Positions 1-64,000 of a stretch of DNA of 64,000 nucleotides are shown in pieces. Where the stretch lies: the NCBI GenBank assembly GCA_045631185.1, contig JAZQUH010000039.1, forward strand, positions 139,740 through 203,739, in the 5' to 3' direction. Position numbers and translations under genes: made by a program. Below the pieces are notes generated by a model that saw only the letters and a program-made list of their open reading frames with translations, did no database searches and was not told the origin of the DNA. The stretch comes from Alphaproteobacteria bacterium (GTDB lineage Bacteria; Pseudomonadota; Alphaproteobacteria; CAAHEQ01; UBA3637). Numbering within the stretch: position 1 is the stretch's first letter; every line of letters begins with the position of its first letter.

Positions 1-2
1 AC

Positions 3-839
3 TTGCCATGGTTGAAAAGTTTGAAGTTGGACGAAACGGTTTTTGAAAACTTGATTGATGCCGATACAACGCCCCGTTGCTTTCGTCATAAAAAAGGCCT
101 GCTGTTGGTGGTGCGTGGTGTGAATCCCCGAAAAGGTGAAGATGATGATATGGTGGCGGTGCGTATTTGGATGACCCAAAACCGATTGCTGACTTTATCA
201 CATCGACCGGTTACTTCTATCAGTAAGGTGTTGGAAAAACTGCGCCGAAAAAAAGGGCCTGAAACTTTGGGGGATTGCCTTTCAATGTTGTTGTCCAAAA
301 TGACAAAACAAATAGAAGAATCCTTTTTCGCCATCAATGAATCTTTGGATGATTTGGAAGAGCGAGTGATTCAGGGCAATGGTATTCGTCAGGATGAATC
401 TTTGCGTGAAAAATTGAGTAATATCCGTTATATGATTGTGGGGTTAAAGCGTTATATTTTACCACAAAGAAATGTGATGGGGTTGTTGGAAAAAACGGAT
501 TTTGCTTTTTTCTCTGAATCGAATTTGGCCCGTTTTCGTGAAAATACACGGGATTTGACGGCTGTTGTGGATGGGTTGGAATTTGCCAAAGACCATTCAA
601 AAGTGACCCAAGAAGAATTGGATTCGCAAACAAATATCAATATCAGCCGAACTATGTATTTGATGAGTTTGGTGATGCTGATTTTTACCCCGCTTACTTT
701 TGTGACAGGGCTATTGGGTGCTAATATCGGTGGTATTCCTTTTAATGACAGTCCTTATGGCTTTGTATTTATATGTGCAATATTGCTATGTATGGTTGCT
801 TTTCAGTTTTACCTGATAAAGCGCATTAAATGGTTCTAA
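3..839 (+). CDS. zntB: ZntB/CorA-family divalent cation transporter, 5'-truncated by window edge
   Basis: ORF is open to the window start. The C-terminal two-TM region ...RTMYLMSLVMLIFTPLTFVTGLLGANIGGIPF... closely resembles the E. coli ZntB G-x-N pore region (LFGVNLGGIPG). Confidence 0.8.
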   Translation: MPWLKSLKLDETVFENLIDADTTPRCFRHKKGLLLVVRGVNPRKGEDDDMVAVRIWMTQNRLLTLSHRPVTSISKVLEKLRRKKGPETLGDCLSMLLSKMTKQIEESFFAINESLDDLEERVIQGNGIRQDESLREKLSNIRYMIVGLKRYILPQRNVMGLLEKTDFAFFSESNLARFRENTRDLTAVVDGLEFAKDHSKVTQEELDSQTNINISRTMYLMSLVMLIFTPLTFVTGLLGANIGGIPFNDSPYGFVFICAILLCMVAFQFYLIKRIKWF

Positions 840-1493
840 TTACCAATTTTTGCATAAAGCTTGAGTTTTTGCATAGGATTCCGGTGTATCAATTTGTGCA
901 TGTTTTTTTGCAATTGTTTGATTGATATGATTTAGTAAAGGTTGTAATTCCGAGAGGATATAATTAAACTGTTCCTGAGTAAAACTAGAAATCTCTTGTT
1001 CGGATTTAATAAGTTTAGGTGTCATATTGGATACGATTTCTTGAATTTTTTGTTCTATATCCGGTTTGAAAAATAGCATAGCCTGTTGGGCAATCGCAAC
1101 ATGATGATTTTCATGTTCTCGAATAACTTCATATTCGCATGAACCTGGGTTGTATTTCTTATCGATATATACTTTTAAATTTCCTTTTTCGTATCCCATT
1201 TTAAAATTAAGGAAACTTAAACTGGCACAAATTTGATTTCCTTGTTTTTCAACTGTTGCTTGGGCATTCCCTGATATGGATAAATTTGAAACAGTTAATC
1301 CTAGCGTATTGGGGGAAACCGTTATCTTTGAGTTGCTTAAAAACTCTTTTCTGGACTTTGTTGTAATGTATTGAACATTTCCAGGATTTGTTGTGATTTG
1401 GATACGAGTGGAAGTTTTATCGCAAAACGCACTTGCATTTTGTGATAAAAACAGCGATAATATCGCACAGAGTATAATTTTTTTATTCATCAT
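840..1493 (-). CDS. secreted hypothetical protein with HExxH motif (possible DUF922-like metallopeptidase)
   Basis: Sec signal peptide MMNKKIILCAILSLFLSQNASA. Single HENHH (HExxH) motif near residue 128. No firm family assignment. Confidence 0.45.
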   Translation of the reverse strand: MMNKKIILCAILSLFLSQNASAFCDKTSTRIQITTNPGNVQYITTKSRKEFLSNSKITVSPNTLGLTVSNLSISGNAQATVEKQGNQICASLSFLNFKMGYEKGNLKVYIDKKYNPGSCEYEVIREHENHHVAIAQQAMLFFKPDIEQKIQEIVSNMTPKLIKSEQEISSFTQEQFNYILSELQPLLNHINQTIAKKHAQIDTPESYAKTQALCKNW

Positions 1494-1522
1494 GATTTGA
1501 TATTAGCACAAAGGAAAACAAA

Positions 1523-2320
1523 ATGCAAAGAATAATTTCATGGAATGTTGCATCAGTCAGATCAAGAATGCCAACATTGGAAAAATTTTTGAATTTATAT
1601 CAACCAGATATTGTATTTTTACAGGAAATAAAAGCTACGGAAGATAATTTTCCTTTTATGGATTTTAAACAGATGGGCTATGATGCTGTTATTTCGGGTC
1701 AAAAGGCCTATAATGGTGTTGCTTTTTTATCAAAACAACCTTTGGTGGATGTTGTTCGTGAATTGCCTGATGCTCCAAAATCAGATCCGATTCAGGCGCG
1801 TTTTATTCAGGCGCGCTTGCCTGATAATAAAATTGTTATTTGTGTTTATGCGCCTAATGGGGCCCCGCCGATGAAAAATCCGTCCGATACATCACGTTTA
1901 ATTTTTAAATTGAAATGGTTTGATGCTTTGACGAAGCATATTCAAAATTTATTGCAATCGGGTGAGCAAATTATTTTAGGTGGTGATTTTAATGTGATAG
2001 AACGTGATACGGATGTCTATAACGCAAAATCGTTTGAAGGCAGTGCCTTGATTGTGCCTGAGGTGCGTCAGGTTTTTGAAAAACTCAATCAAACAGGTTT
2101 AAAAAATATGATTCGAAATTTCAATCCAATGGAAAAAACATATTCGTTTTGGGATTTTCAAATGGGGGCATGGCCCAGAAATTTGGGGATATTATTGGAT
2201 TTTTTCTTTGTATCACCTGGTTTGGAATGTTTTGTTGAAAATGCATATATTTACCGAGATGTACGTGGTTGGGAAAAAACTTCTGACCATGCTCCAATAG
2301 CTTTGGAAATAAAAACGTAA
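1523..2320 (+). CDS. xthA: exodeoxyribonuclease III (AP endonuclease, EEP fold)
   Basis: N-terminal ISWNV...LQEIK, internal GGDFNV, C-terminal SDHAPI. Length 265 aa, typical for the family. Confidence 0.9.
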   Translation: MQRIISWNVASVRSRMPTLEKFLNLYQPDIVFLQEIKATEDNFPFMDFKQMGYDAVISGQKAYNGVAFLSKQPLVDVVRELPDAPKSDPIQARFIQARLPDNKIVICVYAPNGAPPMKNPSDTSRLIFKLKWFDALTKHIQNLLQSGEQIILGGDFNVIERDTDVYNAKSFEGSALIVPEVRQVFEKLNQTGLKNMIRNFNPMEKTYSFWDFQMGAWPRNLGILLDFFFVSPGLECFVENAYIYRDVRGWEKTSDHAPIALEIKT

Positions 2321-2399
2321 AAAAAAATTAAAAAAATATATTTTTTTCTTTCCTTTTTATTTTAATTGGGTTAATATATAGAAAAAGGGAGATAGAAAT

Positions 2400-2693
2400 A
2401 TGCGGGAACCAATTTTGAAAGCGGTTTGTGTGCCCCCCAGACTTTTTTGGGCGCCAGCTATTATAGCTGGAGCAAATTTGATTGTTCAGTTTTCTTTGAT
2501 GTTAATGTGGGTTGGTTTAACTGGTCGCTCTATTATGCCTTTTATGTTTTCTATACCTATAGTTCATGCAATGATTGCGGTTTGGGGCAAAAAAGAGCCG
2601 CATTTGTCTAGGATTTTGATTTCATGGGGACAATCAGGTGCAACAAGTACCAAAAATGTTTATCGTTGTCGAGGAACAAAGTTTGCTCCATAA
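2400..2693 (+). CDS. virB3: type IV secretion system protein VirB3
   Basis: 97-aa two-TM protein directly upstream of virB4. PILKAV..PPRLFWAP motif region is like VirB3. Confidence 0.7.
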   Translation: MREPILKAVCVPPRLFWAPAIIAGANLIVQFSLMLMWVGLTGRSIMPFMFSIPIVHAMIAVWGKKEPHLSRILISWGQSGATSTKNVYRCRGTKFAP

Positions 2694-2707
2694 AAAAAAG
2701 GAATAAA

Positions 2708-5143
2708 ATGAATATAGATGCCGGCGTTTTTGATTATATTATAACATCAGCTACAGCTTCTTCTACTTTGGTGGCTGCTGTGGGGGTATTATCGGCTATA
2801 TTTTTGTGTTTCGTTTTTATTACTAAATTCAGTGAGTTTGTTTTGCCTAAGCCAGTTGAAACACGATTAGCTAACTTTTTGCCTTTTGATTATTTGGATG
2901 AGGATGGTGCCACGATTCATTTGCATAATGGTGGCTTAGCTCGTGTTTTTGAAGTTAAAGGTGTTGATACAACATTAGTTTTGCCAGAAGATCGTGAAGT
3001 GTTAATGGAAACACGCAAGCGTTGGATTGATTCAATGGTTGAACTTCAGGTTGTTGCACGTGTTGTTACAGTTCGTGAACATGTTGATTTGAAAGAACCT
3101 GAAGCATATCAAGATAACCGTTTGTTAAAAGAAGTAGCAGCCTTATGGATGGAAAATTTACATCGTATCTTTAATAATAAACATTACATTATTTTATCTA
3201 TTAATGATCGTAAAGATGCAATGAAGGATTTGGATCAGGCAACAAGTACTTTAACTAGTATTATGGATTTGTATGAGCCACGCTTGTTAAGTGAAAAAAA
3301 TAATATAAATAATAACGATAAAAGTCCTTTTTGGTTGTTTGCTAAAATGTCCAGTCCGTTATCTCGTCCGAAACCGATGGTGCATGGTGAAAAAAAAGAT
3401 CGCTTAAATGATTTATTGACAGCGGACTATGTTCATTTTACCAAAGATGAAGGTATAGTGCGTTATTTTAATGGTAATCGAGAAAAACTATCCATTACAA
3501 TGGGAATTCGAAAACCTGGTGATTTTATGGATGAACAGATGGTTGCCGATTTTTTAAGTTTAGATATTGAATTGACCTTGTTGCATAATATCATGGGCAT
3601 TCCCAGTTGGAAAGTTATGCCCAAAGTGATGCAACAACAAAAAATGGCCTATTTTACGACCTTTTCGCAAAATGTTGTGGAACAGTTTGAAGAGGCTAAA
3701 CAGGCTTTGGATGCCAATGATGCCAATGCGCAAAGTTGGAATGAATATGCCCTAAGTATTATCATCTTTGGTGATAGTGAAGAAGAATTAAAATTTGGTC
3801 AAGAAGAGGTGGAACGCATTTGTCGTATGTATAATGTGACACCGGTTCGTGATGGTTGGGCGGCTCAAGCAGTGTTTTTCAGCCAGTTCCCCACCTTTGA
3901 TATTTATCCCAGAACTTATCAGTATTTATCTCGGGTAGTGGCTTGTGCAACGGTTGTAGATAAAGCTCCGACAGGTCGTACAAAATCTGATTGGGGACCC
4001 GTACCTATCAGTTGGTTCAGAACCATCACCGGCACACCGTATGCATTCCAATTCCATGTGTCCGAAGAACCTTATGCAGTGGCACACACCGCTTTAATCG
4101 GTCCGACAGGTCAAGGTAAAACCACCTTCTTCAGCTTTATGGCTGGTCAGGCAATGCGTATTCCTGATTTAAATACTTACTTTTTTGATCGTAATAACGG
4201 TGCTAAAGTTTTTGCAATTATGAATGGATCACCCTATGTGCGTTTTGATGGTGGTGAAGAATCTGTTTCTCTAAATCCGTTTGCTATTCCCGATACACCG
4301 GACAATCGTGCTTTTTTAAGAACATGGATTCGTGATATTACAGGGGGTAATGATGCCGTTTCGGAAAGTGAAATTGCTCGTGCGGTTACAACGGCTTTTG
4401 AATATTTACCACAAAGTGACAGATTGCTTAAAAATTTGTACAAATCCTGTTTTGCGCCGAACAGCTTTATGCGTCGGGAGCTTATGCGTTGGATTGATCC
4501 TGATCAATATGGGCGTATTTTTAATTCGCTGACGGATAACTTGGATTTGGATAGCCGTTATATGTGTTTTGATTTTACAACAATATTCCAAGATCCGACA
4601 TTGGCACCAGCCGTGATTAGCTATGTGATGCATCGTATTCAAACTCTTTCTACGATCAAAGGGACGCCTAGCATGATTATGATTGACGAAACAGCGCCGA
4701 TGTTGGAACATCCTATGTTTAAGGACAGTTTTATCGTGGGATTGCGGGAAGGTCGTAAAAAACGCCAAGCCTATTTGTGTGCTTTCCAGCAACCCAAGTT
4801 TTTGGATGAAAACGGTTTGGGTGATGTGATTCGTGGTCAATGTCAGACGGTTGTATTTTTCCGTAATCCTCAGGCGAATGAGTCGGATTATGCCACATGG
4901 AATTTGACCCCTCGGGAAATGAACTTTATTTTGGGTAAAGAATTTACAGATCGTAAATATGCAATTTTAGTATCTCGACCTGCTATTCATGAATCGGTTA
5001 TCTTGGATGTTGATTTATCAGGATTAGGTCCTTATTTAAAGATTTATTCATCGGGTAATAAAAATGTGTTATTGGCCGAAAAATTACAACGTGAACTTTC
5101 CGATACCGATCAAATAGTACAAGAGTATTTGAAACGCGCTTAA
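2708..5143 (+). CDS. virB4: type IV secretion system ATPase VirB4
   Basis: Walker A GPTGQGKTT and Walker B-like MIMIDET. About 810 aa. Follows virB3. Start taken at ATG 2708 (MNIDAG...) after aaaaggaat rather than the ORF-track start 2624, which overlaps virB3. Confidence 0.9.
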   Translation: MNIDAGVFDYIITSATASSTLVAAVGVLSAIFLCFVFITKFSEFVLPKPVETRLANFLPFDYLDEDGATIHLHNGGLARVFEVKGVDTTLVLPEDREVLMETRKRWIDSMVELQVVARVVTVREHVDLKEPEAYQDNRLLKEVAALWMENLHRIFNNKHYIILSINDRKDAMKDLDQATSTLTSIMDLYEPRLLSEKNNINNNDKSPFWLFAKMSSPLSRPKPMVHGEKKDRLNDLLTADYVHFTKDEGIVRYFNGNREKLSITMGIRKPGDFMDEQMVADFLSLDIELTLLHNIMGIPSWKVMPKVMQQQKMAYFTTFSQNVVEQFEEAKQALDANDANAQSWNEYALSIIIFGDSEEELKFGQEEVERICRMYNVTPVRDGWAAQAVFFSQFPTFDIYPRTYQYLSRVVACATVVDKAPTGRTKSDWGPVPISWFRTITGTPYAFQFHVSEEPYAVAHTALIGPTGQGKTTFFSFMAGQAMRIPDLNTYFFDRNNGAKVFAIMNGSPYVRFDGGEESVSLNPFAIPDTPDNRAFLRTWIRDITGGNDAVSESEIARAVTTAFEYLPQSDRLLKNLYKSCFAPNSFMRRELMRWIDPDQYGRIFNSLTDNLDLDSRYMCFDFTTIFQDPTLAPAVISYVMHRIQTLSTIKGTPSMIMIDETAPMLEHPMFKDSFIVGLREGRKKRQAYLCAFQQPKFLDENGLGDVIRGQCQTVVFFRNPQANESDYATWNLTPREMNFILGKEFTDRKYAILVSRPAIHESVILDVDLSGLGPYLKIYSSGNKNVLLAEKLQRELSDTDQIVQEYLKRA

Positions 5144-5176
5144 AAAAAGGGGGGGGATCTGAAACATTTATCACTA

Positions 5177-6985
5177 TTGACAACATTATTGATTTCATCA
5201 TCTATGGTTTATGCGGGATGGATAGCCACTGGTATAGATTATAAAGGTGATTGTTTGGAAATGATGTGCGATTGTGTGGAAGACAGTGAAACAAGAGATG
5301 GATATTGTTGTCCCAATGGTACCGCTTTTGCCAATACGGGAAATCCTCATCCCACTTATACACCCTGTAAATGTCCTGAAAATTTGTCATGGGATAGTAC
5401 TTTATCCCAATGTGTGGAGTGTTTGACAGATACGAATTGTGATGAAGGTGTTTCTTGTAATATTTTAACAAAGGTATGTTGTCCGGCCGAAACACCCAAA
5501 TGGGATAGCGTTCAACAAAAATGTGTGGAATGTTTATCAGATTATGGTTCGGGTGAGCAAAATGCCTGTTCTGAAGAAAAGCCGATTTGTGATACATCAG
5601 ATTATATTTGTAAATCTTGTGCTGAATTGGATCCGTTGAAACCGTATTGGGATGAAAATACAAAAATGTGCGTTCAATGTTTGGATAATTACGGTTCAGA
5701 TGAAGGTTTGGGTTGTGTATCCGAAGAAAAACCCCTTTGTGACACAACGGATTATACCTGTAAAACTTGTGCTGAGGCGGATCCGACAAAACCGTATTGG
5801 AACGCAAAGTTGGGCCAGTGTGTGGAATGTGTGCAAGATGATCAATGTCCAACGCCCAGTGATTCCAAAAATGATGCCGTATGTTTTAACGGAACATGTC
5901 AAGAATGCCCCAAACGAATTGAAATTGTCGCAAAAAAAGTTGGCACTTCAGGAGGTTCCCATGCGGGCAGTTCTGTCTTTAAAGCAGGTTTGTACGGTCA
6001 TGAATATTGTTCTTATGATTTACATTTAAAAGGATATGCATTAAGTCAGAGTCTTTCTTTAACTTTTACCGGCGATGTTGAAACAATTCGTGAAACAACA
6101 TACGGATGCTGGAAATGTTGTAACAGTCGGACTTTTGATGGGGGTGTTTACCACAGATTACATCCCGGCACTTATTTTAAAACGTTTTGGCAATATTCGG
6201 ATTATGGTAAACATTGTAATTATTTAACCTTTACAATGGATGAAGCATATTTGGAAAGAGTTCCAAATTGTACGGATTGTACATATAAATCCGGTGTTGA
6301 TCCATCGTTCACCTATGAACAATGTGCCAATCAATTGGATCGTTATTTTAAAGATGGCAAGTGTTATGCCTGTCCGGCGGGTACAAGATCAAATGCCGAT
6401 CATACGGAATGTTTATGTGAAAAGGGTAATTATTTGTCTGGTGAAAAGTGCTATTCATGCACGGATGGAACCTATAAAAAAACAACCGAAGCGGCCTGTT
6501 ATGCCAAATGTCCGAAGGATACCCGTATGTGGAGTAAGTATGGTGGTTATAATTACTGTTTTGATTGTAATTATTCTGGCGGTATTTACGCATGGTTCAC
6601 CAAAGAAGAATGCAACCACTGTCCGAACAGATACTTTAAAGACGGTAAGTGTTCATTGTGTCCGGCTAATTCTAAGCCGAATGCGGATAACAGCGATTGT
6701 GTCTGTAACGAGGGTTATTATATGTCTAATGGTGCTTGCTATTCCTGTACGGATAAAACTTACAGGGCAGCAACCGAAGCAGCCTGTTATAATACCTGTC
6801 CGGATAATACCCGTCTGTGGCGCAAAACAAACGGTTATTGCTTTGATTGTAATTATGCCTCAGTTATAACTTCTGCCACTAAAGAAGAATGCAATCATTG
6901 TCCAAACCGATACTTTAAAGACGGCCAATGTTCGTTGTGTCCAAAGGGAAAAAAGCCTAATTCAGACAGAACAGATTGCGAGTAG
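5177..6985 (+). CDS. cysteine-rich repeat protein (CVEC-type 49-aa repeats plus ephrin-receptor/furin/VSP-like 93-96-aa repeats), probably secreted
   Basis: Long ORF with a very high Cys content and CxxC spacing, with internal tandem repeats. The true start may be upstream at in-frame CTG 5159, which would give the signal peptide (M)KHLSLLTTLLISSSMVYA. Confidence 0.7.
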   Translation: MTTLLISSSMVYAGWIATGIDYKGDCLEMMCDCVEDSETRDGYCCPNGTAFANTGNPHPTYTPCKCPENLSWDSTLSQCVECLTDTNCDEGVSCNILTKVCCPAETPKWDSVQQKCVECLSDYGSGEQNACSEEKPICDTSDYICKSCAELDPLKPYWDENTKMCVQCLDNYGSDEGLGCVSEEKPLCDTTDYTCKTCAEADPTKPYWNAKLGQCVECVQDDQCPTPSDSKNDAVCFNGTCQECPKRIEIVAKKVGTSGGSHAGSSVFKAGLYGHEYCSYDLHLKGYALSQSLSLTFTGDVETIRETTYGCWKCCNSRTFDGGVYHRLHPGTYFKTFWQYSDYGKHCNYLTFTMDEAYLERVPNCTDCTYKSGVDPSFTYEQCANQLDRYFKDGKCYACPAGTRSNADHTECLCEKGNYLSGEKCYSCTDGTYKKTTEAACYAKCPKDTRMWSKYGGYNYCFDCNYSGGIYAWFTKEECNHCPNRYFKDGKCSLCPANSKPNADNSDCVCNEGYYMSNGACYSCTDKTYRAATEAACYNTCPDNTRLWRKTNGYCFDCNYASVITSATKEECNHCPNRYFKDGQCSLCPKGKKPNSDRTDCE

Positions 6986-7002
6986 TACTTAAAAGCATCC
7001 CC

Positions 7003-7134
7003 GTTTTATCGGGTCTGGGGCCGTATTTGAAAGTTTATTCATCGGGTAATAAAAATGTGCTGTTGGCCGAAAAATTACAACGCGAACTTTCCGATACTGA
7101 TCAGATTCTTCAAGAGTATTTGAAACGAGCTTGA
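7003..7134 (+). pseudogene. relic 3' end of a virB4 paralogue (last ~41 codons plus stop)
   Basis: Translates to SGLGPYLKVYSSGNKNVLLAEKLQRELSDTDQILQEYLKRA*. The intact VirB4 C-terminus is SGLGPYLKIYSSGNKNVLLAEKLQRELSDTDQIVQEYLKRA*. The DNA differs mostly at synonymous positions. Confidence 0.85.
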
Positions 7135-7239
7135 GATAGGTTGTTTGAATATTTTTTAAGTAATGGATAAAGTATCTTAAGTAAATTTTTATTTTTATGG
7201 AAGTTCAAAATAAAAAAAAGTGGCCAAAAAGACGGGGGG

Positions 7240-7328
7240 ATCACTTCGTTCGTTCTTTCAGGACCGCCTTCGGTGTCCGCTTACTTTGTGCGCGACCGAC
7301 CCCCAGAATCTGGACTTCTCATCCCCAT
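7240..7328 (-). repeat. GC-rich tRNA-adjacent repeat unit (copy downstream of tRNA-Ser)
   Basis: The segment ...aggcggtcctgaaagaacgaacgaag... matches aggcggacgaaagaacgccgaaaa in the unit at 21222-21365. The junction tttttttatgggGATGAGAA matches the unit at 21417. Confidence 0.5.
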
Positions 7329-7350
7329 AAAAAAAACACCCCGCAGGGTG
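7329..7350 (-). terminator. intrinsic terminator of tRNA-Ser
   Basis: The minus strand reads cacccTGCGgggtg followed by a U-run. Confidence 0.7.
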
Positions 7351-7357
7351 TAAAAAG

Positions 7358-7448
7358 TGGCGGAAAGATGGGGATTCGAACCCCAGATAGAGACAAGCCC
7401 TATAACAGATTTCGAGTCTGCCGCATTCGACCACTCTGCCATCTTTCC
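7358..7448 (-). tRNA. tRNA-Ser (anticodon CGA), CCA encoded
   Basis: Reverse complement is GGAAAGATGGCAGAGTGGTCGAATGCGGCAGACTCGAAATCTGT...GGGGTTCGAATCCCCATCTTTCCGCCA. It has a long variable arm and the anticodon loop CT-CGA-AA. Confidence 0.9.
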
Positions 7449-7501
7449 GTATTCACTACTCTCAATCTGTTATGTGTCTTGCTGGCGCAATCCAAACAGA
7501 T
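7428..7501. repeat. direct repeat copy 1 (5' part of tRNA-Ser plus its upstream region)
   Basis: 74 nt, repeated at 7552-7625. Identical over about 53 nt (gtattcactactctcaatctgttatgtgtcttgctggcgcaatccaaacagat). Confidence 0.85.
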
Positions 7502-7551
7502 TAGAACGCTTTGCGCTCTTTCACTTCGTTCAATGACGAGTTGCCGCTTAT

Positions 7552-7625
7552 CGACCACTGTCCATCTTTGAAGTATTCACTACTCTCAATCTGTTATGTG
7601 TCTTGCTGGCGCAATCCAAACAGAT
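7552..7625. repeat. direct repeat copy 2 with truncated pseudo-tRNA-Ser 5' fragment
   Basis: cgaccactgtccatctttgaag compared with the real cgaccactctgccatctttccg. The rest of the tRNA body is missing. Confidence 0.8.
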
Positions 7626-7703
7626 ATATAGTTTTTGCATTATACAAAAAACCGCTTTAAATTGCAAGCGTTTTTAAAAATAACTTTTTTTGTAAAATCC
7701 CCC

Positions 7704-7732
7704 TTGCAATTTTATAAAAAAAAAATTATAGT
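7704..7732 (+). promoter_or_regulatory. sigma70-type promoter of cspA, followed by a ~105-nt structured 5' UTR
   Basis: TTGCAA-17 nt-TATAGT. The UTR has long-range complementarity (gcatcagc ... gctgatg), as in cold-shock leaders. Confidence 0.55.
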
Positions 7733-7844
7733 GATTTTGTCTTCGGATGCATCAGCTTATCAACAAAGACAACTTTGTCATTAAGAATTGCTTTCGAATT
7801 TTTGCTGATGACAAAGCGTTTTTTATTTATAAAGGAGTTTTCGG

Positions 7845-8048
7845 ATGTTATCTGGAAAAGTAAAATGGTTTAATTACAAAAAAGGTTATGGATTTATCAC
7901 GCCAGAAGAAGGCGATAAAGATGTGTTCGTGCATATCACCGCCATGCGTGAAGCCCAATTAAAAAGATTGGATGAAGGTCAAGATATTGCCTATGAATTA
8001 AAAGAAGAAAACGGCAAAATCTGCGCCACAAACTTGACTTTAAAATAA
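7845..8048 (+). CDS. cspA: cold-shock protein (CSD family)
   Basis: 67 aa. KWFN..KGYGFI (RNP1) and VFVH (RNP2) motifs. SD aaaggag. Confidence 0.95.
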   Translation: MLSGKVKWFNYKKGYGFITPEEGDKDVFVHITAMREAQLKRLDEGQDIAYELKEENGKICATNLTLK

Positions 8049-8065
8049 TTAAAGTTGATTAAATT

Positions 8066-8090
8066 GCCCGCCCGAATGGGCGGGTTTTTT
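8066..8090 (+). terminator. intrinsic terminator after cspA
   Basis: gcccgccc-gaat-gggcggg followed by tttttt. Confidence 0.85.
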
Positions 8091-8102
8091 AAAGGAAGAA
8101 AA

Positions 8103-8696
8103 ATGAAGTTATTGATTGCAACACATAATCAACATAAATTAAAAGAATTTCGTGAGATTTTGGCTCCGTTAGGTTATGAAATTTTGGGGGCGGATGATGT
8201 TGGTCTAACCGATTGTGATGAAACCGGTCAAACTTTTCACGAAAACAGCTTTCAAAAAGCAAAGTATGCTGTTTTACAAACGGGATTGCCGACTTTGTCG
8301 GATGATTCCGGTCTTTGTATTCACGCTTTGGATAATCAGCCCGGTATTTTTTCGGCCAGATTCGCCCAACAAAACGGGGGCTATCCGGCGGTTTTCAATG
8401 TAATTTGGCAAAAGTTAGCATCTTTTTCGGATTGGTCAGCACATTTTAATTGTTGTTTATGTTTATTAAATCCTGAAAATACAGAAAAACCGCTTTATTT
8501 TGAAGGTCAGGTAGATGGTCATATAACAAAAGATAAAGATGATTCAATGGATAAATTCGGTTATGATCCGATTTTTGTTCCCGATGGTTATGATCGTCCT
8601 TTTGGTGGATTGCCAAAGGATGTAAAAAATCAGCTTTCTCACCGTGCCAGAGCTTTGGAAAAACTGGTTGCGTATTTGAAACTTGACAATCATTAA
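8103..8696 (+). CDS. rdgB: dITP/XTP pyrophosphatase (HAM1/RdgB family)
   Basis: MKLLIATHNQHKLKEFREIL..., SDDSGL, FGYDPIF, SHRARAL. Start moved to ATG 8103 because the ORF-track start lies inside the cspA terminator. Confidence 0.9.
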   Translation: MKLLIATHNQHKLKEFREILAPLGYEILGADDVGLTDCDETGQTFHENSFQKAKYAVLQTGLPTLSDDSGLCIHALDNQPGIFSARFAQQNGGYPAVFNVIWQKLASFSDWSAHFNCCLCLLNPENTEKPLYFEGQVDGHITKDKDDSMDKFGYDPIFVPDGYDRPFGGLPKDVKNQLSHRARALEKLVAYLKLDNH

Positions 8697-8741
8697 AATT
8701 TCGGCTATGCTAAAGACACATTTTTAACAAAGGAGAATAAT

Positions 8742-9164
8742 ATGTCAATAGAACGTACTTTTTCAATTATTAAACCTGATGCGACAGCTCGCAATTTGGA
8801 CGAAGAAATCAACGCCCGTATTCGTGCGGCCGGTTTGAAAATTGTGGCCACAAAACGTGTTGAAAAACCCACACGTGAACAAATCGGTAAATTTTATGAA
8901 GAACATCAGGGCAAACCATTTTATGATGATTTGGTTGACTTTATGACATCCGGTCCAATTCGTGTTCAGGTTTTGGAAGGTAATAATGCTATTTCCCGCT
9001 ATCGTGAATTGATGGGTAAAACAGATCCGAATGAAGCGGCCGAAGGCACATTACGCAAATTGTATGCCGAAAGTAAAGGTCGCAATTCTGTACATGGTTC
9101 CGATTCTTCAGCCAGTGCCAACCGTGAAATTTCTTTGTGGTTTACACGTGAAGAATTGATCTAA
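8742..9164 (+). CDS. ndk: nucleoside diphosphate kinase
   Basis: [11 protein letters not shown]..., active-site NSVHGSDS. 140 aa. Confidence 0.95.
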
Positions 9165-9180
9165 TATCAATTTGATTTTA

Positions 9181-9212
9181 AAACAAGGACTCGGTTGAGT
9201 CCTTGTTTTTTT
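9181..9212. terminator. bidirectional terminator between ndk and the convergent methyltransferase gene
   Basis: acaaggactc-ggtt-gagtccttgt, flanked by an A-run and a T-run. Confidence 0.8.
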
Positions 9213-9921
9213 ACATCTCTTTACCGTTTCTTAAAATTTGTTCAGCCAATTCAGAACGACTTCCATCTGGTTTGTGCATAACCAAAGGCGGATATAATTT
9301 TAAAGGCGATTTTGCCCCTAAAACACCACGTACAATAATTCGTGAGGCCGGTTGATTCAACTTTGTTTGAATGGGAAAAACTTCAATTTTGCCTAATTTT
9401 TTTTCCAAAACACATAAAATTTCTCCCAATAATTCAGGGCGATGAATTATGGTGAAAGTTCCTTTTGATTTTAAGTGTTTTAAACAATAATCCAACCATT
9501 TTTTTAAATCAAAGTCGGCCTGAAAAGCCATTTTTTGCTCATCACTTTTGCGTCCTTTTCCTGTATTATCATAAAACGGCGGATTGGTGACAACATGGTG
9601 GAATAATATTCCTTTTAAGATATCTTTTTTGTCAAACAAGTTATGTTCAAAAACGTGAATATCCGTTTTGTTTAATCGGGCATTTTCTTGAATTTGTTTA
9701 ATTAAATTTGTTTGACATTCCAACGCATTGATTTGGCATTTTTTTCGTGCATTGATGCATAACCCGATAACACCGTTTCCGGCGCCAATATCCAATAGCG
9801 TTTCGTTTTCTTTAATTTTAACGAAAGAGGCCAATAAAACAGCATCGGATGTAGCCCTCAATCCCGATTTTGATTGTTTTAATAAAACTTTTCCACCTAA
9901 AAATTCATCAGTTGTCAGCAT
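9211..9921 (-). CDS. class I SAM-dependent N6-adenine methyltransferase, TrmN6/YfiC-like (tRNA m6A37)
   Basis: SAM motif LLDIGAGNGVIGL and catalytic NPPF (VVTNPPFY). 236 aa. Confidence 0.65.
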   Translation of the reverse strand: MLTTDEFLGGKVLLKQSKSGLRATSDAVLLASFVKIKENETLLDIGAGNGVIGLCINARKKCQINALECQTNLIKQIQENARLNKTDIHVFEHNLFDKKDILKGILFHHVVTNPPFYDNTGKGRKSDEQKMAFQADFDLKKWLDYCLKHLKSKGTFTIIHRPELLGEILCVLEKKLGKIEVFPIQTKLNQPASRIIVRGVLGAKSPLKLYPPLVMHKPDGSRSELAEQILRNGKEM

Positions 9922-10018
9922 GTGTTTAGTATAAAATATTTTTTTTTAAATCGCAAGGCAAAAAAAGTGTTTACAAATGTAAAAAAAATGAATATACTCA
10001 CCTTAACGGGAGAAAAAA

Positions 10019-13000
10019 ATGAAAAAAATCATCATAGGATTTTTATTATTGCTTGCAATTATTGCGGGTGTTTTTGTTTTTTCTGTTGTGCGTTCCTTTG
10101 ATGTTGAGTTATATAAAGAAAGGGTTGTAACACGTTTAGAGGCTTTAACAGGTCGAAAAATTCAACTCCAAGACGCTTCTCTTTCTTGGGGGAGTACGCC
10201 TATTTTTATTATGAATAATTTAGTTATTTCTAATCAAGATGGCGGTTCGACGCCGAACATGATCTCAGTTAAACAAATTCAAGCTGAGATGGATTGGAAG
10301 GGGATTTTTAGTGGTGATTTAGAAATTAAAAAAGTTGTTTTTCAAGAACCTAGTGTTTTGGTGGAGCGTAGTCATACTTTTCAAACAAATTTTTCCTTTC
10401 CGTTGTTGTTTAACCCCAGAAAAATTACGGATCAAGATTTTTACTCTTCTGATGTTAATGACATCAAAATTGATCTTTTTGAAATAGTAGGTGGAAAAAT
10501 AACATATCATAACTCTTTAACTTCCAAAACGGTTGTTTTGGAAGGAGTAAATGGTATGGGGAAGGTTGATTCCTTGTTGGGACCTTTTTCCTTTAAGGGC
10601 GATTTAGAAATAGAAAAAATAAAATTTTCAGTCAATATTGAAACAGAAAAGATTGTTCTTTCTAATCCATTGAGAATAAAAACCTCTCTTAAAGAACAAA
10701 GTAAATTGTTAGAAATGGATTTGAATGCTGAATTATCTGTAGATTCTGTAGAAGATTGGTTGACTGTTGATGGTACATTTAATCTTTTTAAGCCTGATGA
10801 ATTTTTCAAGCGTTTTATGAAAATAGATTGGCAAGATTCTACCTCATTGATTGGAAGCTTAAAGTTTGTTGTCAATTCGAAAGACTTAAATTTAAAAGAA
10901 ATAGTTTTAACTCAAGAAAAAGATAATCCTGTCTCATACATTTATAATCTAAAAAAAGATGAAAATGGGAAAGAGAAGATGATTTTAACTATAGATGAGT
11001 TAGATTGTACTTTTTGTAAAAATTTTGGAGATTTAAAAACAAAATTGATACAATTTCAAACAGAAAGAGATTTTGATATAACGATAAAAAAATTAAGATA
11101 CAATCAGCAAGAATTAACGGATTTTATTTTTCAAGGAAGTATTTCTCCTAATGCTTTTGATGGGACTTTGAATGTTAATTTGCCATTTGGTGGAAAATTA
11201 GATTCACATATAAAAAAGAATGATAATATCTGGACTATCGATATGAATTCCGAAATGAAGGAATTTCATTCTTTAGTGAAGTGGTTTGGGGGCGATCAGG
11301 TTATTGAGAAAATTCCGAAAAGTTTAACGGATTTAAGGTTGATGATGAAAATAAAAATTTCGGATGGTGGAGTGGATATCGAAGCTTTAAATATTAATGA
11401 TATTCAAGTTTCAGGGAGACTTGAAAAATCGAAAGATTCTTTTAAATCGGACTTGAAGGTTCATAATTTGAATTTTGATCAATTTTATCCTCAAAGTCAG
11501 GAATTAACTCAAACTGGTATGTTGGATTTGATTAAGACGAGTATCGCTAAAATTTCTAATATTACTGAAAATATATCTATAAAATCGTCATTTTTAAATG
11601 CAGTATTTTTTGGACAAACATATCAGGAATTAGGGATTGTTGCGCAAAAACAAGGAATGGATTGGAGTGTTGAAAAAATATCTATCCAAAAAGAAGAAAA
11701 TAAAAACTTAACTATTTCAGGTAAAGTAAAGTTAGAACAAGATGGCAAGTATTTATTTGAAAATCTTCGTCTTGATTTGGCCAGTCCTTGGGCGCTTTCT
11801 TTATTAAAATTAATACAGTCTGATTTTTTTGCTTCGGAAATTGAAAATATAACAGTATCAGAAGGTTATTTGATATATTCAGGGGATACGAAACAAGGTC
11901 AATTTGAGCTAGATGTAAAATTTGATGGAACTGATTTAAAAGCAAGAGGGTTTGTTAATTTAGATAACAAAGGTTTTGAAAATATTCAATTGAATATATC
12001 TAACGAAAACTTTTTAAATATTGCAAAAATGGTTCTTTCTGATTATGAACTATCTGATGAATGGGAGATTCCGTTTGTTTTGGATGGTAAAATTTCATGG
12101 AATAATAATGAAAAGATCTGGACAGATATGACTGTTTCTCTTGATGAAAATAATTTTAAAACATCAGGGATTTGGAAAGATGAAAGATTTCAGATAAATG
12201 TTTTTTCTGATAAGTTTGATTTCGAACTGTTTTTGCCAGATTTCCAAACTATTTTTTCTTTTTCACCAACTCCTTTTAATATTTTTGAAAATATACCAAA
12301 TGGTGATTTAAAATTTGAAGTTGATAACTTTAGCTATGGCGATATAGAAGGTGGTAATTTAAAATTAGAAGCAATATTGCAAGATAAATTAATGTCGATT
12401 TCTGATTTTAGTTGTTTGATTGGTAGGGAACATCCTGGTCGAGTTTCTGCAAAAGGAACGGTTTCTTTTGAAAAAAATATAGGTATTGATTTGAATCTTG
12501 ATTGGGATAACCTTTTCTCAGAACAAAATAGTTATTTTACTTATGGGAATGGAAAGTATCATTTTGGAAATGGTCTTTTTTCAGGGAAGTTAAATCTTAA
12601 AACATCTGGTGATTCATGGTTTGCTTTGTTTGATTCTTCCAGTGGTGAAGGTGAAATAAATTGGAAAAATGGAGACTTCTATGGATTAGATGTTTCTGTT
12701 TGGTTGTCGGCAGTTCAAGCAGCCTCTGTCGCTCAAGAGTTAGGAAAAGGTTTTTCTTCACGTTTGCAATATGCTTTATCTGGTGGAAAAACAGCATTTC
12801 CGGATCTGCGTGGTAATTTTACTTTAGAAAAAGGTACTGTGAGATTTATGGATGTTCAGGGTAAAAATGATTTGATATCTATTTCAGGTATGACAATGGA
12901 TCTCTTTCCCAATAAAGTAACGAATAATATAAAAATACCTATTGCATTAACTGATTTATCTAAACTACCTCCCATTATTTTTGAATTTAAAAATGGTACT

Positions 13001-13675
13001 TATAATGTAAATTCAACTTTGTTTGAACAGGCTTTTACTGAAGAATTAAAGTTGAAGAATCAGAAAAATATAGAGGCTAAGGAATTGAAAAATCTTCAGG
13101 CAAGAGAATTAAAAAATCAACAAATGCGTCAAGAAGCACAAAATATTATAAAACAAATGGAAACAACGTTAAAACAACTTCAGGAAAGGGTTGCTTTACG
13201 AGATGAAACTATTTCAAGTGAACGTTTGGATGAATTAAATCTTACGGCCCGTGAAATTCGTGAATTAGCAGTAAAAACAGATTTAATGCCATCAGAATAT
13301 GCCTCATTGTTGGAAAAAACAAAATTATGGGCAATTCAGGTTAATGATTTGAACAATGCTTATGCACGTCAGGATTTGCTGTCTCAAAAAGCTAAGGTAA
13401 ATCAACTTTCACCATTGGTAAATAATTATTTGGCAGCTATGGAACAATTCTGGCAACAGCATCCTCAATCTGTTATTTTATATGAAATCGTTATGAATGC
13501 ACGTCAGGTGGCAGAAACTATTAAACTAGACGAAAGCCAATTGTCGGTTGCGCAAGATGCCTCTACTGTTCAAAATTTGATTTTACGAATTCAGAATAAT
13601 TTTGCAAAAATTGAAAAAGCACATCAATATGCTCAAAAAATACATCTTTCCTTAATGAATGGTGGGAGCGTTTAA
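10019..13675 (+). CDS. AsmA-family outer-membrane biogenesis protein with C-terminal coiled-coil extension
   Basis: N-terminal TM anchor, a long beta-rich body and an AsmA_2-like DLRGNFTLEKGTVRF segment. The last ~230 aa are K/E/Q-rich and heptad-like. Confidence 0.6.
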   Translation: MKKIIIGFLLLLAIIAGVFVFSVVRSFDVELYKERVVTRLEALTGRKIQLQDASLSWGSTPIFIMNNLVISNQDGGSTPNMISVKQIQAEMDWKGIFSGDLEIKKVVFQEPSVLVERSHTFQTNFSFPLLFNPRKITDQDFYSSDVNDIKIDLFEIVGGKITYHNSLTSKTVVLEGVNGMGKVDSLLGPFSFKGDLEIEKIKFSVNIETEKIVLSNPLRIKTSLKEQSKLLEMDLNAELSVDSVEDWLTVDGTFNLFKPDEFFKRFMKIDWQDSTSLIGSLKFVVNSKDLNLKEIVLTQEKDNPVSYIYNLKKDENGKEKMILTIDELDCTFCKNFGDLKTKLIQFQTERDFDITIKKLRYNQQELTDFIFQGSISPNAFDGTLNVNLPFGGKLDSHIKKNDNIWTIDMNSEMKEFHSLVKWFGGDQVIEKIPKSLTDLRLMMKIKISDGGVDIEALNINDIQVSGRLEKSKDSFKSDLKVHNLNFDQFYPQSQELTQTGMLDLIKTSIAKISNITENISIKSSFLNAVFFGQTYQELGIVAQKQGMDWSVEKISIQKEENKNLTISGKVKLEQDGKYLFENLRLDLASPWALSLLKLIQSDFFASEIENITVSEGYLIYSGDTKQGQFELDVKFDGTDLKARGFVNLDNKGFENIQLNISNENFLNIAKMVLSDYELSDEWEIPFVLDGKISWNNNEKIWTDMTVSLDENNFKTSGIWKDERFQINVFSDKFDFELFLPDFQTIFSFSPTPFNIFENIPNGDLKFEVDNFSYGDIEGGNLKLEAILQDKLMSISDFSCLIGREHPGRVSAKGTVSFEKNIGIDLNLDWDNLFSEQNSYFTYGNGKYHFGNGLFSGKLNLKTSGDSWFALFDSSSGEGEINWKNGDFYGLDVSVWLSAVQAASVAQELGKGFSSRLQYALSGGKTAFPDLRGNFTLEKGTVRFMDVQGKNDLISISGMTMDLFPNKVTNNIKIPIALTDLSKLPPIIFEFKNGTYNVNSTLFEQAFTEELKLKNQKNIEAKELKNLQARELKNQQMRQEAQNIIKQMETTLKQLQERVALRDETISSERLDELNLTAREIRELAVKTDLMPSEYASLLEKTKLWAIQVNDLNNAYARQDLLSQKAKVNQLSPLVNNYLAAMEQFWQQHPQSVILYEIVMNARQVAETIKLDESQLSVAQDASTVQNLILRIQNNFAKIEKAHQYAQKIHLSLMNGGSV

Positions 13676-14721
13676 TGAAAAAGGATGTTATATATTCGGG
13701 GGATTGTATTGAAAAAATGCGCTCTTTTGATGCGCACACTGTGGATATGATTTTTGCTGATCCACCTTATTTTATGCAAACATCTGGTTGTTTAAATCGT
13801 GGGGATGGTACCCGTTTTCAAGGAGTAGATGAAAGCTGGGACAAATTTTCAGATCTACATGCTTACGATGATTTTTGCCGTTTATGGCTCAGTGAATGTC
13901 AGCGTGTGTTAAAACCTAATGGTACAATTTGGGTTATCGGTAGCTTGCAAAATATATATCGTTTGGGCTATTTGATGCAGGAAATGGGTTTTTGGATTTT
14001 GAATGAAGTGATATGGACCAAGCCGAATGCCCCACCAAATTTTACAGGAACTCGCTTTCAAAATCGTCATGAAACATTGTTATGGTGTTCGCCCAAAAAG
14101 GCATCTCCCTATACCTTTAACTATCAAACATTAAAGGCTTTGAATGGGGGTAAGCAGGCCAGCAGTGTTTGGGATATTCCGATTTGTTTAGGACCTGAAA
14201 GATTAAAGGGGGAAGACGGTAAAAAACTGCATGCAACCCAAAAACCCGAAAAACTGTTATATCAGGTGATTTTGACATCCACTAAACCTGGTGACCTTAT
14301 TTTGGATCCGTTTATGGGAACAGGAACAACAGGGGCAGTTGCCAAGATGTTAGGACGTCACTTTATCGGAATAGAACGCGAAGAAAAATATGTCCATTGC
14401 GCCCGAAAAAGAATTGCTTCTGTCTTGCCTAAAATGGATGATTTTGCCAATTTGATTTATGATAAAAAGCCCCCTAAAATACTGTTTTCCCATCTTTTAA
14501 AAAAAGGAATTGTAAAAGAAGGTGATTTCCTTTATACCCCTACCCATAAAAAAGCCCGTATTTTAAAAAATGGACATTTGAAATGTGGTCGGCTGACGGG
14601 ATCTATCCATCAATTAGCAGCAATTTTGCAAAATAAAAATGTTTCAAACGGTTGGCTTTTTTGGCAAATTTTAACAAAAAAAGGTTATCAGCCTATTGAC
14701 ATTTTACGCGGAAAGAATTAA
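13675..14721 (+). CDS. ccrM: CcrM-type site-specific DNA adenine methyltransferase (beta-class, DPPY)
   Basis: IFADPPYF near the N-terminus, FMGTGTTGAVA SAM motif near residue 215, and a ~80-aa C-terminal extension typical of alphaproteobacterial CcrM. Start overlaps the asmA-like stop (TAATG). Confidence 0.8.
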   Translation: MKKDVIYSGDCIEKMRSFDAHTVDMIFADPPYFMQTSGCLNRGDGTRFQGVDESWDKFSDLHAYDDFCRLWLSECQRVLKPNGTIWVIGSLQNIYRLGYLMQEMGFWILNEVIWTKPNAPPNFTGTRFQNRHETLLWCSPKKASPYTFNYQTLKALNGGKQASSVWDIPICLGPERLKGEDGKKLHATQKPEKLLYQVILTSTKPGDLILDPFMGTGTTGAVAKMLGRHFIGIEREEKYVHCARKRIASVLPKMDDFANLIYDKKPPKILFSHLLKKGIVKEGDFLYTPTHKKARILKNGHLKCGRLTGSIHQLAAILQNKNVSNGWLFWQILTKKGYQPIDILRGKN

Positions 14722-14751
14722 GCTGAATTTATCTTATTTTAGGAGAGTGTT

Positions 14752-15405
14752 ATGAAAGTATTAAATTTCTCATTTTTTTTGGTTTTGAGTATGATTTTAT
14801 TTGGGTGCTCTTCCCCTTCAACTAATAATGAGCTTTCGTTTGAAGATTGGAGCCGTTCTTTTTCTGCACCGGATATTGTTTCTGATATGAATCCGGCCGG
14901 TAATACGGTTATTATCAAGGAAAAAAAAGTTGAATTAATTGATCCTTCAGTTGTGCGTATTGCCAAAACAAAAGGTGATTATATGACAATAATGACGCGT
15001 CAATTTAGAAAAGATTTAGCGTCAACTAGTTCACAGGTAGAACAAAAAGATTCAGTGATTTATATGCGTATTCCAACGCAAGCCATTTTTGGAACTAATC
15101 AGGCAACAATAAAACCTTCATTTGAACCGATATTAAAATCAATGGCTGAGAATTTAAAAAAACATCCGGAAACAATGATAAGAATAGTGGGTCATACCGA
15201 TAATTCTGATACTGTTATTAACAGCAGAACGCTCTCATTGCGTCAGGCAAATGCTTTTTCTAACTATTTACGTTTGGAAGGAATAGAAGCCGATCGTTTG
15301 TTGGCTGAGGGAAAGGGATCATTAGAACCAATAGCAAGTAATTCAACATCTGAAGGTCGACTTCGTAATTGTTATATTGAGGTCACTGTTCATAATTTAC
15401 AATAG
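14752..15405 (+). CDS. OmpA-family peptidoglycan-associated lipoprotein
   Basis: Lipobox LFGC|S. C-terminal OmpA_C motif IVGHTDNSD...LSLRQANAFSNYL. Confidence 0.8.
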   Translation: MKVLNFSFFLVLSMILFGCSSPSTNNELSFEDWSRSFSAPDIVSDMNPAGNTVIIKEKKVELIDPSVVRIAKTKGDYMTIMTRQFRKDLASTSSQVEQKDSVIYMRIPTQAIFGTNQATIKPSFEPILKSMAENLKKHPETMIRIVGHTDNSDTVINSRTLSLRQANAFSNYLRLEGIEADRLLAEGKGSLEPIASNSTSEGRLRNCYIEVTVHNLQ

Positions 15406-15413
15406 GAGGAAAA

Positions 15414-15932
15414 ATGAAAAAAATTGCTTTTATTACAACTTTACTTTTATCAACAGGAGGATTTGCAATGGATAAAGAAAATACACTTTATATGGATTTG
15501 GATTACGGCCGTGTCGTTATTGAAATGATGCCTGAAGTTGCACCTAAACACGTGGCCCGTATCAAAGAACTGACTCGTAAAGGTTTTTATAATGGTGTTA
15601 AGTTTCACCGTGTGATTCCCGGTTTTATGGCGCAAACAGGAGATCCGACCGGCACAGGTATGGGTGGCAGCGGTCAAAAGTTAAATGCGGAATTTAATGA
15701 TGTTTCGCACCAACGTGGTGTTGTTTCTATGGCTCGTGCGATGGATCCAAATTCTGCTGACAGCCAATTTTTTATTTGTTTTGAAGATGCTTCGTTTTTG
15801 GATAAACAATATACAGTTTGGGGACGTGTAACATCTGGTATGGAATATGTGGATATGATAAAAAAAGGCGAGCCTCCTGTAAATCCGGATATTATTGTCA
15901 AGATGCAGGTTGCATCTGATGCTAGAGATTAA
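15414..15932 (+). CDS. ppiA: periplasmic cyclophilin-type peptidyl-prolyl cis-trans isomerase
   Basis: Signal peptide. FHRVIPGFMAQTGDP, SMAR, QFFI motifs. Confidence 0.9.
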   Translation: MKKIAFITTLLLSTGGFAMDKENTLYMDLDYGRVVIEMMPEVAPKHVARIKELTRKGFYNGVKFHRVIPGFMAQTGDPTGTGMGGSGQKLNAEFNDVSHQRGVVSMARAMDPNSADSQFFICFEDASFLDKQYTVWGRVTSGMEYVDMIKKGEPPVNPDIIVKMQVASDARD

Positions 15933-16381
15933 TCTAAAGATGGATTAGAAAAAATAAATTCGGCCTTAATATTTGTTTTGCACTTAATAGCGTGTGGAAA
16001 GAAACGCCATGTGAACTGACAGAAGAGGGGAAGAAACTCGCTGAAAATTATAGCCCAACAATTGTTCAGTTACGTGAGAAATTGGGTGTAGATCCTTCAA
16101 ATGGAAATAACGCATTTTTCTTGATGGGGGCTACAATGTATTTGTTAGAGGGGCGTTTGGTAGCAGGAGAACGAGCAAGCGTTTCTTTTGTGATATGTCG
16201 TTAATTTTATAGGTAATAGAAATACTATTTTATTCTTTTTAATAAACTTTTTATGTGTTTTATAAAGTAATTTGTTTTATATTATTTAAAATACGTAACT
16301 TTTTAAATCAGGTGAGAGATTTTGTTTATAAAGCATGTCTTATATATTATAATGCCGCTGTAATCAATAAAGGAGGTTAAA

Positions 16382-16573
16382 ATGAATTTAGATGAATATG
16401 ATTACAGTTATAAATCTGAAAAAAAATACGATTACCCTATTAACGGGGGACTTGTGGAACGCGTCTCTTGGCAGGAAAAACAAGAACGTCGTGCCTGGCA
16501 TGAAAACTACCCGATAAACAGAGGTAAACTTGAACGTCTTGCCTGGGAACGTGCCCACGGTTGGGATAGATAA
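16382..16573 (+). CDS. small hypothetical protein with internal duplicated YPINxG..ER.(S/A)W.E motif
   Basis: Strong SD aaaggagg 6 nt upstream of the ATG. A strong terminator follows directly. Confidence 0.6.
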   Translation: MNLDEYDYSYKSEKKYDYPINGGLVERVSWQEKQERRAWHENYPINRGKLERLAWERAHGWDR

Positions 16574-16575
16574 AA

Positions 16576-16607
16576 AGGAAGGGATTTTTATCCCTTCCTG
16601 ATTTTTT
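16576..16607 (+). terminator. intrinsic terminator
   Basis: aggaagggat-tttt-atcccttcct followed by gatttttt. Confidence 0.85.
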
Positions 16608-16695
16608 ATGGGTAAATTAAAGTGGAAGAAATAATAACTTGACATAAATACGTTCATATGTTAAACACTGATGGAGTGGTTGTGAAAGGAAATTT

Positions 16696-17178
16696 ATGAA
16701 AAACAAACTCTCGACTTTATTGAACCCGATATCTTTGGCAAAATCTTCTGAACATCCTTTAAGAAACTCGAACGCATTGATTATTCTCTGTATATGTTGT
16801 CCTATAGTACATATTTGTCTTTGTATTTTCCTTTATATAAATTATGGACTTATTCCGTTTATTTTGTATGTTTTCATAAGTACTGCTATTTATCTAGTTA
16901 TTGAGCATAAAAACAAGGACCTGAAGGATACTGTAAAAGAAATGATTAAGCAACGAAACAAACGACAAAATCCTGTTTTCTTTATGGATATGGATCAAGG
17001 ATTTTCAGAAAAAACAGTGATTATATATTTATTCTTATTTTTCCTGATGAACTCAGCAATTCTTATCGTTTTAATGAATATAGATGGATTAAATGAAATT
17101 CTATTTATGTTAGCTTTTGCTTTGCCCAATATATTCTTACGTTTATTATTTAATAAATTTAAAAAAAAGAAGAGTTAA
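16696..17178 (+). CDS. hypothetical multi-pass membrane protein
   Basis: Four hydrophobic segments and a K-rich C-terminus. No recognisable family. Confidence 0.5.
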   Translation: MKNKLSTLLNPISLAKSSEHPLRNSNALIILCICCPIVHICLCIFLYINYGLIPFILYVFISTAIYLVIEHKNKDLKDTVKEMIKQRNKRQNPVFFMDMDQGFSEKTVIIYLFLFFLMNSAILIVLMNIDGLNEILFMLAFALPNIFLRLLFNKFKKKKS

Positions 17179-17226
17179 AAAATGAGCAAAATTTAGGATT
17201 TTCCAAAATCATACTTTATGTACATC

Positions 17227-17256
17227 AAAAAAGCCACTGATTAAACGGTGGCTTTT
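17227..17256. terminator. bidirectional terminator (membrane-protein gene / tRNA-Val)
   Basis: aagccac...gtggctt hairpin flanked by an A-run and a T-run. Confidence 0.65.
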
Positions 17257-17260
17257 AAAT

Positions 17261-17337
17261 TGGTGGGCGATTACGGATTCGAACCGCAGACCCTATGCGT
17301 GTAAAGCATATGCTCTAACCAGCTGAGCTAATCGCCC
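17261..17337 (-). tRNA. tRNA-Val (anticodon TAC), CCA encoded
   Basis: Reverse complement is GGGCGATTAGCTCAGCTGGTTAGAGCATATGCTTTACACGCATAGGGTCTGCGGTTCGAATCCGTAATCGCCCACCA. Confidence 0.9.
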
Positions 17338-17384
17338 GAATATCCTTTATCATAACATTGTTTGATTTAAATGTCAACCAAAAA

Positions 17385-26675: not shown

Positions 26676-26886
26676 TTTTTTCTCCTTTCGTTAAAATGAA
26701 ACAAAATCAGTTTACCATTTTAAAAACCATTGTCAAGTTTTTAATTTTTGAAATGAAACAAGCATAAATTTTTGGGATAAGCAAAGGGGAATAAGTTAGC
26801 TTTTTTATCTTGTAAAAACAGGTTCCCTTTTTGTGGGATTGTTTGTGCTGAACGATTTGTTTTTTTGATAACATATATATAAAATC

Positions 26887-26915
26887 TTGACAAAAATATA
26901 ATATAATGTTATAAT
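26887..26915 (+). promoter_or_regulatory. consensus promoter of the AAA+ gene
   Basis: TTGACA-17 nt (ending TGt)-TATAAT. SD acaggagg. Confidence 0.65.
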
Positions 26916-26946
26916 TTTCCCTATATTTTTTTACAGGAGGTGTTTT

Positions 26947-28785
26947 ATGTCACAAACAGATGAACCGGAAAAAATCGAGTCTGAAGATAAAAAGGAAACA
27001 TCTTTTGATGATGAACAAAAAGAATATCAGTCAAACAAGGATATTCCAATAAATTTTTCTGTTGAACCATTGGATTTTGATAAAACACCACAACGGAATA
27101 AAGAATTACATCGGTTTGAACAGATTTTGAATGCACCGATTTACAATATCCCGATGTTGGTTGTTGAAAAACACGAAGATGTTTTACCGCTTTTAAGTTT
27201 ATATGCCAACGAAAAAAATACGGGCTTTTTATCTGTTACACCATCTGTTTTTGATATGGATTATATGAATTTCAGGGATTCCCATGATGTTGAAAAAAAG
27301 ATGAATAAAGTCGGTACTATTTTGGAATATGGTGATTTAAATGGTGAAATCCCAGTTTATTGCGATTTATTGGATTATATGGAACATGAACTTTGGAAGC
27401 CGTTTGTTGAAAATTTCTTAAAATCAGAACGCCCTTTTGTTATTGTTGCCAGAAAGGAAGAAGCATCCGAATTAAAAGAAGAAATAGAGAAGGATTTTGA
27501 GATTTCAGGCGGTTTGGAAAAACCTGCTGAACCTCATATTCCGCAAGGCTTGGCAAAGGTATCTGAGCTGGAAATTTCATCATTAACAAATGAAGAAAAA
27601 AAGGTTTATCTGACGCATTATTTTAATTTTATTTTTATTGATAATAATTTGCATTGCTCGGATAAAAATCGTGACTATTTAATTCGTGAGGCAATCAAAC
27701 GGACATCGGATAAAAGAGAGTTATTTGATGTTTTTCGTACGATTGATCATTTGGTTGTTTTGGCCAAACAAAACGGACAAACAATGGTCTCTCGTAAATT
27801 GGTGAATCAGGCCTTGAATGAAAGAATGCCGCTCCATAATAGGACAAAGTTTTTGATGGATATGGATAAACGATTGAAAAAGCAAATTTTTGGTCAAGAT
27901 GAAGCCATTGATAAGGCGTATGAAACAATTTTATCCACTTTAGATGATGAAAAACGTGAAAAACCGTCTGTTTTGGCCTTTTTTGGTCCGTCAGGTGTTG
28001 GTAAAACGGCTTTGGCCGAAGAAATATCTTTGGCGATGACAGGAAAAAAAGTTGTTAAAATTAATATGGCCGAATATGCTGAATCCTATAAGGCATCTAT
28101 TTTGACCGGTTCGGCCAAAGGTTATGTGGATTCGGATGAAGACGGATTGTTGGCCAAAGCGATTAAGGAAAATCCAAATGCTGTTATTTTATTGGATGAA
28201 TTTGAAAAGGCACATCCCAAGGTTCAACACTTATTTTTGGGGATTTTTGATAAAGGTTCTTTGTTTGATAATCATGCGGGGCAGATTGATATGTCAAAAG
28301 CCACGATTATTTTAACGTCTAATGCTGGGGTACGTCCGGAGCAAAGTTTGGGATTTGGTGGCACAATAACACCTAATTATGTGGCGGATGAAAATGCAAT
28401 TAAGTATGCTTTTCCGCCTGAGTTATTGGGACGTTTGGATGCGAAAATTTTGTTTAATCCTTTAAATGAATCTGCGTTGGAAAAAATTATTGATAAATAT
28501 ATGATGAAAATAAATCCTCGTTTTGAAAAATTGGGGGTTCAGGTGGCTCTTTCACGAAAAGCCAAAGAGGAATTATTGGCCGAAGGGAAAAATCCAATGT
28601 ATGGTGCCAGGCCTATTTTATCTTTAATTCGTCAAAAGGTAAAGTTACCGATTGAAGTTGGTGTTTTAAAGAAAAAAATAAAAAAGGGCAATAAAGTTTT
28701 GGTGACTTCTTTACAAAAAGATAATTTAAAGGTGTTGCCAAAACAAGTTAAAAAGGTTTGCTTGAAACCATCAAAGGAATTATAA
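26947..28785 (+). CDS. Clp/Hsp100-type AAA+ ATPase with only a D2-like module and a novel ~300-aa N-terminal region
   Basis: FGQDEAI...FFGPSGVGKTALAEE (Walker A), ILLDEFEKAHP (Walker B), TSNAG (sensor 1), PPELLGRLD. No Walker motifs in residues 1-300. SLGF lies at the position of the ClpA IGL loop. Confidence 0.7.
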   Translation: MSQTDEPEKIESEDKKETSFDDEQKEYQSNKDIPINFSVEPLDFDKTPQRNKELHRFEQILNAPIYNIPMLVVEKHEDVLPLLSLYANEKNTGFLSVTPSVFDMDYMNFRDSHDVEKKMNKVGTILEYGDLNGEIPVYCDLLDYMEHELWKPFVENFLKSERPFVIVARKEEASELKEEIEKDFEISGGLEKPAEPHIPQGLAKVSELEISSLTNEEKKVYLTHYFNFIFIDNNLHCSDKNRDYLIREAIKRTSDKRELFDVFRTIDHLVVLAKQNGQTMVSRKLVNQALNERMPLHNRTKFLMDMDKRLKKQIFGQDEAIDKAYETILSTLDDEKREKPSVLAFFGPSGVGKTALAEEISLAMTGKKVVKINMAEYAESYKASILTGSAKGYVDSDEDGLLAKAIKENPNAVILLDEFEKAHPKVQHLFLGIFDKGSLFDNHAGQIDMSKATIILTSNAGVRPEQSLGFGGTITPNYVADENAIKYAFPPELLGRLDAKILFNPLNESALEKIIDKYMMKINPRFEKLGVQVALSRKAKEELLAEGKNPMYGARPILSLIRQKVKLPIEVGVLKKKIKKGNKVLVTSLQKDNLKVLPKQVKKVCLKPSKEL

Positions 28786-28800
28786 AAAAGGGACTAAGAC

Positions 28801-29874
28801 ATGTTTGATGAATATAGTGAGTTTTATTTTGCACAAGAAGATCATGGCAATTTTTTACATATTTATGTTCCTGGTAAATTACCGATGGCCAGAGGCGTAA
28901 AGCAAATAAAATGGACTGGAAATTTTGAAAAGCCTTCAAAAGAAAATTATAAAAAAGAGGCAATAATTTTACGTAAAAATCTTAAAAAAAACGGATTTTT
29001 AAAAGATTTACCGCAACGTCAATTGCCCGGATATAATTCATATTATCCGTATGATGTTTCCCCAATGGGAATTTGGGAAATTACACCCGACTTAAGGGAT
29101 TTGATATATGTGCGAAATGATGTTGCCTATAAAATGAGACATACTTTGTGGTTTCCGTTGTTGAGAAAATTACAGGAAAAGATTGGTCAATATGATTATA
29201 TCCAATTGACTTTGCCCAAATTACCAAAATTGATGTTGGAAGAACATTTAAACGAATGGTATAAAAACAATACTCTTGAAGCTGGTTTTATCAAACGTTT
29301 GGAAAAATTATCACAAAAAACCATGATTGATATTATGGAAGATGATAACAGCATAAGAATCAGACCGGTCAATCATCCTTTTGTGAATCAACCCGCATGC
29401 CGTATAGAATATTCACAAAATCAGGAAAAATCGCGGGAAAATTTACCTTATCAAGATATGTTAAAACTAAAACAACAGGTTGCGGAACGTGATGTTTATT
29501 TGTTAAAAGGTTTGACCGATTCAGAACGCAAAAAAATGGCGCATGCCTCTTTATCTGATATGGAACAAGATTCAACACACCAATTGCATTGGATTCATTG
29601 GCCCTCTTTAAATGGGGGTATGAACAAAGATAATGCCATTATTGTTACATCAAATATAAAACAGATGTATCAATTTGCGGTACAAACACCTTTGGAATCA
29701 TTTTTAAAATCCCATGGTTCGGATTTGGCAAAAAAAGGTAAACCTGTTTTTGTTGAGTTGCCGATTCCATATAATGGTTATCGTTCAGCGCCGATAAAGA
29801 AAATAAAAACAAAACATCAAAATCGTTCAGAATTAAAGCAAAAATTGCAAAAAGCGCTTGAAACGGACAGATAA
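28801..29874 (+). CDS. hypothetical protein (357 aa), probably co-transcribed with the AAA+ gene
   Basis: 15-nt gap after the AAA+ stop. No recognisable motif. Confidence 0.55.
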   Translation: MFDEYSEFYFAQEDHGNFLHIYVPGKLPMARGVKQIKWTGNFEKPSKENYKKEAIILRKNLKKNGFLKDLPQRQLPGYNSYYPYDVSPMGIWEITPDLRDLIYVRNDVAYKMRHTLWFPLLRKLQEKIGQYDYIQLTLPKLPKLMLEEHLNEWYKNNTLEAGFIKRLEKLSQKTMIDIMEDDNSIRIRPVNHPFVNQPACRIEYSQNQEKSRENLPYQDMLKLKQQVAERDVYLLKGLTDSERKKMAHASLSDMEQDSTHQLHWIHWPSLNGGMNKDNAIIVTSNIKQMYQFAVQTPLESFLKSHGSDLAKKGKPVFVELPIPYNGYRSAPIKKIKTKHQNRSELKQKLQKALETDR

Positions 29875-29878
29875 AAAA

Positions 29879-29910
29879 ATCCCCGACCAATTCGGTCGGG
29901 GATGGCTTTT
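29879..29910 (+). terminator. hairpin H1 (tccccgacc family), terminator
   Basis: atccccgacc-aattc-ggtcggggat followed by ggcttttt. Confidence 0.75.
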
Positions 29911-29935
29911 TATTTAAAAGAATATAAGATATAAA

Positions 29936-29964
29936 TTGACAAGAATTGAATTATTTGCTATTAT
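29936..29964 (+). promoter_or_regulatory. promoter of the hyd maturation operon
   Basis: TTGACA-17 nt-TATTAT, about 25 nt upstream of the SD aaaggag. Confidence 0.6.
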
Positions 29965-29988
29965 CTTAAGTGTGAAAAGGAGTTTAAA

Positions 29989-30234
29989 ATGGAAACACGA
30001 GTAGCGATTATTGCAATTATAGTTAAGAATCGTGAAACCGTATCTCAATTAAATGAGATTTTACACACATATGGTGATTATATAATCGGTCGTATGGGAA
30101 TTCCTTATTCACAAAAAAAAGTCAGCATTATGAGTGTGGCTGTTGACGCGCCTCAAAATATTATTTCTGCTCTTTCCGGCAAGATAGGAGCTTTATCAGG
30201 AGTTAGTGTCAAAACAGCATACGCTGATGCTTAA
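29989..30234 (+). CDS. TM1266-family small ACT-like protein (putative iron-only hydrogenase system regulator)
   Basis: 81 aa. RVAIIAIIV.NRE....LNEILH.YGDYIIGRMGIPY pattern and its position upstream of hydG match the TM1266 family. Confidence 0.7.
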   Translation: METRVAIIAIIVKNRETVSQLNEILHTYGDYIIGRMGIPYSQKKVSIMSVAVDAPQNIISALSGKIGALSGVSVKTAYADA

Positions 30235-30286
30235 ATTTTAACAACTGATGGGGAAGAGTTATCTGACCCAAAAGAAAGGATATAAT

Positions 30287-31702
30287 ATGTATAACCCTAG
30301 ATCACCCAAAGCGGTGGATTTTATTGATAATCAAGAAGTTTTAGATACACTTGATTATGCCGAAAAAAATAAAACAAACAAAGAACTTATCAATCAGATT
30401 TTAGATAAAGCAAAGCAGTTGAGGGGATTGAATCATCGGGAAGCTTCTGTTATGCTTGCTTGTGAAATCCCTGAGGTAAATGCCGAAATTTTTCGTTTAG
30501 CTGAACAAATAAAAAAAGATTTTTATGGTAACAGAATAGTCTTATTTGCTCCGCTTTATTTATCAAATTATTGTGTCAATGGATGTGTTTATTGTCCTTA
30601 TCATTTAAAAAATAAACATATGCCACGTATAAAACTGACGCAAGAACAAATTCGTCAGGAAGTTATTGCCTTGCAAGATATGGGACATAAACGTTTGGCG
30701 ATTGAAACTGGTGAAGATCCTGTGAATAATCCGATAGAGTATGTGTTAGATAGTATTAAAACCATTTATTCCATTAAGCATAAAAATGGTTCTATTCGTC
30801 GGGTTAATGTCAATATTGCGGCAACAACTGTTGAAAATTACAGGAAATTAAAAGATGCAGGTATCGGAACTTATATTTTATTCCAAGAAACCTATAATCG
30901 TGAATCCTATGAAAAACTTCATCCAACAGGACCAAAGCATGATTATGCATGGCACACTGAGGCTATGGACAGAGCGATGCAGGGGGGAATAGATGATGTT
31001 GGTTTGGGGGTTTTATTTGGATTGGAATCGTATCGTTATGAATTTGCAGCACTTTTAATGCATGCTGAACATTTGGAGGCTTGTTTTGGTGTTGGTCCAC
31101 ATACCATTTCTTTTCCACGCATCAAAAAAGCCGATGATATAGATCCGAAAGCTTTTGATAACGGAATAGACGATGATATTTTTGCAAAAATAATCGCTTG
31201 TGTCCGAATTTCAACACCTTATACAGGAATGATTATTTCAACTCGAGAAAGTCAGTCATGTCGTGAGCGGGTTATTCGTTATGGTATTTCTCAAATTTCT
31301 GGTGCATCTCGTACTTCTGTTGGTGGGTATACACAACCTCAGCGTTCTCATGATTCGGAACAATTTGATGTATCCGACCAACGAACGTTGGATGAGGTTG
31401 TACATTGGTTGTTACAGATGGGGTATATTCCCAGTTTTTGTACTGCCTGTTATCGAGCAGGCAGAACAGGTGATCGTTTTATGTCTCTGTGTAAAAGTCG
31501 TCAAATTTTAAATTGTTGTCATCCGAATGCTTTGATGACATTAAAGGAATTTTTATTAGATTATGCTAGTTTTGAAACGCAAATGATTGGTGAAAAAGTT
31601 ATTCAGGAACAGTTGGAGAATATCACTAACGAAGCTGTTAAAAATATCACTATGCGTAATTTGGCCAAAATAGATTCTGGCGAAAGAGATTTTCATTTTT
31701 AA
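30287..31702 (+). CDS. hydG: [FeFe]-hydrogenase maturase HydG (radical SAM tyrosine lyase)
   Basis: CVNGCVYC (Cx3Cx2C) and C-terminal CTACYRAG...C cluster motif. About 470 aa. Start at ATG 30287 after aaaggat. Confidence 0.85.
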   Translation: MYNPRSPKAVDFIDNQEVLDTLDYAEKNKTNKELINQILDKAKQLRGLNHREASVMLACEIPEVNAEIFRLAEQIKKDFYGNRIVLFAPLYLSNYCVNGCVYCPYHLKNKHMPRIKLTQEQIRQEVIALQDMGHKRLAIETGEDPVNNPIEYVLDSIKTIYSIKHKNGSIRRVNVNIAATTVENYRKLKDAGIGTYILFQETYNRESYEKLHPTGPKHDYAWHTEAMDRAMQGGIDDVGLGVLFGLESYRYEFAALLMHAEHLEACFGVGPHTISFPRIKKADDIDPKAFDNGIDDDIFAKIIACVRISTPYTGMIISTRESQSCRERVIRYGISQISGASRTSVGGYTQPQRSHDSEQFDVSDQRTLDEVVHWLLQMGYIPSFCTACYRAGRTGDRFMSLCKSRQILNCCHPNALMTLKEFLLDYASFETQMIGEKVIQEQLENITNEAVKNITMRNLAKIDSGERDFHF

Positions 31703-31719
31703 AATAAAAAAGGATATTG

Positions 31720-32907
31720 ATGAATTGTTTATCATTAAATGAAACCCCTAAAGGTTTATGTCCTGTCATTTCCTTTATCGGTTGTTGTAATGTGGGTAAA
31801 TCTTCTTTGTTAAATGCTTTGACAAAAGAAGAAGTTTCAATTGTGTCTGAAATTAAAGGAACAACGACGGATGTTGTCCAAAAAAGGCATGAGTTAATTC
31901 CTGTGGGACCGGTTATATTTTATGATACAGCAGGTTTGGATGATACAAGTGATTTAGGGGAAAAACGCATACATGCGACAATGAAGGTTTTGGAAAAATC
32001 AGATTTAGTTGTTTTAATTTGTGCCGAAAAAGGAATTACAAAAACAGATAGTTTAATGATTAAAAAACTTAGATTAAACAGAAAAAAATTTGTTATTATC
32101 TTTAATAAGGATGATTGTGTTGTCCCACAAAAAAAAGATTTATCATTCTGTGAAGAACACCAAATTCCTTTTATAAAAACGAATGTTAAAAAGGATATTT
32201 CTTTCCTATATCATTTTTTGGCGGGTCAGATAGATTCGGAAGATATGGATTTATTTGGAAAATTTTTAAAAAAAGAAGATATTGTAATATTGGTTACACC
32301 TATAGATAAATCAGCCCCTAAAGGCCGCTTAATTTTACCTCAGGTTCAAACAATACGTGAAATTTTAAATAAACATGCCATAACAATAACAGCTCAACCG
32401 TCGGAATTAGTATCAACTTTAAACTGTTTAATCAGGAAACCCCGTTTAATTATATCTGATTCTCAAGTTGTAAAACAAGTTTCTCAACTTATTTCTTGTG
32501 ATATTTCTTTAACAACGTTTTCGGTTCTAATGGCAAAATTAAAAGGAGATATATCTGTTTTTAAAAAAAGTTTATCTGTTTTAAATCACTTAAATGATGG
32601 TGATAAAATTTTAATTTGTGAATCTTGTTCCCATAAAATTTGTTCAGACGATATTGCACATGTAAAAATACCAAATGCAATTAGAACTTATAGCAAACAT
32701 GATATCATTTTTGATTATACACATGGGGGTGATTTTCCTGAAAGTTTATCTGGGTATAAATTAGTTGTCCATTGTGGCGCCTGTATGTTTAATAAAACGC
32801 AAATGATGGCACGTATACAACAATGTTTAAGGGAAAATGTTCCCATTACAAATTTTGGGCTTCTTATGGCCAAACTTAATAACATTCATTTGGCGGATAT
32901 TTCATGA
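31720..32907 (+). CDS. hydF: [FeFe]-hydrogenase maturation GTPase HydF
   Basis: G1 GCCNVGKSSLLNAL, DTAG, NKDD. C-terminal CxH...HCxxC (CESCSH ... VHCGAC). Confidence 0.85.
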   Translation: MNCLSLNETPKGLCPVISFIGCCNVGKSSLLNALTKEEVSIVSEIKGTTTDVVQKRHELIPVGPVIFYDTAGLDDTSDLGEKRIHATMKVLEKSDLVVLICAEKGITKTDSLMIKKLRLNRKKFVIIFNKDDCVVPQKKDLSFCEEHQIPFIKTNVKKDISFLYHFLAGQIDSEDMDLFGKFLKKEDIVILVTPIDKSAPKGRLILPQVQTIREILNKHAITITAQPSELVSTLNCLIRKPRLIISDSQVVKQVSQLISCDISLTTFSVLMAKLKGDISVFKKSLSVLNHLNDGDKILICESCSHKICSDDIAHVKIPNAIRTYSKHDIIFDYTHGGDFPESLSGYKLVVHCGACMFNKTQMMARIQQCLRENVPITNFGLLMAKLNNIHLADIS

Positions 32908-33872
32908 CGTTGACAGAAGAAGAAATCGTATCTTTGTTAGTTGATTCAAAAAATCAACATCAATTATTCAAAAAGGCAGATCAAGTCAGACAGGAAAATG
33001 TTGGTAATTCTGTTTTATTAAGAGGATTAATAGAATTTTCAAATAGTTGTAAAAATAACTGTTTGTATTGTGGCTTGAGAAAAGATAATATTCAACTCAA
33101 ACGTTATAACCTTTCACAAGAGGATGTATTATGTTTGGTAAAAAATGCTGTTCAATTAGGCTTAAAAACAATAGTTTTTCAATCCGGGGAAAATTTTGTA
33201 TATTCATGTGATAAATTATGCCGAATAATTGAGCAAACAAAAAAATTTGGTGTTGCGGTTACATTAAGTATTGGCGAAAAAAGTTATCAGGAATATAAAG
33301 CGTTTCGAGATAGTGGTGCAGATCGGTATTTAATGCGTATAGAAACGACAGATCAAAAAGTATATCATGATTTAAACCCGGGTATGAGTTGGCAGCATCG
33401 TTATGAATGTTTACAAATGATTAAAGAACTTGGATATGAGTTGGGTTCAGGAATAATGGTTGGTTTACCCAGGCAAACATTAAAATCAATAGCACGTGAT
33501 TTGTTGTTTTTGAAAAAGTTGAAAATTGATATGGCAGGGATAGGACCATTTATTCCTCATCCTTGTACACCATTAAGTGATTGCAAGGCGGGAACATTGG
33601 ATTTAGCTTTAAGGACGATGGCAATTATGCGCATTTTATTACCACATATCAATATACCTGCAACAACGGCAATGGAAAATATAAATAAAAATGGCCAAAT
33701 AAAAGCATTGCAATCAGGGGCAAATGTTATCATGCTTAATGCAACTGATTCTTTACATCGTTCTTTATATGAAATTTATCCATCTGATAAATCCTACTAT
33801 GATACCTTATCAGATAATTATTTTGATTTAAAATGGAAAATTTATGCTATAGGGCGAAAAATAGATGGTTGA
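32904..33872 (+). CDS. hydE: [FeFe]-hydrogenase maturase HydE (radical SAM)
   Basis: CKNNCLYCGLR Cx3Cx2C near the N-terminus, BioB-like fold length (322 aa). ATGA overlap with hydF. Confidence 0.8.
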   Translation: MTLTEEEIVSLLVDSKNQHQLFKKADQVRQENVGNSVLLRGLIEFSNSCKNNCLYCGLRKDNIQLKRYNLSQEDVLCLVKNAVQLGLKTIVFQSGENFVYSCDKLCRIIEQTKKFGVAVTLSIGEKSYQEYKAFRDSGADRYLMRIETTDQKVYHDLNPGMSWQHRYECLQMIKELGYELGSGIMVGLPRQTLKSIARDLLFLKKLKIDMAGIGPFIPHPCTPLSDCKAGTLDLALRTMAIMRILLPHINIPATTAMENINKNGQIKALQSGANVIMLNATDSLHRSLYEIYPSDKSYYDTLSDNYFDLKWKIYAIGRKIDG

Positions 33873-33916
33873 AATAACAGATATAAAACAGTTGTTAGTT
33901 TTGTTTTGGATATATG

Positions 33917-33946
33917 AAAATCCCCGACCGTTTGGGCCGGGGATAG
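33917..33946 (-). terminator. hairpin H2 (tccccgacc family)
   Basis: Minus strand ccccggcc-caaac-ggtcgggg followed by auuuu. The single mismatch is a G.U pair only in the minus-strand RNA. Confidence 0.65.
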
Positions 33947-33952
33947 TTTATA

Positions 33953-33970
33953 TTAAAAATTACGTTCCAT
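33953..33970 (-). CDS. candidate 5-codon mini-ORF MERNF (copy 1)
   Basis: taAGGAGGaaaag-ATG GAA CGT AAT TTT TAA. It has its own promoter upstream and hairpin H2 downstream. Confidence 0.35.
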   Translation of the reverse strand: MERNF

Positions 33971-33992
33971 CTTTTCCTCCTTAGATGAATAA

Positions 33993-34019
33993 AGTATAAC
34001 ATTTTTTATTTTATGTCAA
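33993..34019 (-). promoter_or_regulatory. promoter of mini-ORF copy 1
   Basis: Minus strand TTGACA-15 nt (ending TGt)-TATACT, an extended -10. Confidence 0.45.
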
Positions 34020-34020
34020 T

Positions 34021-34050
34021 AAAAAAATCCCCGACCGTTTTAGCCGGGGA
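34021..34050 (-). terminator. hairpin H3 (tccccgacc family), terminator of the bor-like gene
   Basis: Minus strand ccccggc-taaaac-ggtcgggg followed by aU7. Confidence 0.75.
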
Positions 34051-34062
34051 TAGTTTTTCAGT

Positions 34063-34353
34063 TTAATCTTGTTTACAGTAAATTGAATAACCACGCGGCG
34101 AATAAATCCCATAGGTAATACCTGTAATTAAACCTTGGATAAATGAGTAGTGGGTTTCAACACCGATAACCTCTTTTTTTCCACAAACATCTTTTGGGTT
34201 TATTTCCTTTGATTGACCTAATCCACCCAGAATAAAATGAGTTGTTCCTTCATAGGTTGGAACTGTTGGCATTCGGTCTGTTTTTATGGGAAATTGTTGT
34301 GTGCAACAACCGGCCAATAAAAACAATGAGCATAATAAAGTATATTTTTTCAT
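34063..34353 (-). CDS. bor: Bor/Iss-family outer-membrane lipoprotein
   Basis: 96 aa. Lipobox LLAGC. THFILGGLGQSKEINPKDVCG...VETHYSFIQGLITGITYGIYSPRGYSIYC aligns by eye with lambda Bor (HHFFVSGIGQKKTVDAAKICGG...TETQQTFVNGLLGFITLGIYTPLEARVYC). Confidence 0.8.
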   Translation of the reverse strand: MKKYTLLCSLFLLAGCCTQQFPIKTDRMPTVPTYEGTTHFILGGLGQSKEINPKDVCGKKEVIGVETHYSFIQGLITGITYGIYSPRGYSIYCKQD

Positions 34354-34580
34354 GTTACTTCCTTTTTTTAAAAAATCGCCATGATGAGTGGCGGTTGGAA
34401 GTTAAACACTATCAATCAAATAGCGCCACATATTTGGCAAAGCCTTATTCTGTGGCCATCCAACCGCAAAAACGGTTGAATGTTTTACGTCAATTGACGA
34501 GATTGAGAGGTGTTTAATCCTCACAGTTGGAATCACCAAACTGCGATATTAGAATATATCTTTTTTATAAAAAATGCAAT

Positions 34581-34610
34581 AAAAAAATCCCCGACCGTTT
34601 TGGCCGGGGA
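34581..34610 (-). terminator. hairpin H4 (tccccgacc family), terminator of acd plus mini-ORF copy 2
   Basis: Minus strand ccccggcc-aaaac-ggtcgggg followed by aU7. Confidence 0.75.
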
Positions 34611-34620
34611 TAGTTTTTTT

Positions 34621-34638
34621 TTAGAAATTACGTTCCAT
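34621..34638 (-). CDS. candidate 5-codon mini-ORF MERNF (copy 2)
   Basis: aAGGGGGAaact-ATG GAA CGT AAT TTC TAA, 14 nt after the acd stop. It differs from copy 1 by a synonymous TTT/TTC change. Confidence 0.35.
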   Translation of the reverse strand: MERNF

Positions 34639-34652
34639 AGTTTCCCCCTTGG

Positions 34653-36728
34653 TTATTTCAACAACATTTTGAAGTCCACCACAACGGCACGGTCTTTTGT
34701 GACCAATACAGGGTTGCCGTCAATGGATGTGATTTCGGGAATTTCCAAAACCAACTTTTGAACTTTTGCCAATGTATCGGCCAACGGTCCGACGGCTTTT
34801 GGATCTTCGCCACGCACACCATTCAAGATGGTACCGACTTTTGTTTCCTTAATCATGGCATCAAAGTCATTGGCGGGCAAGATACGCATTGTTGTATCAC
34901 GCATGACTTCGGTATAAATACCGCCTGTACCGAACACCAACACACGGCCGAAGTTCTTATCGGAATTGACGCCGATAATTGTTTCGGTGGCTTTGGTAAT
35001 CATTTCTTGAATCAAGACGCTGGCACCTTTTAATTCAAACTTGGCGATTGTGGCTGTCAAAGCATCAAAGGCTTCGTTGAATTTTTCTTCGGAATCAATG
35101 TTCAAATAGATACCCTTCATTTCTGTTTTATGTAAGGCATCAGGGGCCGACAATTTCAACACGACAGGGAAGATATTTTTGGCAAAGGCCAAAGCTTCGG
35201 CTTTATCGGTAAAGTTACCGCATTTCGGATAATCAATACCATAATGATCCATAATCATGTTCATTGTGGATTGCGGTAAAGAGGCCAAACCTTCGGAAAC
35301 GGCAGAAGCAACAGCGGCTTTAATATCGGCCGGCACTTCGCTTGTTTCAACTTTCACATCGGGCAATCCTTTGAATGCCATTTGGGCTTTCATCAAGCCG
35401 AGCAAACGGATACAGTCTGTCGGATAATCATAGGCCAAAATCTTGGCGTTTTTCAATAATTGAACGGCTTCACGCACACGGGAACCACCTATGAAAGAAC
35501 AATAGATATTGACGTTTTTATATTGTTCGGCCATTTTGATAACAGCTTGGGCTGTTTCAACGGGTTCTGTGGACATTTGCGGTGTCAACAACACGATGAT
35601 GTTTTTGTATTCACCGGATTCACACAACACACGCAAAGCATTTTCATAACGGTCTGCCTTGGCATCACCCACCACGTCAATGGGGTTACCGACGGAAGCT
35701 TCAGCGGTTAAAACGGCACGCAAAGCTTCAATTGTTTTTTCGGACGGTCTGGCCAAATCCAACTTGGCTTCTTCGCACAAATCAGAAGACAACACACCCA
35801 CACCACCGGCGTTTGTTAAAATACCGACAGCACCGCCAAAGTCTGTGTGATTAACGTTTTGCAATAATTCCAAAGCACCAAATAATTCACGGGTTGTATA
35901 AACTTGGATAGCACCACTGCGTTGCAAAGCAATTTCCAACACACGATAGTTGGGGGCCAAAGAACCTGTATGGGACAAGCTGGCTGCTTGGGCTTTGCTG
36001 GATTTACCCGGTTCCATAATTACACACGGTTTTGTTTTGGAAACTTCTTTCAATACACGCAAAAATTCCTGACCTTTTTTCAATCCTTCCAAATAGAACA
36101 CAAAAGCCTTGGTGTTTTCGTCATGTTGAATGAAGTCCAACAAGCTGGCTTCGTTCAAATCTGCTTTGTTACCCACGGAAATAAAGTGAGAAAAGCCAAT
36201 GCCTTTTTCTTCGGCCCAATCCAAAATCGCACTGCAATAAGCACCGGATTGAGAAATAAAGGCCACATTACCCTTTAATGGGAAGCAAGGTGCAAAAGAA
36301 GCATTTAATTTATCAAAAGTGGAAATATGTCCCAAACAGTTCGGACCCAACACATTGATACCGGCATCCAAACATTTTTTGGCAATTGTCAATTCCAATT
36401 CTTTATTACCGACTTCACCAAAACCGGCGGTAATAATGCTGATGTTTTTGGCACCGTTGGCGATGGCATCATCCACGGCCGCTTCACAAAAACGGGCCGG
36501 CACCAACAATACAACCAAATCAACGGCTTCGGGAATATCACGCACGGAGGCAAAGCATTTTTTACCTTTTAATTCCTGACCGGCCAATTTGGGATTCACT
36601 CCGTATAAATTGCCTTCAAAACCGGCATCAATCAAGTTATTAAAAACGACCGCGCCCAATTTGGATTCATCGGCCGAAACACCAACAACCGCCACGGATT
36701 TCGGTGCAAAGAATGTATTTAAAGACAT
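34653..36728 (-). CDS. ADP-forming acetyl-CoA synthetase (acetate--CoA ligase, fused alpha-beta, NDP-forming acyl-CoA synthetase family)
   Basis: N-terminal CoA-binding FFAPKSVAVVGVS...KLG. Succinyl-CoA-synthetase-like ligase domain with the phospho-His region SLSHTGSLA. C-terminal ATP-grasp domain. 691 aa. Confidence 0.8.
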   Translation of the reverse strand: MSLNTFFAPKSVAVVGVSADESKLGAVVFNNLIDAGFEGNLYGVNPKLAGQELKGKKCFASVRDIPEAVDLVVLLVPARFCEAAVDDAIANGAKNISIITAGFGEVGNKELELTIAKKCLDAGINVLGPNCLGHISTFDKLNASFAPCFPLKGNVAFISQSGAYCSAILDWAEEKGIGFSHFISVGNKADLNEASLLDFIQHDENTKAFVFYLEGLKKGQEFLRVLKEVSKTKPCVIMEPGKSSKAQAASLSHTGSLAPNYRVLEIALQRSGAIQVYTTRELFGALELLQNVNHTDFGGAVGILTNAGGVGVLSSDLCEEAKLDLARPSEKTIEALRAVLTAEASVGNPIDVVGDAKADRYENALRVLCESGEYKNIIVLLTPQMSTEPVETAQAVIKMAEQYKNVNIYCSFIGGSRVREAVQLLKNAKILAYDYPTDCIRLLGLMKAQMAFKGLPDVKVETSEVPADIKAAVASAVSEGLASLPQSTMNMIMDHYGIDYPKCGNFTDKAEALAFAKNIFPVVLKLSAPDALHKTEMKGIYLNIDSEEKFNEAFDALTATIAKFELKGASVLIQEMITKATETIIGVNSDKNFGRVLVFGTGGIYTEVMRDTTMRILPANDFDAMIKETKVGTILNGVRGEDPKAVGPLADTLAKVQKLVLEIPEITSIDGNPVLVTKDRAVVVDFKMLLK

Positions 36729-36782
36729 ATTATTTTCCTTTCTTTTTTTATGTTAAAAACGATACCAAAACTGATGTGTTGG

Positions 36783-36811
36783 ATTATAAGCTTTTATGTC
36801 CCAAAAGTCAA
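36783..36811 (-). promoter_or_regulatory. promoter of the ADP-forming ACS gene
   Basis: Minus strand TTGACT-17 nt-TATAAT. Confidence 0.6.
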
Positions 36812-36959
36812 GGAAAAAGTTATCTCTTTCAGCGTTGATAATTCCTTGCTGTTTGACAAAAACGCAGCTTTGAATGCTTTATTGCCCGATAAGCTTGTTG
36901 AATTTTCTCAGATCGTTTTTTTAACTTCGTGTCTTTTTCGAATTAATTCGAATAAAATT

Positions 36960-38198
36960 TTATTTTTCCTCGGGTAAAACATCAATTTGTGTTAAACGGT
37001 TGCCGATTTTGTGCCGTACGGTATAAATCCAACCATTGATGTTAAATTGTTGTCCGACATGGGGAATCTGTTCGGCTTCATACATCACATAGCCCGCCAA
37101 AGTGACCGCTTTGTCATCGGGCAAATTCCAATGAAAGGCCCGATTTATATCCCGAATGGTGGCATTGCCGTTTAAACGATAAGCGCCATCGGGTAATAAA
37201 TGCCATCTGAGTCCGCTTTGATTGGGCAAATCCGTTTCGTCATCAATATCGCCGACAATTTCTTCCAATAAATCTTCCAATGTCACCACGCCCTGAATAT
37301 CACCATATTCATCCACCACGATGGCGAAATGTTCTTTGCGTTTACGAAAGGCGTTCAGCTGATCCAATAATGAAACGCTTTTTAATACAAACCAAGGCTT
37401 TGTGCAATAATTCAATACGTTGATCTGATTGTCTTTTTCCCAGGCGTTGGCCAATTGAATGGCTTTTTTGACATGTAAAACGCCCACGATATTATCCCTT
37501 TTTCCTTCCCACAGAGGAATTCGGCTGTATGGTGTGGATGGTAAAAATTTCAAAATTTCGGGAATAGGGGTTTGCACATTCAAACTGACCAAACGCCCCC
37601 GATCGGTTAAAATATCACCAATGGCAACTTCGTCCAAATCCAGAACACCCCTTAAAATACCACGTTCGGGCATGTTTTTATTGGACATGGATAAGCGACC
37701 ACGTAATTCTTCCTTTAATAAATCGCTTTCCGAATCCGTATTCTTTTTGGGAAAAAGTTTTAAAACAACTTTGCTGACGGCATTTAAACATGCAACAACC
37801 GGTCCCAATATCCACACAATAAAATTTAACGGATAGGCCACCGCAAAGGCAAAAGGGATGGTTTGATTGATGGCGTATGTTTTGGGCAGGATTTCGGCAA
37901 AAATCAACACCATAAAGCTGACCCCGAATGTGGCCAATGCAACCCCTTTGACTGGGCCGAAAATATCAATCAACATGCTGGTGGACAGGGCAGTTAAAGC
38001 GATATTGACCAAGTTATTACCCAACAATAAAGTCCCCAATAATTTATCGGGCTTTTGTTTTAATTTTAATAAAATTTTGGCTTTTTTATCGCCTTTTTTG
38101 GCTCTTTCCGATAATAAAGGAGCAGATATAGCCGTTACGGCTGTTTCAACACCCGAAAAGAAAAAAGACATTGCCAACAAGATGAATAATTTAATCAT
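36960..38198 (-). CDS. tlyC: hemolysin-family / CNNM (DUF21)-CBS-CorC_HlyC membrane protein
   Basis: N-terminal DUF21 TM domain, CBS pair and C-terminal transporter-associated domain. 412 aa. Confidence 0.8.
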   Translation of the reverse strand: MIKLFILLAMSFFFSGVETAVTAISAPLLSERAKKGDKKAKILLKLKQKPDKLLGTLLLGNNLVNIALTALSTSMLIDIFGPVKGVALATFGVSFMVLIFAEILPKTYAINQTIPFAFAVAYPLNFIVWILGPVVACLNAVSKVVLKLFPKKNTDSESDLLKEELRGRLSMSNKNMPERGILRGVLDLDEVAIGDILTDRGRLVSLNVQTPIPEILKFLPSTPYSRIPLWEGKRDNIVGVLHVKKAIQLANAWEKDNQINVLNYCTKPWFVLKSVSLLDQLNAFRKRKEHFAIVVDEYGDIQGVVTLEDLLEEIVGDIDDETDLPNQSGLRWHLLPDGAYRLNGNATIRDINRAFHWNLPDDKAVTLAGYVMYEAEQIPHVGQQFNINGWIYTVRHKIGNRLTQIDVLPEEK

Positions 38199-38748
38199 GT
38201 TTTTCCTTTTTTGAAATAACGCCCCGTATCTCTAATTCTTTTAAAATACGTTTGACGGTAAAATAGGGTGGTTCATCAAACGATTCCACCATAATATCGG
38301 CTTCATTATATAACGGATAACATTCATTGACCAAGCGTTGAATGGTGGCTTGGTTATCGGCGGACGGCACCAACGGACGATGAGTTCTTCCTTGGGTACG
38401 CCCCGAAATAACATCAGCACCAGCCTTAATCCAAATGGATACGGATTTTTCTTTGGAAACCTTGCGGGTGTGGGCGGACAAAAAAGCACCGCCACCGCTG
38501 GATAAAACACAGGGTTTTCCGTTTAACAATCGTTCCATTACTTTTTCTTCACCTTTTCTGAATTCCTCTTCACCATAGCGGGCAAATAAGTCCGAAATGG
38601 TAAAGCCGGTCATTCGTTCAATTTCCTTATCGGAATCCACAAAGGGCAGGTGCAAACGTTTGGCGATCATTCGTCCCAAACTTGTTTTGCCGACCCCCAT
38701 CATTCCGACCAATAATAAGATTTTTTCTTGTAATAATTCTTGACTCAT
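38191..38748 (-). CDS. aroK: shikimate kinase
   Basis: Walker [22 protein letters not shown] motif. Confidence 0.85.
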   Translation of the reverse strand: MSQELLQEKILLLVGMMGVGKTSLGRMIAKRLHLPFVDSDKEIERMTGFTISDLFARYGEEEFRKGEEKVMERLLNGKPCVLSSGGGAFLSAHTRKVSKEKSVSIWIKAGADVISGRTQGRTHRPLVPSADNQATIQRLVNECYPLYNEADIMVESFDEPPYFTVKRILKELEIRGVISKKEKHD

Positions 38749-38798
38749 GCTATAACTATAACACGTTTTTTAAAAAAAGTCCAGTTCAGGAGGAAAAA

Positions 38799-38942
38799 AT
38801 GAAATTGCATGAAAAAAAATCCAATAAATTAAAATGGGTGATAGGCTTGATTTTATTGGGCGTTATCGTTCTTTTTGCCGTGTGTGATTTTATGCCAAAA
38901 CAACAACAAATTGAAAAGCAAATTGTTCACAGCGTTTTATAA
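38799..38942 (+). CDS. small single-pass membrane protein, hypothetical
   Basis: SD aggagg 6 nt before ATG 38799. The 47-aa product has one TM (WVIGLILLGVIVLFAV). Its stop overlaps the xerD start. Confidence 0.45.
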   Translation: MKLHEKKSNKLKWVIGLILLGVIVLFAVCDFMPKQQQIEKQIVHSVL

Positions 38943-39859
38943 TGACCCCTCAAATTGATGCTTTTTTGGAAATGATGCAGGCACAACGGGGAGCTTCCGT
39001 CAATACTTTATCGGCCTATCGGCGTGATATGTATTTGTTGGATGAATATCTGTTGTCGCATCATTCGGGTTTGTTAAAAGCCACCGAAGATGATTTAAAA
39101 TCTTTTTTAAAGTTTTTAATGAATACGGGGGATTCGGTGCGCACTCGTGCCAGACGATTGTCCTGTATTCATGAATTTTATCGTTTTGCCTATTCGGAAG
39201 GGTGGATAAAGGTCAATCCGTCTGATTATTTACAAGGTCCGAAATTGCCCCAAACGTTACCCAAATACCTGACGGAAGATGAAATTTTTTTATTGATTCA
39301 GCAAGCCCGTGAAAACAATAAGCGCCTGTATGTATTGTTGGAGCTTTTATATGCCACCGGCATGCGTGTCAGCGAATTGGTTGGCTTGCCGTTGGGGGCT
39401 TTTGTGCCTGATGAACGGCATTTATTGATTTTGGGTAAAGGCGGGCGAGAACGAATCGTTCCGCTAAATGATTATGCAATTGATGCTTTGATTCAATGGA
39501 AACAAATACGTGAAAATGATTTGCCCTATAACCGCAAAAGCAAATGGTTGTTTCCTTCCAAAAGTTGCTTGGGGCATTTAACACGGGATACGTTTTTTAA
39601 AGAATTAAAAAAATTGGCTTTGCTTGTCGGATTGAATCCGGATAAGGTTTCGCCACATGTCTTTCGCCATTCTTTTGCCTCACATTTGGTGGCCCATGAT
39701 GCGGATTTGCGTTCCGTTCAACAAATGTTGGGCCACTCGGATATATCCACAACACAAATTTATACGCACATTTTACCCGACAGATTAAAAAAGATTGTTG
39801 AAAAATCTCATCCTTTGTCGTATAATGGAGCGAGGAAAAAAAATGAAGATAGCGGATAA
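38942..39859 (+). CDS. xerD: site-specific tyrosine recombinase XerD
   Basis: LSAYRRD, GPKLPQTLPKYL, ATGMRVSELVGL, HVFRHSFASHL, LGHSDISTTQIYTH. Confidence 0.9.
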   Translation: MTPQIDAFLEMMQAQRGASVNTLSAYRRDMYLLDEYLLSHHSGLLKATEDDLKSFLKFLMNTGDSVRTRARRLSCIHEFYRFAYSEGWIKVNPSDYLQGPKLPQTLPKYLTEDEIFLLIQQARENNKRLYVLLELLYATGMRVSELVGLPLGAFVPDERHLLILGKGGRERIVPLNDYAIDALIQWKQIRENDLPYNRKSKWLFPSKSCLGHLTRDTFFKELKKLALLVGLNPDKVSPHVFRHSFASHLVAHDADLRSVQQMLGHSDISTTQIYTHILPDRLKKIVEKSHPLSYNGARKKNEDSG

Positions 39860-42800
39860 ATACATTTTACGGCAACTGATTGTCGGCTTTTTATTGGTTT
39901 TAACCTGTATGACCATGCTGGTTTGGTTGACTCAATCGTTGCGTATGATTGATATGATTGTCACCAATGGCGTTTCTGTGGGTGTGTTTTTAAAAATGAG
40001 CCTTTTGGTTTTACCGCACTTTATGCAAATTTTAATGCCGTTAGCCTTGTTTGCGGTTGTTTTGTTTGTTTTTATTCGTATGCAATCGGACAAAGAATTG
40101 ATGGTTTTAAAGGCGGTCGGGATGGGCCCTTATCAGTTGATGAGCCCTGTTTTGAAGATGGCCGGCGTATTGGTGATAATCGGTTATTTCCTTTCATTGT
40201 TCTTGGTGCCGTATTCCGAAAATCAGGTGCGTGAAATGAAATGGAAAGTGCGCAATAATTTATCGCATGTGATGTTACAGGAAGGCCAATTTAATACCTT
40301 TAAAAAAGGAATGATGATTTATATCCGTGAACGTATGCCCAATGGTGCGATTAAGGGGATTTTGGCCTATGAAATGAAAGACGGTAAAAAATCCACTTTG
40401 ATTGCCGATGAAGGGACATTGTATCAATCCCCCGATGGGATAGAGGTTGTCTTTGGTCAAGGTGCCCGTCAAGAGTATAATCCCGAAACAAAACAATATT
40501 CTGTTTTAAAATTTGATAAATATACCGTTGCTTTGAATGATAAAAATCAATCGTCCGGTACACGCACACAAAAGGTCAAAGAATTGCCCTTTACACAATT
40601 ATTGACAATGAAGCGGGATGAAGCGCCCAATGAATCCACATGGCGTAAATATAAGGTGGAAGCGTTCAAACGTTTAACCCAACCGCTTTACAGCATTATT
40701 TTTGCTTTGTTGGCGTTGGTGGGGGTTATAACGGGCTATTATAACCGTCGCGGACAACCCATTCGTGTGAATGCGGTTGTGGGTTCGGCTTTATTGATTC
40801 AAACATTGGCTTTGGCCTTTGAAAATATTGCGGGTAAAAATTTATGGGGTTTGCTGTTGATGACTTTGAATATCGTGCTTCCATTGTGGATAATGGTGGG
40901 TATCTTTAAAAAAGAAAGTGGTCCCAAAGTGCCCAAAAAATATAAATATATGCTTCGTTTTGTGTTTTTGTTCGGGCTTTTATTTTCCGTTCAATCTTAT
41001 GCTTTTTCGGATATAGATACATCGGCCTTTAATAAAGATCAGCCCGTTGATTTTGAAGCCGATCATGTTTCCTATGATCAAAAGCAACAAACAATGACGG
41101 CTTCGGGCAATGTTGTATTGAAACAAAACGGTATTGTTTTTAATACGGATAAAATTTTGTATAATCAAAAATCCGATATGATTCATATCCCCGGTGAAGC
41201 CACAATGGTTTTGCCTGACGGTAATTCTTCGCTGGTGCGTGATATTCAAATTAAAGCCCATGGTGATGAAGTAAAAACAGGTAAAGGCAAGATGGATATG
41301 GCTGATGGAACGCACTTGTGGGCCAATCAAATTGTGCGTCAGGACGGTAAAGAAAATATCTTAAAGGATGCTTTTTATACACCATGTGAAATGTGTGAAA
41401 ATTCTTCACCTTTGTGGCAAATTCATGCCAGCTCGATTGAACAGGATGAAGAATCCCATATGATGCGTTTTTGGAATACCCGTGTTGAATTGAAAAATGT
41501 ACCGGTTTTATATTTTCCGTATTTTCAAATTCCCGATTATACAGTTAAGCGTCAAACAGGTTTTTTAACACCGACTTTTGGCAGTGATTCCGAATTAAAG
41601 GCTTATGTGAAAGCGCCGATTTTTGTGGATTTAGCCGAAAATCAAAATTTAACCATTACGCCGGTTGTGTCGTTTTCCCGCAATCCTTTGGGTATTTTGG
41701 ATTATCAGGGGCTGTTTTCAAAAGGTAAAGTTGAATTACAAACCAGTTATACCAAAGATGATGATGACAGAAAACAGGGACATATCCAATCCAGCTTTGA
41801 ATATGATATCAATGATTCTTGGCGTTTAACGGGGGGCTATAATCGTACTATTACGGATACTTATTTCCGTCGTTATAATGTGTTGGATGTGGATACCAGC
41901 CAATCTTTTTTAACCTCCCATTTAACGGGTGAATACTATGGTAATCGATTGTACGGTAACGCCACACTTTACAATTTCCAAAGTTTACAAGAAGGCGTCC
42001 GTTCTGAATCAATACCTGTAATTTTACCCGTCTTTAACATGCGTTATACGACAAAGCCCTTTACACAACAGGGCGGTATTATGTATTCGGATATCAATGG
42101 CGCCTTTATTAATGATCGCAATCATTTTAAATCCAACCGTTTGTCATTGACTCAGGGGATTTCGTTGCCGTATAAAACAAGTTTTGGTTTGATGACACAA
42201 CTTTCCGGATCCGTGCGTATGGATGGATACAGTGTGGATACAGGATTGACCGATATGGGCCCCCGTGCTCAGGATTCTTATTTTACGGGTCGTGTTTTTC
42301 CCCAGGCTGTGTTAAAGATAAGCTATCCGTTGATAAAAAAGAATGCTGAATATGCTCAGGTTTTGGAACCGATTGTCATGATAGTCGCATCTCCTAACGG
42401 CTCTAATCCCGATAAGATTCCCAATGTGGATAGTTCCGTTTTCGACTTTGATGATGTGAATTTGTTTTCACCCAACCGTTATATGGGATATGATAAAGTG
42501 GAATCCGGTTCGCGCATAAACTATGGTGTGCAATGGACTTTATACCAAACGGACAAAAAACGTTCCATTCAGGCTTTGTTGGGGCAAAGTATTCGTTTGC
42601 GTGAAAAAGACGAATTGGATGATGCCATGGGCTATGATGGCCATTTTTCCAGCTATGTCGGTCGTTTACAGTTAAATTATGATTATTTGACATTGGCCTA
42701 TCGTTTCCGTATGGCACAGGAAAGTTTTGAAGCACAAAAAAATGATATATCTGTTGAAGCGGGTTCATCTCCGCTCAGAATCGGATTGAATTACCTGTTC

Positions 42801-43091
42801 CAGGATTCTTTCCGTTTTGGGGATGTTTATTCAACTGCCAAAAAAGAAGTGTCGGTATATGCACGTTCTCGTTTGACCAAAAATTGGTCATTGGAAGGGC
42901 GTTATCGTTATAATTTATTAAAATCCGACAGGGGACCACTGGAAACATACGGTATTTTGCGCTATGATAATGAATGTGCCGCTGTTGAATTTGAGGCCAG
43001 TAAATCCTATACGCATGATCGCAACTATAAAGGCGATACCTCAATTACAATGCGCTTTTACTTAAAAACTTTGGGAGGATTCGGACAATGA
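39843..43091 (+). CDS. lptD: in-frame fusion of an LptF/LptG-family LPS export permease (residues ~1-369) with LPS-assembly protein LptD (from internal Met at 40950)
   Basis: YjgP/YjgQ-type six-TM N-terminal part (MKIADKYILRQL...). Then KKYKY-MLRFVFLFGLLFSVQSYA|FS, a signal-peptide-like segment. Then the OstA N-domain (VDFEADHVSYD...) and a long beta-barrel region. No stop codon between the parts. Confidence 0.75.
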   Translation: MKIADKYILRQLIVGFLLVLTCMTMLVWLTQSLRMIDMIVTNGVSVGVFLKMSLLVLPHFMQILMPLALFAVVLFVFIRMQSDKELMVLKAVGMGPYQLMSPVLKMAGVLVIIGYFLSLFLVPYSENQVREMKWKVRNNLSHVMLQEGQFNTFKKGMMIYIRERMPNGAIKGILAYEMKDGKKSTLIADEGTLYQSPDGIEVVFGQGARQEYNPETKQYSVLKFDKYTVALNDKNQSSGTRTQKVKELPFTQLLTMKRDEAPNESTWRKYKVEAFKRLTQPLYSIIFALLALVGVITGYYNRRGQPIRVNAVVGSALLIQTLALAFENIAGKNLWGLLLMTLNIVLPLWIMVGIFKKESGPKVPKKYKYMLRFVFLFGLLFSVQSYAFSDIDTSAFNKDQPVDFEADHVSYDQKQQTMTASGNVVLKQNGIVFNTDKILYNQKSDMIHIPGEATMVLPDGNSSLVRDIQIKAHGDEVKTGKGKMDMADGTHLWANQIVRQDGKENILKDAFYTPCEMCENSSPLWQIHASSIEQDEESHMMRFWNTRVELKNVPVLYFPYFQIPDYTVKRQTGFLTPTFGSDSELKAYVKAPIFVDLAENQNLTITPVVSFSRNPLGILDYQGLFSKGKVELQTSYTKDDDDRKQGHIQSSFEYDINDSWRLTGGYNRTITDTYFRRYNVLDVDTSQSFLTSHLTGEYYGNRLYGNATLYNFQSLQEGVRSESIPVILPVFNMRYTTKPFTQQGGIMYSDINGAFINDRNHFKSNRLSLTQGISLPYKTSFGLMTQLSGSVRMDGYSVDTGLTDMGPRAQDSYFTGRVFPQAVLKISYPLIKKNAEYAQVLEPIVMIVASPNGSNPDKIPNVDSSVFDFDDVNLFSPNRYMGYDKVESGSRINYGVQWTLYQTDKKRSIQALLGQSIRLREKDELDDAMGYDGHFSSYVGRLQLNYDYLTLAYRFRMAQESFEAQKNDISVEAGSSPLRIGLNYLFQDSFRFGDVYSTAKKEVSVYARSRLTKNWSLEGRYRYNLLKSDRGPLETYGILRYDNECAAVEFEASKSYTHDRNYKGDTSITMRFYLKTLGGFGQ

Positions 43092-44248
43092 AAAAAATAA
43101 TTTTCTTGTTGATGTGTGGGGTAAATTTTTCGCTTTCGGCCGGCAATTTAAAGGCAATTGTCAATGATGCCCCCATTTTTGAATCCGAGGTATCGGACCG
43201 TGTGGCTTTATTGACGGCACAACAACCGGCTTTACTGCAATCTATGAACTCATCCGAATTGGAAAAAATGGCCTTGGATAATTTGGTGGAAGAATATTTA
43301 AAAATTCAAAAAAGTCAGGCGCTGGGTGTCAAGGTTTCGGAAGACGAAATTGATCAGGCGATCAATCATTTGGAACAACAAAACGGCTTTTCTGTGGGAG
43401 GTTTGGCTAAAATGCTGGCCGAACAAAAAGTCCCCATGCAAACATTGCGTCAACAGGTTTATGGCGATTTAGTCTGGCTTTCTTATGCCCGTGCAAACGT
43501 GAAAAAAGTTTCCATTCCTGATTCAGCGGTTGAATCCCGTTTAAAACAAATAAAATCTGATATGGCCAAAGAAACCTTTACGGTGGCTGAAATTAAATTG
43601 CCCACGTTGGATCAGGCCCAAAATGTTTGGGAACAAATACAGGATGGAGCATCATTTTCTGAAATGGCAAGACGTTATTCGAATTCCGAAACGGCCAAAG
43701 CCGGCGGTTTTGTGGGTGTGATTCAGGCTGATTATTTTGGTGATAATATAACGCCTGTTATGCGTGAAATGCCTTTGGGGCAGGTGTCCCGTCCATTGGA
43801 TGTCGGAAACGCTTATTTAATACTTTATATGATGGATAAAAAGGCTTCTGTTACCGAAGAATCCATAGAATTATGGGAATTGGCACAAGGTGGTGTTGGT
43901 GATAAAGCCGATGCTAAGGCTATTTTATCGGCAAAAACCTGTGATGATTTTACCCGTATTTTGGCAAAAGAAGGAATTTCTCAATCCATACAACGTGGAT
44001 GGACGGATCCGTTCCAATTGCCCAAGGAATTGAAATCAATGTTGTCGGATGTGGTTGTGGGTGAAACTTTGGGTCCGGTGAAGGTACCGCAGGGGCAACT
44101 GTTTTTTATGAAATGCGGAGTGAAAACGCAACGTGTGATGCCCACTTTTGATGAAGTGCGGGAACAATTGGAAATTGAACAAATGGAAAATCAGGCAAAA
44201 CGTTTGTTAAATGCCGAAAAGCGTGAGGCAGTCATTGAATACAAATAA
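43088..44248 (+). CDS. surA: periplasmic chaperone / parvulin PPIase SurA
   Basis: Signal peptide, SurA N-domain and one parvulin domain (FSEMARRYSNSETAKAGGFVGVI). Follows lptD, the conserved order. Confidence 0.8.
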   Translation: MKKIIFLLMCGVNFSLSAGNLKAIVNDAPIFESEVSDRVALLTAQQPALLQSMNSSELEKMALDNLVEEYLKIQKSQALGVKVSEDEIDQAINHLEQQNGFSVGGLAKMLAEQKVPMQTLRQQVYGDLVWLSYARANVKKVSIPDSAVESRLKQIKSDMAKETFTVAEIKLPTLDQAQNVWEQIQDGASFSEMARRYSNSETAKAGGFVGVIQADYFGDNITPVMREMPLGQVSRPLDVGNAYLILYMMDKKASVTEESIELWELAQGGVGDKADAKAILSAKTCDDFTRILAKEGISQSIQRGWTDPFQLPKELKSMLSDVVVGETLGPVKVPQGQLFFMKCGVKTQRVMPTFDEVREQLEIEQMENQAKRLLNAEKREAVIEYK

Positions 44249-44294
44249 GCGGTGTAAAGGCCTATCTTTACGGGAAGGATTATTAAAAAGCAAA

Positions 44295-45143
44295 ATGAAA
44301 ACAATATGGATTGACGGCAAAAAGATGGCCGAAGAAATAACCCAAGGTTTGATAAAACGCATTAACCAATTAAGGCGTGTGCCTGAATTAGATGTGATTT
44401 GGATCGGTGATAATCCGGCCAGTGCCATTTATGTTCGCCACAAACAAAAAAAGGCCGAGCAATTGGGTATGCGTGTGCGTGTGCATCATTTACCCGAAGA
44501 TATTCATCAAAATGAATTGCATAATTTTATTGAAACGTTAAATCAAGATGATAATGTGGACGGCATCATGGTTCAAATGCCCCTGCCACGTCATTTAGAT
44601 TCGGATGAAGTATTGGATATGGTATCGCCCGATAAAGACGTGGACGGATTGACTACGGTTAATTTGGGGCGCTTGGTGTGGGGGGGCGCAAAATTGGTTG
44701 CCTGCACGCCTCAGGCCTGTATGCATTTGATTGAATCGGTTGTGCCTGATTTAAGCGGTAAGACAGCCGTTGTCGTTGGTCGTTCACGTTTGGTGGGAAA
44801 ACCGTTGTTTCATTTGTTGTTGTCCAAAAACTGCACAGTAACTCAGGCGCATACCAAAACCGAAAACCTTTCACAATTATGCCGTACGGCGGATATTTTG
44901 GTGGTGGCCACGGGGCAACCCAGATTGATAGGATTAGATGATATCAAGGTGGGTGCGGTTGTGATAGATGTTGGTATTTCACGCCAATCGGACGGTTCAA
45001 TTTGTGGTGATGTGCGTTCGGATGAAGTGGAAGGTATTGCCTATGCGGCCACGCCTGTCCCCGGTGGTGTGGGGCCAATGACTGTTGCAATGTTGATGGA
45101 AAACACGGTGCGTGCGGCCGAAATGCACCAAGGAATAGAATAA
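44295..45143 (+). CDS. folD: bifunctional methylenetetrahydrofolate dehydrogenase/cyclohydrolase
   Basis: IDGKKMAEEI..., YVRHKQKKAEQLG, DGIMVQMPLP, VVGRSRLVGKP, PGGVGPMT. Confidence 0.93.
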   Translation: MKTIWIDGKKMAEEITQGLIKRINQLRRVPELDVIWIGDNPASAIYVRHKQKKAEQLGMRVRVHHLPEDIHQNELHNFIETLNQDDNVDGIMVQMPLPRHLDSDEVLDMVSPDKDVDGLTTVNLGRLVWGGAKLVACTPQACMHLIESVVPDLSGKTAVVVGRSRLVGKPLFHLLLSKNCTVTQAHTKTENLSQLCRTADILVVATGQPRLIGLDDIKVGAVVIDVGISRQSDGSICGDVRSDEVEGIAYAATPVPGGVGPMTVAMLMENTVRAAEMHQGIE

Positions 45144-45148
45144 TTATT

Positions 45149-46447
45149 TTAAGAATTTTCTTTTTTCTTTTTTCTTAAATCGTTCCAATAATCAATACGT
45201 TTTTGAATTTCACGCTCAAAGCCCCGTTGGGCAGGGTGATAAAAGGTTCTGTGTCCGATTTCATCGGGAAAGTATTCTTGGCCCGAAAAGCCGTCTTTGG
45301 TATCGGGATCGTATTGATAGCCTTTTCCATAGCCCACATCTGACATCAATTTTGTCGGTGCATTCAGGATATGTTTGGGTGGCATTAAAGAATCGGTTTG
45401 CTGGGCCACATTGACGGCTTGCTTCCATGCCTTATAAACGCCCACTGATTTGGGTGCAGTTGCTAAATAAACAACCAAACCGGCCACGGCCAAATCGCCC
45501 TCGGGTGAACCCAGCCGTTCATAGCTGTTCCATGCATTGATGGCCTGAACCAAAGCCTGCGGATCGGCCAATCCCACATCTTCGGATGCAAAACGGGTTA
45601 AACGGCGCAAGATATACTTCATGTCTTCACCGGCTGTCACCATCCGTGCCAACCAATATAAACCGGCATCCGGATCGGACCCCCGCAAAGATTTATGCAA
45701 TGCTGAAATTAAATTGTAATGCCCTTCACGATCTTTATCATAGTTGGGCAACCTTTTTTGCAACAATTTTTCCAATTCATCTTTATCCAAGATTTCATTG
45801 GGTCTGGCGTATTGCCAAACAGCCTCTAACAAATTGATAAAGTACCGTCCGTCCCCATCGGCCAAAGAACGCAGATATTCTTTTCCCACTTCATCCAAGG
45901 GCAGGGGCTTTTGCATAATTTTTTCGGCCCGCTGGGTTAAATCGGCCAAAGCCGTATCATTCAAACGATTTAATACAAACACTTTGCATCGGGATAGCAA
46001 AGCGCTGTTTAATTCAAAGCTGGGGTTTTCGGTGGTGGCCCCTACCAATATAACGGTGCCGTCTTCCACAAAGGGCAAAAAGCCATCCTGTTGAGCCCGA
46101 TTAAAGCGGTGAATTTCATCCACGAATAACAAAGTCCCTTTGCCGGCCATTTGGCGTTTTTTGGCTTCATCAAACACTTTTCTTAAATCGGCCACACCCG
46201 AAAAGACGGCGGACAATTGCACAAATGTTAAATTTGTTTTATCGGCCAAAATACGTGCGATGGTTGTTTTGCCACACCCTGGGGGACCCCATAAAATAAA
46301 GGACGAAAGATTTTGATTTTGAATCATCCGCCCCAAAGGGCCTTTTTCACCCAACAAATGATTTTGCCCGACCACTTCATCTAAATTTTCGGGGCGCATT
46401 TGATCGGCCAAAGGCTTATGATTCAAAGTTTCAAATAAACTGCTCAT
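45149..46447 (-). CDS. rarA: replication-associated recombination protein A (AAA+)
   Basis: LWGPPGCGKTT, LFVDEIHRFN, and the C-terminal MgsA domain. ATG at 46447 (MSSLFETL) is preferred. An upstream TTG at 46483 would overlap the stop of the preceding gene. Confidence 0.9.
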   Translation of the reverse strand: MSSLFETLNHKPLADQMRPENLDEVVGQNHLLGEKGPLGRMIQNQNLSSFILWGPPGCGKTTIARILADKTNLTFVQLSAVFSGVADLRKVFDEAKKRQMAGKGTLLFVDEIHRFNRAQQDGFLPFVEDGTVILVGATTENPSFELNSALLSRCKVFVLNRLNDTALADLTQRAEKIMQKPLPLDEVGKEYLRSLADGDGRYFINLLEAVWQYARPNEILDKDELEKLLQKRLPNYDKDREGHYNLISALHKSLRGSDPDAGLYWLARMVTAGEDMKYILRRLTRFASEDVGLADPQALVQAINAWNSYERLGSPEGDLAVAGLVVYLATAPKSVGVYKAWKQAVNVAQQTDSLMPPKHILNAPTKLMSDVGYGKGYQYDPDTKDGFSGQEYFPDEIGHRTFYHPAQRGFEREIQKRIDYWNDLRKKKKENS

Positions 46448-46479
46448 AAGCCTTATTTTAACCGATTTTTCCAAAAAAA

Positions 46480-49173
46480 TCAAGTTTGAGGTTGTGATTT
46501 TGATGGATTTGGTTCAGGTGCACAAAGTAGTTCAGCTAAGCGATTTGCAATTGATTCTTTAGGAATCTGAACCGTAAAGTGATATTGCTGATCTGAATGT
46601 ACCTTTGATAAATCAAGGCCTGAATTTTGGTCCGCCCAAACAAAACAGTTTTTATCTGATGCCTTTTTACAGCATCCGGTATTACTTACTGTATTTGCCG
46701 GAACAACGCCATCAGAGAGGAAGAATAGAATAGAATTTTTTTGTCCGCACATAGTCTTGATTTCATTTTGAGCTTTTGAAAAACAAGTTTGCCCGTTACG
46801 TCCTCCCACTGTGCAATTATAAGCACAAAGACTTTGATCTAGGTTATAACCTTTTTGGCTAAAAGGATTAATGGTCGTATTATATTTGTTTCCCATACAT
46901 TTTTGTCCTGAGATCTCATTTTCTTCTGAGCCTTTATTATCCTCACGGAATATACCAATTTGAATGTCTTCGTTCACTTCTTCAATTGTTTGTATAATTT
47001 TATTTGTCAGGGTATTTCTATATCCATCAAAGCCATTAAAATAGGTTGAATAAGAATAATCAAGTAATAATGCAACGGAAATAGATTCGTTCGCTTCACA
47101 AATTCGTATACATTTATATTCTCCATTAACCAATTTGGCGGTTTGACCTCTTGGACAACAAATATACACTTGGTTATTGTCAGTGTCATTTGTTACGCGT
47201 GTCCAAAAATCTTCAGCAGTACTACATACACACATTAATAACTCATCGCTCCATTGTAAACCATCATCACATTGACAAGTTCCATTAACACATTTTGTTT
47301 GTCCGGTTCTTAAATGTTCTTCGTTTAGACAGTGCGAATCTGATTGACAACCGCACAAATGCGTTTCTAAGCATTTTGTTCCATCAATATTTCCTTCACA
47401 ATCAACGTCAGTTTCGCATCCGCAAAGTCCATTTTCCATGCATAAAATTCCCGGAGGACAATCTTCATTGACCTCGCAAGGACCGCATGTTCCTTTCGTT
47501 GCTTCACTTGTACGACATACCAAGCTACGATATTGTATACCTAGATTTTGGCATTCTTGCGTTGTTTCACATGGTTGGCATGTATCGTGTTCTTCTGGAT
47601 GTTCAGCATCTGTAGGAACACAAATAGGTGTTCTAATTGTTTCAAGGGCTGTCGGAGAGATGCCCGGAGTGAAACAATCTAAATGCTTTTCTTCATAGCA
47701 ATGCCTATTGAAGCGATCCATTTTATCTTCACCACATGATTTTCTTAAATCATGAAGACAAGGTCTGCAAATTCCAGCATCGCAATAATAATTTTCAGGG
47801 CAATCTTCATCTACTGAACAACCACCACAGGTGGAAACCCCATTGACTTCAACGCATTCTGAAGCGCAACATTGTCCATTGCAACAAAAAGTTTTATCAG
47901 AAGGACAACATTTTTGATTGCAACAATTATCTGATTCACAATCGCTGTTTTGGCTACAATTTTTGCATATTCCGTCTTCACAAATCTGACCGCTTGGACA
48001 ACAAACGCCTTGGCAGCAAACACTTGTATCAGAACAATCTTCATCTGTAGTACAGCCATTTCTTTCTGAACAACGTTTTACGCCATCAACGTTTTTGCAA
48101 TATGCTGTTATTCCCAAATGACTGCAATTACAGTTTGCGCTGCACGTTTCTCCCATACTTCTTGGTTGGCATTCGCATAATCCATTTACGATTTTGAAAA
48201 ATCCATTTGTTTCATCACAAGGAACACATTCATGATTTTCGTTGCAAAATGTACCTAAACCAACACCTGTTGAATTTGTACACTGTTCTCCAATATTTCT
48301 ACATTCAACACATTTTTCATTAACACATTCTGGTTTGGCAGGATCTGTACATTGCGTGTTGTTAATACACTCTACACAACGATTATCATCTTTACAATAT
48401 CGTCCGTTTTGACATCCACCACACAAACCACAATTTATGTCAGTACTATCACAACATTGTCCAATTCTGTCTTCTGTTTTGTTTTCAGGGCAATTATGAC
48501 ATTTTCCTCCATAAAAATATGCACAATCTTCACTTACTTTTCCAGCTCCATAAACAAATAATTGATTTCCTGTATCACATAATTTTTTTATTGCACTCGG
48601 ATTCTTTTTTAAATAATCAGGTGTGAAAGCATAAACATTTTCATCTAAATCTGTAATTAATTTAACATCATTTCCATCCATAGGATTTATGTTTTCAGGC
48701 GTAACAGTATTGGGAAAATTTAATACGGTATTGTCATTTTCTAATTGTTTTGCAGGAATTGCTAATGAAAAACCCCCAGCGTATGCCACTTCCTGACAAG
48801 AAATAGGATTTATATTAGAAGATAGAACAATAAAACTTGTTGAATCAGCATATTTATATAACTTGACCTGACCTCCATCTGCTGTTTGGGCGCAAGTTGA
48901 ATCGACTGCACATTTTTTTGCTTCTGGATAAACTTCTGTTATTTTGATCCGTCCAGCCTGTCCTGAATCTTTAACTTGTAAGCGGGAGCTTTTGTAACGT
49001 ACTCCTATTGTTGTTATTTGCTTTGCTGTTTCTTTGTATTTTAGGTAATCGAATAGCAACTTAAGACCTACAAGGGCGGAAATCAACAAAATCCCAACAA
49101 TTGCCAATACTGCAATCACTTCAATTAAACTTCTGCCTTTTTCGTTTGTTTTTTTTAACTTTGAATAAAACAT
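46480..49173 (-). CDS. prepilin-like N-terminus + cysteine-rich stalk + C-terminal vWA/MIDAS-like module (897 aa)
   Basis: MFYSKLKKTNEKG|RSLIEVIAVLAIVGILLIS. Hundreds of residues of Cys-rich repeats. C-terminal LLLDYSYS ... IQIGIF ... GGRNGQT ... ILFFLSDG. SD aaggagg. Confidence 0.7.
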   Translation of the reverse strand: MFYSKLKKTNEKGRSLIEVIAVLAIVGILLISALVGLKLLFDYLKYKETAKQITTIGVRYKSSRLQVKDSGQAGRIKITEVYPEAKKCAVDSTCAQTADGGQVKLYKYADSTSFIVLSSNINPISCQEVAYAGGFSLAIPAKQLENDNTVLNFPNTVTPENINPMDGNDVKLITDLDENVYAFTPDYLKKNPSAIKKLCDTGNQLFVYGAGKVSEDCAYFYGGKCHNCPENKTEDRIGQCCDSTDINCGLCGGCQNGRYCKDDNRCVECINNTQCTDPAKPECVNEKCVECRNIGEQCTNSTGVGLGTFCNENHECVPCDETNGFFKIVNGLCECQPRSMGETCSANCNCSHLGITAYCKNVDGVKRCSERNGCTTDEDCSDTSVCCQGVCCPSGQICEDGICKNCSQNSDCESDNCCNQKCCPSDKTFCCNGQCCASECVEVNGVSTCGGCSVDEDCPENYYCDAGICRPCLHDLRKSCGEDKMDRFNRHCYEEKHLDCFTPGISPTALETIRTPICVPTDAEHPEEHDTCQPCETTQECQNLGIQYRSLVCRTSEATKGTCGPCEVNEDCPPGILCMENGLCGCETDVDCEGNIDGTKCLETHLCGCQSDSHCLNEEHLRTGQTKCVNGTCQCDDGLQWSDELLMCVCSTAEDFWTRVTNDTDNNQVYICCPRGQTAKLVNGEYKCIRICEANESISVALLLDYSYSTYFNGFDGYRNTLTNKIIQTIEEVNEDIQIGIFREDNKGSEENEISGQKCMGNKYNTTINPFSQKGYNLDQSLCAYNCTVGGRNGQTCFSKAQNEIKTMCGQKNSILFFLSDGVVPANTVSNTGCCKKASDKNCFVWADQNSGLDLSKVHSDQQYHFTVQIPKESIANRLAELLCAPEPNPSKSQPQT

Positions 49174-49186
49174 TTATCCTCCTTCT

Positions 49187-51973
49187 TTATGAGCTTGTTT
49201 TACAGGAAGCTTGAATACTACATGCAGCACATTTATTAGTAAAGTCAAGACTTATATGGTAAGTGTGTCCCTTTTCTAGGGTGAGTGTTTTACTGATATT
49301 TGTTCCAACATCTCCATTTCTTAAATCTAAAAGGTAAGTATGGCTGTCTTTGTCATAAACAGAAAAATGTACAAACGAAGTAATTGATATTACATTGATT
49401 GATAATTCCATATCTGTATCGGAATCCACAAAGAAATCGGAATTGTCATACCATTCCCAACGATCAGAGTATTCTCTTTTATTTCCAAATGATTGACCAA
49501 TGCAACATGCCGTTCCGTCAGAATTACAGGAGCTGTTACAACATTTTGTTCCACAGCATTTTTTCATATTTGCCGAACAACATTTTTCATCACATACTAA
49601 TTTTCTACTCGGATTTAACCAACGACATTCAGCTTTGGTTTCATCCCATGTTTGACAGGCGTTACAAGAATCACATTGGTTGGTTGGTTTTTCACCATCT
49701 GTTAATGGACAATAATCTTCTGTGACTGTTTGACATTCTCCTTCAACAACTTTTGTATATGTAACAGTTGTTTTATGGCTTAAAGGGGCTTTTTTACCAC
49801 AAATGTCTTCATCACCATCTAAGGCGCAACATTCTATTCCTTCACAACTTTGAGTTGGGCAGGGTTTACATGTTTTTGTGGTTATATCACAATAGGTATC
49901 ACCTTCGCAGTCTGTATCTTCATTACAGCCTACACAAGTTGTTCCGTTTGTATCACAAACTTTTAAACTGGAATTACTTGCAGGCGGACAAGAGAATGCT
50001 TCTGTTTTCAGACATCCTTTATAAAGGGGAGCATTATTAGGATAATATTCATCTTCTTTTATGTTACAACTGCGATTAAAATTGGGACATTCCCGACATG
50101 TTGCATCATCACACCATGCATTTTCTTCACAGGTAATTGCTTTTGTTTTTAAACAACCTGCATAAAGTTGAATGTCAGAAAAATACTCATCTTCAGAAAT
50201 ATCGCAGCTTTCGTTTGGGACTGGACAATTTGAACAAGTGCCATCATCTGTACAATATTGATTTTCAGCACATGTTACAGCAGTTTTTATCAAACAACCT
50301 TGGGCATCATAAATATCTCCTTGACAGGAAGTTCCAGATGGTTCTGGGCAGCATTTGTTTCCATTTTCACCGGTTGGACGACATTGTGTTCCGTTTTTAC
50401 ATTGATTAGGACAAACGTCTTCGCCTGCGCAAGATTCACCATGGTTTAAACTATTTTGGGGCAAACATAAGCATTTATTTTGCTCACATTTAAGACCTTC
50501 CGAACAACCACATTCAGATATACAAGTTTCATCTTTTTTCGGTGATACATCACTACATTGGCATACACCTTCATCTTGTCCGTTTGACGAACAGCTTAAT
50601 CCGAAGCCACAACCACATTCTCCCCAACAAGGATCATTTCTTTTTACTGGTAAGGCGCCGCAACGGCAAAAACCGCTTTGACATGTTAAGGCATTAGTTA
50701 AGCAAGGACAACCTAAATTACATTTATCTCCCAAATATCTTGTTTCTGTGAAACCATTTTCTGTACAATTTGCTTCTTCACAAATCCCATTATTGCAATA
50801 TAACCCTTCTTCACAACTATCACACGCTAAGTTGCATTCTTCTCCGACTTTCGCTTTTGGTCCATTTGGGCATTGACATTGGTTGTCTATACAATCATAA
50901 CCAGTGGCACATTTATCAGGACATAACGGATATGTTGTAACATCACAAGCTTCTCCTCTTGCAATGGGTAATTGATCGCTGTTGCGGCAAATGCATTCTT
51001 GTAAAGAGGTATCCCAATATTTCCCATCACTTTCTTTACAATCATGGGATTCACATTCCAAATCATTATTACACCATTCACCTAAAATAACACCGCCGGA
51101 AGAATCTCGGCAAGGATCACCAACATGTTTGCAGGGTTTACATGTACCATCAGGACTACAATAAGGTCTATCCGGATTTTGACAATCGCTATCTTCTAAA
51201 CATTCTACACAACTGTCATACTTTGTTGAACAAAGTTTTCCTGTGGGACATCCGCCACACAAAGAACATGAAAGATTGGTTTCAATACAACAGTTTCCGT
51301 TTTTATCTTCAATTTCGCCTTGTGGGCAGTTGTGGCATTTTCCATCATAAAAATAACAATCATCTGTTTGTAAATCTTTCCCTGAATCATTTCCACCATA
51401 AATAAACAGGTGAATATTATATGAACAAAAATCCTTTAATTTTTCAGGGTTGGTACGCAATTCATCTGCCGTAAAATATTTTTGTGTTTGGTCCTCTTCT
51501 TTTGTAAAAACTCGACCTTCTCCTAAAAAATCATAAAAATTTTGGTCAGCTGTTGTTACTTGTGCGAAAGCCCCCTGTAAGATTGCTTCTTCACATGTCG
51601 TTGGTTTAATATTTTTGGTGACAACAACAAAAGAATTTGTATCCTGATATGAATAAAGTCTTAATTCGCCCCCATCAGGCAGTTGTGAACAGGTATTATC
51701 GTTGGGAGAATTAGCACATTTATTTCCTTCTGGGAAAACACGTTTCAGACTAACCATTCCGCTATCTTTTGTTGTGCCTCCCAATCGTTCTGATTTATAA
51801 CGAAGTCCAATGGTTGATATTTGTTTTGCGGATTCCTTTGTTTTTAAATAATCCAATAAAAATCTGAAACCGATTAATGCCCCGATCAATAATACCCCCA
51901 TAATTGCCATAACAGCAATTATTTCCATCATACTTCGGCCTGCTTCATAATAACGATTCTGTGTTTTACGCAT
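49187..51973 (-). CDS. prepilin-like N-terminus + cysteine-rich stalk protein (928 aa), paralogue of the downstream gene
   Basis: MRKTQNRYYEAG|RSMMEIIAVMAIMGVLLIG. The first ~200 aa are paralogous to the 897-aa protein. SD gaggggg. Confidence 0.7.
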   Translation of the reverse strand: MRKTQNRYYEAGRSMMEIIAVMAIMGVLLIGALIGFRFLLDYLKTKESAKQISTIGLRYKSERLGGTTKDSGMVSLKRVFPEGNKCANSPNDNTCSQLPDGGELRLYSYQDTNSFVVVTKNIKPTTCEEAILQGAFAQVTTADQNFYDFLGEGRVFTKEEDQTQKYFTADELRTNPEKLKDFCSYNIHLFIYGGNDSGKDLQTDDCYFYDGKCHNCPQGEIEDKNGNCCIETNLSCSLCGGCPTGKLCSTKYDSCVECLEDSDCQNPDRPYCSPDGTCKPCKHVGDPCRDSSGGVILGEWCNNDLECESHDCKESDGKYWDTSLQECICRNSDQLPIARGEACDVTTYPLCPDKCATGYDCIDNQCQCPNGPKAKVGEECNLACDSCEEGLYCNNGICEEANCTENGFTETRYLGDKCNLGCPCLTNALTCQSGFCRCGALPVKRNDPCWGECGCGFGLSCSSNGQDEGVCQCSDVSPKKDETCISECGCSEGLKCEQNKCLCLPQNSLNHGESCAGEDVCPNQCKNGTQCRPTGENGNKCCPEPSGTSCQGDIYDAQGCLIKTAVTCAENQYCTDDGTCSNCPVPNESCDISEDEYFSDIQLYAGCLKTKAITCEENAWCDDATCRECPNFNRSCNIKEDEYYPNNAPLYKGCLKTEAFSCPPASNSSLKVCDTNGTTCVGCNEDTDCEGDTYCDITTKTCKPCPTQSCEGIECCALDGDEDICGKKAPLSHKTTVTYTKVVEGECQTVTEDYCPLTDGEKPTNQCDSCNACQTWDETKAECRWLNPSRKLVCDEKCCSANMKKCCGTKCCNSSCNSDGTACCIGQSFGNKREYSDRWEWYDNSDFFVDSDTDMELSINVISITSFVHFSVYDKDSHTYLLDLRNGDVGTNISKTLTLEKGHTYHISLDFTNKCAACSIQASCKTSS

Positions 51974-51999
51974 AATTCCCCCTCAAGTAATATACTTCT

Positions 52000-52027
52000 A
52001 TTGTAATAAAAATTTTTTTTTATGCAA
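52000..52027 (-). promoter_or_regulatory. putative promoter of the pilin-like operon, with an A9/T5 homopolymer spacer
   Basis: Minus strand TTGCAT-16 nt (aaaaaaaaatttttat)-TACAAT. Confidence 0.45.
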
Positions 52028-52106
52028 GATAAAAAATATTTTTACTTGTTTTTTTTAAAAAAATTTTTTAAACTAAAAACAAATACATTATTTTGAGAGG
52101 AGGAAT

Positions 52107-52580
52107 ATGAAAAAAAAGTTTTCAATTTCTTTATTGTTAGTCTCTGTTTTGGTTGCTTGTGCTCCAACAGAAAATTTGCGTAACGAGAAATGTTCTCCCG
52201 CAAAAAAGATAACAATTGTTCGTGTTTTTGATGAGGTTGTTTTGGGTTGGTCGGATATAGGTTCAGACGTATCTGTTTATTCACCTACAACTTTTTATCA
52301 TGCGGATGATGAACATTATGTTTATTTAAAACGTGAACCGTATCAAGTTTATTATCCGGGACAAGTCATTCATTTGCCTGATTCTGTTTGTGTTCATTAT
52401 GCGGGATCATATAGCTATTCTGTGGGTAATCAAGCTGAAGTTACAACATTAAAAGGTGTTTTAGGAAATGCAAATGTTCCCAATCCAGAATATGAAGAGT
52501 TGAGAGCCGAAATGTATGAAAAGGCTAAAACATCCCCATGGTGGAAAAGGCGTTACGAACGCAAGTTCGGCACACAATAA
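52107..52580 (+). CDS. hypothetical lipoprotein
   Basis: Lipobox LLVSVLVAC|A. SD gaggagg. Terminator at 52585-52609. Confidence 0.6.
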   Translation: MKKKFSISLLLVSVLVACAPTENLRNEKCSPAKKITIVRVFDEVVLGWSDIGSDVSVYSPTTFYHADDEHYVYLKREPYQVYYPGQVIHLPDSVCVHYAGSYSYSVGNQAEVTTLKGVLGNANVPNPEYEELRAEMYEKAKTSPWWKRRYERKFGTQ

Positions 52581-52584
52581 AATC

Positions 52585-52609
52585 AGCCCCGAAAAACGGG
52601 GCTTTTTTT
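52585..52609. terminator. bidirectional terminator (lipoprotein gene / der)
   Basis: agcccc-gaaaaac-ggggct followed by T7. Confidence 0.8.
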
Positions 52610-53951
52610 AACTTGATTTTTTACTCTTTTCCGCATACGGATTTTCACGTTTTCTTAATTGTATCCGAACTGGGATACCCGTGATACCGAATTCATCCCT
52701 CAAACCGTTGGATAAATAACGGATATAGCTGTCGGGCAATTTATCGGGATTGGTTGTGAAAATAACAAAGGTTGGCGGACGGGTGCTGACCTGAGTCATA
52801 TACTTTAACGGCACACGTCGGCCGTTTTTGGCCAAAGGTGTGGGATGGGCTTCTTTCATCATTTCCAAAAACACATTTAATTTATGTGTGGGAATACGTT
52901 TGTTCCACAAAGCGTAAACCTTGAAAACCGCCTCCATCAACTGATTTAAACCATAGCCTGTTTTGGCCGATACAGGGATAACATTCAAATCTTTGACCTG
53001 TTGCAAAGATTCGTACATGCGTTCTTTTATTGGCCCCCAAACTTTTTGCGGATTTTCCACCGTATCCCATTTGTTTAAGGCAATAACCAAACAACGGCCT
53101 TCTTTTAAAACACGGCTGGCAATCAATAAATCTTGGCGTTCCATGGGTTGATTGATATCCAATACCAATACAACCACTTCGGCAAAATCAATGGCGGTTT
53201 GGGTATCTTCACCGGACATTTTTTCCAAATCATCCGAAATTTTTCCGAATTTTCTTAAGCCTGCCGTATCGGTCAGCTGGATGGCCTTATCCTGCCATGT
53301 CCAATTGACGGAAATAGCATCCCGTGTGACACCGGCTTCGGGCCCTGTCAACAATCGGTTTGTGCCCAACATTTTATTGATAAGTGTGGATTTACCCACA
53401 TTGGGACGACCGACAATGGCCAATTTTAAAGGCCGTTCTGCTGTGCTTTCCTCTTTGGTTTCTGATTCTTGAATCAACGGCAATAAAATATCGGCCAATT
53501 CTTCAAAGCCGATTTTATGTTCGGCAGACAATCCCAAAGGACGACCCAAGCCTAATTGATAAAAATCGTTCAGACTTTCTTTTTGTTTGCTACCTTCGCA
53601 TTTGTTGGCAATTAAAATAACAGGCTTGTGTGTTTTATGCAACTCTCTGGCCAAATCCCGATCCAAAGCATTGATTTCTGTGCGGGCATCTGATATCATC
53701 AATATGATATCGGCTTCATTGATGGCCACCCGAGTTTGCTCCCACATGGCTTTGGCTAAATCGGTTGTCTTTTCCAAACCGGCCGTATCAATCAAACGGA
53801 AGGTTTGTTTTTTTATGCTGGCCGTGGCCTCTTTTCTGTCGCGGGTGACACCGGGTCTGTCATGAACCAAGGCCAAACGTTTGTGGCATAATTTATTAAA
53901 CAAAGTGGATTTTCCGACATTTGTCCTTCCGACAATAGCAACTGTTTTCAT
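52608..53951 (-). CDS. der: ribosome-biogenesis GTPase Der (EngA)
   Basis: Two G domains (GRTNVGKSTLFN and GRPNVGKSTLIN) plus a KH-like C-terminus. Confidence 0.95.
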   Translation of the reverse strand: MKTVAIVGRTNVGKSTLFNKLCHKRLALVHDRPGVTRDRKEATASIKKQTFRLIDTAGLEKTTDLAKAMWEQTRVAINEADIILMISDARTEINALDRDLARELHKTHKPVILIANKCEGSKQKESLNDFYQLGLGRPLGLSAEHKIGFEELADILLPLIQESETKEESTAERPLKLAIVGRPNVGKSTLINKMLGTNRLLTGPEAGVTRDAISVNWTWQDKAIQLTDTAGLRKFGKISDDLEKMSGEDTQTAIDFAEVVVLVLDINQPMERQDLLIASRVLKEGRCLVIALNKWDTVENPQKVWGPIKERMYESLQQVKDLNVIPVSAKTGYGLNQLMEAVFKVYALWNKRIPTHKLNVFLEMMKEAHPTPLAKNGRRVPLKYMTQVSTRPPTFVIFTTNPDKLPDSYIRYLSNGLRDEFGITGIPVRIQLRKRENPYAEKSKKSS

Positions 53952-55195
53952 TTTAATTTATCCTGATGAACTAATTGACCGTTTTTCTTTAAATAATACC
54001 AACCGTCATGGGCTAAAATCGGGCGCGAACCGTTTGTATCCGTTTCGATGATATCTTCGTATTTTCCTTTTTTAATATCAAAGGATATGGATTTTTCCGA
54101 ACCAACAACCCAAAGTTTGCCATCTTGTAAAAATAATCCTTTTTTCCCCTTTATTTCGGGCAAAGCTTGTTGCCAAAATAAATGGCTTGTTTTTTTATCC
54201 AAAGCCAATAAAGTGTTGTCATTTGTTAAAAAGAAGAAAACATTCCCGTTGACAATAGGGGTCAATTGACCGCCATAGGGCAGGGACCAAATTTCTTCCC
54301 CGTCAATCAAATCAAAGGCAGCAGAACGATTGGCGTGTCCCACTAAATAGGCCGTATCATCATCAATAACCGGGCTGGCTGTCATTTGGGTGATATTTGA
54401 AATATGATTAAAGGCTTTGGCACCTGTCATATCCTGTTCCCACAAATAAGCCCCTGTGTTTTTATCAAAGGCAATGACCGAACCTGATGAAAACGGCACA
54501 ATCAATCTGTCGCCATCAATGGCAGGGCTCCCCATTTGTTGTAAAAAAGTCATGGGTGCTTCAGTTTTGTAATGCCAATTTTCTTTTCCGTTATCAATAT
54601 TTAAAGCCCATACATCATTATTGGCTGATAACAAATAGATATTGTTTTCGTGTATGGTCGGATTGTTTCTGAAAGGTGCTTTCAAATCTTTTTGCCACAA
54701 AATTTTACCGTTAAAATCAATGGCAACAACTTTTCCGTTTTGTGATAGGGCAATCAAACGGTCATTGTCTTTGGCAAAACCGACACCTGCATCCGATATT
54801 TCGGATAATTTTGTTTGCCATAAATTTTCACCTGTTGAACGCAAATGGGCACGCGCAACAAATTCACCGTCCAATGTATAAACATTTTTTTTGCCGGTGA
54901 TGGGGGCGGGCAATAATATACCGTTATTCGATTGTTCTTCGGCCCCTTTTTGAATCCAATTGTTTTGGTCGGATGTTGATTTCATGCGTGGTGCATTGTT
55001 TTGGGCATTATAAAACGGTGTGTGAATAATCATATCATTTTTAATGCTTTCCAATTGAATTGCTGTATCGGCCTTTGGAATAACAACCTCTTCTTGTAAA
55101 GAAATACGTCCTTCTTTTGGTGCGAATTTTTTATCCGAAGCACAACCAAATACGGCCAAACACAACAAACACAATATCCCCAACTGTCGTTTCAT
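53948..55195 (-). CDS. bamB: outer-membrane protein assembly factor BamB (PQQ-like beta-propeller lipoprotein)
   Basis: Lipobox LAVFGC|A, repeated W-containing propeller blades, and conserved yfgM-bamB-der order. Confidence 0.8.
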   Translation of the reverse strand: MKRQLGILCLLCLAVFGCASDKKFAPKEGRISLQEEVVIPKADTAIQLESIKNDMIIHTPFYNAQNNAPRMKSTSDQNNWIQKGAEEQSNNGILLPAPITGKKNVYTLDGEFVARAHLRSTGENLWQTKLSEISDAGVGFAKDNDRLIALSQNGKVVAIDFNGKILWQKDLKAPFRNNPTIHENNIYLLSANNDVWALNIDNGKENWHYKTEAPMTFLQQMGSPAIDGDRLIVPFSSGSVIAFDKNTGAYLWEQDMTGAKAFNHISNITQMTASPVIDDDTAYLVGHANRSAAFDLIDGEEIWSLPYGGQLTPIVNGNVFFFLTNDNTLLALDKKTSHLFWQQALPEIKGKKGLFLQDGKLWVVGSEKSISFDIKKGKYEDIIETDTNGSRPILAHDGWYYLKKNGQLVHQDKLK

Positions 55196-55201
55196 TTGAA
55201 A

Positions 55202-55900
55202 TTACTCCCCTGATTTTAAAGCGTTTAATCTGGCTTTTAAATTGGGTGTGATTTTTGGATTTGCCAAGGCTTTTTGAATTAATTCATTGGCTTGTTTGGT
55301 TTCGTTTTGTTTTTTCAATAAAATCACGCTCAATTCTGTGGCCAAAGCCTGAAATTGTTGATCCTGTAATAAGGGTTTTAATTGGGCCAACAATTCCTGA
55401 GAATTACCATCTTCTATTTGATAGCTGACCAAAGTCAAAACACCCACTTGATGCAAAGGATCGTCTTTGTTTGTTTGTTGAATCAATTGTTCAATAGTTT
55501 GAATGGCTTTTTCTTTTTCGCCTTGCAGCATTAAAATGTCGGCTAATTCCAATTGAGCCAAAGTTTTATAGCCGGATTTGCCATTTTGGGCCAACTCTTC
55601 AAAACCTTTGACGGCATCCTGATTATGTCCGTTTACAGTTAAAAGAACCGATTTTTCAAACAAATCAGATTCTTTTAAACGTGTGTTCATTTTCCAAGAA
55701 TTGTAGGTTTCAAAACCTAATGTTCCGGCCAAAATCAAAAAGACGGCCGAATAAATCAACCAACTGTATTTTTTCCAAAAACGGGTTAGGCGTTCTTGTT
55801 GAATTTCTTCATCCACTTCCAACTCAAAGGCTTTAGCCTGACATTCGGCACAGCTGGGACATTTGTTTTTGTTGCATGAATTACAGTTTTTCTTGGTCAT
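55202..55900 (-). CDS. yfgM: YfgM-like TPR membrane protein with an N-terminal Cys-rich extension
   Basis: Single TM (YSWLIYSAVFLILAGTLGF) then a TPR-like periplasmic part, positioned upstream of bamB. The N-terminus is MTKKNCNSCNKNKCPSCAEC. Confidence 0.65.
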   Translation of the reverse strand: MTKKNCNSCNKNKCPSCAECQAKAFELEVDEEIQQERLTRFWKKYSWLIYSAVFLILAGTLGFETYNSWKMNTRLKESDLFEKSVLLTVNGHNQDAVKGFEELAQNGKSGYKTLAQLELADILMLQGEKEKAIQTIEQLIQQTNKDDPLHQVGVLTLVSYQIEDGNSQELLAQLKPLLQDQQFQALATELSVILLKKQNETKQANELIQKALANPKITPNLKARLNALKSGE

Positions 55901-55917
55901 AAATACTCCTTATGTTT

Positions 55918-57162
55918 TTAATGAAATCTGATTTCTACTTCTTCCCATTGGGTAAAGTTCAGATTACCATTAGCATATTCTGGCAAAATAGGCAACAAAA
56001 TTTCTTGGGGTATCATCAAAGGGATTGGTTCAAAGATGTCAAAATTCATCGGTTGTGGTATATACTCGGGCTTTGATTTAACAGGTGTTTGATGATATTT
56101 TGGTTGAATTTTGGCCGGTCTTTTTTTGATAGGTAATTTTTCTTTTTTGGGTTGTTCTTGATATTCTTTTTGAACAACTTTCACATTGTCATGGATGTTA
56201 TATTCACCTTCATGTACCACGATATTGGTGTTTTGGGCGCTTTTTTCACAACGCCATTGTGTTGATCCGATTTTAACCGCCACAAAACCTTCATTACAAA
56301 AACAGTTTGTTCTGTCAATTCTGTATCCTTTTGTTTTGTTGGCATTTTCGGGACAAAAAGCACAGATGTTGCCCACGCAATTTTGTCCTATATCCCAATC
56401 ATTATAAAGAGGAATACAGTCGTTTTTTAAATCATTCAGCTGGTAACCTGAATCACAATAACAATTGGTTGTGCTGATGCGTTGGTTTAAATGTACGATA
56501 CGTGAACTATTGGGTGGACATGTATAACATTTGTTGTCAATGCAGTCTTCGTCAATTCCACAGTTGCTGGCGGTTAAACAAGCAACACATTCATCGTTCT
56601 TTGTGCGATATGGTTTGCTTTTGGGACAAATATTGTCTTGTTTTTGATAGATGATATTTTTTTCTATATTTTGTGATTTTACTTGTGGTTCACGAGGTGT
56701 TTGTTGGGCTGTGTTAACAGGAAAGTAAAAACGAATTAATCCTGGGCATTTTCCATCCTCAGAGCCATTAATGGTAATGAGGTGGGGTGACAGCAAATCT
56801 GTATCTGTCAATTCTTTACAGATATTTTTGGATTTAGGCACATTAACGGCAATTGAAAAATACCCTTTTTTGTATTCTTCGGGCGGGACAGCCGTTTCGC
56901 TTTGAATGATAATGGTTGTTCCGTGAGGGCCGTTTTGATAGTAAGCTTTGGACGGATAGTTCATTTTATCCAAACGTTGTTTTTGGATTTCGGGGTGATA
57001 AATTTCCACTCTTTCGGCCACTGCCTTGGCAATATCATCAGCTTTTGCCGAAGCACCTGTTGTTTGACAAATCCGAACAATTAAAGTCAGTAATAAACCG
57101 ATAATGACAATAAAAGCAATTACTTTTAAAATCGTACGACCTGATTCATATTTTTTGTCCAT
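55918..57162 (-). CDS. third pilin-like/cysteine-rich family member with P/K/Q-rich C-terminus
   Basis: MDKKYESG|RTILKVIAFIVIIGLLLTLIV (Lys rather than Glu at +5). ECVACLTASNCGIDEDCIDNKCYTC module. ATG 57162 with SD aaggag is preferred over GTG 57186. Confidence 0.6.
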   Translation of the reverse strand: MDKKYESGRTILKVIAFIVIIGLLLTLIVRICQTTGASAKADDIAKAVAERVEIYHPEIQKQRLDKMNYPSKAYYQNGPHGTTIIIQSETAVPPEEYKKGYFSIAVNVPKSKNICKELTDTDLLSPHLITINGSEDGKCPGLIRFYFPVNTAQQTPREPQVKSQNIEKNIIYQKQDNICPKSKPYRTKNDECVACLTASNCGIDEDCIDNKCYTCPPNSSRIVHLNQRISTTNCYCDSGYQLNDLKNDCIPLYNDWDIGQNCVGNICAFCPENANKTKGYRIDRTNCFCNEGFVAVKIGSTQWRCEKSAQNTNIVVHEGEYNIHDNVKVVQKEYQEQPKKEKLPIKKRPAKIQPKYHQTPVKSKPEYIPQPMNFDIFEPIPLMIPQEILLPILPEYANGNLNFTQWEEVEIRFH

Positions 57163-57219
57163 AGCGTACTCCTTTGTTATGGGCACTATTTTATCAGATT
57201 TTGTCGTTTTTGTCTAGTT

Positions 57220-57993
57220 TTATTTTTCTTTTTTTGGCAATGATGCAAAAATGGGTCTGGCAATCCAGCCTGGCAACATACTGCCTAAACGTGCGCCAAA
57301 GGCCATAATCCACGGAAAAGCAATTTGCGCTGGGGCTTTTTGTAAACGTTTTTTAATGATTTTTGCTGCCTTTTCAGGCTTCATTAAAAACGGCATATAG
57401 AATTGATTTTTATCCGTTAAAGGTGTTTCAATAAAGCCTGGGCAAATGGTGGTGATTGTAATACCTTTGGGTTTTTGTTGACCATACAGGGCTTCCCCTA
57501 AGGCTCTGACGGCATTTTTACTGGCCGAATAGGCCGGACAGCTGGCCATTCCACGAAAGCCCGCTAAAGAGGCCATCAATGCCACTTGTCCTTTGTGTCT
57601 TTTTTGCATACATTTTAATGCCGGTAAAACGGTATTCAAAACACCGAAAATGTTTGTTTTCATAATTTGACGGATGGATTCATCCGTTTCGGGGGTCCCT
57701 AATACACCGCCCGATACACCGGCATTGGCAATGACTAAATCCAAATGTTTTGTTTTGTCGGCCTGTAAAACGGCATTAGTTGATGCTTTTTCATCATTTG
57801 TATCGAAAACATAGGTGTAAACTGTGGCACCTTTTTCGGTACAAATTCCCGCCACCTGCAATAAGCGTTCTTGATTGCGACCGCATAAATGCAGAGTGAT
57901 TTTTTCATCGGCATATGCCAAAGCCAAAGCTTTGCCCAAACCACTGGAAGCACCGGTAATAAAGACGGATTTTGGTAAAATTTTCTGACACAT
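57220..57993 (-). CDS. short-chain dehydrogenase/reductase (SDR) family oxidoreductase
   Basis: TGASSGLGKALA, NAG, and YSASK catalytic motif. Start at ATG 57993, directly after the ABC gene stop. Confidence 0.8.
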   Translation of the reverse strand: MCQKILPKSVFITGASSGLGKALALAYADEKITLHLCGRNQERLLQVAGICTEKGATVYTYVFDTNDEKASTNAVLQADKTKHLDLVIANAGVSGGVLGTPETDESIRQIMKTNIFGVLNTVLPALKCMQKRHKGQVALMASLAGFRGMASCPAYSASKNAVRALGEALYGQQKPKGITITTICPGFIETPLTDKNQFYMPFLMKPEKAAKIIKKRLQKAPAQIAFPWIMAFGARLGSMLPGWIARPIFASLPKKEK

Positions 57994-57994
57994 A

Positions 57995-59779
57995 TTATGC
58001 TCCTTTATTTTTGAATTGGGCATTGTAAAGTGTGTAATAGGCACCCTTTTGTTCCAACAATTTTTCGTGGGATCCGCGTTCCACAATTTCACCTTCGTTG
58101 ATGACAACAATCATGTCGGCGTTGCGGACGGTACTCAAACGATGGGCAATCACCAAAACGGTTCTGTCTTTCATTAAATTATCAATGGCTTGTTGCACAA
58201 TACCTTCGGATTTGTTGTCCAAAGCCGAAGTGGCTTCATCCAAAATAACAATCGGTGCATTTTTCAAAAAGGCCCGTGCAATGGCAATACGTTGTTTTTG
58301 CCCGCCTGATAATAATGAACCACGTTCGCCGATATGGGTATCCAAACCGTTTTCCAATTCATTAATAAAATCCGTCAGACAGGCCATTTCAATAGCACGA
58401 TTGATTTCTTTTTCCGTGGCATCAAATTTGCCCAATAACAGATTATCACGAATGGTGCCCGAAAACAAAAAGTTATCCTGAAAAACCATAGCGATATTTT
58501 GACGCAAAGAATGCAGATTCAAATCACGAATATCTGTTCCGTCAATGGTAATTGAACCTTTGTTGACATCATAAAAGCGGGGAATCAGGCTGACAATCGT
58601 ACTTTTACCGCCACCGGAATTGCCCACAAAGGCAACCGTTTTACCTTTGGGAATGGTCAGGTTGATATCTTTTAATACGGGTGTATCCGCCACGTATTCA
58701 AAGGATACATCGTGGAAAGTAATATCTTTTTTAATCGGACGCATTTCGATGGCATCTTTTTTGTTGTGAATGGGGATTTTGTAATCCAAAATTTCAATGA
58801 TACGTTCCACCGCCAAAAATGAAATTTGTACCTGATTAAAGTTTTTGCCGATACTTTTAACAGGTGTGTACAACGCCAACAAAGATGTCATAAAGGCCAC
58901 GAAATCACCGGCGGTCATTTGACCTGAGGTAATTAAATAACTGCCCGCCCAAATGGCACCGGCCATCCCAAAGGCAATAATCACATGCATCATGGGGGAT
59001 AACCATGCGGTTCTTTGTGTTGTTTTGATGCTCAATTTAAAACCACGTTTTAATAAATCATAAAAATTGTTTTTTTGGTATTCCTGCAAATTATAGGATG
59101 CAATTGTTTTTGCCCCCGCATGCGTTTCATTAAAGACGGTATAACCGTCAGCACTGACTTGAACGGATTTTTTGACCACGTCTTTAATGCGTTTGCGGAT
59201 ACCGGCCAAGGGCCACAAAGCCCCGCCCAAAACAACAATCGCCATAATGGCCAATTGCCACGATGTGTAAAATAAAACGCAAATCAAGGCAATAGATGAA
59301 AAAATACGCGTTGTGAAAACTTTAACGTTGTTTAATAAACCAGCACAGGCAATGGCGGGATCTCCGTTAAAGCGCTGGGCTAAATCCCCTGATGAATGGG
59401 CGTCATAATAACTTTGATCCATATCCATCAGCTTTTTATATAAACGGCGTTGCATTTCTTGTGTGATTTTACCGCCTGTCCAAGTGGTTAAATACGCGGC
59501 CCCGTATTCAATCAATCCTTGAATAACAGTAAAGCCGATAATCCCCAAAGGAATCACATATAACGGTAAATCAAAGGGGGTCTTTGTGCCGTTGCTCATC
59601 ACGATTGTATCGGTAAAGGGTTTCAATGCCAAAGTCATCACGGCATCCAAAGCACCGATGGGTAAAGTGATTAAAATGGCAAGCAAAGAACGGAACCAAA
59701 ATGGTTTGACAAAGGGCCAAATTCTTTTATATAAACGAACCCAACGCCATTTTTGTATTTGTTTTGATAAATAGGCCAT
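57995..59779 (-). CDS. msbA: ABC exporter, fused permease/ATPase (MsbA/lipid A export-like)
   Basis: Six-TM N-domain, Walker A GNSGGGKST, signature LSGGQKQRIAIARA, Walker B ILDEATSALD. Confidence 0.75.
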   Translation of the reverse strand: MAYLSKQIQKWRWVRLYKRIWPFVKPFWFRSLLAILITLPIGALDAVMTLALKPFTDTIVMSNGTKTPFDLPLYVIPLGIIGFTVIQGLIEYGAAYLTTWTGGKITQEMQRRLYKKLMDMDQSYYDAHSSGDLAQRFNGDPAIACAGLLNNVKVFTTRIFSSIALICVLFYTSWQLAIMAIVVLGGALWPLAGIRKRIKDVVKKSVQVSADGYTVFNETHAGAKTIASYNLQEYQKNNFYDLLKRGFKLSIKTTQRTAWLSPMMHVIIAFGMAGAIWAGSYLITSGQMTAGDFVAFMTSLLALYTPVKSIGKNFNQVQISFLAVERIIEILDYKIPIHNKKDAIEMRPIKKDITFHDVSFEYVADTPVLKDINLTIPKGKTVAFVGNSGGGKSTIVSLIPRFYDVNKGSITIDGTDIRDLNLHSLRQNIAMVFQDNFLFSGTIRDNLLLGKFDATEKEINRAIEMACLTDFINELENGLDTHIGERGSLLSGGQKQRIAIARAFLKNAPIVILDEATSALDNKSEGIVQQAIDNLMKDRTVLVIAHRLSTVRNADMIVVINEGEIVERGSHEKLLEQKGAYYTLYNAQFKNKGA

Positions 59780-59890
59780 AAAAACTCCTTTTTTGAATAA
59801 TCCGATTGTATCAAAGTTTTATCGCCCCGTCAAGTTTTTACTTGTTTTTGTTTTTAAAAAGGTGTAAAAAGATATGGAAAGGAAGTTTGA

Positions 59891-61654
59891 TTGATGATGG
59901 AATTGACAGGTGATAAGGTTTCTTTAAACGGTTGTATGTGGCGTCTTTTAAATGCGGATGAACGTTCGGTTCAAACGTTGATGCAACAAATGAATTTACC
60001 CGAAATTGTGGCCCGATTATTGGTTTTGCGTGGTGTGGATGCGCAAACGGCGGATTCTTTTTTATATCCACGCTTAAAAACACACTTGCCCAATCCCGAT
60101 ACATTAAAGGATATGCAAAAATCGGCCAATCGGGTTTCAGATGCCATTGAACAGGGCGAACCCATCGGCATTATGGGGGATTATGATGTTGACGGTGCCA
60201 CATCTACGGCGATTTTAAAAATGTTTTTACAAAGTCTGGGTGTTCAGGTTTATACCTTTATTCCCGATCGTGAAGACGGCTATGGCCCTAACGCCCAAAA
60301 AATGCACGAATATAAAGAATCGGGGTGTTCGGTTGTGTTGACTTTGGATTGTGGCACAACGGCTTATCAGGCCATTGAAACTGGTACGGATTTAGGGTTG
60401 GATGTGATTATTTTGGACCACCATAATGCCGAGGTTGTTTTACCCCGATGCTATGGGGTTGTCAATCCGAAACGCTTGGATGAACCGGTGGATCACCCTT
60501 GTCATCATTTGGCGGCCTGTGGTGTGGTGTTTTTGTTTGTGATAGCCTTAAATGCCTGTTTACGCCAAAGGGGATTTTATCGGGATAAAACCGAACCTAA
60601 CCTGATGCAGTATTTGGATTTGGTTGCCTTTGGCACGGTATGTGATGTGGTGCATCTGCGAGGTGTAAATCGTTTATTGGTGAAAAGCGGTTTGCAACAA
60701 TTCCATAAAAATCAAAACAAAGGGATTTATGCCCTTTGTCAGTGTGCCAATATCAATGAACCGATTCAGGCGTATCATTTGGGCTATATTTTGGGCCCTC
60801 GAATCAATGCCTGCGGTCGTGTGGGCAAGTCGGATTTGGGTATGAAACTGCTCAGTTGTTCGGATGAAATTCAAGCATCCATATTGGCCCAAGAACTGGA
60901 TGGTTTAAACTTGGCCCGCCGTGAGATTGAGGCTGATGTAATGCTTCAGGCGATAGAGCAGGTGGAATCCGATACCCGTGAACGCACCTTTATATTTGTC
61001 AAGGGGGAAAACTGGCACCAAGGCGTTGTGGGGATTGTGGCCGGTCGATTGAAGGAAAGATATAATCTGCCCGTTTTGGTAATGAGTGTAGAAGGCGATG
61101 AAGTCAAAGGTTCGGCCCGTTCTGTAATGGGTGTTGATATCGGCACGATTATTATGAATGCCGTCACCAAAGGATATCTGACCCGTGGGGGAGGGCATCC
61201 GATGGCAGCTGGATTTTCATTGACAAAGGAACAATTGCCGGCATTTGAAAATTATTTAAACGAAATGATTACGGCCGAAAAATTGCCCTCTGGTCCGGCA
61301 CAAATAAATGTGGATGGTATTTTGGATTTGGGTGGCGTTTCGTGGGATTTGGCCGAACAATTGGATTTGCTGGCCCCCTATGGTGATGGCAATAACGAAC
61401 CGACTTTTGTTATTAAAAACGTCACTTTGAGACACGTCAATTTATTAAAAAATGGCCATATCAGTTGTTCTTTAACCAATATGTCGGGCCAACGCTTAAA
61501 TGCAATTGCTTTTAAGGTGGCCGATACACATTTGGGACAAACGTTTTTAAAAGGCTTGGGGCAAAAATTCCATATTCTTGGGACATTGAAAAAAGACGTT
61601 TGGAATGGTCGCAAAAAAGTTCAGTTGCAAATTTTAGATGCGATGAGTGTATAA
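59891..61654 (+). CDS. recJ: single-stranded-DNA-specific exonuclease RecJ
   Basis: DHH motifs GDYDVDGATS, LDCG, ILDHHN. DHHA1 GGGHPMAAG. The start may be ATG 59894. Confidence 0.92.
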   Translation: MMMELTGDKVSLNGCMWRLLNADERSVQTLMQQMNLPEIVARLLVLRGVDAQTADSFLYPRLKTHLPNPDTLKDMQKSANRVSDAIEQGEPIGIMGDYDVDGATSTAILKMFLQSLGVQVYTFIPDREDGYGPNAQKMHEYKESGCSVVLTLDCGTTAYQAIETGTDLGLDVIILDHHNAEVVLPRCYGVVNPKRLDEPVDHPCHHLAACGVVFLFVIALNACLRQRGFYRDKTEPNLMQYLDLVAFGTVCDVVHLRGVNRLLVKSGLQQFHKNQNKGIYALCQCANINEPIQAYHLGYILGPRINACGRVGKSDLGMKLLSCSDEIQASILAQELDGLNLARREIEADVMLQAIEQVESDTRERTFIFVKGENWHQGVVGIVAGRLKERYNLPVLVMSVEGDEVKGSARSVMGVDIGTIIMNAVTKGYLTRGGGHPMAAGFSLTKEQLPAFENYLNEMITAEKLPSGPAQINVDGILDLGGVSWDLAEQLDLLAPYGDGNNEPTFVIKNVTLRHVNLLKNGHISCSLTNMSGQRLNAIAFKVADTHLGQTFLKGLGQKFHILGTLKKDVWNGRKKVQLQILDAMSV

Positions 61655-61660
61655 AAGTTC

Positions 61661-61689
61661 TTGCATTTTTGAAAAAAGTGGAGTATAAT
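61661..61689 (+). promoter_or_regulatory. promoter of tRNA-Pro(GGG)
   Basis: TTGCAT-17 nt-TATAAT, with the -10 ending 10 nt before the tRNA 5' end. Confidence 0.65.
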
Positions 61690-61699
61690 GCGAAATATT

Positions 61700-61776
61700 C
61701 GGAGTGTAGCGCAGCCTGGTAGCGCACTTGTCTGGGGGGCAAGGTGTCGTGGGTTCAAATCCCGCCACTCCGACCA
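61700..61776 (+). tRNA. tRNA-Pro (anticodon GGG), CCA encoded
   Basis: CGGAGTGTAGCGCAGCCTGGTAGCGCACTTGTCTGGGGGGCAAGGTGTCGTGGGTTCAAATCCCGCCACTCCGACCA. C1-G72 pair. Confidence 0.88.
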
Positions 61777-61861
61777 TTAAAAAATGATAACCCATTGTAA
61801 TATATGGGTTATTTTTTTGCCTTTTTCCAGGTAAAAATGAAAAAAGAGGCAAAAATTCATA

Positions 61862-63757
61862 ATGGTGAGACGAAATACCCCCAAACAATATCAAACAAGA
61901 TTACACCTTAGAGACCACACATACTACATAAGAGTTGCAGTCCCCAAAGCATTAAAAACACTTGAAAAAAGGAATGAAATCAGGTATAGTCTAGGAACCA
62001 AAGATTACTTTACAGCAATTGAAAGGTTAAGAAGAGAAAACTATAAGATTAATCTCTATTTTGAGTGGTTAAAAGGATTTCTAATGGAATTAAAGGATAA
62101 AAAAATCATTTTCACTGATATAGAATTACAGCAATTACTCACATATAAGATGAGAATGATAGATGATACTTGTGATAACCACTACTACCAAATTAAGAAT
62201 GGAACCTACCCTGCTGATAACATCAAAACATTTGGAAATAAACAGTTAGCAGATTATAACAAAGAAACCTTTGATGAAAATGCTCCTGATGAACAAGCAG
62301 ATAGTCCTAATGACATTCAGTTTATCAAGCATCAATTCAATAAACTTGTCTATGACTATATGGAATGGTTGAACAAAAGACCTGAAACAAAAGTATCTAC
62401 CAAAGAATTGATAACAAAAATTAAAGAAGGTGGATACCAGCTGTTTCAATTAAAAGAACAGGATAAAGATTCTGAACTCCCCAATCAGATGCTAAGCATT
62501 TTTAGACATTTGCTTGACATAGACCAATACACAGAAGAAAAGTTTGCTAAATTGCAAGGTAAGACAACTAGTATTCCTAAATCATCCATGATTAGAACAC
62601 TGGAAAGTGCTGTTGAATATCAAAAATCACAAGAACTCAGTGGAGTCTTTAAAACAAGAACAACTTGGTTGGATGCTTTTGCTGATATGATAAGACCTGC
62701 CAAAAATGCTGGGAATGTTAGCACAACCACCTTAAATGAAAAGAAACAATGCCTTTCATTCATTATGGAATTGTTGGATAAAGAATATGTTGAAGACATT
62801 AATTATGATGATTGCAAGAAATTAAATAGATTGATTTATAGAGTGCCTAAAAATGCCAGCAAGAAATATCCAGATAAGAAACTGATTGAAGTATTGTTGG
62901 AAGATGAAGATGACAGAGAAGAAGGTTTGTCTATGACAAGCATTTACAAGTATCTTGCCATTTTCAAAGAGTTTTTAAAATATTGCAGAAAGCAAAGATT
63001 ATTAAGTGAGGACCTTGCAGATTTAATTGATTCACCTAAAAGGATTAAAGGAAAGAATCCATACTCACCTTTCACAGATGAAGAACTTTGCAAGATATTT
63101 GACCCTGTTAATTATTGTAAATACACCAAGGATGGACAAGAAGCACCAAAGTTCTTTGTGCCACTCATTAGTTTGTTTAGTGGAGCAAGATTAAATGAAA
63201 TCTGCCAAATTAGAATGGAAGATATCATTGAAGATGATGATATTGTTTATTTCCATACCAGTGATAAGCATCCACTGCAATCTTTAAAGAATGACCAATC
63301 AAAAAGAAGAATCCCCTTTCATCCTGTTTTAAAGAAAATGGGATTGTTCAAATACATTCATCAACAAAAAAGAAATAATGAAGAATGGTTATTTCCTACA
63401 CTTCTTAAACAATATGATCCAAAAAAACATAAGTTTGGTAAAAATGTAGGCAGGTCTTTTGGTAGATACTTAGAACAACTGGGCATTACAGAAAAATCAA
63501 AAGTATTCCATTCATTCAGGCATACAGTTAGACCAAAACTAAGGGATGAATGTCGTTTATCCCAAGAATATATTGATGCTTTGTGTGGATGGGAAGGCAC
63601 TGGGGGCAATGCTGGAACAAAGAACTATTCCCATAAAGAACAAATCCCAATCAGAATGCTTAATTCTTTTATTTCTAAAATCAAATATCCAAAACTGAAT
63701 CCTTTATTCACCCAAATCAATGAGAGAATTAAATTAAGAAAAAAATATTATCAATAA
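61862..63757 (+). CDS. int: tyrosine-type site-specific integrase (long N-terminal arm-type domain)
   Basis: Catalytic residues: GARLNEICQIR (Arg), HSFRHTV (His-x-x-Arg), GTKNYSH (Tyr). The N-terminus has HTYYIRVAVPKAL...EIRYSLGTKDY, typical of island integrases. Confidence 0.85.
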   Translation: MVRRNTPKQYQTRLHLRDHTYYIRVAVPKALKTLEKRNEIRYSLGTKDYFTAIERLRRENYKINLYFEWLKGFLMELKDKKIIFTDIELQQLLTYKMRMIDDTCDNHYYQIKNGTYPADNIKTFGNKQLADYNKETFDENAPDEQADSPNDIQFIKHQFNKLVYDYMEWLNKRPETKVSTKELITKIKEGGYQLFQLKEQDKDSELPNQMLSIFRHLLDIDQYTEEKFAKLQGKTTSIPKSSMIRTLESAVEYQKSQELSGVFKTRTTWLDAFADMIRPAKNAGNVSTTTLNEKKQCLSFIMELLDKEYVEDINYDDCKKLNRLIYRVPKNASKKYPDKKLIEVLLEDEDDREEGLSMTSIYKYLAIFKEFLKYCRKQRLLSEDLADLIDSPKRIKGKNPYSPFTDEELCKIFDPVNYCKYTKDGQEAPKFFVPLISLFSGARLNEICQIRMEDIIEDDDIVYFHTSDKHPLQSLKNDQSKRRIPFHPVLKKMGLFKYIHQQKRNNEEWLFPTLLKQYDPKKHKFGKNVGRSFGRYLEQLGITEKSKVFHSFRHTVRPKLRDECRLSQEYIDALCGWEGTGGNAGTKNYSHKEQIPIRMLNSFISKIKYPKLNPLFTQINERIKLRKKYYQ

Positions 63758-63828
63758 AAATTCTTTGATTACACTTTTTAATTTTTTTTTCATAAATAAT
63801 TTTGCAAACTAAAATTAAGAGGTGTAAA

Positions 63829-63996
63829 ATGAATACTGTCAAAATAGATGCCCATTTATGGCATATTTTCAATGAATTTATTGAATTAGTTAAACATAAT
63901 ATCAGTCATAATCAAAGATTAGATGACAAGAAACAAGCAGAGTTTCTTGAAGAATTAAGCAAAATTACAATTAAGGAAGAGGAGATAAAAGAATGA
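63829..63996 (+). CDS. small hypothetical island protein
   Basis: SD aagaggtg before ATG 63829. Its stop overlaps the next ATG (gaATGAtt), suggesting an operon continuing beyond the window. Confidence 0.45.
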   Translation: MNTVKIDAHLWHIFNEFIELVKHNISHNQRLDDKKQAEFLEELSKITIKEEEIKE

Positions 63997-64000
63997 TTAA

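Follow-up and report, generated by a model that had tools for sequence, protein, structure and literature searches.

Architecture of the locus

The window analyzed here, a stretch of 64,000 nucleotides from an uncultured alphaproteobacterium, carries the gene of an 897-aa protein, directly accompanied by a tandem paralog and more distantly by a third, shorter protein of similar character (Table 1). The 897-aa gene product is likely a three-part exported protein, in which a pilin-like module is followed by a disulfide-rich spacer and a divergent von Willebrand A (vWA) domain with a complete MIDAS. A protein with 99% identity to it, P0001, is carried on an independent metagenome contig. Residues 700-852 (47075-46620, minus strand) read VALLLDYSYST...IQIGIFRED...GGRNGQT...NSILFFLSDGVV, just as quoted in an earlier, sequence-only reading of this DNA. 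That reading had described this segment as the last ~150 residues of the protein, which has to be corrected as 45 further residues follow, and the head model spans residues ~688-884.

Table 1. Features of the vWA-head gene and of related genes in the window (positions refer to the 64,000-nucleotide stretch).
Feature	Positions	Strand	Basis or remark
Whole gene, 897 aa	46480..49173	-	ORF list; prepilin-like N-terminal module, Cys-rich stalk and predicted vWA head
N-terminal pilin-like module, residues 1-228	48490..49173	-	Family alignment; part conserved family-wide
Putative prepilin-peptidase site G13/R14-S-L-I-E18 (cut between G13 and R14)	49120..49137	-	Invariant positions and TIGR02532
Cys-rich stalk, residues 229-687	47113..48489	-	Cys counts
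Predicted vWA-fold head, residues 688-884	46522..47112	-	AlphaFold2 model and Foldseek
Predicted MIDAS part 1, D705-Y-S707-Y-S709	47047..47061	-	Directly after strand beta1 (ISVALLL)
~43-residue Cys-containing insertion, residues 744-786, between beta2 and beta3	46816..46944	-	Model secondary structure and conservation
Predicted MIDAS Thr, T796 in G-x-T-x-F	46786..46788	-	Immediately before helix
Predicted MIDAS Asp, D821 in (hydrophobic strand)-S-D-G	46711..46713	-	Family conservation and alphaM alignment
Tandem paralog, 928 aa, 106 Cys	49187..51973	-	13 bp upstream of the vWA-head gene
Third pilin-like Cys-rich protein, 422 aa, shorter	55918..57186	-	Leader G-R-T-I-L-K; weak match to GspG (E 8e-5, sub-threshold)

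The N-terminal pilin-like module

The N-terminus of the 897-aa protein reads MFYSKLKKTNEKG, followed across the putative cleavage site by RSLIEVIAVLAIVGILLISAL. Here, the short leader MFYSKLKKTNEK precedes G13/R14-S-L-I-E18 and a run of about 20 hydrophobic residues, so that the features of a class III signal peptide are all present: a basic leader, Gly at -1, Glu at +5 and the subsequent hydrophobic stretch. The +1 residue is atypical, being Arg instead of Phe or Met. In 10 family members, which share 26-44% identity, G13, R14 and E18 are invariant. P0002 to P0005 align with 26-29% identity over the whole local alignment, and P0002 carries the NCBI name "Tfp pilus assembly protein FimT/FimU".

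Profile searches point in the same direction, with scores close to the respective thresholds. The prepilin profile TIGR02532 reaches 18.1 bits on the N-terminal 235 aa and thus exceeds its cut-off of 16.3, while it stays below that value on the whole protein (14.7 bits). Likewise, PF07963 (N_methyl) scores 17.9 against a cut-off of 21.2 on the whole protein and matches seven of the 10 family members, in all cases sub-threshold. Pilin and pseudopilin families are the most frequent among the weak NCBIfam matches of the module. In addition, the best PDB matches to the N-terminal segment are pilins, at E-values of about 0.3-1 and covering the alpha1-N segment only. The pilin N-terminus that had been read from the letters is hence upheld by the three invariant residues, by the TIGR02532 score on the module and by the sub-threshold N_methyl matches, and residues 1-228 are supported as a type IV pilin- or pseudopilin-like module with a hydrophobic alpha1-N helix.

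The cysteine-rich stalk

Between both terminal domains, residues 229-687 contain 74 Cys in 459 aa, a count which confirms the Cys-rich stalk proposed beforehand. This stretch yields no recognizable domain in Pfam or NCBIfam and no sequence relative in the PDB. The protein as a whole contains 92 Cys (10.3%), 11 of which belong to the vWA head, and this high and even number fits an oxidizing compartment.

A divergent vWA domain at the C-terminus

Neither the whole protein nor its last 219 aa give a vWA match in Pfam and NCBIfam scans, and the 897-aa protein remains without a match to the vWA profiles PF00092, PF13519 and PF13768 even at E-values up to 10. Searches of PDB sequences by phmmer and by the family HMM gave no match. 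The only near-threshold match in these scans, to Arthropod defensin (E 0.0046), is due to the spacing of Cys and was rejected. On the family level, PF13519 (VWA_2) matches two of the eight members, the better one being P0007 with 19.8 bits against a cut-off of 27 bits; this match extends over positions 2-106 of the 107 in the model, with an E-value of 1.3e-3 for the whole protein, and the best E-value for the cut domains of the family is 2.8e-4. Thus, the vWA assignment made in the sequence-only reading is not reproduced by a curated profile for the 897-aa protein itself, and a relative comes near to it below threshold.

Relatives of the C-terminal domain are scarce. When 1.84 billion proteins were scanned in full with HMMER, seven genuine ones were returned, apart from P0012, a low-complexity repeat protein that was discarded. 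The word-indexed homolog search found nothing with the head alone and two fragments only with the family alignment, and scans of genomes and metagenomes for further loci returned only one and two loci. One of the loci, L008, shows no difference from P0009 across the part that was read, and P0008 and P0009 are syntenic orthologs, 34-36% identical over the C-terminal domain.

The case for a vWA fold is made by structure prediction and conservation. AlphaFold2 on an alignment of only eight family sequences, a shallow one, yielded a head model (m001e7e7cd2fb) with a pLDDT of 79.7 and a pTM of 0.83; all five head models reached a pLDDT of 71 or above, and prediction from the single sequence gave 31.8. 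Among the best 50 Foldseek matches of the model in the PDB, all are vWA-type folds as judged by entry title and general knowledge of these proteins. They include what we take to be CMG2, PTMP1, TFIIH p44, integrin beta1, TRAP and the vWF A1 and A3 domains, and presumably also the alphaM and alpha2 I domains, factor B, Rpn10 and the pilus adhesin RrgA. The best E-value is 2.2e-5 and the probability rises up to 1.00, at moderate TM-scores of 0.43-0.55, RMSD values of 5-7 A and 10-14% sequence identity. Moreover, nearly all named matches of the head model in BFVD are VWFA. No clear helix is seen between beta4 and beta5 of the model. Concerning the vWA/MIDAS-like module claimed at this C-terminus, its structural side is therefore borne out by AlphaFold2, by Foldseek in two structure libraries and by conserved MIDAS residues, and the domain is predicted to adopt a highly divergent vWA fold.

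Conservation within the family is concentrated on the putative metal-binding positions. Despite an overall identity of merely 27-41% in the C-terminal domain, D705-Y-S707-x-S709 is kept in all seven of the eight aligned members that cover this stretch, and the eight-member alignment, with identities of 27-37% to the 897-aa protein, has only eight invariant columns, T796, S820 and D821 being three of them; G794 and F798 are likewise unchanged. In the model, D705-x-S707-x-S709 falls at the C-terminal end of strand E20-26, helix H121-133 begins three residues after T796, and D821 is located at the C-terminal end of strand E135-142. Taking conservation and model together, the order is canonical, i.e., after beta1, before the helix following beta3, and after beta4. 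With D705, S707, S709, T796 and D821 conserved in this arrangement, the MIDAS of the head appears complete as far as alignment and predicted structure can tell.

The column correspondence was checked by profile-profile alignment using hhalign with a Pfam-verified vWA alignment of seven sequences, which served this purpose only. D705, S707, S709, T796 and D821 pair with D140, S142, S144, T209 and D242 of integrin alphaM; T796 pairs with T209 once the insertion is removed, and S820-D821 pair with T-D242-G of alphaM in every variant of the alignment. The overall match to the vWA reference is weak (P 8.7e-4, probability 23%). The combined vWA pattern (four hydrophobic residues plus DxSxS, then GxT, then four hydrophobic residues plus [ST]DG) is found a single time when the 84 six-frame ORFs with 100 aa or more in the window are taken together, and shuffling the C-terminal 219 aa 20,000 times never produced it.

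The insertion between beta2 and beta3 is not devoid of conservation, since the family alignment shows a conserved F-R-E-D-N, Q780 and C783 within it. By analogy, based on general knowledge and on the description of PilB, its position would match that of the specificity-determining loop of integrin beta-I domains and of the "arms" of RrgA and PilB (PMC8179133).

The tandem paralog and the gene neighborhood

The paralog next to the vWA-head gene has the same pilin-like module and the same type of stalk, and ends in a different head of ~110 aa. Both proteins are 40% identical over residues 11-344, and their C-termini are unrelated. The paralog head is itself conserved, since at two further loci, L003 and L007, the gene in front of the vWA-head gene encodes a head with 36-52% identity to it. 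The gene order there is the same: other-head gene, vWA-head gene, rarA. A paralog with a different, conserved head thus precedes the vWA-head gene in three related alphaproteobacterial genomes, and the tandem of two heads is a real, conserved gene pair. The earlier suggestion that the paralogs display different heads agrees with this, as only the N-terminal ~340 residues are shared and the arrangement is kept in synteny. For the heads of P0003 to P0005, a C-type-lectin-like fold was considered as a tentative lead, for which Pfam gave no support.

The vWA-head gene has rarA, folD, surA, der and bamB as neighbors. Inspection by eye of the ORFs that were read throughout the 64-kb window revealed no prepilin peptidase, secretin, assembly ATPase or platform gene, and no pilus or type II secretion (T2SS) machinery was seen in the 10 kb that lie upstream of it or in the Pfam-annotated flanks of the homologs. 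In the flanks of the window and of the homologs, the search for such machinery met only housekeeping genes and a prophage. A scan for promoters and terminators in the operon region stayed at chance level.

Relation to known pilin-associated vWA proteins

The closest known systems are PilB of Streptococcus sanguinis and CpaL/TadG of Caulobacter. PilB, a bimodular minor pilin of the type IV pilus, is an adhesin in which a pilin module is combined with a vWA module whose MIDAS is functional (Raynaud et al. 2021, PMC8179133). Like the 897-aa protein, it combines an N-terminal prepilin-type module with a C-terminal vWA domain and a full set of MIDAS residues (D-x-S-x-S, T, D), and loop or "arm" insertions flank the MIDAS in both. 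The parallel extends to the presence, in the same organism, of another modular pilin that bears a different head, namely PilC in S. sanguinis and the tandem paralog here. On the other hand, the modules of PilB are joined by a short loop, as is usual for known modular pilins with their short linkers, whereas a 459-residue stalk with 74 Cys intervenes in the present protein. Moreover, the vWA domain of PilB is found by standard signatures and the head described here is not; PilB is encoded in the pil locus of a monoderm, the 897-aa gene among housekeeping genes of an uncultured alphaproteobacterium; and the leader of the latter, unlike that of PilB, has Arg at +1. The likeness is one of architecture, with no detectable sequence similarity shown.

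CpaL/TadG (Caulobacter, Aggregatibacter) provides an alphaproteobacterial precedent for the fusion of a pilin-like module with a vWA/MIDAS domain, and the Caulobacter protein is predicted to reside at the pilus tip (PMC11870444). In CpaL, however, the vWA domain directly follows the pilin module and is split by two beta-rich domains, whereas it is terminal and located behind a stalk in the 897-aa protein. CpaL is described as belonging to the Tad (Cpa) pilus system, but no tad genes lie near the 897-aa gene, and neither this protein nor its family members match the TadE/Tad Pfam families, which sets them apart from TadG/CpaL. PilY1/PilC1 proteins are similar in placing a vWA domain (with a MIDAS in Kingella PilC1) at the type IV pilus tip for adhesion or sensing. 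They lack a pilin module, though, and their N-terminal vWA domain is followed by a C-terminal beta-propeller, reversing the domain order of the 897-aa protein, which has no match to the PilY1 beta-propeller Pfam family and is thus no PilY1/PilC member. RrgA, SpaC, CMG2, the integrin alpha-I and beta-I domains and vWF A1/A3 are the nearest structural neighbors, with the same fold, the same order of MIDAS residues and an insertion at the MIDAS face. Their protein context is unrelated, RrgA and SpaC being part of sortase-linked Gram-positive pili and the others eukaryotic receptors; compared with these, the predicted head appears trimmed in the beta4-beta5 region, and it contains 11 Cys.

By definition, modular type IV pilins join an N-terminal pilin module with an additional functional module that is not pilus-specific (PMC8179133), and this is the architecture found here. 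Hence, the 897-aa protein most likely extends the known "modular pilin" adhesins by a further variant and does not represent a new kind of system, and a stalked vWA protein opens no new mechanistic category. What the modular-pilin repertoire gains is a vWA/MIDAS family that is cryptic at the sequence level. Only about seven distinct relatives came to light among roughly 15 billion proteins and none of them is annotated as vWA, which fits the suggestion by Raynaud et al. that the number of modular pilins is underestimated as their heads escape signature databases (PMC8179133). In addition, the combination of a 74-Cys stalk with a conserved tandem of two alternative heads is unusual for pilins and points to adhesion with ligand specificity in an alphaproteobacterial lineage about which little is known.

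Proposed function and alternative interpretations

To judge from integrin I domains, CMG2 and PilB, the MIDAS would bind Mg2+ or Mn2+, with one coordination position left free for an acidic ligand residue, while the beta2-beta3 insertion beside it may add specificity. The pilin-like module would anchor the protein in the inner membrane, from where type IV filament machinery, which was not seen in the flanks examined, could place it in a filament, probably at the tip, and the stalk would keep the head away from the cell. The paralog may then present the other head on the same chassis, and the pair would recognize two different ligands. Since no pilus machinery was seen, the tip-displayed adhesin is a role that we infer.

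A more far-reaching interpretation, which is considered possible though rather improbable, sees in these proteins a new class of "stalked" surface-display proteins of an uncultured lineage that is assumed to be host-associated or anaerobic. They would be built from a prepilin-like anchor with the invariant G/R-S-x-x-E leader, a eukaryote-style disulfide-knotted stalk of several hundred residues and interchangeable heads, and would be displayed by a dedicated pathway or by a filament with the stalk as an extended tip fiber. The heads may comprise the cryptic vWA/MIDAS domain, the ~110-aa domain of the paralog and a third head in P0003 to P0005. If true, this would constitute a bacterial analog of integrin-like stalked receptors and not an ordinary minor pilin.

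Alternatively, the head might be a vWA/MIDAS domain and the protein no filament subunit at all. In that case, the N-terminal hydrophobic segment would merely be a signal-anchor or an ordinary export signal, giving an inner-membrane-tethered periplasmic protein or an adhesin that reaches the surface or the medium by another route. The lack of pilus or T2SS assembly genes near any family member examined speaks for this, as do the marginal prepilin profile scores, the unusual Arg at +1 and the third paralog in the window, which has Lys and not Glu at +5. However, a plain membrane anchor needs neither Gly at -1 nor Glu at +5, yet both are invariant across the 10 divergent members; TIGR02532 exceeds its cut-off on the module alone, and the weak matches belong mostly to pilin and pseudopilin families. 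Moreover, pilin genes frequently lie apart from those of their machinery. On balance, this explanation is deemed unlikely.

The modular-pilin adhesin is also to be weighed against a vWA protein that is associated with a filament but serves mainly a purpose other than adhesion. The vWA proteins PilY1 and CpaL are linked to the biogenesis of pili and to the sensing of surfaces (PMC11870444), and in analogy to proposals for both, the 897-aa protein might function in the priming of pilus assembly or in mechanosensing. Its extreme richness in disulfides would suit such a function, given that disulfides matter in PilY1 mechanosensing (PMC11870444), but a complete and conserved predicted MIDAS, a long spacer and a paralog with an alternative head suit ligand recognition better than a core assembly factor, so that this role is quite improbable.

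Finally, the motif likeness would have to be considered coincidental if the domain had another alpha/beta fold or were a lineage-specific Cys-rich domain and AlphaFold2 had been misled by the shallow alignment, for which the missing profile match at curated threshold, the hhalign probability of only 23%, the single-sequence pLDDT of 31.8 and TM-scores of about 0.45-0.55 could be adduced, but this is very improbable in view of vWA folds returned from two independent structure libraries with probabilities up to 1.00, the five functional residues among very few conserved positions, the sub-threshold VWA_2 match of a homolog that spans the full model, and the absence of the pattern from all 20,000 shuffles.

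A predicted vWA-type head with a MIDAS motif

The C-terminal head of the 897-aa protein very probably adopts a von Willebrand A (vWA) fold equipped with a metal-ion-dependent adhesion site (MIDAS) motif. The corresponding gene is real, since an independent metagenome contig carries a 99%-identical copy of it and its synteny is conserved around diverged orthologues. All strings quoted in the sequence-only reading were recovered as exact matches within residues 700-852 of the ORF (see table). The combined motif pattern comprises four hydrophobic residues plus DxSxS, followed by GxT and by another four hydrophobic residues plus [ST]DG. It has a single occurrence in the 84 ORFs of ≥100 aa that six-frame translation of the window yields, and shuffling the C-terminal 219 residues 20,000 times never reproduced it.

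Profile searches with the target alone did not bear out the vWA assignment: neither the whole protein nor its last 219 aa yielded a vWA match in Pfam and NCBIfam at E values up to 10, and phmmer returned no match among all PDB sequences. A word-indexed homologue search found nothing with the head as query; with the whole protein it retrieved P0001, which is near-identical, and otherwise just four proteins (P0002-P0005), which have the N-terminal half in common with the target at 26-29% identity and one of which is named 'MAG: Tfp pilus assembly protein FimT/FimU, partial [Alphaproteobacteria bacterium]' at NCBI. Taken by themselves, these searches would refute the sequence-only reading on the profile side.

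When 1.84 billion representative proteins were scanned in full with HMMER, seven of them (P0006-P0011 and P0013; E 1e-29 to 1e-5, identity mostly 38-41% in that scan) emerged as genuine relatives of the head; an eighth hit, P0012, was discarded as a low-complexity artefact. The resulting alignment of eight head sequences (27-37% identity to the query) features only eight invariant columns, namely Q780, C783, G794, T796, F798, S820, D821 and C884 in full-length numbering, while L-D705-Y-S707-x-S709 is kept in all seven sequences covering that stretch. Cysteines aside, the best-conserved features of the head are thus the residues of the MIDAS motif: its first Asp, two Ser, Thr and second Asp. 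In a Pfam scan, VWA_2 (PF13519) matches two of the eight members with a best E value of 2.8e-4; the match of P0007 spans model positions 2-106 of 107, from the beta1/DxSxS strand through the (S/T)DG strand, at 19.8 bits, which is below the gathering score of 27 bits.

AlphaFold2 reached a pLDDT of 31.8 from the single head sequence and of 79.7 with the alignment (pTM 0.83; all five models 71-80). Foldseek retrieved 491 PDB matches for this model with probabilities up to 1.00, of which we take the top 50, judged by entry titles and general knowledge of the proteins, to be vWA-type folds throughout. These comprise CMG2, mussel PTMP1, TFIIH p44, integrin beta1, TRAP, vWF A1 and A3, the alphaM and alpha2 I domains, factor B, Rpn10, MDN1-MIDAS, Sec23, the Cav alpha2delta subunit and the pneumococcal pilus adhesin RrgA. 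Among the CMG2 matches, 9doc has an E value of 2.2e-5 and 1shu a TM score of 0.55 on target length. Overall, TM scores are moderate (0.43-0.55) and RMSD values amount to 5-7 Å; with a 43-residue insertion, an additional hairpin at the N-terminus and a C-terminal tail, such values are to be expected. In the BFVD, nearly all named matches are VWFA-domain proteins. A helix connecting beta4 and beta5 is not clearly formed in the model, and the head thus represents a trimmed, divergent vWA domain.

As a check on corresponding columns, the head alignment was further compared by hhalign with seven reference sequences (alphaM and alphaL I, vWF A1 and A3, CMG2, alpha2 I and E. coli YfbK from NC_000913), all of which were verified as PF00092 by Pfam at E ≤1e-20. 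The match is weak (P 8.7e-4, probability 23%). It sets D27/S29/S31 (219-aa numbering; add 678 for full length) opposite alphaM D140/S142/S144 and, in every variant, S142-D143-G144 opposite T-D242-G; with the insertion removed, G116-x-T118 falls opposite the G-x-T209 loop. Given this correspondence and the order of the model elements, the five MIDAS residues are predicted to lie where the fold requires them, namely where beta1 and beta4 end and ahead of the helix following beta3. Fold prediction, structural matches and conservation at canonical topological positions support the vWA/MIDAS head originally proposed.

Coordinates of the genes, sites and head-model elements (window positions unless another locus is stated; head-model rows in 219-aa numbering)
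Feature	Position	Strand	Remark
vWA-head gene, 897-aa ORF	46480-49173	-	from ORF list
Codons of residues 700-852	47075-46620		contain VALLLDYSYST, IQIGIFRED, GGRNGQT, NSILFFLSDGVV
G-R-[ST]-x-x-E site of target	49120-49137	-	
Tandem paralogue, 928 aa	49187-51973		13 bp upstream of vWA-head gene
Paralogue head, ~110 aa, C-terminal	49190-49579	-	
Paralogue head in L003	7656-8045		
Paralogue head in L007	5568-5957		
Distant member (one of P0003-P0005)	L004 10001-12541		
Third pilin-like Cys-rich gene, 422 aa	55918-57186	-	weak GspG match, E 8e-5, below cut-off
Short N-terminal hairpin	before beta1		head model
beta1, ISVALLL	20-26		head model; D27-Y-S29-Y-S31 directly after
Helix	38-55		head model
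beta2, QIGIFR	60-65		head model
Cys-containing insertion, ~43 residues	66-108		head model
Short strands	109-117		head model
T118, then helix	121-133		head model
beta4, NSILFFLS	135-142		head model; D143-G directly after
Strand	165-169		head model
Final helix	194-204		head model

The pilin-like N-terminal module and the stalk

The target starts with MFYSKLKKTNEKG|RSLIEVIAVLAIVGILLISAL, and G13, R14 and E18 are invariant in the alignment of ten N-terminal modules (26-44% identity). The prepilin-type cleavage/methylation domain TIGR02532 scores 18.1 bits with the N-terminal 235 aa alone and 14.7 bits with the whole protein (cut-off 16.3), for which PF07963 attains 17.9 bits versus a cut-off of 21.2; below threshold, PF07963 matches seven of the ten members. 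The commonest weak NCBIfam matches are the pilin and pseudopilin families PRK10506, ComGC, ComGD, HpsC and XpsH, and the best PDB matches to the N-terminal segment are pilins as well. Type IV pilins usually carry Phe or Met at position +1, the residue that becomes N-methylated; in all ten members the leader Gly is followed by Arg at +1 (G-R-[ST]-x-x-E).

The stalk (residues 229-687) contains 74 Cys in 459 aa, the entire protein 92 (10.3%), and no relative of the stalk was found in Pfam or the PDB. Elsewhere in the window, a VirB4/CagE-type type IV secretion ATPase gene (PF03135; 2624-5143) is directly followed by a gene for a 602-aa Cys-rich protein (5177-6985) whose repeats weakly resemble TNFR/ELAPOR1 (E 2.6e-4) and which is devoid of a pilin-like N-terminus; it is a further Cys-rich product of this genome that is presumably exported.

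A conserved tandem with alternative heads

The tandem paralogue is 40% identical to the target over residues 11-344 and unrelated beyond, in agreement with the earlier suggestion that it bears a different head. The same tandem also occurs in L003, a GTDB alphaproteobacterial MAG locus (981-aa gene, then P0008), and in L007, a JGI metagenome contig (1020-aa gene, then P0009), both in the order paralogue-type-head gene, vWA-head gene, rarA. The paralogue head is 36-52% identical across the three genomes, displays the pattern FGNK...W.W.DN...VDS...L.I....GHTY.I..D...C..C.I.A.C and has no Pfam match. More distant members (P0003-P0005) share the pilin-like module and the Cys-rich stalk but end in a third head type of ~150 aa (FYIPP...RFCAHYGMHLA...FWLA...), which by eye recalls C-type lectins; it has no match in Pfam. 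The protein encoded by the third pilin-like gene of the window has the leader G-R-T-I-L-K, with Lys in place of the pilin Glu+5, a short stretch rich in Cys and a C-terminal tail rich in Pro and Lys.

Genes for a prepilin peptidase, secretin or assembly ATPase/platform were seen neither among the ORFs of the window, read by eye, nor in the flanks of the relatives, nor in the 10 kb upstream of the window, where probable prophage genes are located. The region immediately upstream (L009 1-5400) carries genes for the capsid, portal (head-tail connector) and nozzle of a T7-like phage along with an S24 peptidase repressor-like gene, probably of a prophage.

Relation to known systems and proposed mechanism

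Among vWA tip proteins, PilY1 and PilC1 are non-pilins. The combination of a pilin module with a vWA/MIDAS module is established by S. sanguinis PilB, for which a crystal structure exists and which binds fibrinogen and fibronectin; its metal affinity is micromolar and D319A abolishes metal binding (PMC8179133). Modular pilins are described as widespread and under-counted, because many of their heads lack signatures (Raynaud et al., PMC8179133). In alphaproteobacteria, pilin-like vWA/MIDAS proteins with a predicted location at the Tad pilus tip are exemplified by Caulobacter CpaL and the orthologous TadG (PMC11870444). By analogy, the target would work like PilB, CpaL/TadG and PilY1/PilC1-type vWA proteins, though it differs from known systems in several respects: its head escapes curated profiles, its 459-aa, 74-Cys stalk replaces a short linker, its leader has an invariant Arg at +1, and its gene lies outside any pilus locus in a conserved tandem with an alternative-head paralogue. 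In addition, very few proteins belong to the family (about seven distinct relatives were found), and the target tested negative for membership of both TadG/CpaL and PilY1. The pilin plus vWA/MIDAS concept is already known; the target presents a cryptic vWA domain within an unusual stalked architecture.

Shown together are a modelled vWA-type fold, a complete and conserved MIDAS residue set, a prepilin-type N-terminal signature, an extremely Cys-rich spacer and the conserved tandem with an alternative-head gene. In the proposed mechanism, the MIDAS site would bind Mg2+/Mn2+, and an acidic side chain of the ligand would complete the coordination as in integrin I domains, CMG2 and PilB. The beta2-beta3 insertion probably shapes head specificity, since it occupies the place of the integrin beta-I specificity-determining loop and of the RrgA and PilB arms. 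Judging from the pilin signature and precedent, the N-terminal module may allow a type IV filament system to put the protein at the filament tip, with the disulfide-bonded stalk projecting the vWA head. Tip display is plausible by analogy, and on balance we favour a filament-displayed adhesin; the composite of vWA/MIDAS head and filament-displayed adhesin appears likely.

Additional genomic features

A 1098-aa ORF (39795-43091, + strand) unites an LptF/LptG permease domain (PF03739) with LptD (PF04453) and recurs as a 1092-aa fused ORF in L007 (12025-15303); such a protein would join inner- and outer-membrane components of LPS transport. Furthermore, a trio resembling the [FeFe]-hydrogenase maturases HydG/HydF/HydE by eye and an ADP-forming acetyl-CoA synthetase, called from the Pfam families precomputed for its identical counterpart in locus L001, are encoded at 30248-33872 and 34653-36728, which would point to an anaerobic and fermentative way of life in this low-GC (~38%) alphaproteobacterium.
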